Shown here piece after piece: positions 1-64,000 of a DNA stretch of 64,000 nt. Source of the DNA: Deltaproteobacteria bacterium (GTDB lineage: Bacteria; SAR324; NAC60-12). Every line of letters starts with the position of its first letter. Positions within the stretch are counted from its first letter, which is position 1. The notes below the pieces were generated by a model. The model saw nothing but the letters and a program-made list of their open reading frames with translations. It made no database searches and had not been told where the DNA came from. The stretch lies in NCBI GenBank assembly GCA_002685535.1, contig NYXK01000211.1, positions 28,803 through 92,802 on the forward strand, written 5' to 3'. Made by a program: the position numbers and the translations under genes.

Positions 1-498
1 TTCCAACGGGTCCCCACAATAGGATATAATATCAACCGCTGGATGAACCATGCTTCTGCGCATGGAGCGCCGGGTTCGAGTATCGGTAGTGTAAGCGGAG
101 AAGGATAATAAGCACGAGCTAGGGCTCCAGCTCCAACCATGGGTATGGGTGGAGGTATGAGACAGCCACAAGGAATGAGTATATACGGTGGACATTCCAT
201 GGGCGGTGGATGAATGCCATATATGCCCGGACAGCCACGAATGCAAGTCCCACGTTTGCGACAACAACAGGGATTGCAAGGGTATGACTTTGATGCTCAT
301 AGTATAATAAGTTCGAGGTGGGGGAGGTAGACGCCCGAAGGAATTAGAGAATTGAGACCTCGTGTTAAAAAATGGGAGTTGCAGCAGCTGCAGCAGCTGC
401 AACGGCAGCAGATGATGGGGATGGGGATGGAGGGATCTGGGGGGTTTGGTGGGGGTATGTATGGTGGGGAAATGGGGATACCAATGGGATATCAGTGA
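1..498 (+). pseudogene. Gly/Met/Gln-rich coding remnant, probably RIP-inactivated (continues off the left edge)
   Basis: Frame +1 reads as low-complexity protein (PAPTMGMGGGMRQPQGM...LQQLQQLQRQQMMGMGMEG). It is broken by TAA TAA (106-111), TGA (211), TAG (328) and TGA (496), each one C>T away from a Gln or Arg codon. AT/TpA-rich sequence follows to ~1500. Confidence 0.45.
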
Positions 499-1258
499 TG
501 GTAGTAAACCTGGTGCCATTAGGAGGCTTGAAGCGCTGGATCAAGCTAGTAGTAAGCCATCGTGTCAGATGAGAATGCCAGGTGAAGAGCTCGTACGGAC
601 GACTTGGGATAACTGGATGAAAGCGGCTGTGTCATTTTCAACGGAATTAGGCTCTTGGGCTGGAACCAAAGCACTCTTTGACGTTGTCTTCGATACCTTC
701 TGATAATTTGTAACGTAACGTATGCCAAAAAGAAATGATTCACTCACTGAAAAAGAAAAACCTCAAAGCCTAAGCTTGCCGAGTGGGATATGTGTAGATC
801 TGATTTAACGGGCTCTGGAGCGTCGAGGCCGAGGCCTTCTAAAAGCTGTTGAAATCTTAAATATTCATTACAACTTACAAAGTCCCTCATTGAATTTCGG
901 GTAAGACTCGATACTCAAGAATACTCTAATATACTTCAAATTAATCCTGGTATACAGATTCCCTCGTGTATTCTTTTCATCTTTCTTTCCCGCTATTTTA
1001 TTTTGTCCTCGCTATGTACCCTTTTCATTCTGAATTCATAAGTAAAATATTCCCTCGTAGCTCTTTCCCATGAAACCTTCTCGGAATCCCGCACGATATC
1101 CCTCATAAGCTATACTGTTCTTGTATCCTCCCTTCAAGATCTCCCTCACAGAGATACAATCGTATCTCCAAATTCCGCACCTCGAATGACTTACGATTAA
1201 TTAAAAATAGGAGAAGCCATATCACGCTTTCACAAAAAACTATTACCCCCGCGGAGAT

Positions 1259-1484
1259 CTCCTCACTCGCTCCTCACTCGCTCCTCCAGTAAATTCTAAT
1301 CGTACTTTCCCAATGTTTAATTCTCACAATATCAATGTTCGACATTAACATCGAATATCACTTGAGGAAGCAAGCGATTGTTTGCTTAATGACATATATG
1401 TATATCCCTCGACAGAGAGATATATCGAACGATTTCGCTGCTAATCGGAATCCCCTTCTCAACCTAACGAATCAACCTAACGAA
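1259..1484. repeat. Two short tandem duplications in the AT-rich block
   Basis: CTCCTCACTCG x2.5 at 1259-1286; TCAACCTAACGAA x2 at 1459-1484. Confidence 0.8.
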
Positions 1485-1871
1485 TAAACCCGGTGGTTCG
1501 CATCAACAAGACGCGGGAAGGAAAGAGCGCGACTCGAAGCGCATTCAAGTCAATTCAAAGGAACAAGGTTAGATGAAGCAGCTATGTAGTAGCATATGTA
1601 TGTATGACTTTTACATTCTATGTAAAGACACTGTACAGCAGCGAATATAACATCACTCCTCATCTCACCACTCATACGCTCAAGCGAATCAAGCATCAAA
1701 CAACCCCACCCACCGAAACTCCCAAAACATCAGTCCAACTACTGTATCAACAAATGAAAAATGTATGAATCACGGAGCTCACTAGTCAAAGTACAGGGAA
1801 TATACCAGTACACGTGGAAGTGAAGTAAAATGGAAGCAGAGATCAAAAGGCAGAAAATATTATCATATGAT

Positions 1872-1886
1872 ACACACACACACACA
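1872..1886. repeat. (AC)n microsatellite downstream of SEC16
   Basis: Directly visible acacacacacacaca. Confidence 0.85.
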
Positions 1887-2138
1887 AATTACAAAGATGT
1901 ACTACTTATTTTCCATCAACCAACCGAGGAAATAACCACCAAAACCAGCAGACCATGCACGCGAAATGTACGCTCATCTATGTCCAGTCCAGCTGATGCA
2001 CTGTTTGTAATAACAGCCAAACCAAACCAAGCCAAGCAACGCACCCAGACCGCATGGAAATCTATGATACATTCCTCCTTCTATCCCACAAACACACCCA
2101 AGGCACAGCGTGAGCACGACCCGAAAACGCATTCGTAA

Positions 2139-5100
2139 CTACGCACCCTTATCCCCCATAACATCAACATACCCCCTCCCCTTCTTCTTCGCACCCTTCT
2201 TCGCTCCCGCCCCACCAGCGCCATCCTTCCTACTCCTCGGCACTGGCGGTCCCAGCAAATCATCAATACTACTCGCATTACTCATGCCCGTCCCAGGCCT
2301 ACTAGGCGGCCCACTACTCCTCAGACTGCCATTCGACTGACTCCTATTCATCAGCGGCGGCGCATTCAGATTCACGCTCCCGTCATCGCTTTGTGGAGAC
2401 GAGGAGACGAGGTGGTGCTGTGCGTGCGTGGAGTCGCTGACGGCGCGCTGGGCGAGCATTTGGGGTGCCATGCCGGGTGCCATGTTCATAGGTGTGGGGA
2501 TTGGACGGGGTGCGCTTGTTGGTGGACCGCCGGCTGCGGAGCCATTGCTTGAAGGTGGACCCATATTCATGGGTGCGCTAGCTGTCCTGGGAGGACCAGC
2601 TGCTCTGGGAGGCGGCGGTGTTGCGCTCTTCGCTTGAGTGTCTTCGGCGCCGGCTTTCTTGTTGACCCAACGCTTGAGATCGGGGTCGTAGTAGAATGAT
2701 GAAGCTTCGCCTAGTTTAGCTCGGATGGGCTTGTTGGGGTTGGCGCCCATGTCTTGGGACTCTTTCTTTGCGCCGCCGAACCAACCGCCGAGGCCCCAGC
2801 CTTTCTTTGCGGGAGCTGCCTCTTTCGCCTTTTGAGCTAAGGGGATAGTGTTAGTAGATGCGTGGAATGTGGCGGATAAGAGTTTAAAAGACTTACCATC
2901 TGCTTCAGCTGCCTTCCGGAACGCCTCGTCCGCTTCCTTGTCTTTCTCCGCTTTGGTCTTCTCACGAGCTGCGGGTGCAGGTGCCGCCTTGAGGCCCGGG
3001 ATATCGTCGTCATCGTCATCCATGAAGGACTTCTTCTTGGGGCGAGGTTCGTCTGGCGAATCCGGCTCGTTCTCTGGCTCGTATGGTACATATCCACTGG
3101 TTGGAGGTTCGTAACCACCAGAATATGGTTGATACCCGCTGGATTGAGGCTCCTCGTGAGAAGGTTCCTGGTAGCTGTTTATAGCAGGAGGCTCGTAGCT
3201 ACTTGACCTAGATTGATCGTGCGTAATCGAAGGTGGAGAGTCAAAGTTTGACGTGGGCTGCTGATAGGAAGGCTCTGAGGGCGTGTATGAAGGACGATGC
3301 CCGTCAAATGAGTTGACAGCTTGAGGGGAAGCGTATAGATTTGTCGGAGGCTGCTCAGTGACTGGGGTTTGTGGAGTGTACCCGGAAGCAGGTTCATATG
3401 GCGAAGGGTTGCCAAAAGGAGTATATGCTGATTGAGGCGTGAAGCTGGATCCGGTCTGGGGTGTGTATCCGTTCCCCTGAGCAGGCTGACTGTTTGGGCG
3501 ATAATCAGACATCTGTCTTTGTGGTTCGTAGCGTTTGAACTCGCTTGATGATCTCTCATCAAGGGAGGTTCTAGGTTGAGAACCGTACGAGTTACCACCT
3601 TGATCCTGGTTGCCGTACTGCGATGCGCCAGGTGCATATCTCGAGCTTGCTTTAGTGACTGGTACAGGTTGAGTACCATTGATGCCCAGACCTCCAGGGT
3701 ATGAACCATATATGTCTGCATTGGACGGTGATCGACTAATTGTAGGAGTCCCTCCAGCGATTCTTGAAAATGGCCCAATATCAGCTGCACCTCCAGTCGT
3801 TGATTCAGCAGAAGCAGCTTCAGCCTCATCACCTGCAACGAACTTATTGAAGGTAGCCCAGACAGATCCTTTTGCCTTATCAATGCTGGGCTTCCATGAC
3901 GCATTCTCATCTTTGGGCGACTGCTTCAATCTCTTGCTCAAATCCTCGAGCTCAGAGATTAATAATCCATGATGATATGGTGATCTCCTTGTCTGGGAAG
4001 TGATAGAAGCTCCGATCGCATCGCAGTATTGCAGGGCTTTGTCTCTAAAGCCATACTCTGCCAACACCTTTGCATGCTGCAACTTGTAGACAGCCAAATG
4101 CGGGCTCGAGACCGCAATGGTCGAGGTACTTGACAGAGACATGCCGTACTCAAACACTTCGCTTAGCAGGACTGGCTCTAGCTCTCTGTCAAAATCGTAC
4201 GGCTGCCTCAACTGGTCAGAACCAACGAGCACAATGCTCGCTTGGGGGTCATCGACTCCACCGAAGATAGACAGACTTCTGGCGAACAAGAAGCAGATGT
4301 GAGCTGCTTCAGCTCTGCCGTAGCCAGAGAGTAGCTTGCCCAAAGCATTGAGAGCTTTGCTATCGTCGGTGCTGCGGTTACTGAGGACCAGTCCAAGTGT
4401 CTCGCGCCATCTGTCCAAACCATCAAGAGCATCTTTCGATGGGCCAGCACCATTTGAGGCACTGACCATCTGGAATCCGGCTCTGGCGGATGGAGGCACG
4501 AGCTCATCGATACTCTCCTCAAAATTCCCTGCAAAGATCTCATAAAGGGCTGCAAGGGGCTCGACATTATCGCCAATGATCTTGACTTCTTTTTGAATGA
4601 ATTCTTGAGCGACCTGTTTGTATAGCTCTTTCGAGACTGTGTTGGAGATGAGCATAGCATGAGCCCAGAGCCGCTTATCAACGGCATCCCAGACAGCTTT
4701 CTCGCGCTCACCACGCAGCAAATGCTTTCTCAATTGGTCCACAGCTGCAGGGTCCACAGGGTCGGCTCTTGTCGTTGAATTTGATGAGTGTGAAATGCCA
4801 GACAAATCAGCACCAGTGGCATACAGTGGTGCAGAAGTATTTTCCTCGTCGAGTCCAGGCGACAAAACAGCCCGAACGGCTTTCTCGGCTACGGGAGTAC
4901 CTTCTAAAATTCCATCATTCTCGATGAATACTCGGAGGATTTTCCACAAGAGTATCCGCTCTTCGATACGTTTGTCTTCATGAGACAGGGCCGAGACTGT
5001 CCGCAGATAAGATGCGTTCTGCTCTAGGATTTCGATGCCTGATGCGAGCCACGTCGAGACTTCCTTCTTTTTGGATTTGCCCTTCAGTGGCCCAGGGAAA

Positions 5101-8100
5101 CTGGCGAGACGCTCCTGAAGGGGATCAAGGTCCTTGATGCTTCGAATCTTGACAGTGCCAGGACTTCGAATGATCATAGCCTGTGCATTCATGCCGTACC
5201 GTGGCACGTCTTGGGGAAAGGAAGTCATGATAGAACCGCCAACGCCCCATGCGAAGACGGGAGCACCTCTCCATCTCTGTAATGGATCATTCTCCCGGCC
5301 ATCAGTAGGCGCGACGTAGCTGAGTCCTTGAGAGAACCCTCTGGCGCGGCCCTGTGTGGATGACACTGGCGCCGTTTGGTAGCTGTTGTTGACTCTAGGG
5401 GACGTAGGCACTTCTACAGATGCTGGACGTTGATAGGGAACAGAGCTGCTCATTTCGAGACGCGGTCCAGCGAAGGCACTTCCAGGAGACTGGGTCTGTG
5501 ATCTTTGAGGTGGAACAAATGGCTGAGGTGGGCCTTGGGAAGCCTGCTGTGGCATGTAATTTGAAGTAGACCGTTTTGGTGGAGAGCTGACCAATCTAGA
5601 CGCGAGACCCTGAGGAGGTGGTGTCTGCGATACCTGGCGCACCAGTGATGGCTGTGGCGGCTGATTGTACTGGTTATGCAGCTCGCCATAATTCCGGGTT
5701 GATGTTGGTGACAATTGACCTTCTTCTTCGACTTCTCGGGTAGGCGGTAGATGTTGATTCCTCAAGCCAGACTCGTACCCGGAGGAGCTGGCTCGGCGAT
5801 CGTAACTTCCAGACTCAGAGAAGGAGCCATGGGGTCGTAATTCTTGATTTCTTTCGAAATGCGCTAAAGGACTCGACGTTCGAGGTTGATGCGGGAGGAT
5901 GGGTGCAGATTGCGATGGTTGAGCACTTACAGTAGCTGGTGCATATGATGCAGGTGCTGGCTTTTGACTAGGTGGTGCAGGGGAGTATCGAGATTGAGCT
6001 ACTGGAGGAGGGGCAGTGTGGCTGTGTTGCAGAGGTGGAGGTGCTGGAGAGTATCTTGAAGCTATTGCTGGCACGGGCATATTTCCAGTCGGAAGTGCCG
6101 CATACGGACTTACACGTTCAGGAGCTACCAGGCCCTGAACTTGAGCCTGCTGCTGTGGTGGCAAATGCTGATGTTGCATCGGCTGTTGTTGAACAGGAGG
6201 TGCGCTATAAGGACTTCGTGGTGGTCCTGTAGGAGGAGGCACAACCCCCGGTTGGCCATAAGGACTCTGCATAGGCGATGCAAGACCAGTCGTGTGTCTG
6301 GCAGCTGGTTTTGGCCTGGACATTGGCAGGTCCTCGAAGAATCCGCTTTGTGACTTTCTGACAGTCTTTGGCGGTTGTGCCTCGGCTCCTGTCTGAGTTT
6401 GATTTGGCTGAGAGTGACTGTTTGTAGGAGGGGTAATGCCTGCTGAAGCTGCTCGAGGAGGAGGATTCTGCATACTACTACTTCTTGGGGGTGCAATATC
6501 TGCTGGAGCTTGTGATCTGCTCATAGTCTGCATGCTCGCCCTCTTTCGTGGCCTCACAACATCCATGGGGAGATCGTATGGTGAGGCATAGCCACCTTTG
6601 GCTTTGTCCGCAAAGCTTTGAGCTTTCGGCATCTCTGGCCTGGGAGGTGGCGGTTGAAAGCTCGCTGTTGACGGTGACATGTAAGGCGAAGCTACGGCAG
6701 GCGTAAAGGCTGGTTTCGAGAGATCAGTCAACAAAGGTGCGGTGGGCGCGTAGGCATTCTTGGGGGCCACTGGAGCGGCCGCAAGTGCACCAGCTGGCAA
6801 ATATTTATTGCTACTGCTGGTTGGCCGTATCGCCTGCCCTCCTCCAAGACTATCGAATCCAACTACGTGACCGTTAGGTCCAGTGACAGGCGTTGGGATA
6901 GGAGGGCTCGTCTGTTGGCCAAATAGATCCTCTGTACTTTGGTCATTGTCCTCAAGGAATCCTTCGTCATCGCTGCCGAAGAGAGTAGCAGGGTCAAGAG
7001 CTGAGCTTTCCGCTGGTTCGTCATCATCCGGGAGAAGCTCGTCGTCGTCGTCGGCCAGAAATTCATCACCCGCCAAAGCTGCTTTCCATTTTGCGGCAAG
7101 ATCTTCCTCTGTCGCATCCAGAGCATTATTCTCATGAGCAGAATCCGGGTCGCCAAAAACAGCTGACAGGACTGTACTTGATGACGCAGCAATTCCTCCC
7201 CCAGTAGATCTTTCTAGGGAGCTCTGAGAGCTCTCCATTGGATTCTCCTCCGCCTCCGGTATACTCTCGTGGATCTGCTCGTGTGGCTGATAATGTAGAG
7301 AATCCATAACTTGTATGGTAGATTTCCTCTCCAAGTGTGGTTCGGGCGCCCGTTCCTCCCCATCATCTTCTTTGCTGGCCTGGGCGAAAAAATCCTCCTC
7401 GTTTGCATCATCCGTCGCAAAAGGATCGTTTGAATGTAATGGCTCAGGCTGACGCGAAGTATCCTCATGTGATTGAACAAGTGGCAGTCCTTCCTCGAAA
7501 CGAGCCTCTAACTCTTCGTCCTGCTCAGGTCTGACATCTCCCCCATATGTCTGTCCATAATCTGGTAATCTTAACTCATCATCATCCGCGCCATGTAAAA
7601 AGTCCTGGTGATTATCCGTTTGGCCCGAGTTTTGGGCGAAGAAGTCGGCCTCCGGGTTGTTGCCCTCATCCCCAAATAGGTCTTCGGACGCCTCCTGCTC
7701 CACCTCGTTGAGAATGTCCTCAGCCTGACTATGTGGAAGTGGCTGCTCATGGTGAAATTCTGCCAAATGAGCTGGTGGAACCTGGGGAAAGGAATTTGTC
7801 CGGTCTGATTTCGCCATAAACTTGAAAGGGTCCGTATCAGTCCGCTGGATGTTCCATTGCGGATCCACCTCATCATCCTCTCCCCAGTTGACCTCTTCAG
7901 ACACTGTTCGAGCAAAAGACATCGTGCTAAGATGTTTATTTTCATGGTGGGGTCCTTCCGAGGGAAATTCGGCCTTATTCAGATCTTCGATGTTTTCCTG
8001 CTCCGCGCCATTGTGCCATGGGTTCTCGTCCAGCTCTACTCCACCTGGACTTGCCAAAGACGTTGCGAGCGCATCACGAAGATCCCCCAGCTCTGGATGA

Positions 8101-8330
8101 TCATTGTTATTTTGGGCTACTTGTTCCTCAGCAGCGTTTACCTCTTCTACAGCTTCGGAGTCGATTGGAGTCGATGCAGCAGGCGCTGGCTCTGATTTGT
8201 ATTCAAAAGGGGGCTCGGGCGTTGGTACTGGACTCGACTGGACCTCGGGCGTTTCTGTCGCAATTGTTTCTGGCGTCGAGTTTGGCATAAAGGCAGGGTG
8301 CCATGACGGATGTGCCGATTCGGTCATCAT
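2139..8330 (-). CDS. SEC16: COPII coat assembly protein Sec16
   Basis: ~2050 aa with acidic and Pro-rich disordered ends. The central conserved domain has FPGPL, LLRGEREKAVWDAVDKRLWAHAMLIS and WRETLGLVLSNR; the C-terminus has the AKLGEASSFYYDPDLKRWVN motif. 60-nt intron at 2837-2896; probable 5'UTR intron from 8456 (GTATGT) to ~8366/8359. Confidence 0.95.
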   Translation of the reverse strand: MMTESAHPSWHPAFMPNSTPETIATETPEVQSSPVPTPEPPFEYKSEPAPAASTPIDSEAVEEVNAAEEQVAQNNNDHPELGDLRDALATSLASPGGVELDENPWHNGAEQENIEDLNKAEFPSEGPHHENKHLSTMSFARTVSEEVNWGEDDEVDPQWNIQRTDTDPFKFMAKSDRTNSFPQVPPAHLAEFHHEQPLPHSQAEDILNEVEQEASEDLFGDEGNNPEADFFAQNSGQTDNHQDFLHGADDDELRLPDYGQTYGGDVRPEQDEELEARFEEGLPLVQSHEDTSRQPEPLHSNDPFATDDANEEDFFAQASKEDDGEERAPEPHLERKSTIQVMDSLHYQPHEQIHESIPEAEENPMESSQSSLERSTGGGIAASSSTVLSAVFGDPDSAHENNALDATEEDLAAKWKAALAGDEFLADDDDELLPDDDEPAESSALDPATLFGSDDEGFLEDNDQSTEDLFGQQTSPPIPTPVTGPNGHVVGFDSLGGGQAIRPTSSSNKYLPAGALAAAPVAPKNAYAPTAPLLTDLSKPAFTPAVASPYMSPSTASFQPPPPRPEMPKAQSFADKAKGGYASPYDLPMDVVRPRKRASMQTMSRSQAPADIAPPRSSSMQNPPPRAASAGITPPTNSHSQPNQTQTGAEAQPPKTVRKSQSGFFEDLPMSRPKPAARHTTGLASPMQSPYGQPGVVPPPTGPPRSPYSAPPVQQQPMQHQHLPPQQQAQVQGLVAPERVSPYAALPTGNMPVPAIASRYSPAPPPLQHSHTAPPPVAQSRYSPAPPSQKPAPASYAPATVSAQPSQSAPILPHQPRTSSPLAHFERNQELRPHGSFSESGSYDRRASSSGYESGLRNQHLPPTREVEEEGQLSPTSTRNYGELHNQYNQPPQPSLVRQVSQTPPPQGLASRLVSSPPKRSTSNYMPQQASQGPPQPFVPPQRSQTQSPGSAFAGPRLEMSSSVPYQRPASVEVPTSPRVNNSYQTAPVSSTQGRARGFSQGLSYVAPTDGRENDPLQRWRGAPVFAWGVGGSIMTSFPQDVPRYGMNAQAMIIRSPGTVKIRSIKDLDPLQERLASFPGPLKGKSKKKEVSTWLASGIEILEQNASYLRTVSALSHEDKRIEERILLWKILRVFIENDGILEGTPVAEKAVRAVLSPGLDEENTSAPLYATGADLSGISHSSNSTTRADPVDPAAVDQLRKHLLRGEREKAVWDAVDKRLWAHAMLISNTVSKELYKQVAQEFIQKEVKIIGDNVEPLAALYEIFAGNFEESIDELVPPSARAGFQMVSASNGAGPSKDALDGLDRWRETLGLVLSNRSTDDSKALNALGKLLSGYGRAEAAHICFLFARSLSIFGGVDDPQASIVLVGSDQLRQPYDFDRELEPVLLSEVFEYGMSLSSTSTIAVSSPHLAVYKLQHAKVLAEYGFRDKALQYCDAIGASITSQTRRSPYHHGLLISELEDLSKRLKQSPKDENASWKPSIDKAKGSVWATFNKFVAGDEAEAASAESTTGGAADIGPFSRIAGGTPTISRSPSNADIYGSYPGGLGINGTQPVPVTKASSRYAPGASQYGNQDQGGNSYGSQPRTSLDERSSSEFKRYEPQRQMSDYRPNSQPAQGNGYTPQTGSSFTPQSAYTPFGNPSPYEPASGYTPQTPVTEQPPTNLYASPQAVNSFDGHRPSYTPSEPSYQQPTSNFDSPPSITHDQSRSSSYEPPAINSYQEPSHEEPQSSGYQPYSGGYEPPTSGYVPYEPENEPDSPDEPRPKKKSFMDDDDDDIPGLKAAPAPAAREKTKAEKDKEADEAFRKAAEADGKSFKLLSATFHASTNTIPLAQKAKEAAPAKKGWGLGGWFGGAKKESQDMGANPNKPIRAKLGEASSFYYDPDLKRWVNKKAGAEDTQAKSATPPPPRAAGPPRTASAPMNMGPPSSNGSAAGGPPTSAPRPIPTPMNMAPGMAPQMLAQRAVSDSTHAQHHLVSSSPQSDDGSVNLNAPPLMNRSQSNGSLRSSGPPSRPGTGMSNASSIDDLLGPPVPRSRKDGAGGAGAKKGAKKKGRGYVDVMGDKGA

Positions 8331-9114
8331 GGCGATGATATGCGTTTTGGGAAAAGAACTGAATACTGATTGCGAATGTCAGCAGCTGTCCCTATACCCA
8401 TGGTCCTTCCACCACATCGTCATCAGCAAACAAAGGGGGCGCAAAGCCAGACATACTTATACAAGGATATCCGCTAAAGAACAAGTCAAATTAGGTATTG
8501 ATAAGAGAGAACTTGCATCCATTTGCTACAGTGAAGAAGGATTCATGGTGTTGTGTCTGACGGGGCAGAATGGGTTGAAGTGAGTGAGATGTTCGGGTCG
8601 GGATGCAAGCCAAGTATCATTGTACTTTCGCGACCAGGCGAGGCGATGGTTGAGGCCAGCTTTCGAGCCATGAGGCGCTACGGCAGCCGAGATGAGCTCA
8701 ACGTACAGAATGGGATACTCGGTTGAATATCAACAGTAAAGTCTAGGGTAAAGTTGGTAGTTGATCACAAGGAGAAGAAGGAAAGACTCCCTGACTGCCA
8801 TGATACTTTAAGTCACTCCTCTCATATTTAAATGCAAATTGTCCAATTCGGCTCATCCTATAATTACCATCTAGCTCTGCTCGTCTCGCTTCGGCCAGGC
8901 AAGGAGCAACATCATTGCTACGGCGGACCGGATCTACTCTCCAGCCAGAATATCCACATCCGCGTGTCAGTGGCTGAGACCCAAGACGGAAGACAAGGCT
9001 ACAGTGAAAGACACCAGACGACAACCTGTACATATTTGATCCTGACCTCTCCCACGAACAACTCTCCCTCTTCTCATACATCCTCTCCCATACCACCCAC
9101 CGCATCAATGAGGC

Positions 9115-12100
9115 ATGTCGTCGAGCGCATACCATCAATCAAATGCCCCCGAACTGCCAGCGGATGACTCGGATCCTGACCTCGACCTCGACATCCAGGA
9201 GCTTGACCCTATAACCACATCCAGCCCCTCAGGACCCTCGTCGTCGCGCAGAGATCGCACACTCAAGGAAGAGCGGAGGTCCGGCCATATACCATTACGG
9301 AACCTGCGTATGAGTGGGCTGCGAGGATTTGGCAAACGCAATCGAGGATATGGAGATCTGGGGCGGGATAGAGATGAGGATGCCCATGGACTGCTGAACG
9401 ATACGCCGGATCTGGATGGGGCAAACCGTCTTTCCGCCGGTAGCTTCAACAGCGCTGAAGATGATGCGCCATTGCTCCCAGGAGGGGGCCATCGGCGGCG
9501 GCCCAGTATCGAGGCCTTCAACAAGCTAGGATCGCATATACGACTGCCCAGCTTCCTGTCGAATTCAGGGACCCAACCAGCCCCAGAAAATGAAGAGGAG
9601 CAGGAAGAAGAACACGATCCAGCATCCTCCCGAACAGTCACTATTGGCACTTCTCAATCCGCGCGATTCCCTCCAAATGCCGTCTCCAATGCGAAATATA
9701 CCCCTATCAGTTTCTTGCCACGAACTTTGTATAACGAATTCTCTTTCTTCTTCAACATGTACTTTTTACTCGTCGCGCTCTCGCAAGCGATTCCCCCTTT
9801 GCGGATAGGATACCTCTCGACTTACATTGTGCCGTTGGTCTTTGTTCTAGCGATTACATTGGGGAAGGAGGCTTGGGATGATATTGGAAGGAGGAGGAGG
9901 GATACGGAGGCTAATTCGGAGGGGTACACGGTGCTGTGTTTTGATGAGTTGGGCGTAGGAAATGCGGATAGGTACCATGCGAAGAATAAGGGAAAGGGAA
10001 AGGGCAAGTTCAAGAAGAACTCGCTGGTCGAGCCGGATAGGTTGTCTGATATCCAGGAAGAGGAAGAGAGTGCGGAAAGTGGAGGAAGGCGGCAATTGCC
10101 ATCATCGGAAGTTCGAGAAGTGATTCGAAAATCACGCGATCTGAAAGTCGGGGATGTCTTGAAGTTAGGGAAGGATCAACGAGTGCCAGCCGATGTGGTG
10201 ATCTTGAAGAGTTTCACGAATGAATCTGCAGTGTCCGTGGAAGAGGAGGCCGATCTACCTCCAGTGTCTGAATCGCTTCTGGTGGAGCCAATATCAGATC
10301 CACCAATCGAGGAAACTGCTGCTATTACAGCTGATGCCCGCGAGTCGACTACGGAACTCGGGAACACGCCCTCTGCAGATGCTGGAGGCGTGGGGGAAAC
10401 TTTCATCCGAACTGACCAACTTGATGGTGAAACGGATTGGAAGTTGCGATTGGGATCACCGCTTACTCAAGCTCTTGAACCAGCTGAATTCGTACGCCTC
10501 AGAGTCGTGGCAGGTAAGCCAGACAAGAAAGTGAACGAATTTATTGGAACGGTGGAGTTGTTACCCAAGGGCCGCAATGGTTATGATCCATATCTTCCAA
10601 GGCGATCTCCGCTGAACAACGAGGTCACAGGTGAAGAGCCAACTTCTAACTCGGCACCTCTGACTATTGACAACACGGCCTGGTGTAACACCGTTCTCGC
10701 TTCCAATGCGACGACCTTGGCGGTGATTGTTTACACTGGACCACAGACGAGATCCGCGCTCTCAACTTCTGCTTCACGTTCAAAGACTGGTCTTCTTGAA
10801 TACGAGATCAACTCTCTGACTAAAATCCTTTGCGCTCTCACGCTTACATTGTCGGTTGTCCTAGTAGCTCTAGAAGGATTCGAGCACGTTGAGGGTCGTG
10901 CCCCTTGGTATGTCAAGATAATGAGATTCTTGGTCCTCTTTTCGACAATCGTCCCGATCAGTCTTCGAGTCAATTTGGACATGGGAAAGAGTGTCTACTC
11001 GTGGTTCATTCAAAGGGATCCTGGAATTGCAGGAGCTGTCGTCAGGACAAGTACTATTCCGGAGGAACTGGGACGAATCGAATATCTCCTCAGCGACAAG
11101 ACGGGAACTCTGACCCAAAACGAAATGGAGATGAAGAAAATCCATGTCGGAACTGTTTCGTATGCGAACGAGGCGATGGATGAAGTTACTGCCTACATCA
11201 AGCAAGGATTCTCGGTCCCTGCTTCTACGGATCCAAATCAACCGGCCATGCTCATCACCCCTTCGTCTACATTCATGGCTTCCACAACAGTAACAGCCAC
11301 CAGAACTCGGCGGGAAATTGGTGCTCGAGTGCGAGATGTTGTCTTGGCGCTGGCTATCTGCCACAATGTCACGCCTACTGTCGAGGAAGAAAATGGACAT
11401 ACATTTACCTCGTACCAAGCCTCATCGCCCGATGAGATTGCAATTGTCAAATGGACGGAACTAGTCGGGCTTCGATTAATTCATCGTGACCGTAAGGGGA
11501 TGCTGTTGCAGTCAGTTGATACTGGTCGGCCTGTTGTTCGAGTCCGTATCCTAGAAGTGTTCCCATTCACCTCAGACGGGAAGAGAATGGGTATCATTGT
11601 TCAGTTTATGGATGGATCCGAGAAACCTGGAGTCACAAATTCTGATGCTGGCGAGATCTGGTTTTACCAGAAAGGTGCTGATACAGTCATGACTTCGATT
11701 GTTGCAGCTAACGACTGGCTTGACGAGGAAACTGGTAACATGGCCCGGGAAGGCCTCCGAACGCTCGTCGTAGGCCGAAAGCGTCTTTCCGTCCAACAGT
11801 ACCGGGAATTTGCAGCCAATTTCAAGGAAGCCTCCGTTGCAATCAACGGTCGTGATGCAGGCATGGCTCGTGTCGTGTCCCACTACCTCGAGCGCGATCT
11901 TGAGCTTCTCGGCGTAACTGGTGTAGAAGACAAGCTACAAAAAGACGTCAAGCCCTCTCTAGAACTTCTGCGCAATGCTGGTATCAAGATCTGGATGTTG
12001 ACAGGTGACAAAGTCGAAACAGCTCGCTGTGTAGCAGTCTCAGCCAAACTCGTCGCCAGAGGCCAATACATCCACACGATCGCCAAGCTCAAGCGCAAAG

Positions 12101-13183
12101 ACAATGCTCAAGACCATCTCGATTTCCTCCGCGGCAAGAAAGACTCCGCCCTCCTCATCGACGGCGAATCCCTCTCCCTCCTCCTCACCCACTTCCGCCA
12201 CGACTTCATCAGCCTCGCAGTCCTCCTCCCCGCCGTAATCGCCTGCCGGTGCTCCCCAACACAAAAAGCCGACATCGCGCACCTCATCCGCGAGTTCACC
12301 AAAAAGCGCATATGCTGCATCGGCGACGGCGGCAACGATGTCTCGATGATCCAAGCCGCCGACGTCGGCGTCGGCATCGTCGGCAAAGAAGGCCGTCAAG
12401 CCTCTCTCGCCGCCGACTTCTCCATCACTCAATTCTGCCACCTCACCAAACTCCTCGTCTGGCACGGCCGCAACTCCTACAAACGCTCCGCCAAGCTCGC
12501 ACAGTTCGTCATCCACCGCGGCCTCATCATCTCCGTCGCTCAAACCATGTACAGCATCGCTATCAAGTTCGAACCCGAAGGCCTCTACAAGGACTGGTTA
12601 CTCGTCGGCTACGCTACAGTCTACACCATGGCTCCGGTCTTTTCTCTCGTCCTCGACAAAGATGTTGACGAGAACCTCGCGAACCTATACCCAGAACTGT
12701 ATAAAGAGTTAACAACCGGCTCATCCCTCTCATACCGGACCTTCTTCGTCTGGGTCGCGGTCTCCATCTATCAAGGCGGCATGATCCAGGGCCTGTCGCA
12801 AATCCTGACAGAGGTCGACGGCCCGAGAATGGTCTCTGTATCGTTCACCGTGCTGATTCTAAATGAGTTGACGATGGTCGCGTTTGAGGTTACGACGTGG
12901 CACCCTATCATGATTGTTAGTCTTGTGGGTACGTTGCTGCTGTATTTGGGGAGTATACCGTTCCTTGGGGGGTATTTTGATTTGGGGTTTATTGTTACGC
13001 TGTAGGTTTTCCCCTGTTCTAATTTTTGCGTCTAGAAGGCCACATTCTAATGAAAAGATGTATAGTGGATTTATCTGGCGCGTCGCTGCCATCTCGGCAA
13101 TTTCTCTTATACCGCCTTATGCAGGGAAATTGATTAGAAGGGCTATCAAACCGCCTAGTTATCGAAAGGTGCAGGGGATCTAA
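9115..13183 (+). CDS. NEO1: P4-type ATPase / phospholipid flippase, Neo1/ATP9 class
   Basis: DQLDGETDWK, DKTGTLT phosphorylation site, MLTGDK and IGDGGNDVSMIQ motifs. Intron 13002-13065 (GTAGGT..CTAAT..TAG) joins the last exon GFIWRV...PPSYRKVQGI*. Confidence 0.96.
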
Positions 13184-16100
13184 ATCGCCCTTGGCTCTTG
13201 AATGGAGAGAGGGCGGAGGCAGTAGTTCTGGCTTAAGTATGAAGCCCGTGGTTGTAAGAGACGTTGAACTGAATTGGATTGTATTGTACTATTGCATAGC
13301 GCGGTGTTTTTGGCTTTTTGTCGTCTACATAGCTGGAAAATTCCTTGGAGATAGAATTTCGAGTCTCTCTACCCCCGCCTTTCCCACCAGCTGCATTCCC
13401 AACCCGTGGAATCGGCATAACCGCAACTAAAAGAATCTTTCCCTCCCACCTTGACAGCTCCTTAGCATCTCACGTAAGCCGGTCGACTGACACCGGACAC
13501 ACTGTTGTCACTCAGTGATCCCGAGTGATTATGTGATAAGTAGCCGTAGTTCGCTCTTTTGACTGTGAGACCACCAGGACTATTCTTGATCAGGCACTGG
13601 TTTGTAAAATGATATCTCAGCTCTCCAAGCTCTTGATTCTATGGAAAGTGAGGTTATTTCAATTTCTGCTCTTGAAAATGACAACAACTTTTCCACGACA
13701 GAGATTCTGTACTCGGCAGCCACACTAACCCCTTCACTGCCCTCGTACTTCTCCCATGCCAATCTATCTCCCAAAGTCCCGGGAAACCACTCAGTCTTTC
13801 TTCCAACATCGAATTCTGCTCTATGTCTCTCACTCAGATTAAGGTTGACGAATTTGACATCTTACAGCACAAGCACACAATAACGGGAAGCTGCTTTGCC
13901 ACGCACGAAGTGAGACAACGTCACTTGCTACCAGTTCATTACTGTGTACCAAGAGCTTCTTTTGAGCTGGTTTATATATATATTATACAGATGCGGACTC
14001 TTGAAATCCAGTAGGGGAAAGGTCACGGAAACTTGAAAATTATGGTAAAGCAAGAGACAGAGGGATCAGTTGAAGCTTAAGAGCGAATCGAAAAGTGGAA
14101 GAAGTGAGCAGGATTATTCGGTGAAATGAAGATGATTGGGGGATTGATGATGCTTCGATATGTTGCTACTGTCTTGTCGAGTAAAAGGTATATAATTGCC
14201 AATCCGAATGTGAAAATTCGAAAAAGCAGGTTCGCAGGCATGGTCCCTCCATCTGACCAGTCGTTCCAAGCGTCTGGCTTACATACTCCGCGCTAGTTCT
14301 GGGTTTTCTAGGTCTTGTGATTGCAAAATCTCTGTCATTAGGGAATTGGGGCGCGGACCGGAGTGGTAGTTGAAACATGGCTCGAAACATTGTCCTCCGA
14401 AATGAAATGGAGAGGAACAGATGGTAATGAACAGAAAATGACCGAGAGATGTCGGCAGAAGGGAGATGGTAGTCGTATGTATTGGGTAATAAGACATCCC
14501 TTCGCGTCGCGGTACTCAGGAACGACAGTATATTATGCTGGGAAGGTTCCAGAGATCAGCTAAGGCACGAGATCGCTGATGTGCTATATTTGAAAACATT
14601 GCGGTACAATAAGACAGTAGAAAGAACACCGGTCCTCCCATGGCTATGGCTAATCCATGTGTACCCGCAATGAACATGTGGTAGGGATGGTCGGGGGCGA
14701 CTTATGTACCATGCTAGAAGAGAGTATGTACTTTTGTTGATGATCTGGATGCGTCCGTATGTCTGGATTTTTCGGCTTCGTACATAGTTTAGTCCCACCA
14801 GTTTAGGATATCCTGTTTGTAAGGACGAGTACCTATATAAAGCCTTCCGCGTCATTGAACTAGATCTCCACAACCTAGAGAACAATGCATACTCTGGGTG
14901 ACGGAAGACACTGCTGATATTCCACCTTCGTAAAGCACCGAACATTGATGTTTCCCAGGATTGAACAGTGATGAGGGGTAGATGAACTTACATATAGGAG
15001 TCTTGAGAAAACGTATTTCTCAAGTAAGAAAACAAACACAGAAAGCCAACGTAAGCTGACAATAAGAAGTATAATGGCAGTGGAATGGAAATACTACAAT
15101 AACAACTTAAGAACACAAGAGCTCACAGCCGCTGAGTGTACGACCTTCACCGTCATGCCTTGTTGGAAGAAAGGGTTCAAAGAGGCAATTCTGGGCTGAA
15201 CAGTGCAAGTGAAAGACCTCTGCGGAACGGCAGGATCTTATCTGGCCCGACTCTGCGGTTTTGGACTCTTGTTCTGATATCGCTTACTGGATACTTGTCG
15301 ATGCGAGTTAGATTATATATAGGCAGGAAGTGGTGTTGAGTTAAGAAAAAGTAGCATGTTGATCGAAAACATTAGTAGCATTTGGACAGGTGGTGTTTCT
15401 CCTTTGAGGGCGTGAATCAATTCCGCACGACAGACAGACTTCATCAGAATGGATAAGTGGAGTTTTGCAAATCGATCCACATTTTAAGCCTCAATCTCAC
15501 TTCCAGCAAACTTGAAATAACCTCCTTTCCCCAGCCTCACCAGACCTTTTCCAACGTATAATAACCACGTACATATCCACAAAGGTCAAGTCTCTAACCA
15601 CCTACAATGAACTCTTCTCAAGGCCGTTATTTGAGATCTCTTGAAGACTGCTGAAGTTGCTTTAGTCCCAAGGTTCATTACTCGATCGTGCACTCGGTCT
15701 GTCGCGAGTCAACTGTTGACCTTCCTTGAAGATCTGGGAGTGTTCGCTTCTGGCCACAATTCCAAACTGGCAAAAGGGGATCGCCAACTGTCGTCGCTTT
15801 GACAGCAAACAAACAGCAAACAACCAAAGTGGCCTACTCTTCTTCCTTTGATGATGCCATTATAATCTAGTCACAGGGTGTGTTTCACTGCCTTAAACAT
15901 TAGTTCCACATCTAAAGCTGCGGTACGACAGCACTTGACAACATGGCAGTCTAATTTAAAAGGTAGACCTGGCTACTAGGCCAGTGATTCTTCCTGTGTC
16001 GGCCAGTGGTATCGACTCACTGGTGGTCACAATATTTCAGCTTTATATAGCCTGACTTGGGTCCAACTTCTTTTACTTTGGCAGAGTTCAGAGTGAGGCT

Positions 16101-17463
16101 CAGGGCAGTTCTGCGACGCTGCATCGTAGGAGCGAGATCTGAGAATCGGACAGTTATACCTTAAAGACTGCACCTGGCAATTTCTTCAAGAATGGATAAC
16201 CTTGTTTCCGTCGTACCGCAAATTTCATGACATACACCAAGCTTTACTATGTCTTCCGACTTGCCACGGTATGTGATTACTAGATATTGAGAGTCATCCG
16301 GAAGACATTGCCATGGCTGTTGAAGAGCGGCTCCAGTAGTTTCCCTGTTGGTGACAGGTATATTGATAGGGGTCACCACGGATATGTTCCGTGCCGTCGC
16401 CGTTTAGAGCAGGAGGAAATGTGATGTCGCTTATCTATAGACAGACAACAGGATCATTACGATGACAATCGAAGAGATCTTGACAACAAAACTACTCTTC
16501 GATATAAATTGGCGATTAGGAACAGCGTCATTCTGATTTTCGAGGTCAGTGTGCTTTTGTGGAATTTTAACCAGTACGTTGACAGCGGCAGGAGAAGTGG
16601 CAATAGAACACAGCTCCAAACTGCGACTAAGCTAGGGAGTACGATCAAAAGCTATCCCCTGCATTGCAAAGTAATATACTGCCCTTTTGTCACAAAGACC
16701 CGAAAGCAATACCACAACGTTGCTGCTCGTAATACCGCGGATCCAGTCAGAAGCCGTTCACCAGCATCAGACAATGCTCTCCGAGTGCATTCAGCTTGAC
16801 AACCGGGAAGCCTGCTTATTGCGCTTTTTAAGTCTTGACTCACAAGTATCTTGAATTTTCAAAACCTGGAACATTGTCCAATCACGCAAGGATTTGCTTT
16901 TGACTACATGAGCGCTTTGTTTACTATCGTGGTTTTCAGGGGGCGCCAAGCGAGCGAGACTAAATCTAGCGATTGTGCAACAACAACAGAGGAATAAGGA
17001 GAAAACAAGATCAAGATCGCTGGGTCATGCTACACTACTGCATGCAAAATTGTCGCAAACAATGCAGGTCTTGTACGTAACTTCTGCCATCTCTGCCAAA
17101 TCAACATTTGGAGGTTCCTCGTCTCGCCAAGAACTGGGCATCCAAAGGCGGCGTCCAGTTTCCCCTCCCCTGAAAATGATACCAGGATGCTCGGCAAGGG
17201 GCGCCTTTTTGAGACCAAGCATCAGCCAATCCTCAACGCCACCAACAGAATGCGCGAACCACTTACGGAAGAGAGTCGTGTGCCCCGGGTGGATCGAACC
17301 CATCGTGGACTGCTGTCAGTTCGCTCAAACCTTGATAAGCGCAAGGCGGGCGCCAGCCAGCGCGTATCTTTCGATTCTGCCATCTTCATCATTCAAGCTC
17401 CTTTTCCAGCTTGTTCTCTACTGAGTCGGGGTCTCATTCCGGACTTTACCACAACAGCTCGTG

Positions 17464-18411
17464 ATGTTCGCAGCTGTGCTTCAGGTTAAGAAGTCGACGC
17501 TGCTTCTCTTCGCTAAAGTAACTGTCGTTTTACTCGTCCTCGCATCCGTGCTGCTCTTCTTCTCAGACACAATTTCATCATGGACGACACGAAACCGTGA
17601 TATATTCACGCCGCATAAACCAATCGCCGGCACCAATGTCGGAGCAATAATTGAAGACCGACCACTCAGTAATCTCGCTCCATTACTGCTGCATTTCTCT
17701 TCAGTACTCGGCCCCAATTGGCCCATCGTGCTGTTCACAAATCCGAGTACGAATCCTCTGCTAGATGCATCTGCGCCGTTCCAGCGCGCAGTCGAAGAAG
17801 GAAGGATAGAAATCCGCGCTTTACCGAAAGATACATCGTTCAAGAATCATGCGGCGGTGTCTGAGTTGCTCACTGCGCCATGGTTCTGGGAACAGCTAGC
17901 TCCCGCTGGCCATGTGCTTTTGTTTCAGGCAGATAGCATACTCTGCTCGAATTCCAAGACGAAAATGGAGAGTTTTCTGGAATACGATTTCGTCGGTGCG
18001 CCGATCGACGTTCCCCTCGAGGGTAATGCCGGACACGGAGAAGGATATAATGGTGGATTGTCCCTGCGGAATAGGACGATGATTTTGGATATCATAAAGA
18101 AGTACAGTTGGATGGGAGAGAAGGCAGAGGGCAAGATTGTGCAGGATGCTTGTGTTACGAAAGCTCCGTGCTTGAAGTTCGAGGATCAGTGGTATTACTC
18201 GAAGATGAAGGGAATGGGTGCCAGGCTGCCGAGCAAGGAGGTTGCGGCGACCTTTGCGGTTGAGACGATTTGGTACGACACGCCGCTTGGATATCATCAG
18301 GTGGACAGGTGGAATGCAGATAATATCGATAAGGTGGTGGAGTGGTGTCCTGAATATAAGATCGCGACCACGGATGGGATCGTTTGGCATGGGAAGAAGG
18401 AAGGAACTTGA
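17464..18411 (+). CDS. DUF5672-family protein with N-terminal membrane anchor (glycosyltransferase-like)
   Basis: N-terminal hydrophobic helix; AIIEDRP, LLHFSSVLGPNWPI, LLFQADSILC, YDFVGAP, NGGLSLRN, EDQWY and PLGYHQ motifs that I recognise from this family. Confidence 0.8.
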   Translation: MFAAVLQVKKSTLLLFAKVTVVLLVLASVLLFFSDTISSWTTRNRDIFTPHKPIAGTNVGAIIEDRPLSNLAPLLLHFSSVLGPNWPIVLFTNPSTNPLLDASAPFQRAVEEGRIEIRALPKDTSFKNHAAVSELLTAPWFWEQLAPAGHVLLFQADSILCSNSKTKMESFLEYDFVGAPIDVPLEGNAGHGEGYNGGLSLRNRTMILDIIKKYSWMGEKAEGKIVQDACVTKAPCLKFEDQWYYSKMKGMGARLPSKEVAATFAVETIWYDTPLGYHQVDRWNADNIDKVVEWCPEYKIATTDGIVWHGKKEGT

Positions 18412-18601
18412 TCTTACGATGCTCTACATGTAACCTTAATTTTGTACGACTGTGCGAATGCTGATACCCCGACGTTGTTTCTTGATTGTTTTAATTTGTC
18501 ACCTTCTTCGCACGAATATCTCATTTGTGTGTATTCATCATTTATACAAGCACTCATCATATCTACAATATCCGCCATCTGTTCTACGCGGCCATCGCTC
18601 T

Positions 18602-19585
18602 TCAATTACCAGACATCTCATAGACTTCTCTACCCTTCTTCGCCATGCTCGACCTAAAAGCCGGCATCTCATGCCTCTGCTGCGGTACTTCCATCTCCTG
18701 CGGTCCCTTCGGACTCTCCGCGACATGCTCAACCAAATGTTCCTCGTCTGACTTCATCCTCGTCCGTCGCCAAACCAACCAAGCCCCAGCAGCAATCGCA
18801 AGTATCCCAAGCACGACACCGATGCCGATTCCAGCTTTCGCTCCTCCCGATAAAGAACTGGCTTCGACTGCCAATATCGTCGCTGCTGTTGAAGCGCTCG
18901 AGCCGAGCGAATTCGACGGTGTTGTTCTTGCTGTGCCTGATGAAGACTCCGCGGTGGGCGCCGCGGTGATCACATTGAAGCCATTCACATGCATCCCAAA
19001 GACAATGGTTGGGCCAGAAGTTAGCTGTACAGTCGTAGTCTGCGATCCCCAAGGTCCAGAAGGCGTTGTAGATTGGTAGGCAAGAGTCTCCCCACTTGTG
19101 AGCAGAGACGTACACTGTGAAGGAAAGGAATCTTTCCCAGTGACCGGGACATTCAACTCAAATTCCCTAGATCGAGTCAGTTACTCTCGAGCCCCTTTAC
19201 GGAACGTAGCAAGTACTCACGAAGGACAACAAAACACATGCTGAGTGCTCTCGCTAACCAGCAGCGTCTGAACCGCACTATACGCTCCAGGACACACAAA
19301 CGTCGGGCCCAACAGCGTCGTCGTCTCCGTATCCCGATCACTCTGTCGTAACGAGGACGTAACTTCAGTCGGTAAACATGGAATCGCGGTCGGCACAATG
19401 CTCTCTCCAAAAAGAGGATCAAATGCGATCAAGTTCCCACCGAGTCCAGCTCGCTGAGCATACAACTGCGTCGAGCAGGCTGCGATCGACGTCCACCTCG
19501 AGCTGATCGGTAGCCAGGCTGTTGTCTTCCCGTCAACGACTTCAAGGGTCTTGTTAGGGAAGAAGAAATCGTCTGCATCGGACAT
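18602..19585 (-). CDS. Single-pass cell-surface protein (Cys-patterned ectodomain, Ser/Thr stalk, GIGIGV TM helix)
   Basis: Two ORFs joined in frame by intron 19167-19220 (GTGAGT..CTGAC..TAG). Shows CPGAYS and FCCPS motifs, LSGGAKAGIGIGVVLG TM helix and an acidic tail with PQEM/VYEM repeats. Confidence 0.75.
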
Positions 19586-20673
19586 GGCGATCTGCACAAT
19601 AAGCAGGAGACTTCAACGAGTGTCGTACTGCTCAAACTCCAGAACAAAGAAAGGTGCACGAGAAGGCTTCGGAAATAGTAAACAGAAGAACCATGGACAT
19701 GGAGAGCAGAGGAACATCCTGCACCGCGGAGGATCCCAATCCCCCATGCCTCCTCTGCAGGAGACTGAAACAGACGCAAATGGAAGGTCGCTGCAGAGCG
19801 CATCTTGGTGCCACTGGAAACACGGAATTAACGTTGTTGGTGTATGAGAAAGGAGTTTGTTCGGTTGAACCAGACTGTCGGGTCGGAGGATGGTCCAAAG
19901 TGGTCTTTTGGGATGGAAATGCTGCCGCTTTGTAGGCACAGGCGCTTAGGATACCAGAAAACGGCATCTCGGCATCCTGTTCCTGCGCCGAAGTGGATTC
20001 TTGTTGCTGCATATACGAGATGCTCTCCCAGTCGAGGTTTGTGGACACTCTTTTTTCACCTGTAATTTCAAATTGTCTTTTACTAGAGAAAGGCTGGAAT
20101 CGACATCGCCTACCAGCCCTGTCGCTGGGCTGGGTTTCGATTACGAAATACAGGCTGCAGCTCGACAAAGTTTCGGGCTTTCTACACTGCTTGTTTTCTG
20201 TTTTGACGGGCGAGGCGCAGCTTCACATGTTGCCTCGAATATGGCTTCGCTACACAGCTGGCGTTTCTATCTGAACTTTTCAGTTCCTTCAATTCCATCT
20301 AGTCGCTTCAATTGCGACAGCATCGGTTGTGAAGCTGTTACATCATAGCATCATCGCACGAGAGGTTTACTTACGTGATTAAGTTCCTGCTGAGCGGACT
20401 AGTTTTCTAAGCTGTAAGTCTTTCTCACACATCCTTAATCTACCTACCTACACATATCACTTCAAGATAATCTAAGATTGAAAAATATTATGAAGCATAA
20501 TCGTACCCTTCACAAGATCGACAAATTCACAAAAGATCAACACAATCAAATTATATCAAAGGCAGATTCGAATCACGGCAGGCAATTCCAATCATTCATT
20601 CCACAAGCCCGAACCTCAAAGACACCAGAACTCCAGACAAAATCAGCCTTCTCCCCCCCTCTCCACCGACAAT

Positions 20674-21000
20674 CTAAACATACACCCAATTCTCATTCCC
20701 ATCCTTCCCAACCTCATCCCTCCCCGACAATCTACTCGTCAATCTCTGACTCCTCTCTCCATTCCTCCACTTCTGTCTTCTCTTCTGGCCACCAATGCCA
20801 CCACTGCGTCGGATGATGGGAGCTCGATTGGCGGCGGTGGAGGCGGCGGCGGCGTGCGATGGGTACTTTATCCAGCATTGAGGGTGTTTTTGGAGGGGTG
20901 CTGAAAGGGTTCGGAAGGGCTTGCGAGCGACCTGTGCGCGGATGCGGCGGGGTGGGCTGGCGGTTGCTGGGCCCCAAGCTCTTGCTGGTTGGGAAGACAT
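20674..21000 (-). CDS. Possible small basic protein (108 aa), unknown function
   Basis: ATG in good context (AAACATG), pyrimidine-rich leader, Arg-rich product; no family recognised. Confidence 0.3.
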   Translation of the reverse strand: MSSQPARAWGPATASPPRRIRAQVARKPFRTLSAPLQKHPQCWIKYPSHAAAASTAANRAPIIRRSGGIGGQKRRQKWRNGERSQRLTSRLSGRDEVGKDGNENWVYV

Positions 21001-22349
21001 GTTTGATGGTTGTGGTGAGGAGAGAGTTCGTAAGCGAGGGGGAGTGAGGGATTGTGCTTGTGTGTGTTGGGAGATGTTGTGATTGGTATCTTGCAGTTTG
21101 ACGTTGCAGATTTTCGGTGTGCTTGAGAAAAGAAAGGAAGAAGGAAACGAGACTGGAAGGAGGCCTTGAGGATATAGGAATTGGGGAGAAACGACGAGCT
21201 GGAATGTACCTACGATGGCATTGTCTTTGCACTTAGTATTGAGGTTGGGAGTTGGCAATAGGAGAGGTTCTCGCTAAACAATGTTTGGAAAGGAGTGGTG
21301 GGGCGGGCATTGGACAATAGGATTGCAAAGCCGTCTCGAATTCTACAGGGAACGATGGAGCTATAACAGCTTGGTGGCTTTGGATATAAGTAAATGACTA
21401 GATTCATATGTAAATAGCCTTCTAGTAGTCTTCAATCAAGTTTCTGCACTGTTGCATTCACCCTTCACTCGAATATTCTCGCACGATCACGCAAAGATGA
21501 ACTCGCTTGAACTCGTTCCACAATGCCATATCAATTGAAGCAGATGGACACAGCTATCTCATGCAGAACTGAATATCCAATATATCTCTTACTTAGATAT
21601 ATGTAAGTATCTGGAGATACTTGGTCTGTGACCCGAAACCCTCTCGGAGATCAATACAAGATATCGAGCTTGTATTCTGATTAAGCTAATCTTGAGTCTG
21701 GAAGATTCTATCTGCACCACTACCACTTACCACTCAGAAGGATGGACTTCTCGAATAATCATCTTGATATAATTGAATTAGCTCAACATTCTTGCTATCT
21801 TCACGACTTGGTCTCGCAATTGAACTGCTTGCAGTGAAGTAGACCCTAGTCAAGCCATTCTTTCAGTACAGGAAAGGTCCCAAGCAAGAGTTCAAAGATA
21901 ACTAGATATTCGCCCAGTCGTTCTTGGTGCGTTGAATCGTCTGGATAGCTTTGGGGGAAATCGGATAGCTGCGAGACCCAACTTCCCCTGCTTTGCTTGC
22001 AATTCTGCAACTTCAGACAAATTGAAATTATACGGCGGGGATGGACAGCTGGACATGGTATTGATGACAAGGTTCAGGAAGATGCGCGATTTCAGCTGTG
22101 ATAGATCTTTCCGTCAATCAATAATTCAGTTTGTTGCTGTCAACCCCTACCAAGCGCTGAAAAGGCAATCTTCTGATTGGGCAGCGTTGTGGCGCATATG
22201 TTGGTTGCATGGCGGTTCGCCTAGGCTCCACCAGAGGCCATCCACAACATCATTTACCTCAACAATGTCCAGCTTCCATCTACTCCCACACGCATGAAGG
22301 AGAACGAAGTCGCGAATCAAGTTGCCTTTACCATCCTGGTGTGGCCGCA

Positions 22350-24158
22350 ATGTCTCACTCTTTCTATGAGCCATTAGACCCCAACGGAGGCATCCGCCTC
22401 TTGATTCTCGAACCTGGCCAGGATGACAGCCACATCAGCTGCCGCCTGATCTCGCACAACATCAATCTCAATCCAGATTACAAAGCACTCTCATACGAAT
22501 GGGGCTCTCAGAGCATTCAGAGTTCCATCTCGCTTGACAGCCAAAGCTTCCAAGTAGGAGAGAATCTCTGGTGGGCATTGTGGTATCTGAGAAAAGATGG
22601 CGCGGTCACGAGACTCTGGGTTGACGCTCTTTGCATCAATCAACAAGACGAAAAGGAACGTGGTCATCAGGTCTCCATGATGGGGAGAATCTATAGGAAT
22701 GCCGACGTCATCTGTTGGCTCGGCAAGGGAGAAGACCCCAAGCATATCAGAGCGATGGAACATATTTGCGACTGGATATTCATAGAAAGCCGAGCCAAGG
22801 CTGGAGACCGAAGTACCCACCCAGAGAGCTCGACGACAAAGAAGCGCCATAATTCAATACAGGGTGACGACCAGATGTTAGACTCTTTCGCCTCGTCGGC
22901 TTCCGATGATCTCGCTGCCATGGTTGATCCGCCTGCAAAAATGCAGCCAAGAACAGTACTGAAGTCTGGCGTAACTTCCATGCTTCAAGACGAACATGCT
23001 TACTCAAGGTCACCATCTCATTTCGTGGAGGTCGAAGCAATATGTTCGCACAGCTACTGGAGACGAACATGGATTATACAAGAATTTGTACTGGGAAAAT
23101 CTATAAGAATTCGTCTGGGATCGTATGAGATTGGGGAGAGTGACTTCCAGCTTGCTGTGGAGCAAGTCCTACTTCAGCGCTTTAACAGCAAAGGATTGCA
23201 GCTTCTGGACTCATTTAGAGTTGCTTACTTGAGAAGCGATCGTCTAAACGGCCATCAGCTACCACTGATCAGACTTATTGAACTGAGCGAGAAGTCTTCG
23301 TGCCAAGATCTCAGAGACAGGATATATGCTATGATTGGTCTCGCAAGCGACTGTCAGAATGGCGAAATCATTCCTGATTATTCGAAGTCGTTTTGTGAGG
23401 TGTTTGAAGACGTGGTGCTTCGGCACTTCTATCCTTCCGACCTGGATAGGCTTGGACATAGCTGGTCGACTGTCTATGCGAGTTGCCTTGTGCAGAGAAT
23501 CCTCTGGAGGACCTCTGAGAGTGTATCTGAGGTCGATGAGGCGATTCTGGCACAGAAGTTGTTGGATACAGATTTATTGAGTATTCATGGGAAAAGTTGT
23601 GGTACTGTGAGAGAACTCAGCGTGCCTCAAGATGGTATGTGGTGGGCTCATGCTGGTCTTGTCAAGCCAATACGTTCCAGCTCTGCCAGTGATGAAGAGG
23701 TCTATACCAAATTAGACTTGATCAACCAGCAGGGGGTTGAAGGGAATGATGTAGAGAGTCGATCATTTCTGACGTTCACCTGGCCTTGGATAGTGTGGGC
23801 TTTAAAGTCAAAGAAGAGGGAGGAAGAAGAATCACAACCTGAGAGAACAATTATCATGCGGGCTGAGATAGGAGAGAGCTTTCAGTGTTACGTACCGGGA
23901 TGCACCCAGATCGGAGACAAAATCTGTAGATTCGTCAACTCCAGTACGGTTGCAGTGCTCCGACTCTCGGGGAAATCCACCACCCTGATTGGAAGGGGGA
24001 TGATACTGGATCGCTTAGGTGACCTAGACATTCTTCTCGAAGGAGAGACTGGGTCGTCTGAAAACTTCACAGATACCATGTTCAGTCGAAACAACCCAGT
24101 GCTGTCATTCAAGCTCACTCCAGCTGAGCTTAAGAGTCTAACATCTCCTCACTATTGA
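22350..24158 (+). CDS. HET-domain (het-6-like) heterokaryon incompatibility protein
   Basis: YEPL..IRLLIL.PG, YKALSYEWG, LWVDALCINQQDEKERGHQV, VICWLG, YWRRTWIIQE and DLRDRIYAMIGL motifs. Confidence 0.92.
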   Translation: MSHSFYEPLDPNGGIRLLILEPGQDDSHISCRLISHNINLNPDYKALSYEWGSQSIQSSISLDSQSFQVGENLWWALWYLRKDGAVTRLWVDALCINQQDEKERGHQVSMMGRIYRNADVICWLGKGEDPKHIRAMEHICDWIFIESRAKAGDRSTHPESSTTKKRHNSIQGDDQMLDSFASSASDDLAAMVDPPAKMQPRTVLKSGVTSMLQDEHAYSRSPSHFVEVEAICSHSYWRRTWIIQEFVLGKSIRIRLGSYEIGESDFQLAVEQVLLQRFNSKGLQLLDSFRVAYLRSDRLNGHQLPLIRLIELSEKSSCQDLRDRIYAMIGLASDCQNGEIIPDYSKSFCEVFEDVVLRHFYPSDLDRLGHSWSTVYASCLVQRILWRTSESVSEVDEAILAQKLLDTDLLSIHGKSCGTVRELSVPQDGMWWAHAGLVKPIRSSSASDEEVYTKLDLINQQGVEGNDVESRSFLTFTWPWIVWALKSKKREEEESQPERTIIMRAEIGESFQCYVPGCTQIGDKICRFVNSSTVAVLRLSGKSTTLIGRGMILDRLGDLDILLEGETGSSENFTDTMFSRNNPVLSFKLTPAELKSLTSPHY

Positions 24159-24330
24159 GGACCTACACGCAAGAAACTAGATGTGATCTACTCTTAGAGC
24201 AGTATTCATTTTGTTAATCCTAACATTGAACCGAATTATCTCAATCATGGCAATGCCAGAGGACCAAGCTTTGCCGGGGCAATCTTTGGGCCATACTTCA
24301 AAATCACATGAACCTGATGGAAAAACTTGT

Positions 24331-24948
24331 TCACCACGGCAATGGCCCTTCTTTGTTTGAGTAAGTCCCATTCTCCCCGTCCGTCTCAAGTGTCGCCAGC
24401 CTAACAGCATTGATGGCACCACTTTCCGCACTCTCGCTCGGTCCGAAATCCGTCAGGTTAGTCGCCACGAGTCCAGGACAACAGAGATTGATCTTGAACC
24501 TCTTTTCCTCATGCTTCTTCGCATAATTTCACCAACATATTCATCGCTGTCTTCGTCCTCCGATAAATTGGCCAGTTCCCTGCCCAAACCTGCCTCCAAA
24601 CGATCCAAGCGAGCTCGACATGAATACCACGCGAGGAATCTCACTCTTCTCAAGCAAGGGCTTGAATGTTTCCAGAAATTGAAACGCACCGAAGACATTG
24701 GTATTGTACGCCTCAAGCATCACATCTCTGATGAAATTCTCCCCCGGCACGTACTCCTTGTCATTGCCGATCCCATCATTGTTGATCAATACATCCAGCC
24801 GGCCAAACTTGGAAGCCACAATTTCTCCGGCAGCAGTGATGGACTCGTCAGTCGAGACGTCGATGGTGATAGGCTCGACAGACAGTTTCTCGGCTTGTAG
24901 TTTTGCTGCCGCCGCTTGCCCACGTTCGGGGTTGCGACTTCCCATCAA
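24331..24948 (-). pseudogene. Short-chain dehydrogenase/reductase pseudogene
   Basis: GRLDVLINNDG (normally NNAG), NTNVFG and VVFMSSSLGS motifs. YRRTK and KINLCCPGLVATNL...EGPLPW* lie in shifted frames (two frameshifts near 24520-24590). No N-terminal TGxxxGxG is visible. Confidence 0.85.
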
Positions 24949-25811
24949 ATATTGCCATATTTGCTCTTGATGTATGCTAGATTTTTTTTTTCAAGGCCTG
25001 TGAACCATGATGGAGCGATTCTTTCGAGATGTGGATTTTCAGCGTGGTGGAGCCTTTCATCCTTTTTGTGCAACTGTGCCTCCAGCTTCTGTCATGATGT
25101 CCGCGGACTTTTCTTTACCTGCGAGAGAATATTTTCGCATGGCATTTTGGGTTCAGTTGGAGATGGAAGCTTCAAAAACAAGTGTCGTCGTATGTGACTG
25201 ACAGTCTGGAAATCTCATTGGCCCGCTTCTTAAAAGATCGCCAAGTGCGATAGACGATATACGTCAGAGCCAGACTTTGAGCATATCTCTGGGGCAGCAT
25301 GATTGTGTACGAGGACTGAACTTGGAGATAGAGACTTCCAAATTCAGTCAGCCCATGTTCTAGTTAATTTGATCACTGTTATATGCTGACGAGCGTAACC
25401 AAATGTAGAAGTCCTGGCCTGGTGTTACCGCAGACTCGCGTCCTGTTCACCCTCAATTTGTCTGGGCTATTCGGAGTAGAGCATCAACGAAGCTGCTTGA
25501 AACATCGATACATGCGCTTTCGATTTGAAGACAGTTTCTTATTTTTATTTTGAAATGACGGCTAATCTGAGCTGTAAGCCTGGATCGATCAGCTCGACTT
25601 TCAGGCAAGAACTAGTCCATCCCACCTTTGACCAGGATCAAAGAGAGAGGGTCTCGAATATCAACAGCATAATACATTCTACAAGTTGCTCGACGAGAAA
25701 TGGAGAAACGAATCCCTGAGAACCAGTCTACCAAGACTCTCAAAGAAGCGAACTATGCCAGGGTCTCCATGTTACCACATCCGGGTCCGGAGCCATCTAA
25801 TGGTCTCAATC

Positions 25812-25828
25812 GCGGGATCTGATCCCGC
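25812..25828. promoter_or_regulatory. CGG-N9-CCG Zn2Cys6 site upstream of PRODH
   Basis: Perfect 8-bp inverted repeat GCGGGATC-T-GATCCCGC; the same motif recurs in other cluster promoters. Confidence 0.7.
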
Positions 25829-26157
25829 ACCATGACAACACTAACTGATTCGCTCCACCACCGCGCCGGATAAATTCAACTTCTGAATGTGCCACTGAAG
25901 ACTGGATCTAATCAATGTACCTAGGCCGTTAGGTGTCGTGCATATGCACGATAAGGCGAATGTGGCATTGATAGGACACTTTACCCCTCCACCTGCCATC
26001 TGAGTGCAAGAACCATTGTAGTGCGGGGCAGGAAAGCCGACGGCGGAATGTCAACGGCCAATGATGGGAAGATGTTGACGGCTGTACTTGGACAGACATC
26101 TTCTTGATATTGAAGCCATTGGAACACAGCATCGACCTTCTATTCTTCATTTTCCGG

Positions 26158-27668
26158 ATGAAAAACTCTCACCAAAAGCTCGAGATGAGGGTTTCTCACA
26201 CAAGTCCTCTCATGAGGATACTTTTTTCATCTGCTCGAAAAGCGTCTCCGGGATGTCGACTGTACTCGCAGTCTCACTCTGCGACAACCGGTGCAAACAG
26301 TTTGTCAATGTCAGCACGAGTCGCAGAGTCTCTTACCTACAAAGAACTTCCACCGCTCTCTCTAATGCCAACACATCTCCTTCTCCGATCTTACCTCATA
26401 ACTTCCATCCTATCATCTCCCCGTCTGCTCAACCTTTCCATGCCCCTCCTCAACATCATTGCCAACTCGCCATCTCGCTTCCTCAATCCAGACAAGAATC
26501 CTGCGATCGGCTTCCTGGTCCGCAAAATCATATACGAGCACTTCGTTGCAGGCGACGGTGAAGCAGCTGTCATGAAAACGGTAGCTCAGATGAAACAAGT
26601 GGGATTCCAGGGGGTGATCTTGGGATATGCGAAAGAGTACGCGGCTGATGAAGGGGAAGTGGGCAATGAAGAACTAGATGTCAGGAGGTGGAAGGAAGGA
26701 TATGAGAAGACGATGGATATGATCGGGCCTGGGGACTTCATGGCTGTGAAGTAAGCCATTCTCCATGTATCTGGATTAAGAAGAAAAGTGGTAGCATATA
26801 CGACAAACACTGACAATCAGGCAGATTATCAGGTGCCGGAGCATCAACGCTCTCTGCTCTCGCCAACAAGCAACAACCACCACCTCAAATGTGGACCGAG
26901 ATGCTCTCACTGTGCCACGCAGCAAAAGCCAAAGACATCAGGGTATGGATCGATGCCGAGCAGCAAGACTTACAACCCACTATCGACGAATGGACCCTCC
27001 TGTTGATGCGAGAATTCAATCGCAACGGCCAGGCATTCATGTACAACACGTTTCAAGCATATCTCAAGGTTACGCCAAGAAACATCCTCAAGTACCTGAA
27101 AATCGCGCAGGATGAAGGCTGGACCATGGGAATCAAGCTTGTGCGAGGAGCATATATTGCTACCGAAAGACGAGACTTGATTCACGCTACCATCGAAGAG
27201 ACACATGAAGCCTATAATGGCATCGTGGAGGATCTGTTGAGACAACAGTATCCAGGTCTGGATGAGAAGAAGCGATACCCAGAAGTCGCGCTCATGCTTG
27301 CGAGCCACAACGAGACCAGCATCAAGAACGCATACTCGATTCAGAAATCATTGATCGAGCAAGGAAAGCCTACCATTAAACTCGAGTATGGACAACTTCA
27401 GGGAATGGCAGATGAGATCAGTTGCGGCCTCCTGCAGCTCTGTCAACGAAGTGGAAAAGAAGCAGCTGAGAAACAAAATGAGATGGAAGATAAGCTTCGA
27501 CCGAGGGCGTTCAAATGTTTGGCTTGGGGAAGTACGCAGGAGTGTTTGCAGTTCCTATTGAGGAGGGTAAAAGAGAATGGGGATGCGGTCAGTAGGACGG
27601 GAGCCTGGGTCATGGGTTTTCGGAGTGAGATCTGGAGGAGAATGAAGGCGAGCTTTGGGGCGGATTGA
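26158..27668 (+). CDS. Proline dehydrogenase-family flavoenzyme (Put1/PrnD paralog; possible hydroxyproline dehydrogenase)
   Basis: HFVAG, ILGYAKE, WIDAEQ, YNTFQAYLK, GIKLVRGAY, ASHN, QLQGMAD and LLRRVKEN motifs. Intron 26751-26824. The start may be 26158, 26185 or 26212; the N-terminus looks like a mitochondrial presequence. Confidence 0.93.
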
Positions 27669-28080
27669 GGATTTTATTTGGATTATTAATTTGCAACTAT
27701 GAAACGCAGTGTCTTGATTTTCGGCTTTTGCCGTGCTGGACGACGCCGTCGATGTTCTGCCCAGTATTGTCCTGTCTTCCGAGTCTCACAGTTCGCTTGT
27801 GAGTTTTGCAGCAAGTAGTCGATCCCTAATAACACGTGCCTGTATCTTCTTCGTCCATCGAATTCTGGTCTGACGACGGACGACCAACTCCGAATCTGTG
27901 GTCTCTCCCATGCCGAACCATCTGTTGTTTGCCAATTGGAAGAGCTGCCCCATGGAAACAATGGCGATGAGGTGCTGGACTGTCACGGATGCAGCATTGC
28001 GCAGCCACCAGCCGGATGAAGTGACATGTTGAGCTACTGTCACTCGAAGAGACATGAGACATTGTCGTTGGCTACCAGTC

Positions 28081-28806
28081 TCACAAACAAATATCGAGCT
28101 CTCTGCGACATTCTTCCGGCATCGAGCCCTCCTCCCAGGAGCATGGACACCGCTGGAATTGGATCTCAGGTGGTGTCCAGTCTTTCCATCTGTCCTTTTG
28201 CTGGAACCTTTCCATTTCCTTTGTCTTCAAATCCGCCAGACCCTTCTCCATCACGACCCGCAGTGCTTGCGATCGATCTTCGACTCCAGCTTGCTTGGAA
28301 ATTGGCAGTTTTTGTATCGTCTCCCGATGGACGATGATCAAAATCCGCCGCACCGAAGGGGTGTACCATCCCAGCAGACGTGAACAAGCCCAGTGACTGG
28401 CCTTGAACTTCTCAGGATCCTCTTCCCATTCCCACTCAACGTTATACAAAGAGCTCATGTGCAAATTTTGGGTCTTGAATTTGAGTAGTGTTGAAATCAT
28501 GCAGTGGGCCTGCAGTCTCCAGGATCTGGCAATATAGTCGACGGAGAAGTCAATCCAGCCCCAATTACATCTGTGTGGCAAATCAAAGCAGTCTCTATTG
28601 GTGTTGAATCTTCTATGCTTTGGAACAAATTCGAAATGCTCCAAAGCTATGCTTCTGGCTTCAGCATTGATGAACACAGCGCTCGGGATTGGCTTGGCCA
28701 TGCAACAATGCAAAAGGCGGGGGCGAGGGAGTGTCCAAAGCCATATCTTTCGTCGCAATTCTAGCGGCAATCGACGGAAAGGGTGAAACTCTTTCAAGTC
28801 ACTCAT
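28081..28806 (-). CDS. 2EXR-domain protein
   Basis: N-terminal FHPFRRLPLELRRKIW..TLPRPR motif, INAEARSIALEHF and WIDFSVD. Confidence 0.75.
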   Translation of the reverse strand: MSDLKEFHPFRRLPLELRRKIWLWTLPRPRLLHCCMAKPIPSAVFINAEARSIALEHFEFVPKHRRFNTNRDCFDLPHRCNWGWIDFSVDYIARSWRLQAHCMISTLLKFKTQNLHMSSLYNVEWEWEEDPEKFKASHWACSRLLGWYTPSVRRILIIVHRETIQKLPISKQAGVEDRSQALRVVMEKGLADLKTKEMERFQQKDRWKDWTPPEIQFQRCPCSWEEGSMPEECRRELDICL

Positions 28807-29036
28807 AGCGATTTCCGAACAAGGCGAAGTTCTTGAAGGATTGTATGAGGGGAAAATAATGTTGGTAAAGGATTCCCAGGGTTGAGGAATGAGCTTTCAG
28901 TGCGATGCTGAGTCAGGCAGAAGTTAGGCGAAAGTCTGCCGACTTTAATTTACAGGTCACTGAACGAAATGTCAAACAAAGAATGCTCCAGACCGGTCGC
29001 CAAAACGTAAAGAATTGGCAGTAGACCGTCCAAAAT

Positions 29037-29939
29037 CTACTTTGTGCTTCTCTCTAAGATCTCCTTCAACCCGTTATCCTTACCAAGCTCCTGGTCTAGC
29101 CTTCCTCTGGGAAGCTCAAACGTCTCTGCTACCCTCCCATAACTTATCCCACCTAGCTGGACAAGTGGTCTTAATATCCCCAGATCTGTCTCCCCATCTT
29201 CACCCATCGCCTCCGTCTTAATCCAAAATCTCGTCCCCTCAATAATAGCCAACGCACCCACGGCCTCTCCCTTCTCCCCTCTCCCATGATAATCCAATTC
29301 CTTCATCTCCAATAACTTGCCCTCAATACTAAATACCGCTTCCTGGACTCTTTCAGGTTTCACAGTCTCACTCTTAGCAGGTGTCAACCCCGATAATTCC
29401 CACTCAGATACTTCGTACGGTACATCTAACGAGGTGGCGTTCGCAGCGTGGATGATATTCTCGGTTACCAGATTGATTACGCATTCTCCTGTCTCAACAA
29501 GATTCCGTCGTGTATCCTTGGGACGAGAGGGTCGAGCGGAGAATCCGACTACGAAGGTTGGTGGGTCGTGATCTACAATCTGGAAGTAGGAGAAAGGAGC
29601 GAGATTTTTGGTTCCGTCTAATGATATCGTGCTGATGAAGCTTATGGGCCGGGGAATTGCAGAGACTAGAAGCCGGTAGTTGGCGAGCATAGGCTGGGCT
29701 GAGGGGTCGATTGATATATGCGTTGAGGATGTCGAGGGAGGAGTAGATGCCGGGGTGTTGATGGATACTGTAGATAGAGTTTGTGGCGATTGCTGCCCAT
29801 ATCTCCAACCTGGGGATGGGGCTTGTGTTGTTTTGATCGGAAGCGAGGGGTCGAAAGGAGGGCGATGTGCTTCGATGGCTTTGAAGTCTGCGTACTTCGA
29901 TTTCAGAACAAAAGGGCTCGGACTGGCTTTACTTGACAT
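29037..29939 (-). CDS. Flavin reductase-like FMN-binding (flavoredoxin-type) protein
   Basis: YRLLVSAIPRPISFIST, NLAPFSYF, KDTRRNLVETGECVIN, VSEWELSGLT and LVQLGGISYG motifs. Start uncertain (29939, 30020 or 30161). Confidence 0.88.
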   Translation of the reverse strand: MSSKASPSPFVLKSKYADFKAIEAHRPPFDPSLPIKTTQAPSPGWRYGQQSPQTLSTVSINTPASTPPSTSSTHISIDPSAQPMLANYRLLVSAIPRPISFISTISLDGTKNLAPFSYFQIVDHDPPTFVVGFSARPSRPKDTRRNLVETGECVINLVTENIIHAANATSLDVPYEVSEWELSGLTPAKSETVKPERVQEAVFSIEGKLLEMKELDYHGRGEKGEAVGALAIIEGTRFWIKTEAMGEDGETDLGILRPLVQLGGISYGRVAETFELPRGRLDQELGKDNGLKEILERSTK

Positions 29940-30270
29940 CCTAGACTGCTGGAGCTGTACCCTGGACGGGCTCTTCGCTTGTACTATGAAGTTCGAACGC
30001 CATCGACCCTTTGTTGACATGGCGCGAACTTCTTTGGTGGTCTCGTGACTTTGGCGACCAGGGTGCATGCGATGGGCTCGAAATTTGGAAGAAGTAACGA
30101 AAGTTGCCGACAGTGTCAGGCTTTGGCAATTTGGTAATGTTTGTCGAGCAGCCTGGGTCATCTTAAAAAATAAATAATTGATTTTGTGGGTTTGACTCTC
30201 GAAGGGCGTGCTTGCGCCAGCTAAGGTGGTCTGGTCTATCTCGGCGTGGGCAACTCCAACATTCTCGAGT

Positions 30271-30287
30271 GCGGAAAGCGGTCCCGC
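30271..30287. promoter_or_regulatory. CGG-N9-CCG site upstream of the flavin reductase-like gene
   Basis: GCGGAAAGCGGTCCCGC. Confidence 0.6.
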
Positions 30288-30589
30288 GGACCCACTCCCT
30301 GATCGTCTTGTTGGGATTGATCGCTCACGTGTTTCTCGTTTTGCAATTTTGATCGACCATAGAGCTCTGATACGATAATGGGTCTTCGAGATGCCTTTCA
30401 GACGCACTGAGTGAAGATGGGGTTTCGCGGTTTGACGAAGGTGATGAGCTGTGGTTCGGGACCATTACTCAGCATTGCTTGGAGAAAAGAGATGAAGACT
30501 CCCTGTCAATAATGATGCTCAAATGAGAATTTCCAGAGTCACCGTTCCATATCAATGGAGAAATACGCTCAAAGTACTCGTCTCCTGTC

Positions 30590-33173
30590 TTATTCAAGGT
30601 CTGGCATATGCGAGCTTGCCCGGAGACCATCATTCCACATCCACTCACTTCCCCCAAGGTCGAGCCCGGACGGTTCTTCTAAAAAGTCGAAGTTCAATCC
30701 ATCGATGGCAGACTGCATTGTATCCGGATGCAACACACCTAACTCATTCTCTCCTGTGTTCGTCCAAGACCAAATCATGTCTTGTTCAAGTGGCACACCG
30801 GGACTTGGCATTGAGACATCCCCCTCCAACGATACTGGTTCGGGAACGTTGACTGGGGTAACTTCTTGTGGTATCTTTATCTTCTGACGCAGGCCATCGA
30901 GTTCTTGGAGGTCTTTCTTGTATGGACCAGCGACAAGGATACCTCGCATCATCATCTCGTCCAAGAGATTGAAGGTCTTACGAAGATCCCATTGCTCCGT
31001 AGTAGCTGGTGTGATAATATCGACGAGGATCAACACAAAGGCACTGGCGAACATTGACTCAAGATCAAACGGAAGGAAAAAATCTGTCCCGCATTAGCAT
31101 TCAGACTATTATATACTGGAATTTCTGCAGGAACTTACCGACAAGATTGTGGGCTCGCAACCCATCTATGGTCTTCAAGACTTGCAGAGCTGACTCGACA
31201 CATACCCGAAGTAATCCAATTACCGCATCGGAAAGTTTCATTGGCAGGTTCCTACTAGCTAGCTTTGTCTCTAGGAGGAAGAAAAGCACAGGTCGGATGG
31301 TGAGAATGGTACACTAATCTCGTCAGCGCATGCCTGACTCTCACCAATGGCTGCGACGAACCTGATGGTGGAGTAGGTGCAGACTCGCTGCAACTCTAGA
31401 GATTGTATTTGATGATCTCTGTAGTTCTATTTTCATGTCGTTGTTCAGTATTATCGAAGTGTCAGCAAGACGCCTCAGAATGGATTGAATTGCGGAAATA
31501 AATCTTGTGCCGAGTTGACGCTGGTGCCCAAGACCGTACACTACTGTGCTGGAGTAAGTCCACATACAGCGAAATTTTCAACAGAAGTCTTCACCCACCA
31601 TTTAGTATTTGCCCTAGTTGCGAGGAAATGTCAGTGTGGAGCGCCATCACGAGCCCGGATCCTTGGCCAGGATCAATAGCGGGCATGGACAGCGCAATAT
31701 CCTCATCATGCAAAGCAGGCGGGACACCAACAAGACACGACAAATTTCTTTCGATTGCATAGACAGTCCACCATAGTTTTGTACGGTGCTCGAATTCATG
31801 CTTTGTGATGCGCTTTGCGTCAAACCTTCGGTTTAGGCCTTGGGTCAGGCAGATTCGGAGGGCTTGTCCAGCCTGAAAGATACATTAGCGCCTTTGATTC
31901 TTGACTGGCCAGAATGTAATACAGACGTGATCGTAGGCAGCTCGTCTCATATCCATTGCCTGCATGAACAATGCCAGCATACAAAGTATTTCGATGGACA
32001 CGATTGGGTCTTGGCGCAATCGATGAGGGTCTGGTAAAGCCTCCACGGCACGGCCAAAATAAGCTGCACCAGCTGGACCTGATTTACCAGCCTCGCGGGC
32101 CAGTATAGAGGTCCCAAACGCAAAGACTAGAAGCATTTTGATCTGCCACAAGTTCGATTGCGAATGCTGATCTCGGTAGAACTGATGAAGGCTAGCGAGA
32201 AACACCTCTTTGTCAAAGAGATAGTACAATGGACTCAACGTGAAATGGAGAGTATTGGTCAGATACTCTGCATAATCTTCAGGGGGTAAATCGACACCGG
32301 AAATGTCGAGGCTGGGATGCTTGAATGGGATACCGTAGATACCATCCGGTATGGGGATGACATCGTGAAGTCCAGGACCAGCAACCGCATCGCTGATGAA
32401 GCTTCTGATCCGACGACTGAAAGACCAGGAGGAACTGTGGCCAAGTCGTCCTTCACAGGAGATGAGCCAGTGTTCGATGAAGTCAACTCGAAATTAGGAG
32501 GGCAACGCACGATACTCATCTCCAATCGCGTCGGGAGAGTTCTGATCACTGATCAGGACATTTCGACGGTCGCTCTACCAGGTATCAGCCCCAAGCTGTG
32601 ACAATGGGCACCACGGCACCAACCAGGTCGTCATGCGATTGAATAAAACCATCGTTTCCATCGCTCGGAGTCAGATGCCTGAGTGAGCTTCCCAAATTGG
32701 AAGGTTCAGTTCGCAAAACGTGCTGGACCTGTCCACTAGGAGTACCTGATTCTGTTCTCGGCCACCTTGGCCTCACAGCCACACTCTCGTTATGAGAGGA
32801 TTCGGCGTGAGTTACCACACCTGACCGGGGGGAGTTTTGTTGTACAGGTCTATTGGCAACACCAGAGGCACGGCTTTCCAGCTCTTGGAGATACCTGTAC
32901 GATGTCTCAGTACCCCTCACACGAGTATGCCGGGGCCACCAACTCCGCTGTCACAACAATCTTCCTTTGCTTCTCGCCGAACACACAGTCTCGTCTTTGA
33001 GATAAGCAATGCTGGCACGGATGATGGCCGCTACATTTGATCTTGCGAGTCCTGCATCGCTGGCAGCTGTGCTGATCAGCATCAATTAAGAGGACGATAC
33101 TGGGCGATGATCTTCCTCACGCGTTCAGAGTCTTCTTCTTTTTCCTGATCGGGGTTATGGTAGTTTTATCCAT
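30590..33173 (-). CDS. Zn(II)2Cys6 transcription factor, Put3/PrnA-like (multi-exon)
   Basis: After splicing it reads ACQRCRTRKIKCSGHHPCQHCLSQRRDCVFGEKQRKIVVTAEYLQEL (Put3-like KIVV..YLQ linker). Also LGHSSSWSFSRR, GQALRICLTQGL, LWWTVYAIER (fungal TF domain) and an acidic C-terminus. All exons join in frame. Confidence 0.9.
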
Positions 33174-33839
33174 GCCGTGTTTGATGTCTCATGAGGTTGC
33201 AGATTCGCCGATCGCAGTGAACAGTCGCCAGAGAGTGGGATGAGACGACATCTAAGGTTCGCTTGCCATGCGCGCTAGCATCACGTGGCGAAGCTCTCAT
33301 TTTGGTGTCACGTTTCGGGTATTTCAATTGATCTCAACACCAAAGACCAGGAGCTCGAAACATTCAGGTGAACATTATTTCGAGTCTCGATGACGTCTTA
33401 GTGAAGAAAGAGTCTCAATAACCATTTTTAGATACGATGCGATGTCAATATCTCAGTCCTAAACATCCCGCGGTATGCACACAGCCTCAGCCTCCAAACG
33501 AACTGGGTGCAGCCTATTCGAGCAGTGTGGTTATATAATCTGCATGCCTTTTAAGGAGAATTAACTTGAAATAAGAACCGTAAATGATCCATTGGCTATG
33601 AATCCTCGAAGACTTTTCCAGAAACATCAAAGAATGTGTAAGCTAATACAGCGAGCATTGGGTGAATTTTGATTTGTTTCTTTGGCAAGGAAAAACAGCC
33701 CTGAAACGAGAGACAATTGTTATCTTGATCTAGAAATCTGGATCTCGATGACTTCTCATGCTCAACGGACTCTATAGGTATGAAGCCAGAGTATATTTAA
33801 TTGTTGACACATGCATTAAAGCGAGCAGATTCCTGATGA

Positions 33840-34353
33840 ATGCAAGACCGATGTGAGCTTGAGATCCAGGTGGTAGACTCCAACAGCGTCGAAGCTGGCC
33901 TCGTCGGTAGATTGTTGCCACTGATGTCTTGTCAGCATTTAGGGCTGACCTCTCAATGCCGTCAGACGATATTGCCGAGAGAACCTCCCTCGGTGTTCGT
34001 GAAACTTGACTTCACGAATAGATTCTTCTCAAGCATCTATCAGAAGCTTCGCATAGAAGAGGAATCCTTACAAAATGCCTGTTATCTGCCAACAGACGAA
34101 TGTATGCTGTCGTAGCTCAGCTGCCGAAGATGCATCCTGATTGTGGGGAGGCAGTGGCCTGCTTGTGCTGCATCGTGGCTGGCAGAGCTAACGGAAAACA
34201 GGCATTGACGAGTGGTTGGCGCAGTTCGTAGGACTCAAATATAGTGCAGTGTTCCCAGCCTCCTTCTCATCCCGCATGTGGAAAGCCGTTGGAAGAGCAA
34301 AAGAACCTGCATGGAATAACTACACTATCACTTTCATATTCTTTGTCCAATAG
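33840..34353 (+). CDS. Possible two-exon small gene or gene remnant
   Basis: A clean intron at 34102-34201 (GTATGC..GCTAAC..CAG) joins an open ~138-codon frame; no family recognised. Confidence 0.3.
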
Positions 34354-35293
34354 GCGGTATTCCAACAGGCTCTATGGGAGTGTAATTAAAAAATATTGAT
34401 CAACTCAGCTCAGCGGAAATTTTGAGGCATGTGAAGATGTGGTGTGAAACATCTTCAATTAATTTTGGAGAATTGAACTTCGAAGAAATAGTGAACTAGC
34501 GACAGAAGCGCCCGGAAGAACTCCAATTTCAGGCAAGGATAGTGGACACTATGCGCCCCGACCCGACAAGCCGAGGGGGTCTAACTCCTGAAGGCATGGG
34601 GTCCAGCGCTTCTGCATAGTCCTTGCAGGGTTTACAGGGACTTCACCGTGGCCTAAGCCAGCGGCCAAGCTGTAAGCGAATTGATTCGATGTTTCCTACG
34701 AGAACAGAGCCTTTCCTTTATCGACTGGAAGTGTGTCTTCTCAAATCATTGTAGAATTGGCGGTCTCAAGACTCAATAATTGTGGGTTAGATCTGCTTGA
34801 AGATGCTTGTTTCAGAAATCTTACCATGAAATTGTCCTGTCAGACATATCACAGTCAGCTGGAAAGTGGGTGCGGGCAAGTGTAATGGGTCGCACAACTC
34901 TTATCTCACCGTACGGCTGAAGTTGATTCTCGTGCACGATGGCACAAGTCGCCCTTTGCATGCAGCAGCACTCTCTTGTCCACGTATTAGATCGCCGTGC
35001 GAATCTGCCTGAAGTCTTTACTTCTGGCGGTATCACCGCTGCGCCGCACACTCCTCCTGCAAGGCATGCAAGGTACTGTTGCACCCCCGGTAATCCGCTA
35101 CGGGACAGCCCCCATTTCGTCTATGGACCACATGAGAAATCATCAGACAGGCCATAAAGTGGGAACGACGTGAGATCGGCATAATATAGAGGGGTCCGCT
35201 TCCCAGAAGCTTTTGAACTACTGACATCTTCTGGTGTCCCACGGGAAGGTTTTCGAGAAGTTCGACCGCAGTTTTGAAAGTCAACATCAAGCC

Positions 35294-36809
35294 ATGTCTC
35301 TTGCGACAGCAACCTCGGCGGCCAGCTTGGCGCTGATTACTCCAAGCTTGACGACGACTTTCATGCCAAAGATCACAGCCTGCACGGAGAATAGAGTCAC
35401 GATGCTGGCAAACCGAGCTTTTCAGATATGGATGAATGCACCAGTACCAGTACCAGGAACGACCTTCACGGATTGCTATCCAAGTCAATTCATAACGAGC
35501 CTGCTTCTCTCTGCTGGAAGCGTCACTCAGCCCGCTTTCGCTCCGCTGATATGCCCGACACATTATTCGGCTGTCGGCCCGTATACCTCGAATTATATCG
35601 CTTGCTGCCCAAGGTATGTTTATTTTAACAGGTATCCAAAGCGTTGGATTCTAATTTCACAGCGAGTACTCGTTCGCGCAGCCAGAAAGCACAGTGTTCA
35701 CTGACCGCCCAGCATTTGGCGGAACGTGTTATAGCAACATTGATATGGCAACACCTGTTCTGGTAACGGCCTACGGATCTGCCAGTGTCACGGCGACAAG
35801 TTATTTCACGGCTACAGTCACAAATGCCCAGGCTTACGCCTACCCAATAGACGGATATGCTTTTGGGGTTGCGGAGATTGAGAGCAAGCTCAGTACTGGT
35901 ACAAGTACTCCGACAGCATCTCCAGGAAGCTCGGCAGGTGCAGCTGCTGCGACGTACACTGTGAGTACTCGCTTGAATCATCTCTCAAAACAGTCTTTAA
36001 CATGTGATAGGTTTTGGCAGGTGAAAACCCGGCTTTCACACCCAACTCCGTTACTGCGAAGGGAGGAGATACAGTAGTCTTCCGATTCACCTCTGGTAAC
36101 CACAGCATCACCGAATCCACCTTCGATCATCCTTGTGTCAAGCTTGCAGATGGAATAGACTCTGGATACCAGCCAGTTGTCAATACTCTGAACCCGTCAG
36201 ACTTCTCGTTTGACGTAGCCCAAAACACGTCTCAATGTGAGTTCACAGAGTGCAGTGAGAATAGGGCTTCACTAATGACATTCAGGGTTCTACTCCAAGC
36301 AGGCAGGTGAATGTGGGGATGGAATGACTTTCGCGCTGAATCCAACCAACGAGCAAACCGAGATACAATTCCAGCTAAATGCAGTCTCGCAGAACGGCAC
36401 CTCGACCGAGGATTCAACTGGCACTTCTACTGGCGTCAAGGTGGGGGCCAGCATAGGAGCTGTTGCTGGGGCTGCCCTGATCGTCGGTCTAGTCTTTCTG
36501 CTCTTCCGTCGTCGGCGTCGGAGCCAAGGAAATGCTATTGATGAAGCTATCAGGGATGAGACAAATGGAAAGGTTGGAGGAGGGTCGAGCTATACCGACA
36601 CGGAAGCAGGCAAATCGCCACTGACAGAAGTTAAACCACATGTCCCTCCGAAGGGCGAGGAGCTTCATGGATACTCTTCTCCTTCTGAGCTAGGTGTCAA
36701 CCGCGATCCGGCTGAACTTGCGTCAGAACAATCCCCTGCCGAGATGTATAGTCCACATGAGTACCATCCTAACGCATATCCAATGAGACCGAGCGAGCCG
36801 CGATTGTGA
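35294..36809 (+). CDS. Single-pass surface protein: Cys-patterned domain + degenerate cupredoxin-like domain + TM helix
   Basis: Introns 35614-35662, 35961-36010 and 36237-36285. Motifs CYPSQF, ICPTHY, IACCPS; FTPNSVTAKGGDTVVFRF.SGNHSITESTFDHPC; WFYSKQAGECGDGMTFALNP; VGASIGAVAGAALIVGLVFLLFRRRRR. Confidence 0.85.
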
Positions 36810-37001
36810 GTATCTACTTGTTGCATTTAGAAAGGAGCATGGTGGGTATTGATAATGGAGCTGCATGGGCATGCATTGTATTGGCGTCTCTGTATATGGT
36901 CATGTTCAATCTACGATATTTAATACTATCCCTTAGAATCTAGACTGTCTTCTCTTATGTAAGTTAGGTAGCGGAGGCAGAAACACACACGCTTTCACAG
37001 A

Positions 37002-37650
37002 TTATTCCAAAGCCACCAACTCCATCTCCACCGATACCCCAGCAGGGAGTCTCTTCGCTTCTAAACTGCTCCGGGCAGGTTTATGAGGAAAGTACTCTGC
37101 ATACACTTTATTGAACTCTGCAAAATCGTCTAGGTCGGCGAAAAAGATCTATCTTCACGTCAGCTGACATCTTCCATTCTCAGCTCGCCCACAGGCATAC
37201 CGTGACTTTGACGACTTTGTCTAGACTAGATCCTGCCGCTTGGAGTACAGTCTTTGCGTTCTTACAGACCTGGTGTGCTTTCTCGGCAACGGATCCTACG
37301 ATCAATTCGCCTTTGTTGTTAGCTGCCATCTGGCCTGAGACCCAGACTAGGCCTTGGGCTTTGATTGCTTGAGACTTTTCGAGTTAGATCTTTGACTGTA
37401 TTTGGATCAGGGGAGTCTACATATGGTCCAATTGCTATTGTTACATCAGCGTCGATGAACATAGAGGGTGAAGCGATGTTGGCTTACGAGGAACACCATC
37501 CTTGGTAAAGATTGGGGTGATGGCGGAAGACATAAAGCGATAGTTTGAGTATGGTATGGAGGATTTGGTAGTTCTAGGAAGCCGAAATTTTTGAATGAGG
37601 AGAGTTTTCGACGTCCGACGAACTGATAAAACTGTTGATCTCTCAAGCAT
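37002..37650 (-). CDS. RidA/YjgF/YER057c/UK114 imine deaminase (Mmf1/Hmf1-like)
   Basis: Missing from the ORF track. Four exons splice to MSSAITPIFTKDGVPPIGPYSQAIKAQGLVWVSGQ...FNKVYAEYFPHKPARSSLEAKRLPAGVSVEMELVALE*. The catalytic Arg (PAR) is present. In-frame ATGs at 37650 and 37533. Confidence 0.92.
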
Positions 37651-37811
37651 TGAAAGCAAGTCGATTTAGCTGATAGCTTCTTGTGGAACATAAACAACAG
37701 TGCTGAAACTGTCATTCATAGAATAAGACACCATCTACCGGTTTGCCGTAGTAGCCGGCGGGTATTAGTCCACTCGTGTCTTCTAAGCTTTGTGCAGGTT
37801 AAAATCTCACA

Positions 37812-37828
37812 GCGGGAAAAGCTCCCGC
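37812..37828. promoter_or_regulatory. CGG-N9-CCG site in the RidA/P5CDH divergent promoter (RidA-proximal)
   Basis: GCGGGAAAAGCTCCCGC; same GCGGGA-N5-TCCCGC frame as the PRODH site. Confidence 0.7.
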
Positions 37829-38230
37829 TCATTTGAAGTACCAATCACAGTTCCGGATCATGTATTATTGAGAAGAGACCCAGTAACGTTTCGAGCACCT
37901 CGAACGTACCAAAATTCAGAACCAGAGACTTGCAGTGGTACGCTTCTTACCATGGGCTCATTAAATTCAGGGAAGTTTAGTAGATCCTATTAATTTCAGA
38001 CCAGCCTAAGCGAGGAAGGATCTGAAGTAAACATTTCCTCGAAATTTCTCCCGCTGGCTCAGATCGTTATCCCAAGAACTCTTCCAGACTCGAAGATTGT
38101 AGATATTACCATCGATATAGCCTTCCAACCATTCAGTTCCTCTACGGCCGATCTTGTCGGACCAAAGCTTAGCTCACGGGTTTCACGTCTCACGTGATGT
38201 GGTACTCCTTGAGAGCAACTCAATTACATC

Positions 38231-38463
38231 GATAAATAACAGAACGCAGCTGTGTAGGCGCTAAGAGACATCTACCACTTCATTCAATTAAGAGATAAGC
38301 TCCGTGCAACACTAATTTTGACGACATCGGAGCAGGCCACAATGCGAAAGTGGGGTGGTTGTTACATTCGGCTTTGGATCCCGCTCTTGCATGAAGTCGT
38401 ATCTGAGGGATGCAGTGCAGATAACATGACATATAGGTCCAATTATCTTATGTCCAATGATAA
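38231..38463. promoter_or_regulatory. Cluster of GATAA/TTATC (AreA/Nit2-type) sites upstream of P5CDH
   Basis: GATAA at 38231, 38294, 38420 and 38459; TTATC at 38443. Confidence 0.5.
38369..38384. promoter_or_regulatory. CGG-N9-CCG site (P5CDH-proximal)
   Basis: CGGCTTTGGATCCCGC. Confidence 0.6.
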
Positions 38464-38584
38464 TCAGACCTGTTAATTACGCGTTGATGATGAGTTTTTT
38501 GCCTCTGGAAATGTAGTTTTGCTTTTTAAGATATCCAATCCCGAGACGATCCAGGTGAAATATTGCTTCTCATACAACTTGATC

Positions 38585-40537
38585 ATGTCAAAAAGAAGCG
38601 CTGTTCAAGGCTTCAAGTCTAGTAAGATCCGATCTCCATGGTTTAGTCGCAGTCATTTACTCAATCATGAACGTCGGCATTGGCTGTCTATGTATTCGAA
38701 ACCGCACTTTGTGAACGAACCTTCGGTACATCTTGTCCCCTCAACCGTCCAATTAAATGTGAAAGCTGACAGAATTTGCAGCCAACATATGAAAAGAACA
38801 GTCCAGAAAGAGATGGGATCACGAAAGCTCTACAAGATCTCAAATCTAGGCTTCCAATCAGCATTCCCCTGAAGATCGGCTCGAAAGAGGTTCAGAACAG
38901 CCCTCTGTATCCCACCGAAAACAAGTACTGAGACTCACTATCAGGTCACCAAGTCCCAATCATTGACTCAAATCAATCCATCCCGCCACAAAGAAGTAAT
39001 CGCAGAATGGGCTCCTGCAACGGCCTCGGATGTCAAGAACGCGATCTCGTCTGCTTTGGCCGCCAAGTCATCATGGGAGAACACCCCATTCGAACAACGA
39101 GCAGCAATCTTCCTTCGCGCTGCAGAGCTTGTGAGCAAGAAGTATAGATACGAATTGATGGCTGCAGTCATGATGGGGCAGGGGAAGAATATTTGGCAAG
39201 CTGAGATTGATGTTGTAGCTGAGACTTGTGATCTTCTTCGGTAAGTAGTGGACGTGAGAAGGCAACCTGAGAGCAGAGGCTCATTTTGAGAAGTTTCAAC
39301 GTCCAATGTGCAATGGAGTTGTTCAAAACACAACCGGCTGTTAACCCAGCAGGGATGGTACACTTCTCTCTCCCATACCATATCCCCAGTGACTGAAGCT
39401 AACCTCTCCTAGTGGAACCGCCTCGAGTACCGCCCACTCGAAGGATTCGTTTATTCAATCTCACCCTTTAACTTTACAGCATTAGCTGCAACATTAGCAT
39501 ATGGCCCACTTCTGATGGGAAACGTAGTAATCTGGAAGCCCTCTCTCTCAGCTCTTCATAGCTCCTGGCTACTCCATCAAATCCTGTTGGAAGCTGGTCT
39601 GCCCAAAGATGTAGTTCAATTCGTGCCAGGAGACGCCGAAGAAGTCACCTCCGCCATTATCGAAAGCTCCGACTTCGCAGCACTGAATTTCACAGGCTCT
39701 ACAGCAGTTTTCAAGTCTCTCATCGCAAAGATTGGCGTCGCGACAGGCAAGGACAGATTCTTGAACTACCCCCGTATTGTTGGCGAGACAGGTGGCAAGA
39801 ATTTCCATTTGATACACAAGAGTGCGGATATTGAGAATGCTGTCAACAGCACCATTCGAGGTGCATTTGAGTTCCAAGGACAGAAATGTTCAGCGACGTC
39901 TCGAGTCTATGTACCGGAGTCCATCTGGCCCGAGTTCAAGCGAGACCTTCTTGCCAAGACTGAGAGCATCAGTGTTGGCCCGCCTGAGGAGTTCCAGAAC
40001 TTTGTCAATCCTGTAATCCATGAACAGGCATTTGATAAGCTTGCCTCTTTCATCCAAAAAGCGAAGGACGACCCGAAACTGACACTTCTTGCTGGCGGGA
40101 AGGTAGAGAAGGATGTTGGCTTTTTCGTCCATCCGACCATCTATCAGACAACCGATCCACAACATGATATCATGAAGACAGAATTGTTTGGTCCTTTGTT
40201 TGCAATTTATGTCTATCCTGATTTGGCATGGACGAATATACCAAAACTCATCGACACCACGACTCGATATGCATTGACTGGAAGTGTTTTTGCAAGAGAT
40301 GTCGAAGCAATCACGTTCGCGGAGAAGGAAATGAGGCATTCTGCTGGCAACTTTTACATCAATACGAAGAGTTCTGGTAGTGTGGTTGGGCAGCAGCCGT
40401 TTGGAGGGATGAGAGGTAGCGGAACGAACGACAAAGTTGGGTCGGTCAATGTCCTGAGTCGGTTTGTAAGTGTCAGAGCAATCAAGGAAGACTTCGAGGG
40501 GACGAAAGACTTCAGATATCCTAGCAACGAGATATGA
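38585..40537 (+). CDS. Delta-1-pyrroline-5-carboxylate dehydrogenase (ALDH4; Put2/PrnC paralog)
   Basis: GQGKNIWQAEID, WNRLEYRPLEGFV..ISPFNFT, NFTGST, GETGGKNF, FQGQKCSA (catalytic Cys), ELFGP and VVGQQPFGG motifs; four 5' introns splice in frame. Confidence 0.95.
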
Positions 40538-41347
40538 TCTCATATTCCCATTTGACTAGAAGGAATTTGAAATCTGCAGCTGAGCTTCTTTAGTCTTTTA
40601 GTGACCTTAGTCTGGGCAAAATTGTGTTTGTGTATGTTTATGACTGTATTTAGCTGTGATACAATATCTGCTGCGTGAGGTTGTTGGAAAAAGAAGCTTC
40701 TGGAAGACTACTCCAGAGATCTGTGTATGTCTGACCATCGATAAATTCAACCCATTCGTCGTTGCCTTCATATTGACTTTGTATTGTTGTTGTCGGGACG
40801 GTTGAGAGCCAACACTCCCCACCAAATGCCTCTCGACCTCGATTACTTGAGTTGTACCATTCTAGTTGGGGTTGATCTGACTTCTGTGGCTCTGGCCTTT
40901 TCGTTCGTGACAATGAGAGACTTTGAAAGATATCATTTGCCTCCTGCTTTCCTACTACCTCTGACAAATTTAAGAAATCTTTCTGTCCCATTGGCGAGGA
41001 GGTAATATCAAGAAAGTCGAAGGTCAGTCGCATCGACCAGAACACAAAGCCCCAAGAAAGAGTTCGATCGCGTCTGGGATGGAGGCGACCTACAGCCTCG
41101 AAAGCGACTCTGGGAGAATATCGTTTTCTATGTTACTGATGCTATAGCAGACCGAACCACAGATCTAAGCCAAAAAGTAAGAGGAATATTAAGTGTCACT
41201 CAAAATGACTCCTCCAATTCACTTCCATAAATCAGAATCATGCAACATGAATATCCTAAAGTTGAATTTGTGTTGTGCGAACAACAAACAGAACCACCAG
41301 AAATTGAGCTACATACCTTCCAGCCAGTCTATAATCTATCTAAGTCG

Positions 41348-43098
41348 TTATTCTCTCATCGTGACATCCATACGGTGGCCCTTGGGGCTAATCAAAAAGA
41401 AATTGACCATGGTCATTGCGTCTTCATCATTCATACTGCCTTCCCAGCTTCAAGCCTTTGCATTCCCTAAACAGAAACGCCAGAGCATGCCGTAACTGCA
41501 TGTATGCGAGATGGTAACCAAGACAAGCCCGGGAGCCAGCTCCGAAGTGTGAGAACGTGGCCTTGCTCTCAGGGCCCCCATTGAGGAAGCGATCAGGGTT
41601 GAAGCTATACCTCAATTAGTGAAAGCACAAAAAATACTTGGGCATGTACATATAAAAGAATAGACACGTTGCCTCTTAAGAGCTACTGTAAAAAGTTGAC
41701 TTACGTGAGAGGATCTTTGAAGACAGCGGGGTCGCGATGCATGGTGTATGCTTGAGACGAGACAGTTGTCCCAGGAGGGATAACGAATCCATCAATCGTA
41801 AGTGGGCGATCTTTTGGCACTGTGCGAGGAAGACTTCCAGGTGCAGCAGAAAACAGTCTCAGAGCTTCTCGAATGAGTGCGTTAATATAAGGCAGTTTCT
41901 CGAGATCTGCATCCCTCCACTCAGGTAATAACTCTGCGACTTCAGCCTCCAGTCTGGCTTGAATCTTGGGGTTCTTTAGGATGGACCATATCAAATATGT
42001 ACCGTTGACAGCAGTCGTTCCTGAGCCAGCCACGACAAGGCCAGAAGCTTCGATTGGAAGCATTTCGTGGGTGAAAATCGAGCCCTCCTTCTCGGCATCC
42101 TCAAGAACCCCTTTAAAGATGTTTGCCTTTGCAAGGTTATCGCGTTCCGAAGCGTTCTCGAGGACCTTATCTCCGTACGCGAACACGCGTTTGTTCTGGT
42201 TGGCGAGTTCGGGAAAGAGGCCAAACATTTTGAGGAAGTCGAAGAGGCGAGGTATCTCGGAGCGAAGACCGTTGGCTTTTATGACAGCTTCGATATCTTT
42301 GACAAAAGCGTTACGCTAGTGGGAGTCCATAGTTAGTATCTCTGCTTTGTGAAAGCTTTGTAGCTTGTCTTTTCCAACCACTTTGCAGACCTTGGGTACT
42401 ACCACACGACGAAAGAAAAGTTGGAACGAGACAGCGCTTACCTCTCCAGTCTTGACCATGTTGAAAGGCTCTCCAAATGCAATCTCACCAATGATATCAG
42501 TAGTCATGAGAGTGAACCATTTAAAGACACAAGCCGTGCTGCATTCCGCTTCCATCTTGATCTTTTGTACTGCTTCGCGTGCAAGACTGATGACGAGATC
42601 TTCCCAATTCGTACGTAAAGACGATAAAGCTAAAAGGTCGAGCTAGAAGTCGTCTTTTGAAGGTATGGATCTTCGGATCAATGACCGCAAAAACATCAGG
42701 AGGTCCGCCCGGTCGGAATTTCGTGTACCAGTCCGACTTCAAATACCCATTCCCAATCTTGTGAACCTCGTTGAAGACCTCTGGACTCGTGAAGGAGACT
42801 TCGTTGGGCGAGATTAACACAACTGGGCCATACTTCTTGTGCATGTCATCGATGTAAAAGATTCGGCGAGCAGTCATGACATAGTATTTCTGATGCAGGT
42901 CCGTATACCTGGCGAACCACGGTCCTGGAACTTTTGCTAATGGGCTTGTTTCTGTGCGAATGATGAGCTTGAAGAAGTCAGTCCAGATGCATTGGGTGAG
43001 ATCTGTCAATATGCTAGACTCAAATATAAGACATAAAAAACAACGAGGCCAATCGCTACCACTGGTGCGACACCCAGTTTGGCCACCAGAGCGTCCAT
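41348..43098 (-). pseudogene. Cytochrome P450 pseudogene
   Basis: PGPW, AGSGTT, EALR and FGAGSRACLG motifs are present. However, the first donor reads TTGAGT instead of GTGAGT, and there are frameshifts near 42630 (RPFS/LSSLRTNWE) and near 41440 (before MVNFFLISPKGH). Confidence 0.85.
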
Positions 43099-44243
43099 CT
43101 TGGGTTTAAAAAAAAGAAGGGAAAAATGAGAATAAGTTTGACAAGAAGAATGGCTCAAGTCTCCAAGAAGACCTGAACTTTTGACTACTTGCTGCGAGAG
43201 GACAATATGATTTCATAAACGCCCAGCCTGGGCCAGTTTCTCCATGGAGAAAGACAAGAACCGCCGAGCCGAAAATGGGGTGCAAGACCGACAGAGCAGC
43301 TGCAACATTGGATAATGTCTTTGATGGGCGATCCATATCGAGTTTTTAATGCCGACGGGCGGGGCCATCTTTGTCGATCTCGCTGCAAGGATATGTATGA
43401 TATGATGCGTTTCACAAACCGAACTTCAGCAGCAAGCAACACACACACTAGGTACGGGCCTCGTGTTCTTTTACCCTAAATCGGTTGTCGCCACGTTTGT
43501 AACCTGAGTGTGAATCGCAGTACGAGTTACAATTTGCCTGACAACTTTACTTAATAACCGGCAAGATGCAGATTTGCTAAACTTTTGCTCTAGATGTGGG
43601 TTCTAGAGTCTAGTACTTATACGTATAGCAATCGGCGCCTAGTGAGGCTAGCCGCACTGGACAAGGTTCGGATCTTTTCCGCTCGCTGCCCTTGGTATGG
43701 CCCATTGTGTATCAAAGCCAGTCCGTGGAGATCAACTTTACCGCTTGATGTGTTACTTGTAACGTTGAATTGTTGTGGTTCACTACACATGTGTCCCTGC
43801 CGTGATGTCAACAGATGCACAATGATCCACAAACCACCATCTTCCATCATCCATACATCCCTGGCTGGCTCAACGCCACGACCTCTCAAAACTCTCAATA
43901 GATGCTGATCAATGGATTGGGGTAGAATTGACCAAACTTTGAACTCTCCTGTCAGACTTTCACGCACGTACAGGGTAATGCTGAGACTACTGGCGATGAA
44001 AATGAAGCTGTCCTCACAAATCTCGCGGCTATTCTACGTATCTTCTCCAGCCCTGTCTCTCAAAAATCCCCTCTACGGCTTCACCACCATAAGGTTCTCC
44101 ATCCCCGTCCACCGGTGATGCCCACTAACTCGCCAAGGACCGTCTCCGAGTTCCGCAAATGACTCTCCTCGCCAATTTGATGCCTCAATGCCAAAAAGCT
44201 ATCATGCGGGGTGTGAGATTTGGTGAAAGTGTAATTCGGTCTG

Positions 44244-44906
44244 CAGAGTGGCCGAAAAGTCAGCCGACTTTTAAGTCATCTATGAAGCTGAGAGATATCT
44301 GTAAGCCAATCAGCGTGAAGTATTTTATTGACCAGTTAGTTATGATAAGGCTAGCTTATAAGCTAAGTTTATAAGCTTTCTATATATTTTAGAGTAATAT
44401 TAAGTGAAGTAAGTAAAAGTAATAATGTTATCTTAATTCTTCGCTAATTGATAATAAAAGGCTTATGGCGGAAAACTTATTACCAATGAGCTAAAATGAA
44501 TTAATGAAATGCAGTAAGATTCGAAATGCCCGCTGAAAAGTATTAGCAGTACATACTCACTTATTATTTTTTATCAAAATCTTTAGTAAAATTATATCTT
44601 GATAGATTATACTTCGTAAAAATAATAACAACGCTCTTAGGCTTTTAACCTGATATTTACGAGTTCCTTAATGTTTCTAATTGACTCCACCATACAAGTA
44701 ATGAATCTTATAACTTCAAAACCTTTACTTACTTCTTTTAGGCTATTTTCGTTTTGAAATATACCTAAATATTTTTAGAACTAACTTCTAAACAGTTAAT
44801 CGGCTTTTTAGCTCAAGCTAATAAGCTAGTAGTAAATATATATAAGCCAATCGGTTGTAAAAGATTCTCAGCTGATGGCTGACTAATTGGCTTAATGGCC
44901 CCTCTG
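44244..44906. mobile_element. Non-autonomous hAT-type DNA transposon (663 bp), AT-rich and probably RIP-mutated
   Basis: Exact 8-bp TSD TCGGTCTG at 44236-44243 and 44907-44914. Termini CAGAGTGGCC / GGCCCCTCTG match 9 of 10 as an inverted repeat, with subterminal inverted matches. The interior is TpA-rich and has no substantial ORF. Confidence 0.88.
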
Positions 44907-45803
44907 TCGGTCTGGATCCGGTCCGATTGGGCATTTGAAGACAAGCCGACCCTCTTGTCGACGGAGACCTAGGCTCGAAACATGACTACTGTAGTCCCTT
45001 CCGCTTGCTCGACCATCCGAGCGGTCTTTTGTTCACATCCTCCGGCCGATGTTGCTGTCGCTGCTAAGCTGCCCATAGGTCACTGTCTGACGACGAGCTA
45101 GTCCCGGTAGCAATCATGTGCCCGGTCAAGCCTTCAAGATCTTCAGTCTCGGACTTTCGCTGTTTACATTTGCCGCCCCCTGGTCTTTCCAGGTGCACAC
45201 CTTGGCCTGGGGCTCCGCTTCCCCCAGATTTTGACTTTTTTTCTATAATTGAATTATTTACTGCCGAGCAGGAGATGGTCCGCAAAGGTACGCGAACAAG
45301 TATATGATATTACATAATATGCTATTTTTTACGCACACTGGGACGTGGCTTGTCTCCCCCAAAGAAATGCATCCACAAATGACGGAATATTCTGCTCCCG
45401 CCAGAGACTCAAACCTTATAAACGACGACAAGAACTGCTAGAGTGGACGACGGTTCGTCGCTTTGTAGCTATGCCGGAAGGACTTCGGTTATAAAGCGAC
45501 ATAACTTATTCGGTCCCCCGGAGTCACTTTATGACGAGCTATCCGGATCCTGTTCAGACATACCGTTCAAAAGCATATTAAAGCGGTAGCGTATTCGAAT
45601 AAAAGACTAATTAGCTGAATTGTCGGTTCAAGCGAGGTTAGAGTCTTGCATTAAATATAATATAAGGGATGGCGAGCGAGTATATGACGACCGAATGTCC
45701 CAAGAACCATCTGTAGCTTTGGGGTCACAATTTGCAATTATCAAGTTCTCGTAGTTGCATCTATTCATTCTCTGAAGCAACCACTCAAAGGAATGAGTTG
45801 AAA

Positions 45804-46970
45804 ATGAGGTCCTCACTCAAAGCGTTGTTCGCTTCGTTCGAGCTCTTTCTCGCTGTTGCTGCTTCTCCTACTCACAAGCGTTCTGTTTGTCCTCAAGTGT
45901 CTGGCGACATCTTGTTCAACAACCAGTTTCAACTATACCCAGCTTACTATAGATGGGACTATCAACGATGCGTGCTGTATCTTAGGTGAATACTTTCTAC
46001 CATCCATGCCAATGGTGTCGAATTAATCTTTTGGTGCAGTGCCATCTACAATGCAACAATGGTTGTCTGGGATCCATACAAATCAGTGGTCCAACGAGTG
46101 ATATCCTTCCCAGGCTTAAGTCATGATGGTTCCGAAGTGTCAGATAAACGACTCTCCGGCGTTCTTCTCGATCCTACAAACAATATTCTGTCCGGCGTCG
46201 TTGAAGCCGAGGAGTTTTTCTTGACGGGAGGCAACGATGTGAGCGGCGATAACTTCGTCGTCAAGGTCGATCTCAACAAATTCGAGGTCATTAACGAGGT
46301 CAATCTGACTGCTACGACGAAGGGTCAGTACGGAGCGGTTCTCGACCTGGACAACGGCATTGACGATGACATCTACGTCAACGGCGGCTATCCATCCAGC
46401 CTTCTCCGCGTTGACTCGAACAATGAAGTCACACCATATTACGTCTCTGAACCAACTACTGCCCCACGCGAGTTTGGGTTCGGAGGCGTAGTCCTATTCG
46501 AAAATAAACTCATCGCCAATGACAATGCTCACAGTGAGCTAGTCAGCTTCACTCTTGGTGGTACACATAGCACACCAGTTGTCATTCCACAGGAGGGAAA
46601 TCATCACAACTTCAGCGCTGGATCTGCCTTGAGCTTCCCCATGCGATACGGTGGAAAGGTTCTCCTCCAGGCAGAGACCGACAACGAGCAAAAGACGACC
46701 GGTGTTTCCGTATTTGTGTCGATGGATTGCTGGAACACAGCCAAGTTCGTGGGATTTTTGGAGAGTGTAGATAGAAAGCTGCAACCGGCATCGGTGGCTA
46801 TCAGTCAAACTACTGCTCGGGACGTTGGAGACCGCATCTACTCAAGCGTCTTGTTCTACGATAACACCGCCAACCCGTCTATGGCAGGGAATAGATCAGA
46901 TTTTGCCCTTCGAGATATCACCGATTCCGTGGACGCGCTGTTATTGTCAGCGGGTCAAGCTATTCGGTAA
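45804..46970 (+). CDS. Secreted Tri14-like protein
   Basis: Signal peptide, then CP..SG...NQFQLYP...WD...CVLYLS.IYNATMVVWDPY....ISFPG, a pattern I recall from Tri14-like proteins. Intron 45986-46039. Confidence 0.72.
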
Positions 46971-49584
46971 ACTGGATGAAGCTGGAACTGCTATTTGTGC
47001 CTGGGAAACGACATTCATTTTCAGAATCAGTTCTCGAATCTCGAATAAGCCAAATAGATATAGATGGTCTTCACCATGTATTGCATAATCACTTGTACTT
47101 TTGAGTCAAGACAGATAGAAATAAATCTTATTTACCCATTTCATTACTCATGCACCATGCGCTATAGACCAATGTCTTTGAATGCCGGTATATTGACGGA
47201 CAAGTACAGTTTTCCAGGTCCGCGGCGATTGATACCGAATTTGTTGACATACTGACAAATGGTAAAATCAGTCGAAATCGTCAATTGGTTCACTTCGGGA
47301 ATTTGGAAATGTGTTCCTTGACAGGGCCGCGACACGATTGATGGTATTTCGCACCGCCACTGACTCGTAGCTGGATTGGTAGATACCGTTGTTTTTTTCA
47401 GCATATGTACCGGACCCTCTCTGTAAGCCACCGGACCGTATCCAGGGGAAAGTGAGGATGATTCGCTGATTGGCACGCACGTACCCTGCGGTAAAGCGCG
47501 GCGCTTGTAGCGTAAAGTAAATGCACGCCGATTGCGCTTTTCGTGGCCGATGGACGATCTGGAGCTTTCGGATGGTGGATGATGATGGATGCATGCATGC
47601 ACGACTCGTGCTGATCATTCTCTGACCTGACCGAAGAGTTCCATCGATCGATTCAAGCTGCTCTCCTCTCCTTTAGCCTCGGACTTTTCAACCGTCAACA
47701 CAGAAGGAAATATCGCCCCGAAAACGTTCATTTCATCGGCTCTATTCTGTCTACCTATCAAAGGAAGATCCGCATCGGCGCCTTTTTTTTTTTTTTGAAA
47801 TAGGCAAGCAAGCCCTTTCGAACGATCGCAACCATGCTCTGTATACATAACACTTACTTATGTGCAAACAGTCACTCGTAGCTGTCAACGCCCTGTCTAG
47901 ATACTTGCTTGCTATTTCAAGGATGCCACAACGGATCAGTATCTACGAGTACGCGTAGTAGCGGCAGTGTCAATCATTCTAGTGTAGCCAAGCCCTCCCG
48001 ACAGAATTACAAAGTTCCAAGGTTCATTGCCCATGGCCTTACCCATCACGCGACTGCCTCACTAATTACCCAATCCGAAATCAAGAGAGTTCCAAATGCC
48101 TCCGTCAATGATACACCATTTAAAAGCAGATTCACGGTCAGAGAAATAATGGTGTCGTTTGGGCCAAGCTTTGCCAACACCCATCGTCGTCTTTTCGGGG
48201 CGCTCGGCTTCTTTTCCGTGCGCTTGGCGATATTCCCAGCAGCCCGGAACGGGTCAGGATGTGCCGCTGGCTGTTGTTGACGGGTCCATTGCCTTGCAGC
48301 GACTCTGATGCCCAAAGAGGCGGGTCTTCATCTTGCATCCACGTGGTCTCCCTGCCTGCCAGGAGGCATGTCGCTGTGACTATTATTAAGCAGATGAGTG
48401 AGGTACCATACCCAGGTATTTATCATATCCAATGAGTGTTGTTGGAAATGGGGTGCTGTTGGGTTTCTCTCGTATCAGGTAGAAGTGTTTCTCGTGGCAA
48501 TCGCCTGTCGCTAAGCTAGGCTCGTCAGATTGATACTTACGACCTTCTGTCTACAGTCATCGTTCAACCCCACGAAACTAGACTAACCTATTCCAGGGCT
48601 GTCTAGACGAAATAACACTTCTCACTTGTCATATTCTTGTTCTATCATCGGGAAAAAAGAATCCTTTGAACGCATGTTCGATTCGACTTCCGCTCGTTCT
48701 GTTCTCGTCCAGTTTCTTCTTTTTTTCTCCGCAACTTCGTCCAACAACATTCTGGACACCCGTAGGAAGGCGGCATTGTTCCGGGATTTGCGGAAGCGCT
48801 CGAGATCCCGAGCGGGTAAGCTCAGAAGATGCGAGAACAGGGTATACATCCACTTCAAGACCACCGACGAAGTCACCGCTGTGGGGTAAAGGTCGTTCGT
48901 CGGACGGGATGCGACGCGTACTGGATGGAATTCAGTTCAGAAGCGATCGAATGCGAGAGACCAAAGGCGTTGATGCCAATACTGATGTCCATGGGTCAAT
49001 GTACATGTGAGACAGGAGGAGAGAGATCGATAGGGAAAAGTGCGACTAGACGTCTAGCGTGTTCGGGAGATGACGGAATACGTGAATTTTGCTCATGAGG
49101 TGCAAAAGCTGGGATTGTACGTTCGCAAGCCGGATGCGGAATTTCGTGCATTGCTACTACGAACGTCCTGCATTTGTCGGTCAGTCTTGGTCCTCTCCTT
49201 AACGTCTTCGAGCGAAGAGGGGATTAAGGGTACTGAATAGGAAACGGAATTCGCTACCATGGATTCGTTTTCGCTGATGGCGTTCAGCTCTCCTCGGATA
49301 TATATCATTCTGTTCAACTCGTCCATGTGCATTATCAGTATTCTCGAGTTGCCTCTCTCGTGCTGAATTCTGCTAATTAAAAGCTAACAAATTCCTAATG
49401 ATCATTTTTTCGGGGCAATTTTTACTGCGTCTATGGTCCGCTAGCTTTTTGAAGTATCACCTTGTAACATAATTTCTATATTTACTTACTTCCGCGGGGG
49501 TTTTTTTTCTTGTTTCACTTGAAGTAATTATTAATCCCGCGAGGTTTCGAACTATTCAACACTCTTAAATTAACTAGTGGTACT

Positions 49585-50770
49585 TTACTTGTTCACCTCT
49601 TGTATATTGTGTTGACCTTTATCACATTTTATAACAGCTACATAAAAAATCGTCGTCATAACCGATTTAATCTGACAACTAGGGTCCACGAGTATGGACA
49701 AGTAACTTTGAACGCCGGCGACCATGCTGTTAATGACGCCTTGGTCCTCAGATATGCCGTCGAAAAAAGTTGTGACAGTAGCGCTTAGCATGGTCCATCC
49801 GATCTTCTTCCCTGCGGATAGGAGTTCTCGAACCTCTTCCAAGTATCACATTGCTGAGCAGTGGTGATCCGCGAAGAGATTCAATTTCCCCAATTCATCC
49901 CTCAAATTCTTCATGACCTTTTCTTCCCCATTGAGAAATGGCGCTTCCCTCGCGGCATACCCAAGCTTGAACTTCGGAGACCTTCGCAGAACTGTAAAAT
50001 CAAAAAGTACAATTTCGGCGCCCCTCAAACAGAATTGAGCTAGTCACACAATCGCCTTTGCTTTGAACGTCGGAGATACGTACATGACATGCAAATTTGC
50101 ATGGCTTGGGATCATCGCCGGTATCTCCCATTCACCGACTTCCAGAATCCACTGGGGAATTATGGCGGCAATGATCCGAGAATCTGGGACTCCAGAGCCT
50201 GGCTGAGAATAGGCTACAAAGCTGTTGCCGTAGTCAAAATACCTCCAAAGATGGAAACCTGTGTAATGAAGAGGAAACTCCGCTAACCTGAGGGCCTCGT
50301 TTCGAAAGAAGTGGTTCACTCTCAAGATCGAAATTGTGGGACGCATCCATCGACCATAACCGTCATATGCCGCTGTACAACTTGCTAGCAGCAGCAGTTG
50401 AATAATCTTCACTTTGAGCTCGTCTGGTAAGTCAGAGAAGTTAAAGCCGGAAGTGTTCTTGGAGGCAGTTGTATAGCGTGGTTTGAAGCGAATCGACAAA
50501 GCCGTTGCAATTGGTTTGACAAATTTCGAACTCAAACTGGATCGCTCTTTGAAAGAGCTCTTTGAACCTTCAGCTGCGACCTCTCTATCGCCCAAGCTTC
50601 CGGCCTCAGCGATCGTTATATCGATGTGTGAAAGCTGAACCGAGTCGCCTCCACTGACAGAACTGTCTCCTAGTCGATTGCTCAAATTTTCATCTGCCAG
50701 CCTCCGTCGCACTCTGCGAAGAATCGATCAAGCTTCGCTGCTCGCCTGAAATGGTGTCCGAGGCAGTCAT
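49585..50770 (-). pseudogene. Degenerate F-box-like/hypothetical gene
   Basis: FNFSDLPDELKVKII motif. The ATG-bearing 5' part is in a different frame from the main ORF, there is a probable intron at ~50025-50082, and an in-frame TGA at 49846-49848 separates two same-frame ORFs. Confidence 0.5.
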
Positions 50771-51233
50771 TTTGATGTACATTGAGTCTGACGATGAAAA
50801 TCGATGATCTTGAGGTGCTGTCAAACTGACTCTCGGCGGGGTCCAGCTGAGAGATCCCGAGCCTCGACCGGCGTTAAATTCCAAAGTACAAGCAAAGCGA
50901 GCATTTGTGCAGGCTTGAGGCGCTTCAGACAGAAATACATAGAGGTATGCTAAATTAGGTCCATCACTAGACCTTTACGCCCAAAGTGACGACAAAAGAA
51001 AGTAATGTCTAGTTAAACAAGCGGAGAACGACCAGGGCGCACTATTGTGGACTTTGGAAGGGAGCCGTGGTATTGATAGTTCGAGATGCAAAGTGTGGTT
51101 TTGCTAGTGGCATAGGGATATGTGTTGGTACCACAAAGATGCTGGAGCGATAGTCTTCAGTTTCCGGATAAGTCCATACAAATATATAGCAGAGCATGCT
51201 TCCAAATAGTTGTGCCAGCTTCCATGAACAGCT

Positions 51234-51998
51234 TCACATAATCCCCTCCTGACCGATACCGGCCACCCATGGGCTGTTGAAATCGACAAATTGGAAGCAA
51301 TCCTCTGCTGCCTCCCAAGTCTCCGATAATTCGAGATCGGGGTTGTAGAAACTGGCCAGCACTACGTCTGAGGCATCCGGGAAATAGTCCTCTGGGGTTT
51401 GTATGCCACTAAAGTTCTGCCAATCTTGCAAAAGCTCCGAGGTGCAAAGACTTGGGGTCGGCAGCTCGGGGATATTGGTCTCCTGTTCATGCGCGAAATT
51501 CGGATACGTAGGTGACAGGTGATGCGGCGTTGTTTTTTGAGCATCCACGATCTGCGGAAATTCATCCACCGATTTCAACAACGAATTCTTCGCTCTGTAC
51601 TCCCCAATGGTCATGCCCATAATCTTCTTGAACACCCTGCAGAAATGACTCTCCGTCAATCCAACTTCCTTCGCCAGACCCTTCACACTCCACTTGACGG
51701 CCCCAATTTCTTCCCTGACGATCAACTCACATGCCTTATCCACGGCCAAGATCTGTGGATCTCCTTCGTTCTCTCTCAAATTCGGACGACATCGTTTGCA
51801 AGGACGAAATCCGGCTGCTTCAGCTTCAGCTGGCGTGTCGTGAAAAACGATATTTGCTCTACGTGCGAGGCGCGAAGGACACGTAGGGCGACAGTAGATC
51901 TTGGTCGTACAAACGCTATAGATGAAGGCGCTCGCCGCGAGGGGATCTCGCCGTTGGAGGGCAGCCCATCGGCTGCTTGGGGATGAAAATGAAGTCAT
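51234..51998 (-). CDS. Ada-type methylphosphotriester-DNA methyltransferase / transcriptional activator (N-Ada Zn domain + AraC HTH + acidic tail)
   Basis: RWAALQRRD, TTKIYCRPTCPSR, AEAAGFRPCKRCRP (four Zn cysteines) and LAKEVGLTESHFCRVFKKIMGMTIGEY HTH. Confidence 0.93.
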   Translation of the reverse strand: MTSFSSPSSRWAALQRRDPLAASAFIYSVCTTKIYCRPTCPSRLARRANIVFHDTPAEAEAAGFRPCKRCRPNLRENEGDPQILAVDKACELIVREEIGAVKWSVKGLAKEVGLTESHFCRVFKKIMGMTIGEYRAKNSLLKSVDEFPQIVDAQKTTPHHLSPTYPNFAHEQETNIPELPTPSLCTSELLQDWQNFSGIQTPEDYFPDASDVVLASFYNPDLELSETWEAAEDCFQFVDFNSPWVAGIGQEGIM

Positions 51999-52335
51999 CA
52001 CGACCTTCCGTAATTAGCGCTTCGCGGGGGAAGTATCTAACGTAATACTGTCTTTACAAAAGTTGTTCAGCTCATCTCTCAAGACCAACTCGTATTATAC
52101 ATGGGTGAGTTTATGTTGATTGGACTGTGATGGAAGTCACAAATCACGACGTGAAGTTGAAGTGCGGGGCGAAAAATCATGAGTCAGCCTGAGCTGCTCT
52201 TGAATTGACCAATCACAATGGATCTTACGAATATCAACTCTCGAACATATAAGCCCCGGACGTAGATGACCTGCTCAACGCTACAACAACAGGAGTTCTT
52301 CATCTTATCCCTCCCCCCATATTTTCTTTGCTAGG
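51999..52335. promoter_or_regulatory. Bidirectional promoter shared by the Ada-like and AGT genes
   Basis: 337 bp between divergent ATGs. Opposed CCAAT boxes (ATTGG 52119-23, CCAAT 52209-13), palindromes at 52126-41 and 52144-54, TGAGTCA at 52180-86, TATAA near 52248. Confidence 0.7.
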
Positions 52336-52797
52336 ATGGCCGTCACAGAATATCAAGAGGTAACTTCACCCTCCCCCTGTTGCCCCACTCTAAGCGAATT
52401 CATTGTTGACAAGTATCAAGCGAGTCTACGCTCTTCTGCGCCAGATCCCGTCTGGAAAGGTCTCTTCGTACGCTGCACTTTCTAAAGCACTTTCATCATC
52501 ACCACGAGCGGTTGGAGGTGCACTGAGAAGGAATCCATTCGCGCCTGAAGTGCCTTGTCATCGCATTATTTGCGCGGATGGAGTAAGGTAGCCGCAATCA
52601 ATTGAGAGACCGCAAGCTAACAACTCCAGTCGATTGGAGGATTTAAGGGAGAACCACAAGATGCACCCTCAGGTATAAATCAAAAGGAGAAGTTGCGATT
52701 GCTGAAAAGTGAAGGAGTGATGTTTGATGAGAGTGGTCAGCTGTTGGACAATTCTAAGTGGTGGAGCAGTTTCGTGCCCATTGAGGCAAGGTCGTAA
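52336..52797 (+). CDS. O6-alkylguanine-DNA alkyltransferase (MGMT/Ogt C-terminal domain type)
   Basis: Introns 52360-52420 and 52583-52629. Spliced product MAVTEYQERVYALLRQIPSGKVSSY...RAVGGALRRNP...VPCHRII...IGGF...KLRLLKSEG, with the active-site PCHR intact. Confidence 0.93.
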
Positions 52798-54094
52798 AGG
52801 AAACAAGCTAGATATATCAAAATCCTTGAATCTTTCTAGTGGTGTACTCGGAGGGAAGATGTGCCACGAAGAATGCCCACTGTGGCGGTTCTCGGCTGCC
52901 TGCATGAGGCAGTTCTGCACAGCCCCATAAGCTGTTCAAATGTTACACAAGCTTGAAACTGTAAGTTCACTGGTACTACTAGATGTAAACCGTGAAAAAA
53001 CCCTCACGTCCTTTAAAAGCCTCGCTCCCATAATCTATGGTGTATCAATCTGTGCAACACCCTGGATTCTGTTTCGTACCTCCAGCCCCAAGGATATCAG
53101 GAGTCTGAATCGATACGGAACTTTGGTTGTCTAGTTTCAGTTCCAGGTATCGCAGGAAGTCATGTATGAACTTCAGTATGCTCTCCAGAGATAGTTCAGA
53201 CATGACTTCCTGACGCTTCAGCCTAGTCAATCTAGACCCCTCGTTGACGAGACCTGGCTTCTGGGAGCTTGTGAGAGCAAGCATATCGTCGAGCTCTTTC
53301 CGAGTTTATAATGCCAAGGAATTCCCCGGTATGAGAGCGAGTACTCAATTGAGCAACATTTTGAAACATCAGGGTTGTCTAATTTCGATCCGGAAAAAGG
53401 ACAGCCGGAGAAAAAGAGAATCTCAAGCCGATTCGGCGGCTATTGTAAAGCACTCAAGTAGCGACGAACAATACTGCCTCCAGCCTCAAGCCGTTGAAGA
53501 GGAAACCAAATTTGCATCTTCCAGTAAGGGCTACAAAAAGTCTTGTGAAGAAGACGAATTGAATAATCTTTCAATATCCCCCAAGATCCTTTCCCCTGGT
53601 GACGAAGGCGATTCGAGTCTGAGAGGTCAGCTTGGTGTGGAAGGACGAATGGTTATGCTGTCGATGGCGGTCTGCACTCGAGGCTCGAGACCAAGTCGCA
53701 ACAATCTATCGACAATTCTCATTCGTCTGGAGGTCAACGGGTGAACGATCAAGTCGAATCTGTCGACATCCTAGCCGACATTTCGATTCTTTGACATCCG
53801 CACTTCTCGTTTTTGCTCACGTCCTCGAGACTGGTGTCCCTTCCAAAATGGTCAGATGTAGTCAAGCTATTGATAGCAGGGCTTCTACGATGTAGGATAC
53901 AGTGGTGGCCCCTTGCTCCGGTATGGAGGAAGTGTCCAGAAAATGGATTATTCAGGGTATCCTGGCAATGTGTGAGTACCGCGATCTACTTCAAACAGCT
54001 TCTCCTCGAGTGGTTCAATTGAACATGACTACTCATACGCTATAATTGCTGAGCGGAGCTGTATTTCGACACCGCATCAGAGGTAGCTCGGCAG

Positions 54095-55017
54095 TTGATC
54101 CAAGATCTACCAAGAACAATGGAGCTAGACCAGCCCGTACTCCCATTCCACCAAAATAGTCGTTCAGCGAGCTTTCACCCAGCGTCCCCAATGATGGCCA
54201 CTGGAGCACATAGCATATCGACATGTGTGCCTACCAAAATCAGCACTCATTCTGAGAGCATAGGAACGACAGCCCGCCTTAATCACGATAGAATCGGTGG
54301 CAATCCTTCAACTTCAGACGAAAGCTACCTTCACTGGTGTATCGATTCAAACGCATCTGATACTCTCTTATTCCCACTATTGATATCCCGCCTAGACGAC
54401 ACCTCCATAGTCCAAAGGCTAAGAACTACCTACCAAGCAGTGAAGGGATTACGAAAGTGGCTGTTGTTGACAGATATCGAGACGGTGAAATTCGTGCTGG
54501 TATTGACTTTCTTTCAATCTGAACTCTTCCGAGAGCTAATGGAGAGCAGTTCAAAAGAGGGGCTCAGAAAATGGGCCTCAGGATCTCATAGTCTGCTTGA
54601 AAGAGGACATGCCACCAAAGACAGATCCAAACTACCGATATCTGAGTTCAGAGCCTGTCGAGCTTCTTCCAAAGTTCGCCACGCAGACGCTACGGCACCA
54701 CTTACGGTATTTCCACAAGTGCAATTCCAAGGACATCGAAAACATCATGCACCTAGTTCCCAAAAAGGTCAACGGCATGCTGGAGAAGAAGTTCGGTGCT
54801 GTTGGCTGGGGTGTGCAAGCCGTTTCCGGGATTGGCATTGTGGAAATGCGCCATTCCTCTCCTGCTGTCACAGGTTCCGCCAATAATATTCGCCATTCGC
54901 TGGCTGCTTTTGCATACGTGAGATTTTCAGAATGCGTTCATGTTTTCGGCATATTTACTCATGCTGTTGAATTTCATTCTGTTGGTTCCTGAAAGGTGGT
55001 GCGCTAGTAGGACTTGA
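54095..55017 (+). pseudogene. Pseudogene of a fungal hypothetical membrane protein family (may extend upstream to ~53250)
   Basis: YLHWC..DD..LR..Y..VKG..KFV exon, then intron 54500-54549. Frameshifts near 54560 and 54830, and an in-frame TGA before DFQNAF in the hydrophobic C-terminus. Confidence 0.6.
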
Positions 55018-55364
55018 CCAAATGAGACGAGGCCCGGAGCTCAGAGAAGTGTGACTGACTGTCAAGCGACGTGGAGATGGTTTAGATTCCAGAATGATTC
55101 AAGGACCTATTTTAGATATCATATGTAGAGGTTCGTAGGAAGTTTCGATTGCGGGAAAATCGATATCAAGATATTCAAGCAATTCTATTGAGCTTCCCCA
55201 GCCGCAAGTTGTGACAAATCTTTTTTGGTCCTCAGAAGAAGGTTGCGGTAGAGGTCAAGGGTCCCCCCTCTCGCTTGTGAGTTTACAGGCCACAAAATTT
55301 GTTACATTTAACTATCCAAATTGGCACATTTTCGACATCACATTACAAAAGCGTGCTGGAAATA

Positions 55365-55520
55365 TCCGGAATGGTGTAGTGTAAGTACTTCAGTCAGATA
55401 CGTCACTTCTTGAAGCACAATTAACAAATAATCAGGGCTAGCATTTCTGCCTCTCATGATCTGTCTAACAAGCAATCAATGTGTTCGCAGGAGACCGGGG
55501 TTCAATTCCCCGTTCCGGAA
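55365..55520 (+). tRNA. tRNA-Glu(CTC) with two introns: a GT-AG intron at 55381-55435 (D-loop) and a canonical 37/38 intron at 55457-55485
   Basis: Removing both introns gives a complete cloverleaf: acceptor TCCGGAA/TTCCGGA, D stem GTGT/GCAT, loop AGTGGCTA, anticodon stem TCTGC/GCAGG, loop CTCTCAC, T arm CGGGG-TTCAATT-CCCCG, discriminator A. Confidence 0.92.
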
Positions 55521-55526
55521 GAAATC

Positions 55527-55531
55527 TTTTT
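55527..55531 (+). terminator. RNA polymerase III terminator (T5)
   Basis: TTTTT 6 nt after the tRNA discriminator, with further T-runs downstream. Confidence 0.8.
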
Positions 55532-56045
55532 GTGCCTTTTGTCTATTGATTTTTGCGTCTAAGACTTCTCTAGCACCTATATGCCGTGGTATAAATTGAA
55601 TAACATCTCTGTGTTGTGCCATCTTTTACTTTGCACCATTTTCGACAAGGACAGGCTCAGTGCTGTTATTCCTTCTTCCCTGCAACACCTTTGAGGCCAA
55701 CAACGCACTGTCCCAGCACGTCAAGTAAGGAAATGTAAAGCTCACTACATGTTATATTCATTTCAATCTTGATTTCAATCTTGTACAGTAATTGAGTATA
55801 ATGTCACCATTAATTACAAATCCTATTTTGTTGTTTTTGTCTGTTTAAAACATGGTTCTCTTATCGGCGCTGCTCGAGCTCTTATCATAAGCGCGTCGCC
55901 CGCCTTGACCGCGAGGCTCGACTTTCACTTCTACCTACTCTGCCATCCTCTACAGAGCATCGCCGCCACGACCTCTTTATACAGCATGCTTTGGTCGCCA
56001 TGATAATGATTCACGATTGAACGGCATCCACTCCGACTATACACT

Positions 56046-59000
56046 ATGGCCTCCATCTGGTCTGGGAAAGCTCCTCCTGACACGCCAACATCCAAAGATG
56101 TCTCCGACGTAGCAGACACAGGCCTAGCAGATGTTGGTCTCCCAGCGCCCCAAGCTACAAGTGCTCCCATGGGCCGTCCTCAGCTCCAAAGAAATCAACC
56201 TGCGCCTCCTCCTCCCCATCAGCCTCCGCCACCTCCATCTCCGAACCCGAACGACTCCCTCTCGTTGATGCAGCTCCGGCGCATTGTGACCGATTTCCCC
56301 AAAATCGACCCCACGACATACGCATTCACGTACGCCGATGCTGCTTCGTTTGAGGAAGAGATTGACGAGTGGTTCTCATACAATGATGCGGAATACAAAC
56401 GTTTGCAGAGGGCGAGGGACACTTTCGAGAGGCGATGGAGGAAATTCTCGAACAAGCCATGGCTCGAATCGCAAGACTGTCAGAAATTTGTAGAGCGGGA
56501 AGTCAACGGATTGCATGCGACAGACCTACGGAGACGCTGCAAAAGTCTACAGACGGTCCTTCATATCGTTCTGGGGGTATGGGACGAGACAGCAGGAATC
56601 AAGTCGGAGGAGGCTACGAAAGCGAAGACCAATGCTACGTCTAAGCATCTGGAGAATATGAAAGCTGGAATTGTCATGATTACTAACGCTGGTGGTATTG
56701 CGCTTGTCTTCCAGGTTCTTCAGAATGCGTTCAAGATGCTCTGGGATGACGAGTTTCGGGAAACCAAGTTACTGGATGAGGATATACCATACATTCAAGA
56801 CGAGCTTGACAATGTGACCACTGTCATCTACATGCTTGTAGAAGGTGTTCGCAATGACCCTATTGGCTTGGCATCTGCTCGAGAGCAACTTCGTAGGTTC
56901 AACACGAAGCCACAACTGCTCTGTGCTAATCGCAATAGTGGAACTGAACTTGGTTGACTATTTCGTCAAAGTTACAGCGAGACTCCGATGGGATGAAGCA
57001 AACGAGTTGCCACAGACTAGAGTCAGCCTCTCTCTTCTCATTTAACTCATCATTACTGACTGTCCCAGATATTTCTGCTCTTTTGGAAGACCATCTTACT
57101 AGTTTTCGGCGGCAGTGATGAGATTGAGGACGTAAAGAGTGCCACCAGCGAACTGAGACACATCAATGGCGAAGGAGGGAAGCTCATTACAGCGTCTCCC
57201 TTAGACTACCACATTTTCCGCCAGGAAATCACATCAAAATACCCCGCATATACCCCGCCACCACCACTCTTACCCCTCGAACCCGATAACAATTCCATCT
57301 TACCACCACTCCCAAACCGACCGAGTAGAGCAAATGGCGCCAATGGAATCATACCTCCGCCAATGAACGTGAATAGTAGTGGAGCATCCATTCTTCACCA
57401 ACCGGTACATATCGCCACTCCAGCACCCTCACCGCCTCCATCACCTCCAGTCGGAGGCAAGGCTGGAAAGAAACAAAATTACCAGACCAACCAGAACTTT
57501 CCGTTCATGTATCCACCATTAGATAGCACCAGCAACAGTGCCGGAGGTAAAGGTGCGGCTGGCTTACAAGAACTGCTGGTTGGTAGGAAATGGGAGGGAA
57601 GTGACATACCCAAGTCCATTATTGAAGCTGGAGCCTTGTTCGCGAAACGTATGCGGATGACGAGAGCCATGCGACAATTGTGGAATGAGCGAGAGAAATT
57701 CCTAAAATATGAGCGAGGATGGGATGGTGTTGACGAGGATGATGATATCGAGGAACTTGACTTGGATACGATATTAGGAAAGAAGGCTGCACTCGAGGGC
57801 ATGAAACCTATCAAGCCTGATGTCGATTATGGACCTAATGCTGATGTTGGCGATGATGTTAAGAAAAAGCTTGATCTTGTGGAACAGTTCTATGTAAGTT
57901 CTTCATTCCTGATCATAGAAATTGGTTCTGACCAGGCAGCAAAACTCTATACCTCATCTCCAATCCCTGGTTATTGTTCTGCTCAAAGCAGTACTTGCAA
58001 ATGTGACTGCCCTGATCACACAACCGATGGGGCAGCAACAAGGCTTGGCATCTGGATTCAGGTCCGATGTCAATCTTCGAGGCAATGGAGCCCAGGGCCA
58101 GAATAGACAGCAAGACCCTGCGAATATTCCATTGCCCACTACTGTAGACCCATCCGAGCTCCCAATCGAAGAGATTGAAGCGATGCGATCACGGGAAATT
58201 ACGGCGAAAGCTGTATCTGGGATTCTTCTCATGCTGCTGAAGTGGTTCAAGGTTTCTCGTATGTCCCTCGCTCCCTGTGCTGTGCTGTACAATGCTAAAA
58301 GGTGCAGATATTCTCAAGTTCGAGTACCTCACCCAGCTATTGCTAGACTCCAATTATCTGCCACTTGTTCTGAAGCTGTTCGCTCACCAGGAAATCGATA
58401 AAGTGGTCGAAAGCAGAACAGATCGCGATGAAATGAGGTACGTTCCACTGTGCATCAACTTGACTTGTGCAAGCTAATACCATGAAGCTTCTTCGCATTC
58501 TGTAACGAGCATAGTAAGAACGTCCCAATCCCAGACCTGTCAGGGCTGGAGGCCGAGGAAAGCGAAGACGAAGCCGCACCACCTGCTATCAAGCGCAATC
58601 GAGACCTCCTCGTCACCGGCTCAGAAGACAAACTTCCAGCCCTCGCATTCCAAGAAGGTCAACACGCCGGCAAGCGCGAACGCCCCGAGCTCGACGAACT
58701 TGGCTATCCAGCAACAGAGCCCCCTTACCCAGACGAACCCATCACCGAATTCTCGTGGCGCAACTTCTTCTCCTCCATCAACTTCCTCCGCATCATGCAG
58801 AAGATCTGCAAGAACAAAGCCCATCGCAACCTTCTCCTCGTCCAATACAAATCCTCCAACATCCTCAAGAAGTCCCTCAAGATCCCGCAGCCCGAGCTGC
58901 GCTTGTACACGCTCAAGCTGTTCAAGAACCAAGTCCCGTATTGTGGCCGTAAATGGCGACAGGGCAACATGCGCGTCATCACGGCCGTGTACCTACACTG

Positions 59001-59262
59001 CCGCCCGGAGTTGAGGGATGATTGGTTGGCGGGAAGTGATGTCGATGCGGAGGTTGAGGAGGCGCTGCCGCTGGAACAGGCGTTGCGGGCGTTGACGCAT
59101 TGGCATAATATTAAGCGGTACCCTGAGCAGATGGGCGCGGACACGAAGTTGTTAGAGGAGGAACATGATTTTTTCGTCAGGGAGCTGGAGAGGATGGAGT
59201 TTATCGATGAGGGTGGTGAGGAGGAGAGTGTTGATGGGGGATGGATTGGGTATGCGCCTTGA
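56046..59262 (+). CDS. FAR11: STRIPAK component Far11/HAM-2/PRO22 (N1221 + DUF3402 domains), multi-exon
   Basis: FEEEIDEWFSY, FRQEITSKYPAY.PP, ILKFEYLTQLLLDSNYLPL, KSSNILKK.LK and KWRQGNMRVITAVYLHCRPELRDDWL motifs; five GT-AG introns. Confidence 0.95.
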
Positions 59263-60021
59263 TTTGAGCTTCATTTAACAGGATGATGTACATCGACTGA
59301 ACTGAATCAAACGAAAGCATCACCAATATCATTTCATGAATTACATCCCATCATGTTGAAAGATCACTAGACATTCACGGCAGCTAAACATCCCACCTCA
59401 TGGCCCCGACCAGGTATTTGTCACTCCCCATAATCGCATGAATCTCGGCTCACCAACAGCCATCAAGAAATTCTCCTACGCATTAACCTCCCACCACCCT
59501 TCCAAATCCCCTGCCAATATCCAGCTTCTAGAAAGCAACCTTTGTTGCACATCGCATTTATTTCTCCGATGTGTTTGGTTCGCGCGTTGGGACGCGCTCA
59601 CTGCTTTTCCTGCTTGGTGATGATTACGGAGATGCGATGGGCTGGAGTTGGGTTGTCCTGGTGGTGCGTGTGTGTTTCTCGTTTCGCGGATCGATCGAGG
59701 AAACGGGAACGGGGAAAGTGGACATGGGGCGGAGTGGAGTGTATGTTTATGCGTTGGAAACGGGCAGGGGAAAGGGATTCTCGGTATTTTGATTCTGCAA
59801 ATGTGAATTATTGGCTTGGATAATCTGCTTGATTCGTTTGTTCCAGTAGGATCTTGTAGTATTATGCTTGAAATCTAATCGTTCGGATGACTAATACAGT
59901 AGGTCCGGTACGTAGATCGACCTGAGCCACGCACTACAGTGTTCCCCCGCAATTAAGAATACCCATCTCCATCCCCTACCTTACTTGGTCTACCTCTCTG
60001 CATCACGACCGCTATCCAAGC

Positions 60022-61174
60022 ATGTTTTAGCCATTTGAAGAGTTCCACGAAGTGGACGAGATTCTTGACGACCTTGATCACACATTCAAAGTGAGATTTC
60101 TCATGTCTTCGACCTTTGCTTTGTACTGTGGTCTCAATCTATAACTGTTGTTCACATAGATCGGCATCAACGGCTTTGGATCTGTCGGGAGGGCTATCTT
60201 TTGCCTTAGTCTCGACTGGCCTCATATTTGTGTAGCTGCGATAAATGATCCATTCGTGGATGCAAAACAGGCGGTTCGTTCTGCTTTAACTCAATTATTG
60301 CTGCGTAGCGTCGGCATTTATACTAATCCACGCATAGGCAGACATCCTTCGTGGGGACGATTATCGAGATAGTATAGGCAGGTTCGAAATAGAAGCAGTC
60401 TCTTCGAAAGAACTCATTATCCGGGACGGAGATATATCTAGAACGATTACATTCTGCTCCGAGCAAGATCCCGTGAATATTAGTTGGAAGTCACCCAAAC
60501 TCGGTGTCTTACATGTCGTAGAATGCTCCGGGAGATTCGTCACTTTTGAAGAAGCAAGTCGTCACTTACATGTTGGTCGTACCTTTGCTCAGGAATTAGA
60601 ATTCGAAGAAGAGCATGGAACTTCAATCTGGGATGAAGGCGGGGCCATGAAAGTCCTCATCGCTTCTGCTTCATCCCGTGTACCAAACTTTGACCCAGGT
60701 GTAAACGAGCGGGATTGCAGGTTTCAGGATTATGTATTGGCTGTGATACACCGAGCAACCTGACGACAGAAGGAAGTGCCCAAGATTGAGATCTGAGGAA
60801 GCATTCCAGCCAGGTTTTAAAATTATTAAGTGAGTCATGAGTAGTTTTTCGATACATCACTAGGTTGTGTCGTGCGCTGAACTCGCATAGATGTAGTGCT
60901 TGCCCGCGATGGCTCACTTGGAAGCTACTTACAAAGCATAGAATCGGGCCGCGGTGGTTACTGTCCCGGGGAGAAAGGCCCGTTTTTAGTGCATATGGAG
61001 AGGATTCTGGCTTCTAATATGGAAGGATCGATACCACGAGACTCGAGTGATGATGACATGATAGAGATCGCCAATGGTCCTTCTCTCTATGATACTGGCC
61101 CTTGTGGATGTTGTCAGGGTTCTCGGTCATGGAGAAGAGAACAAGATAATCGAGGATGTCAATTAGATACATGA
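60022..61174 (+). pseudogene. Highly diverged GAPDH-derived gene: NAD-binding domain only, probably a pseudogene
   Basis: IGINGFGSVGR, VAAINDPFVD, EQDPVNISW, VVECSGRF, GAMKVLI and FDPGVN motifs, with gpd-like intron positions. No ASCTT catalytic motif; stop at 60763. Confidence 0.75.
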
Positions 61175-61826
61175 ATCCGTGGGATATGGACGTTCAGAAT
61201 TTATTGAAAGGCAGGCCTTCTAGGGGATCAATCTAAGTAGCCTGCAGTCAACGGACAAGCTGCTGGAATTAATGTGCTAAGTACAGCGTTTGCAAAACGT
61301 TCAAGGAGAAGAACATCGCCACAAGCGCCAGCTTTAATTTTGGTTCTACACTCAGGTCCCAGCTCAGAATCAAAGTCAGCTTCAGAAAGGCTGCTCTGGA
61401 ACCAATCCCAAGTAGCCAGCGAAATCGAGTGGAGGTAGTAGCTGAGTTCAAGACTGAGCGGTCTGTAGCAGCGCCTAGCGGCTCAGCAACGGATATCACC
61501 CCTTTGCAAGAGTACTGAGATGTGCGAATATCACATCTAAATAACCGGTTAGATGAGTCTCGTGTACGACATTCCATGTAAACATGTCCTAGAAGGCATC
61601 CATATTCCTTGGTCAGGTTGCGCTACATATCACCCTGACAAGATAATATCAGGCGTCGATCGTCGATGTCGTGTCTTGATCCCCAATGTTGAGGGCCAAT
61701 GGTCCAGGAGCTGACACATTGGCATTCCTCGACTTTACGTCATCTCACAACAAGAAATATATTAGCGAGAACATCTTAACACTCATATCCTCTGTCACTG
61801 TCAAGGGAAATCCTCGCACCCTCAAA

Positions 61827-63085
61827 ATGACGACATTTGATCTCGACGATATTCAATCGAAGACCGAACCCTGGCTTCAAGGCACGAGATATGCCTCGAA
61901 GTCAATCACTCCTCTATCTGGTGGAACAGTGAACTTCACCTTCTTAGTCAATTTAAAAGAGCCTCTCGATAATGGTACAGAAAAAGTGGTTGTCAAACAC
62001 AGCGAAACCTTCGTGAGGCATACACCATCATACAAAGTCTCATTGACACGTATTGTGAGGAACTTTAATCCCATCATTGGAAGCCAGTTTCTATGACCAA
62101 CTTGACTGGCTGACAACAGTAAAGGTCGCAGAACAGCAATGCCTCCGGACTCTATCGTTCCTCCCTCCAAACGTCAAGGACAATTCGAGAGACTCAAAAT
62201 TCCAAGTCCGGACTCCGACGTGTCTTTACTTCGATGAAGCGGCGGGAATGCAAATCCACGAATATCTTCCCAACGGCGTCGACATAAAGACATACCTACT
62301 AGAAAGAGCCATAGATCGCAACGAAAGCTCACTTGAACCCGCATTTAAGAGCCTAGGACAAGCTCTAGGGTCATGGGTACGCCACTTCCATGACGAGGCT
62401 GCTCATCATCTAGATTTGGTTGATGTAGTCGCCAAGAACAAAGAGGCTCAGCAGGTGCAGCAGCTGGTTACCTACCAATTCGCTGTTGACCGAGTCAAGG
62501 ACTATCCAGAAGTTCTGGGTGATGTAACGACGATTCTCCGAGAGGTGCGGAAGCTCGCCGCAGACGAGCTAGAGGGTGGATCGTTGCAGGTTATTCATGG
62601 TGACCTGGGTCCTGCCAAGTAAGTGACTGATTTCTCAACGTCCTGTCAAAATGTTTTCTCAATTAGCTCACTTGACTTGTAGTATTCTTATTCCAAACGC
62701 AACCATACAAGAAGGAACCGAAACTCTAGTCTTCGTGATCGACTGGGAGACAAGCCAACTTGGGGTCTCGAACATCGACACCGGCCAAATGATCGCAGAT
62801 TTATACCGGCTCTGGCTTTGCAGAGGTCTTGAGACGGCACTGTGGGTACTGCGAGGCTTCTGTAAAGGCTATGGTATCGTGAGCGAAGAGCATGCTTTCA
62901 GGACAACCATTCATGCTGGCGTCCATCTGATTTCTCGGGGAACGATCGATCGTGAAATGGGAACGATGGATGAGCTTGAGGTCGTTGCGAGAGCGGGGAG
63001 GAATATCCTGCTTAATGCATATCGGAAAGACAGGAAATGGTTCGAAGATGGTGATTTGGCTTGCCTGTTTGATCCGGTGGCGTGA
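61827..63085 (+). CDS. Aminoglycoside phosphotransferase/choline-kinase-like small-molecule kinase
   Basis: LSGGTVNF, VVVKHSE, HGDLGPANILI (across an intron) and VIDWE motifs; introns 62055-62124 and ~62619-62682. Confidence 0.85.
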
Positions 63086-63401
63086 ACGGCTAGAGCTTCT
63101 CTCGACGGGGGTTGATGGGGACCATTTTCCTCGCAGCATTTATTTGATTTATTTCATGTTGAGGTTCCACGGAGATCACAATCTCCTCCTTGTGATCTCC
63201 ATCGTGATTACTCTAGTCACGCTTGCTTTAGTTTCTCTGTGAATTTCGAGAAGTGCGATCGCTTTGTGTAAGAGGACAAGCCATGGAAATATCGTCACGG
63301 GACTGTTACTCGCCGAAACTCAAGCACCACTATTTCATGGAATACTTCCACAAAAGAAAATGGGAAACATTTAGATCATATCGACGGTCATATGAATTAC
63401 G

Positions 63402-64000
63402 CTACAAAGATGCGAGAATACCAGCAGCGATCTTCTCAGCAAGAGCATAAACTGTACTCTGCGGGTGACCAGGCGGCAACAACGCGAACGAACTTGCATC
63501 TACAACCCTTAATCCTGAAACACCGAATACCCTCGCTTGGGAGTCAACAACCGAATCCGGATCTGATGCTCTTCCCATCTTACATGTACAAGATGCATGC
63601 CACACAGTCATCACTGTCTTCTGAATCGTGTCGAGAATCTGGGCATCCGTTTGCACGGCTGGACCGGGGAAGTACTCGTCTCCGATGAGGACGCTAGACA
63701 TGGCTTGTGAACTGAAAGCTTGTCGAAGTCTCTTGTATGCGGCGATAGCGACTGCTTGGTCGGTTGGAGATGTGAGCCATTTTGGATCGATGATGGGAAG
63801 GTCGTCAGGATTTGCGGAGGCTAGGGTCACTGTTCCTCGCGAGAGAGGGGCAACGATGGCAGCGAGGATGGTTGCATACTGTTCGAGTCAGCTCATTCTT
63901 TATGAGGCGTAAGGAGGAAACTCACCTGAAACCCATCCTTCGGTTGCCCGAAAGGCAAGGACGCGAAATCACCAACATATCCCGGTGCAGAGAGATATTC
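63402..64000 (-). CDS. GMC oxidoreductase, 3' part (runs off the right edge)
   Basis: PLSRGTVTL, PIIDP, EYFPG, WHASCTCKMG, VVDSQARVFGVSGLRVVDAS and GHPQSTVYALAEK motifs. Confidence 0.92.

Follow-up and report, generated by a model that had tools for sequence, protein, structure and literature searches.

A diverged, probably second, proline-breakdown gene set with its own Put3-like regulator in a Cadophora-type fungus

Described systems and layout of the locus

Among described systems, the prn cluster of Aspergillus nidulans (prnA, prnX, prnD, prnB, prnC) resembles the locus reported here in grouping a Zn2Cys6 activator with a proline oxidase and a P5C dehydrogenase (PMC5983819). The cluster in our window (the whole 64,000-nucleotide stretch of DNA analysed) differs in having neither permease nor prnX and in carrying an FMN-binding protein and RidA in their place; the ORFs scanned between window positions 13000 and 64000 included no prnX (OCD/mu-crystallin), prnB permease or other permease, aldolase or aminotransferase family. 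The animal 4-hydroxyproline pathway (PRODH2/HYPDH, ALDH4A1, GOT2, HOGA1) shares with the window a small residue at the site of Tyr540 of E. coli PutA, where PRODH2 has Ser, and a GS anchor loop in ALDH4, but the window cluster lacks the aldolase and transaminase of that pathway and has a dedicated P5C dehydrogenase (P5CDH) paralogue and a regulator. The yeast Put3/Put1/Put2 regulon is similar in its Put3-type DNA-binding domain and linker, its inverted CGG site and its combination of proline dehydrogenase (PRODH) and ALDH4, although the yeast Put3 site has N10 spacing (PMC5729217), whereas the window sites have N9 and the genes are clustered. Neither a cluster of this kind nor a fungal hydroxyproline pathway was found described in the literature searched.

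The window derives from a Cadophora-type fungus and holds a diverged, probably second, proline-breakdown gene set that has its own regulator and promoter signal, occurs in several distantly related fungi as well and probably serves the use of a modified proline, such as hydroxyproline, as food. The first-pass annotation had described five intact clustered genes, and each of the five indeed has an open frame, GT-AG introns where interrupted and a Pfam family assignment; they are not contiguous, however, being interspersed with two unrelated genes (Table 1). Neither the 2EXR-family gene nor the Ser/Thr-rich membrane protein gene has a CGG-N9-CCG site upstream, and the latter matches no Pfam family at the cut-off. 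In Cadophora gregata, PRODH and the FMN gene have consecutive accessions, with no gene between them. RidA and P5CDH do diverge from a shared promoter, as proposed, with 1051 bp from ATG to ATG. Contigs from RNA runs show the single PRODH intron spliced and confirm four of the eight introns of the regulator gene, and gave no confirmation of the P5CDH and RidA introns. The low contig cover over RidA and P5CDH in run X2 was left unused, since genes cannot be ranked from contigs and X1, the other run, resembles DNA. Two flanking genes were excluded as members, an apparently broken SDR at 24.2-25.0 kb and a P450 at 41.5-43.1 kb that lacks the shared site. The ESM Atlas yielded family names and nothing more.

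Table 1. Positions in the window of the cluster genes, intervening genes and predicted regulatory sites
Feature	Coordinates	Strand	Details
CGG-N9-CCG, palindromic	25813-25828	.	345-372 bp upstream of PRODH start codons; predicted regulator site
PRODH paralogue, Cys clade	26185-27668	+	469 aa; exons 26185-26750, 26825-27668; PF01619
Cys420 codon, putative equivalent of E. coli PutA Tyr540	27516-27518	+	by sequence spacing
2EXR-family gene, intervening	28081-28806	-	241 aa; Pfam; not in first-pass annotation
FMN-binding split-barrel, flavin-reductase-like protein (flavoredoxin/NbaA-like)	29037-30161	-	PF01613; single exon
CGG-N9-CCG	30272-30287	.	111 bp upstream of first possible FMN-gene ATG
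Put3-like Zn2Cys6 transcription factor	30590-33173	-	719 aa, 9 exons, 8 introns; Pfam
Ser/Thr-rich single-pass membrane protein gene, intervening	35294 (about 35300)-36809	+	approximate limits; not in first-pass annotation
RidA-subfamily imine/enamine deaminase	37002-37533	-	126 aa, 3 introns, 14-nt micro-exon; Pfam
CGG-N9-CCG, palindromic	37813-37828	.	280 bp upstream of RidA ATG; RidA/P5CDH divergent promoter
CGG-N9-CCG	38369-38384	.	216 bp upstream of P5CDH ATG
Non-canonical P5CDH (ALDH4) paralogue	38585-40537	+	577 aa, 5 exons, 4 introns; Pfam

Enzymes of the cluster

The PRODH, which has a further in-frame ATG at 26158 and a presequence-like N-terminus (Arg/Ser-rich and acid-free), matches the C. 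gregata PRODH at 82% and falls in a clade on a long stem (SH-aLRT 100%), apart from both the Tyr-type fungal PRODHs and those of prn clusters. The P5CDH likewise lies outside the canonical clade that contains the prn-cluster enzymes; that clade includes sequences from related groups (Scytalidium, Neoarthrinium), and a Xylona genome has both types. Both enzymes are thus separate from the canonical Put1/PrnD and Put2/PrnC clades, and this phylogeny supports the reading of the cluster as a probable second one. The trees were quick searches with SH-aLRT as the only support; their prn-type reference was a pair of Aspergillus-type loci (L032 and L037) rather than the A. nidulans sequences, the PRODH tree contained no animal sequence such as PRODH2, and one PRODH tree excluded fragments shorter than 200 aa and the majority of the bacterial loci.

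Residue Cys420 of the PRODH, four residues before a conserved Gly and 15 before the first Arg of an RR pair, is the predicted equivalent of Tyr540; the assignment follows sequence spacing, as HMMER placed a gap there. Cys occupies this site in 113 of 119 close homologues, whereas yeast-type PRODHs (L047, L056) keep the Tyr. In PutA, Tyr540 enforces proline over hydroxyproline, in work cited by PMC3718742. The PRODHs of the two prn clusters L032 and L037 carry Leu at the site, however, so loss of the Tyr is not diagnostic of substrate, and the idea that it proves hydroxyproline specificity is ruled out. The P5CDH has an intact catalytic GQKCSA motif, a presequence-like N-terminus and strong similarity to the yeast enzyme 4OE4 (E=7e-134). 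Its anchor loop reads GS, as in human ALDH4A1, in place of the GA of canonical fungal and yeast enzymes, and the Ser is also present in other non-canonical P5CDH clades. Together these active-site traits hint at a substituted proline.

The FMN protein matches PDB entries 3BPK and 1EJE and the NbaA nitroreductase 4Z85 (E=1e-29 to 6e-17), and belongs to a widespread family usually annotated as 'nitrilotriacetate monooxygenase component B'. Its start is ambiguous (30161, 30068, 30020 or 29939), and nine of the 16 homologues listed have a presequence-like extension. It differs from flavoredoxin-type proteins in being fungal, in this extension among its homologues and in the lack of a partner monooxygenase in the cluster: no oxygenase of a two-component system was found near the gene, where the only P450 is the flanking one. 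A scan of prokaryotes with the FMN-protein alignment gave 34 pattern matches, of which none was confirmed.

In alignments RidA retains the arginine of the PAR motif (Arg105-equivalent) and the C-terminal glutamate (Glu120-equivalent), and its nearest solved relative is PDB 1JD1, presumably yeast Hmf1. It has no presequence-like N-terminus and is probably cytosolic. The imines of the P5C type are not 2-imino acids, the ligands of the RidA arginine. For both reasons a role of RidA on a cyclic imine is doubtful, and action on P5C itself is unlikely. The arginine acts in binding 2-imino acids, and bacterial RidA genes cluster with FAD amine oxidases (PMC4433059). The earlier proposal that RidA and the FMN protein belong to the regulon and handle cyclic-imine or side intermediates thus stands insofar as both genes are preceded by the shared site, but falters on RidA as a cyclic-imine enzyme.

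Predicted operator and conservation

Over its Zn cluster and linker the regulator gives an ungapped alignment with yeast Put3 (E=1.3e-6, against 0.0045 for the next best match), in agreement with its designation as Put3-like. It is not of the PrnA type: identity to the factors of L032 and L037 is 23-24%, the Zn cluster is different, and PrnA-type CCGG repeats have no site in any of the four upstream regions scanned. A CGG-N9-CCG site is present upstream of each of the enzyme genes, the four including RidA, and is the predicted operator of this regulator. None of 2000 shuffles matched the spread and extra shared bases of these sites, in a test that excluded the region upstream of the regulator gene, which has no site. 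A longer form of the pattern was itself built from these four sites. Over the whole window the generic pattern occurs 11 times where 8.7 are expected, which is no enrichment, as 25 of 100 shuffles reach that number. The upstream regions hold N9 sites in 3/3 and N10 in 1/3, the latter a single CGG-N10-CCG upstream of PRODH. One caveat to the PRODH site is a contig from an RNA run whose start, at 25738, lies upstream of it. No strict site was seen upstream of PRODH in loci L001 and L002, the former being nearly without upstream DNA.

Linkage among PRODH, the FMN gene, the regulator and P5CDH, involving two, three or all four of them, recurs in nine genera that belong to three fungal classes, as judged from consecutive accession numbers or locus tags. 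Trees, linkage and the shared promoter site together bear out a distinct regulon that is made up of non-canonical paralogues and conserved between genera. Its conserved core is these four genes; RidA is at most a candidate for conserved membership. In Seiridium and Pestalotiopsis the FMN gene and regulator fill the interval between PRODH and P5CDH, where the annotation has no place left for RidA; in C. gregata three genes separate the FMN gene from P5CDH. Co-location on one contig was treated as a lead rather than proof, as the P5CDH and FMN matches of Exophiala bonariae are 178 locus tags apart.

A metagenome scan for relatives gave 80 loci, none within the 28-member PRODH subclade of the window; P5CDH was present in three, the FMN gene in none and RidA (bacterial) in two. 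The sister cluster L039, a single locus from a different subclade, links a Cys PRODH of the same clade and a Put3-like factor to a permease and to diverged E1 and E2 subunits of 2-oxoglutarate dehydrogenase. With the pattern fixed beforehand it has six CGG-N9-CCG sites against 1.02 expected, five of them in upstream regions, and the site recurs upstream of every cluster gene. Its E1 and E2 hint at a substituted 2-oxoacid. In one metagenome, a locus with a Cys-type PRODH and one with a Tyr-type PRODH are mutual best tetranucleotide matches (r=0.87), a weak hint of one fungus holding both.

Possible substrates and significance

We favour, with moderate confidence, an accessory, inducible regulon for the catabolism of ring-substituted L-proline. 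Trans-4-hydroxy-L-proline takes the larger share of this probability, though by itself it falls somewhat short of an even chance; 3-hydroxy-, dihydroxy- or methyl-proline account for the rest. Aspergillus fumigatus is capable of growth on hydroxyproline (PMC2526178). The plant hydroxyproline-rich glycoproteins that the first-pass annotation proposed as a substrate source are at most a candidate one. Several observations count against a substituted proline: Candida Put3 is not induced by hydroxyprolines (PMC10621835), prn-type PRODHs carry Leu, the cluster has no aldolase, transaminase or permease, and a Botrytis member of the clade, BCIN_12g00550, is treated as the ordinary PRODH, on a chromosome other than that of the P5CDH listed alongside. 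Moreover, Afu3g02300 of A. fumigatus, which shares an annotation name with the clade and on that ground alone probably belongs to it, is barely induced on hydroxyproline relative to YPD (log2 +0.41; prnD +0.21, prnC +1.22).

A less probable, though substantial, contender is an ordinary or redundant L-proline regulon, in which the FMN protein would supply or recycle PRODH flavin and RidA would be incidental. In yeast the riboflavin transporter MCH5 is among the targets of Put3 and provides Put1 with FAD (PMC5729217), and of the Zn clusters with solved structures that of Put3 is nearest to the regulator; the tolerance of a non-Tyr residue by canonical prn-type PRODH, the annotation of the Botrytis protein, the lack of hydroxyproline-specific back-end enzymes in the window and the one N10 site before PRODH point the same way. 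Against this, both enzymes fall outside the canonical clades while canonical P5CDH occurs in Scytalidium, Neoarthrinium and Xylona (the last with both types), and the tetranucleotide pairing weakly hints likewise. Plain proline catabolism would not need a dedicated 2-oxoglutarate dehydrogenase; that of L039 and the patchy spread across classes fit an accessory pathway. Detoxification of a toxic cyclic imino acid (thioproline, azetidine-2-carboxylate, dehydroproline or pipecolate), with RidA clearing 2-aminoacrylate released downstream, for instance from cysteine, seems improbable: RidA has its catalytic arginine and its own upstream site, bacterial RidA genes accompany FAD amine oxidases (PMC4433059), and the absence of a permease would be expected were uptake unwanted, but the dedicated P5CDH is a fixed member, suggestive of a product resembling glutamate semialdehyde, conservation is harder to demonstrate for RidA than for any other member, and L039 has a permease.

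For a substituted proline, the Put3-like factor, activated by the imino acid, would bind the sites seen before the four enzyme genes. The PRODH, presumably mitochondrial and with a pocket enlarged by Cys, would oxidise the substrate to hydroxy-P5C, and the paralogous P5CDH the ring-opened semialdehyde to hydroxyglutamate; the families of both enzymes are clear, and their substrates are proposed. The FMN protein, probably also mitochondrial, may occupy a variable 'back-end' slot filled by other enzymes in sister clusters; it would most probably reduce a downstream or side product in an NAD(P)H-dependent reaction, and a role as a source of flavin for PRODH is less likely. RidA would be a cytosolic addition under the same regulation, hydrolysing an enamine or 2-imino acid formed downstream of hydroxyglutamate rather than a cyclic imine, and uptake and transamination would fall to genes outside the cluster.

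One speculation that could account for the gene content, and which we think has little chance of being right, is an aldolase-free hydroxyproline pathway: 4-hydroxyglutamate would dehydrate (by PLP elimination or via the 2-oxoacid), RidA would hydrolyse the 2-imino acid, and the FMN protein would reduce the resulting enone, 2-oxoglutaconate, to 2-oxoglutarate. If so, the whole five-carbon skeleton would enter the TCA cycle and no glyoxylate would be made. In that case fungi would share the Cys-PRODH and Put3-like N9 front end as a module and combine it with swappable back ends, an ene-reductase in the window cluster and a dedicated oxoacid dehydrogenase in L039.

The locus offers testable candidates in the PRODH substrate-gate change and in CGG-N9-CCG as the predicted operator of a Put3-like family yet to be characterised, and it places the FMN protein in a context. 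It also warns that many fungal genes labelled PUT1 or PUT2 are paralogues. The carrier genera are largely root endophytes and plant pathogens, and the cluster may therefore bear on the use of host cell-wall glycoproteins.

Gene models, transcription and upstream sites

Exon models built from the window give start-to-stop open frames with GT-AG introns for all five cluster genes, and each is assigned by Pfam; RidA and P5CDH are divergent, both points being as the first-pass annotation described. The genes do not form an uninterrupted run, however, as two others lie within the span, one of the 2EXR family and one for a Ser/Thr-rich membrane protein. PRODH and the Zn2Cys6 factor (TF) are transcribed, since in RNA run X2 contigs lack the PRODH intron and four of the TF introns, with the same borders as in the models; the PRODH model also contains in full the sequence of a 428-aa protein (P0001). 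One RNA-run contig (28972-32450) joins the same-strand TF and flavin-reductase-like (FMN) genes, reflecting overlapping UTRs or read-through. For PRODH exon 2 the nearest homologues (81-88%) come from Cadophora, Leptodontidium and Rhexocercosporium, and the host is thus a Cadophora-like helotialean fungus.

Features of the cluster and its surroundings in window coordinates (cluster genes from exon models and Pfam)
Feature	Position	Strand	Remarks
PRODH	26185-27668	+	469 aa
FMN protein	29037-30161	-	PF01613; first of several possible starts taken
TF	30590-33173	-	719 aa
RidA	37002-37533	-	126 aa
RidA micro-exon	37421-37434	-	14 nt; gene callers may miss such an exon
P5CDH	38585-40537	+	577 aa
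Predicted N9 sites	25813; 30272; 37813; 38369		upstream of PRODH, FMN, RidA and P5CDH
HET-domain gene	22161-24158		near cluster
Short-chain dehydrogenase	24180-25100	-	divergent to PRODH; seems broken (in-frame stop, frame changes)
Cytochrome P450	41500-43105	-	adjoins P5CDH; lacks common N9 site
Ada-type regulator	51234-52013		Zn-binding and AraC; near cluster
Velvet-domain fragment	53214-53744		near cluster

The Zn cluster and linker of TF match yeast Put3 best. A scan of all CGG/CCG spacings from 0 to 19 identifies predicted CGG-N9-CCG sites, with common inner TC and outer C, 111-372 bp upstream of the PRODH, FMN, RidA and P5CDH starts, which supports the earlier proposal of a distinct regulon to that extent. 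The extended pattern, which was defined post hoc, does not occur elsewhere in the 64-kb window. Shuffling the three upstream regions 2000 times gave any one spacing in all three with four sites in 20 cases, and in no case with three extra common bases as well. Locus L039, from another fungus, served as an independent test and contains six CGG-N9-CCG sites where 1.02 would be expected (a number that none of 200 shuffles reached), five of them upstream of its genes, where sites are of the TCGGA-N7-TCCGA type. The N9 spacing differs from the N10 of yeast Put3 sites (PMC5729217), and the cluster upstream regions differ from PrnA targets in that no CCGG repeats, which PrnA recognises (PMC5983819), were found in them. 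RidA is predicted to be co-regulated in this genome, its own upstream site being the best evidence.

Phylogeny and conservation of linkage

In trees that include the PRODHs of 80 fetched loci, the window PRODH falls in a clade on a long stem (100% SH-aLRT), separate from the Tyr-type fungal enzymes and from those of the Aspergillus-type prn clusters L032 and L037, the latter having the A. fumigatus prn gene order (6-phosphogluconate dehydrogenase, TIM-barrel gene, P5CDH, PRODH, prnX, regulator). P5CDH of the window is also excluded from the prn-type clade and belongs to a group of 17 members (99%), those with names being the clustered enzymes. These placements agree with the first-pass annotation, which had called this a second proline-type cluster. 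Because both enzymes are non-canonical, and because Xylona carries one P5CDH of each type, canonical and non-canonical, a canonical pair is likely to be present elsewhere in this genome. The P5CDH tree contains at least four further non-canonical clades in Pezizomycotina, and two non-canonical copies in Coleophoma.

Linkage of cluster-gene homologues, from consecutive accession numbers or locus tags
Fungus	Linkage
Cadophora gregata	PRODH 803, FMN 804, P5CDH 808
Coleophoma cylindrospora	FMN 511, P5CDH 514, PRODH 516
Coleophoma crateriformis	FMN 366, TF 368, PRODH 370
Phlyctema	TF 228, PRODH 229, FMN 236
Diplocarpon	PRODH/P5CDH spacing 2-4 in 4 assemblies
Seiridium	PRODH adjoins FMN in 6/6 assemblies; P5CDH three from PRODH in 5/6
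Pestalotiopsis fici	P5CDH 561, TF 562, PRODH 564
Neopestalotiopsis	PRODH/P5CDH spacing 2-3
Penicillium malachiteum	FMN 835, P5CDH 836
Aspergillus carlsbadensis	TF/FMN spacing of two locus tags

Thirty proteins were looked up, and linkage extends across nine genera belonging to three classes, so that the conserved core, as judged from accession order, is PRODH, the FMN protein, TF and P5CDH. Four of the ten TF homologues looked up are linked by accession, five could not be linked, and one is a weaker lead, its contig having the same length as that of PRODH and P5CDH hits. A further weaker indication is that contigs of matching length, four unnamed and two named, recur in all three hit lists. 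In Seiridium and Pestalotiopsis the accession numbers leave no room for an annotated RidA gene between PRODH and P5CDH; there it may be outside the cluster, unannotated or absent. The cluster is not universal in the clade, since the clade's Botrytis PRODH (BCIN_12g00550) and the P5CDH listed with it are on different chromosomes. The P. malachiteum P5CDH groups with the clustered Coleophoma enzyme (P0134, P0137; 96% SH-aLRT), and together with the patchy spread this may reflect horizontal cluster transfer. Another Cys-clade PRODH (L004:2508-3335) has P5CDH directly after it, and in two bacterial loci (L059:6721-7068 and L066:6852-7199) RidA and a monofunctional PRODH are separated by about 2.5 kb.

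Active sites, substrate and proposed pathway

By sequence spacing, PRODH Cys420, four residues before a conserved Gly and fifteen before an RR pair, occupies the site of Tyr540 in E. coli PutA. Of 119 close homologues in which the motif is present, 113 carry Cys at this site (Phe in 4, Ser in 1, Tyr in 1), and the 44 loci judged fungal have Tyr (25), Cys (11), Leu (3), other residues (3) or are cut (2). In PutA, Tyr540 enforces a preference for proline against hydroxyproline (Ostrander 2009, as cited in PMC3718742). Both prn-type PRODHs (L037:9950-10849 and L032) carry Leu there, so the textbook tyrosine is not universal among proline oxidases, and its loss is a hint of a substrate shift and not diagnostic. 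The P5CDH anchor loop is GS, as in human ALDH4A1, and GA in yeast and canonical fungal enzymes. A simple check of composition finds Arg-rich, acid-poor N-termini in PRODH, P5CDH and nine of the 16 FMN homologues printed; that of RidA is not.

The sister locus (L039:2-10565) encodes a PRODH of the same Cys clade, a Put3-like factor 37% identical to TF, an amino-acid permease, and a diverged E1 of 2-oxoglutarate dehydrogenase together with an E2, suggesting that a substituted 2-oxoglutarate has its own oxoacid dehydrogenase. The dedicated paralogue pair, the presumably enlarged pocket and this private dehydrogenase together indicate, as substrate, a substituted proline that yields something other than plain 2-oxoglutarate. 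The commonest such proline is 4-hydroxyproline, and the 2-oxoglutarate dehydrogenase complex oxidises 4-hydroxy-2-oxoglutarate, a reaction for which our full-text literature search found no support. There is real counter-evidence to hydroxyproline: a presumed A. fumigatus relative, placed in the clade by shared annotation name only, is weakly induced on it relative to a YPD reference that may itself induce (supplement rows of PMC2526178), and Candida Put3 is unresponsive to hydroxyprolines (PMC10621835).

PRODH/ALDH4 chemistry forms the front end of the proposed pathway. RidA had been proposed to handle a cyclic imine; this is less likely because RidA needs a 2-imino acid, and it more likely works after hydroxyglutamate. 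The FMN protein resembles flavoredoxin-type reductases and would act on a downstream or side product; alternatively it would supply flavin, and no partner oxygenase is present in the cluster. Scanning 25 + 109 ORFs in the window revealed no aldolase, transaminase or permease, the region 1-13000, with two large housekeeping-type genes, being judged from the ORF list only.

A full-text literature search, with most subscription papers beyond its reach, turned up no paper describing either this cluster or a hydroxyproline dehydrogenase from fungi. Every part belongs to a known family, and what is new is the combination, the N9 site and a probable shift in substrate.

Follow-up and report, generated by a model that had tools for sequence, protein, structure and literature searches.

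The central result of this analysis is a tRNA-Glu(CTC) gene that carries in its D-loop, in addition to an ordinary 37/38 intron, a 55-nt insert bounded by the signals of a spliceosomal intron (Table 1). The gene lies in a 64-kb stretch of DNA, here called the window, that was analysed over its whole length. The window is fungal, as indicated by an ORF upstream of the tRNA (53214-53744) that encodes the C-terminal part of a Velvet factor domain (PF11754, E=2.9e-14). The interrupted locus is not an artefact of assembly, since it is present in 20 sequencing runs from 13 studies, of which one run is on record as RNA. Our reading, which we hold to be probably correct and which is drawn from sequence, is that this is a live and selected gene of a filamentous fungus, that the insert is a U2-type GT-AG spliceosomal intron, and that the transcript would need the spliceosome and then TSEN.

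The presence of a D-loop insert in an otherwise standard tRNA-Glu(CTC) gene is confirmed. Neither the window as a whole nor the intact locus yields a tRNA call from ARAGORN, and Rfam gives no tRNA match at the gathering score, nor any at E<=10 within 54800-56100. With 55381-55435 removed in silico, position 55380 is joined to 55436, an 8-nt D-loop with G18 G19 results, and ARAGORN calls a 72-nt tRNA-Glu(CTC) with a 29-nt intron in the anticodon loop. A one-base ambiguity (G|G) allows two equivalent registers for the cut, of which GT..AG is one. The 37/38 intron shows both the anticodon stem and the A-I pair. The initial annotation had put forward this anatomy from the letters. Its coordinates for the insert, the GTAAGT, TTAAC and CAG signals and the restored D-loop are all borne out by the sequence and by ARAGORN after excision, and the intact stems, B box, terminator and C32:G(-3) pair at the 37/38 intron that it described are likewise there in the sequence.

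Chance occurrence of the insert's signal set is low. A GTRAGT start, a YAG end and a YTRAY motif with its A 6-20 nt from the end coincide in 2 of the 127,890 stretches of 55 nt on the two strands of the window. The same locus stands out in a scan by trial excision that covered the window and 8 non-redundant loci (118,859 nt, with 33 B-box-like sites and 4,012 GT..AG excisions): the sole site that turned into a tRNA only after excision was the one at 55381-55435. ARAGORN is lenient at this locus, where six different excisions give some tRNA call, and the standard 72-nt form appears only with 55381-55435. Numerous near-identical copies across a genome would mark an introner-like element; the insert has no second copy in the 64-kb window, which in so short a stretch says little on that point. 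The free fold of the precursor is unremarkable (z=-0.89). The insert had been said to match the mRNA introns of the window in size and signals, and this agrees with the seven ORF-joining candidates listed in Table 1, which were chosen by eye out of 67 listed and are candidates from DNA alone. They are 46-68 nt long, begin with GTRAGT or GTATGT, and have a YTRAY motif 7-22 nt before a YAG end.

Table 1. Coordinates of the interrupted tRNA-Glu(CTC) gene, of its counterparts in L013 and L006, and of other features of the window (positions are those of the sequence named in the first column)
Sequence	Feature	Position	Strand	Remarks
Window	Exon 1	55365-55380	+	16 nt; nt 1-16: acceptor 5' strand, D-stem 5' strand, A14 G15 T16
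Window	D-loop insert, spliceosomal type	55381-55435	+	55 nt; between nt 16 and G18
Window	Insert 5' splice site GTAAGT	55381-55386	+
Window	Insert branch motif TTAAC	55421-55425	+	A at 55424, 11 nt from insert end
Window	Insert 3' CAG	55433-55435	+
Window	Exon 2	55436-55456	+	21 nt; nt 18-37: G18 G19, D-stem 3' strand, anticodon stem 5' strand, CTC, A37
Window	37/38 intron, canonical TSEN type	55457-55485	+	29 nt; G at -3 opposite C32 (ARAGORN after excision)
Window	Exon 3 and A73	55486-55520	+	nt 38-73: anticodon stem 3' strand, 4-nt variable loop, T arm with B box, acceptor 3' strand
Window	Discriminator A	55520	+
Window	T5 run, Pol III terminator-like	55527-55531	+	7 nt past discriminator; equal distance in L013
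Window	Upstream block, -30 to -10	55335-55355	+	About 19 of 21 positions the same in L013 (counted by eye in the 5' flank alignment)
Window	N1221/DUF3402 gene	56010-59262	+	Downstream of tRNA; pieces split by short introns
Window	Ada_Zn_binding/AraC-type (HTH_AraC) ORF	51234-52013	-
Window	ORF-joining intron candidates	35614-35662, 35961-36010, 36237-36285, 57894-57939, 62619-62682	+
Window	ORF-joining intron candidates	19167-19220, 2829-2896	-
L013	tRNA-Glu gene	434-589	-	Insert at 518-573; two introns, arranged as in the window
L006	D-loop insert	3343-3396		54 nt; GTTAGT..CTAAC..TAG, between nt 15 and 16

The single match of the exon-2 pattern in a prokaryote genome collection is a homologous locus from a diverged relative. 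The contig, JBPPME010000069.1 (L013; 2,331 nt, GC 45%), is filed under a Candidatus Saccharimonadales MAG and looks like a stray fungal contig, that is, eukaryotic contamination of the bin; RF00005 has 41 matches counted over the whole MAG that includes it. By blastn the flanks of its tRNA gene are 79% identical to those in the window over 272 nt, with a colinear block at window positions 55857-55922, and the similarity to the window is confined to the surroundings of the tRNA locus. The L013 insert is 56 nt long and occupies the same site, and after its excision ARAGORN calls tRNA-Glu(CTC). Of the 57 columns in the alignment of the two inserts, 40 match, 14 mismatch and 3 are gaps, and the score of their interiors is reached in 8 of 5000 shuffles. 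Since this interior similarity is significant, the insert predates the split between the two lineages.

To judge from the alignment, the exons around the insert have been held constant since that split. All 72 exon positions are identical (16/16, 21/21 and 35/35), against 77 matches in 118 columns of the 5' flank (a 110-nt flank), 22 matches in 29 columns of the 37/38 intron and 42 matches in 66 columns of the 3' flank. Differences thus fall in 0 of 72 exon columns and in 89 of 270 non-exon columns, flanks and introns together (Fisher p=2e-11). When substitutions only are counted, the rate in non-exon columns is 24%, at which the probability of no change in 72 positions is 3e-9; for exon 1 alone, the probability of zero changes is 0.0125. 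The splice signals are also kept: GTAAGT is the same at 6 of 6 positions, TTAAC has become CTAAC within the YTRAC consensus, and CAG is the same. This amounts to one consensus-keeping change in 13 signal positions against about 3 expected (P=0.14), which is not significant alone, and hence the weight of the case lies on exon conservation. The initial annotation had offered the comparison of orthologous inserts as a test of its claim, and what L013 displays is an unchanged insert site, with GTAAGT, CAG and a YTAAC branch motif 11 nt from the end all retained, and a drifted interior between unchanged exons. L013 has an additional AG 4 nt past the branch A, upstream of the CAG presumed to be used, and we take this AG to be probably too near the branch for use. 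L013 also shares the T5 run and the block at -30 to -10, the latter being possibly a Pol III upstream or TFIIIB region.

The interrupted gene has ordinary relatives. When metagenome contigs were searched for the exon-2 pattern, 12 loci were recovered, of which 7 are distinct (L001=L008, L002=L012 and L005=L007=L009=L011, with L003, L004, L006 and L010 single). Six of these 7 are ordinary tRNA-Glu(CTC) genes in which exon 1 is joined directly to G18 and the 37/38 intron is 18-32 nt long, and in 4 of them (L001, L002, L003 and L005) the exons are identical to those of the window. A pattern made of the exon 1 end, a gap of 40-70 nt and exon 2 had 0 matches in the metagenome contigs, and the exon-2 pattern had 0 matches in viral contigs. 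The trailer of L001 is the same as a 30-nt loose end in runs X11 and X15, which places the paralog contigs in the same species or in a sister species. A 93-nt contig of run X11, in which exon 1 runs straight into 55436, has a depth of 40 versus about 12 for the unique flanks. To go by these sequences, the interrupted gene is one of at least five copies and would be redundant for tRNA supply. Within the same run, the 39-nt 3' exon stretch that is shared (55482-55520) stands at a depth of 82 versus about 12 for the unique flanks, which suggests that roughly seven gene copies share it. The D-arm differs in a further paralog, which lies on a 44.5-kb contig. As for the 37/38 introns, a G at -3 is found in 8 of 8 genes compared. 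The window's intron has lost a small CTGT..ACAG hairpin that is kept in L001, L002, L003, L005 and L013, and this loss could hint at relaxed constraint. The 37/38 intron of L013 is nearer to that of paralog L003 (26/30) than to the window's (22/29).

With at least four normal paralogs carrying identical exons, the gene could be a dead copy: a spliceosomal intron would have inserted, by reverse splicing or transposition, into a redundant tRNA-Glu(CTC) gene and killed it, the exons having stayed tidy by conversion or luck. We regard this as unlikely, although of all the alternatives it survives best. It accords with the absence of spliced RNA from the runs examined and with signal conservation that falls short of significance on its own, and the exact restoration of the tRNA upon excision would follow from an origin by intron insertion and is not proof of function. 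Moreover, a passage of PMC5832005 says that tRNA families evolve in concert, so part of the exon identity could stem from gene conversion. The difficulty is the age of the insert, which is older than a split that altered 24-33% of the neighbouring non-exon columns and left 0 of 72 exon positions changed. Had a conversion tract run through the D-loop, the insert would have been lost with it in at least one lineage, whereas it survives in both. Conversion of exon 1 is implausible, since its 16 nt lie between a unique flank and the insert, with no homology on either side to prime or support it. The window's 37/38 intron, counted at positions where L013 and paralog L003 agree, has 4 changes of its own in 30 columns, against 0 in the flanking 56 exon nt (P=3e-4), and such changes between unchanged exons argue against a recent conversion tract and for selection. 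Selection on the exons appears to be the better reading than gene conversion, which may have acted on exons 2 and 3.

A third insert comes from a locus in another fungus and looks like an independent case. L006, a metagenome contig of 3,466 nt, breaks off within the T loop of a tRNA-Glu(CTC) gene with the acceptor TCCGAAA, an acceptor common to L006 and the normal genes L004 and L010 (one metagenome). Its insert lies 1 base 5' of the site in the window and L013, and exact GT..AG excision gives the same D-loop. The fungal 5' consensus GTRNGT fits all three inserts, which begin with GTAAGT (window, L013) or GTTAGT (L006). Their branch A is 11 nt (window, TTAAC), 11 nt (L013, CTAAC) and 12 nt (L006, CTAAC) from the insert end, their 3' ends are CAG, CAG and TAG, and their lengths are 55, 56 and 54 nt, respectively. 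No homology of the L006 insert with the other two was detected, the shuffles that reached the score being 709 of 2000, 4545 of 5000 and 2884 of 5000, and 454 of 5000 for the tail; nor did tblastx detect synteny between L006 and the window. The 37/38 intron of the window gene groups with paralogs of its own genome, not with L006. L006 may thus have gained its intron separately, at a neighbouring site, or may carry a very ancient intron whose position shifted by 1 base in the length-variable part of the D-loop. Seen across both fungi, which are distant, inserts at adjacent D-loop sites without detectable similarity in sequence suggest either such a shift of an old intron or reverse splicing into nuclear pre-tRNA that struck the D-loop more than once.

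The broader proposal, to which we would give even odds, is that selection maintains, in some ascomycete lineages, tRNA-Glu(CTC) genes whose transcripts would need the spliceosome and then TSEN plus ligase, that the inserts at adjacent sites would reflect a slid old intron or repeated reverse splicing, and that these genes may form an uncounted class through which tRNA supply would be tied to the spliceosome. A D-loop insert is present in 3 of the 9 distinct loci with an exact exon 2, in a sample that is biased by having been seeded with one such locus and by requiring an intact exon 2. The initial annotation had suspected a hidden class of tRNA genes missed by standard scanners. Two further members, L013 and L006, can now be added, and in neither does ARAGORN find the tRNA-Glu gene while the insert is in place.

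If the gene is live, as we favor, its transcription would most likely be by Pol III, given that the B box is intact, box A is nearly complete, no T4 run lies inside the gene and a T5 terminator follows it. Set by eye against the uninterrupted gene, box A in the DNA agrees at 10 of 11 positions for the window and at 8 of 11 for L006, the figure for the window being so high because the intron's first G occupies the place of G18. The G18 G19 end of box A is replaced by GT in the DNA of the window and L013 and is displaced in L006. The insert adds 55 nt to the distance between box A and box B, and TFIIIC tolerates long distances between the two. The three inserts and the 37/38 introns are all free of T4 runs; for the inserts this lends weak support to Pol III, since 4 of the 7 candidate mRNA introns are also free of T4 (3 of 7 contain such a run, by eye). 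Ahead of the insert there are only the leader and the 16 nt of exon 1, and in an RNA made by Pol III this 5' exon would have no cap. In S. pombe, U6 is made by Pol III and its intron is spliced.

In the order of steps that we propose, the nuclear spliceosome would recognise GTAAGT, the branch A at 55424 and CAG, and would join the two exons so as to recreate the D-loop. The fold between D-loop and T-loop would become possible only after this removal, export of the tRNA would come next, and TSEN and tRNA ligase would excise the 29-nt 37/38 intron last. Budding yeast TSEN acts in the cytoplasm, and on that model spliceosomal removal would come first. The insert itself would have originated by reverse splicing or intron transposition into a copy of the tRNA-Glu gene. 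On the RNA side, no spliced joint occurs in the contigs of the four runs X11, X15, X18 and X20. The metatranscriptome run X15 has a contig over 55321-55492 that carries the insert unspliced, but intergenic DNA is covered at similar depth, so that the contig is indistinguishable from DNA. The insert-bearing locus is nearly unchanged in runs X18 and X20, which therefore bring no added divergence.

The choice of polymerase has its own alternative, which we consider distinctly unlikely: the tRNA may lie within a Pol II transcript, either by read-through or upstream of the N1221/DUF3402 gene, with the intron spliced as in an mRNA and the tRNA released by RNase P and RNase Z. Pol II transcripts are the usual substrate of the spliceosome, a gene on the + strand begins about 500 nt downstream of the locus (start near 56046), and the X15 contig, which may be DNA, begins 44 nt upstream of the tRNA, beyond the reach of a Pol III leader. 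Yet the T5 run just past the tRNA is kept in L013, the upstream region is like that of the normal paralogs, and the inserts are all free of T4. The surroundings, moreover, are not the same from case to case, L006 giving nothing by tblastx against the window and L013 matching it only around the tRNA locus.

It is very improbable that the D-loop undergoes no processing, the locus serving as a TFIIIC-bound DNA element or giving a tRNA-like RNA that retains the insert, since a TFIIIC site requires the B box only and not 72 unchanged positions, and since three inserts with a full set of splice signals in the right geometry would be left unexplained. Scarcely credible is removal without the spliceosome, by TSEN acting on an ectopic bulge-helix-bulge as in Cyanidioschyzon and nucleomorph tRNAs or by another nuclease and ligase: ectopic introns at non-canonical sites are described for tRNAs of a red alga in a passage of PMC3728597, but in the register of the canonical intron (nt 32 paired with intron position -3) the three inserts pair at 2/4 positions of the central helix, 1/3 of the outer and 0/3 of the inner, the best shifted register reaches 3/4 of the central helix (L006), the 37/38 introns in the identical test show the A-I pair and a full outer helix, and the GTAAGT, YTAAC and YAG set of the three inserts would be left unexplained. 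Identity of the D-loop inserts as TSEN introns was rejected, as no such motif forms and the sites are 16/17 (15/16 in L006) and not 37/38. Removal by TSEN through a bulge-helix-bulge is what the initial annotation had named as counting against its claim, and the pairing test found no such structure in any of the three.

No description of a spliceosomal intron in a tRNA gene was found in a full-text literature search that covered few of the subscription journals; the initial annotation had known of no established tRNA case, and the search is in keeping with that. Spliceosomal introns are described in passages of PMC5855946 for the genes of U6, U2, U5 and U1 snRNA and for rDNA, and a passage of PMC5832005 adds U3 snoRNA genes; tRNA is not among the hosts named in those passages. 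Textbooks and recent reviews keep the two kinds of intron apart: in passages from two recent papers on tRNA, tRNA splicing is set against spliceosomal splicing, and one of them terms the intron types unrelated (PMC12530127; PMC10275265). A 2014 review of tRNA introns contains no word beginning with "spliceosom" (PMC4090602). The nearest likeness is to the fungal U6 introns (and those of U2, U5 and U1 snRNA and U3 snoRNA), which are also short GT-AG introns with ordinary splice and branch signals in the gene of a conserved structural RNA. Unlike the snRNA hosts, tRNA stands outside the spliceosome and has a dedicated splicing system of its own, so that one transcript would need both. The ascomycete rDNA introns (Bhattacharya et al. 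2000, as cited in a passage of PMC5855946) are likewise of spliceosomal type in a structural RNA gene that is not transcribed by Pol II, the difference being that rDNA is multicopy and transcribed by Pol I. Nuclear tRNA genes with ectopic or multiple bulge-helix-bulge introns outside 37/38, missed by standard scanners, are described for Cyanidioschyzon merolae and the nucleomorph in passages of PMC3728597 and PMC3978253; those introns are cut by the tRNA endonuclease, whereas the D-loop insert has no such motif and has spliceosomal signals at its ends. The gene's second intron, at 55457-55485, is of the canonical 37/38 kind (TSEN, with Trl1/Tpt1 in fungi), having the anticodon stem and C32:G(-3), in contrast to the D-loop insert, which lies at 16/17, lacks the A-I pair geometry and is bounded by GT-AG.

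Should the favored reading be true, tRNA would join the short list of structural RNAs processed by the spliceosome, and the transcript would be a natural substrate that requires both splicing systems. It would also be a clean example in which to study the entry of new introns into nuclear RNAs that are abundant and highly structured. Fungal tRNA gene counts by standard scanners would be incomplete, with an uncounted class of genes across fungal genomes and a tRNA supply possibly tied to spliceosome activity.

Elsewhere in the window, the ORF at 54053-54886, between the Velvet ORF and the tRNA, has no Pfam match. The Ada_Zn_binding/HTH_AraC ORF on the - strand stands head to head with short ORFs on the + strand (51234-52591); these resemble, by eye, a methylated-DNA-protein-cysteine methyltransferase, and the two would be a divergent pair of alkylation-repair genes. 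About 470 nt downstream of one of the normal paralogs is a tRNA with a 12-nt intron (L009 9704-9787, L011 1048-1131, L007 944-1027). Its ARAGORN call is unstable, being Asp(GTC) in two loci and Phe(AAA), with another placement of the intron, in L007, which matches L009 at 99.955% and L011 at 99.9%.
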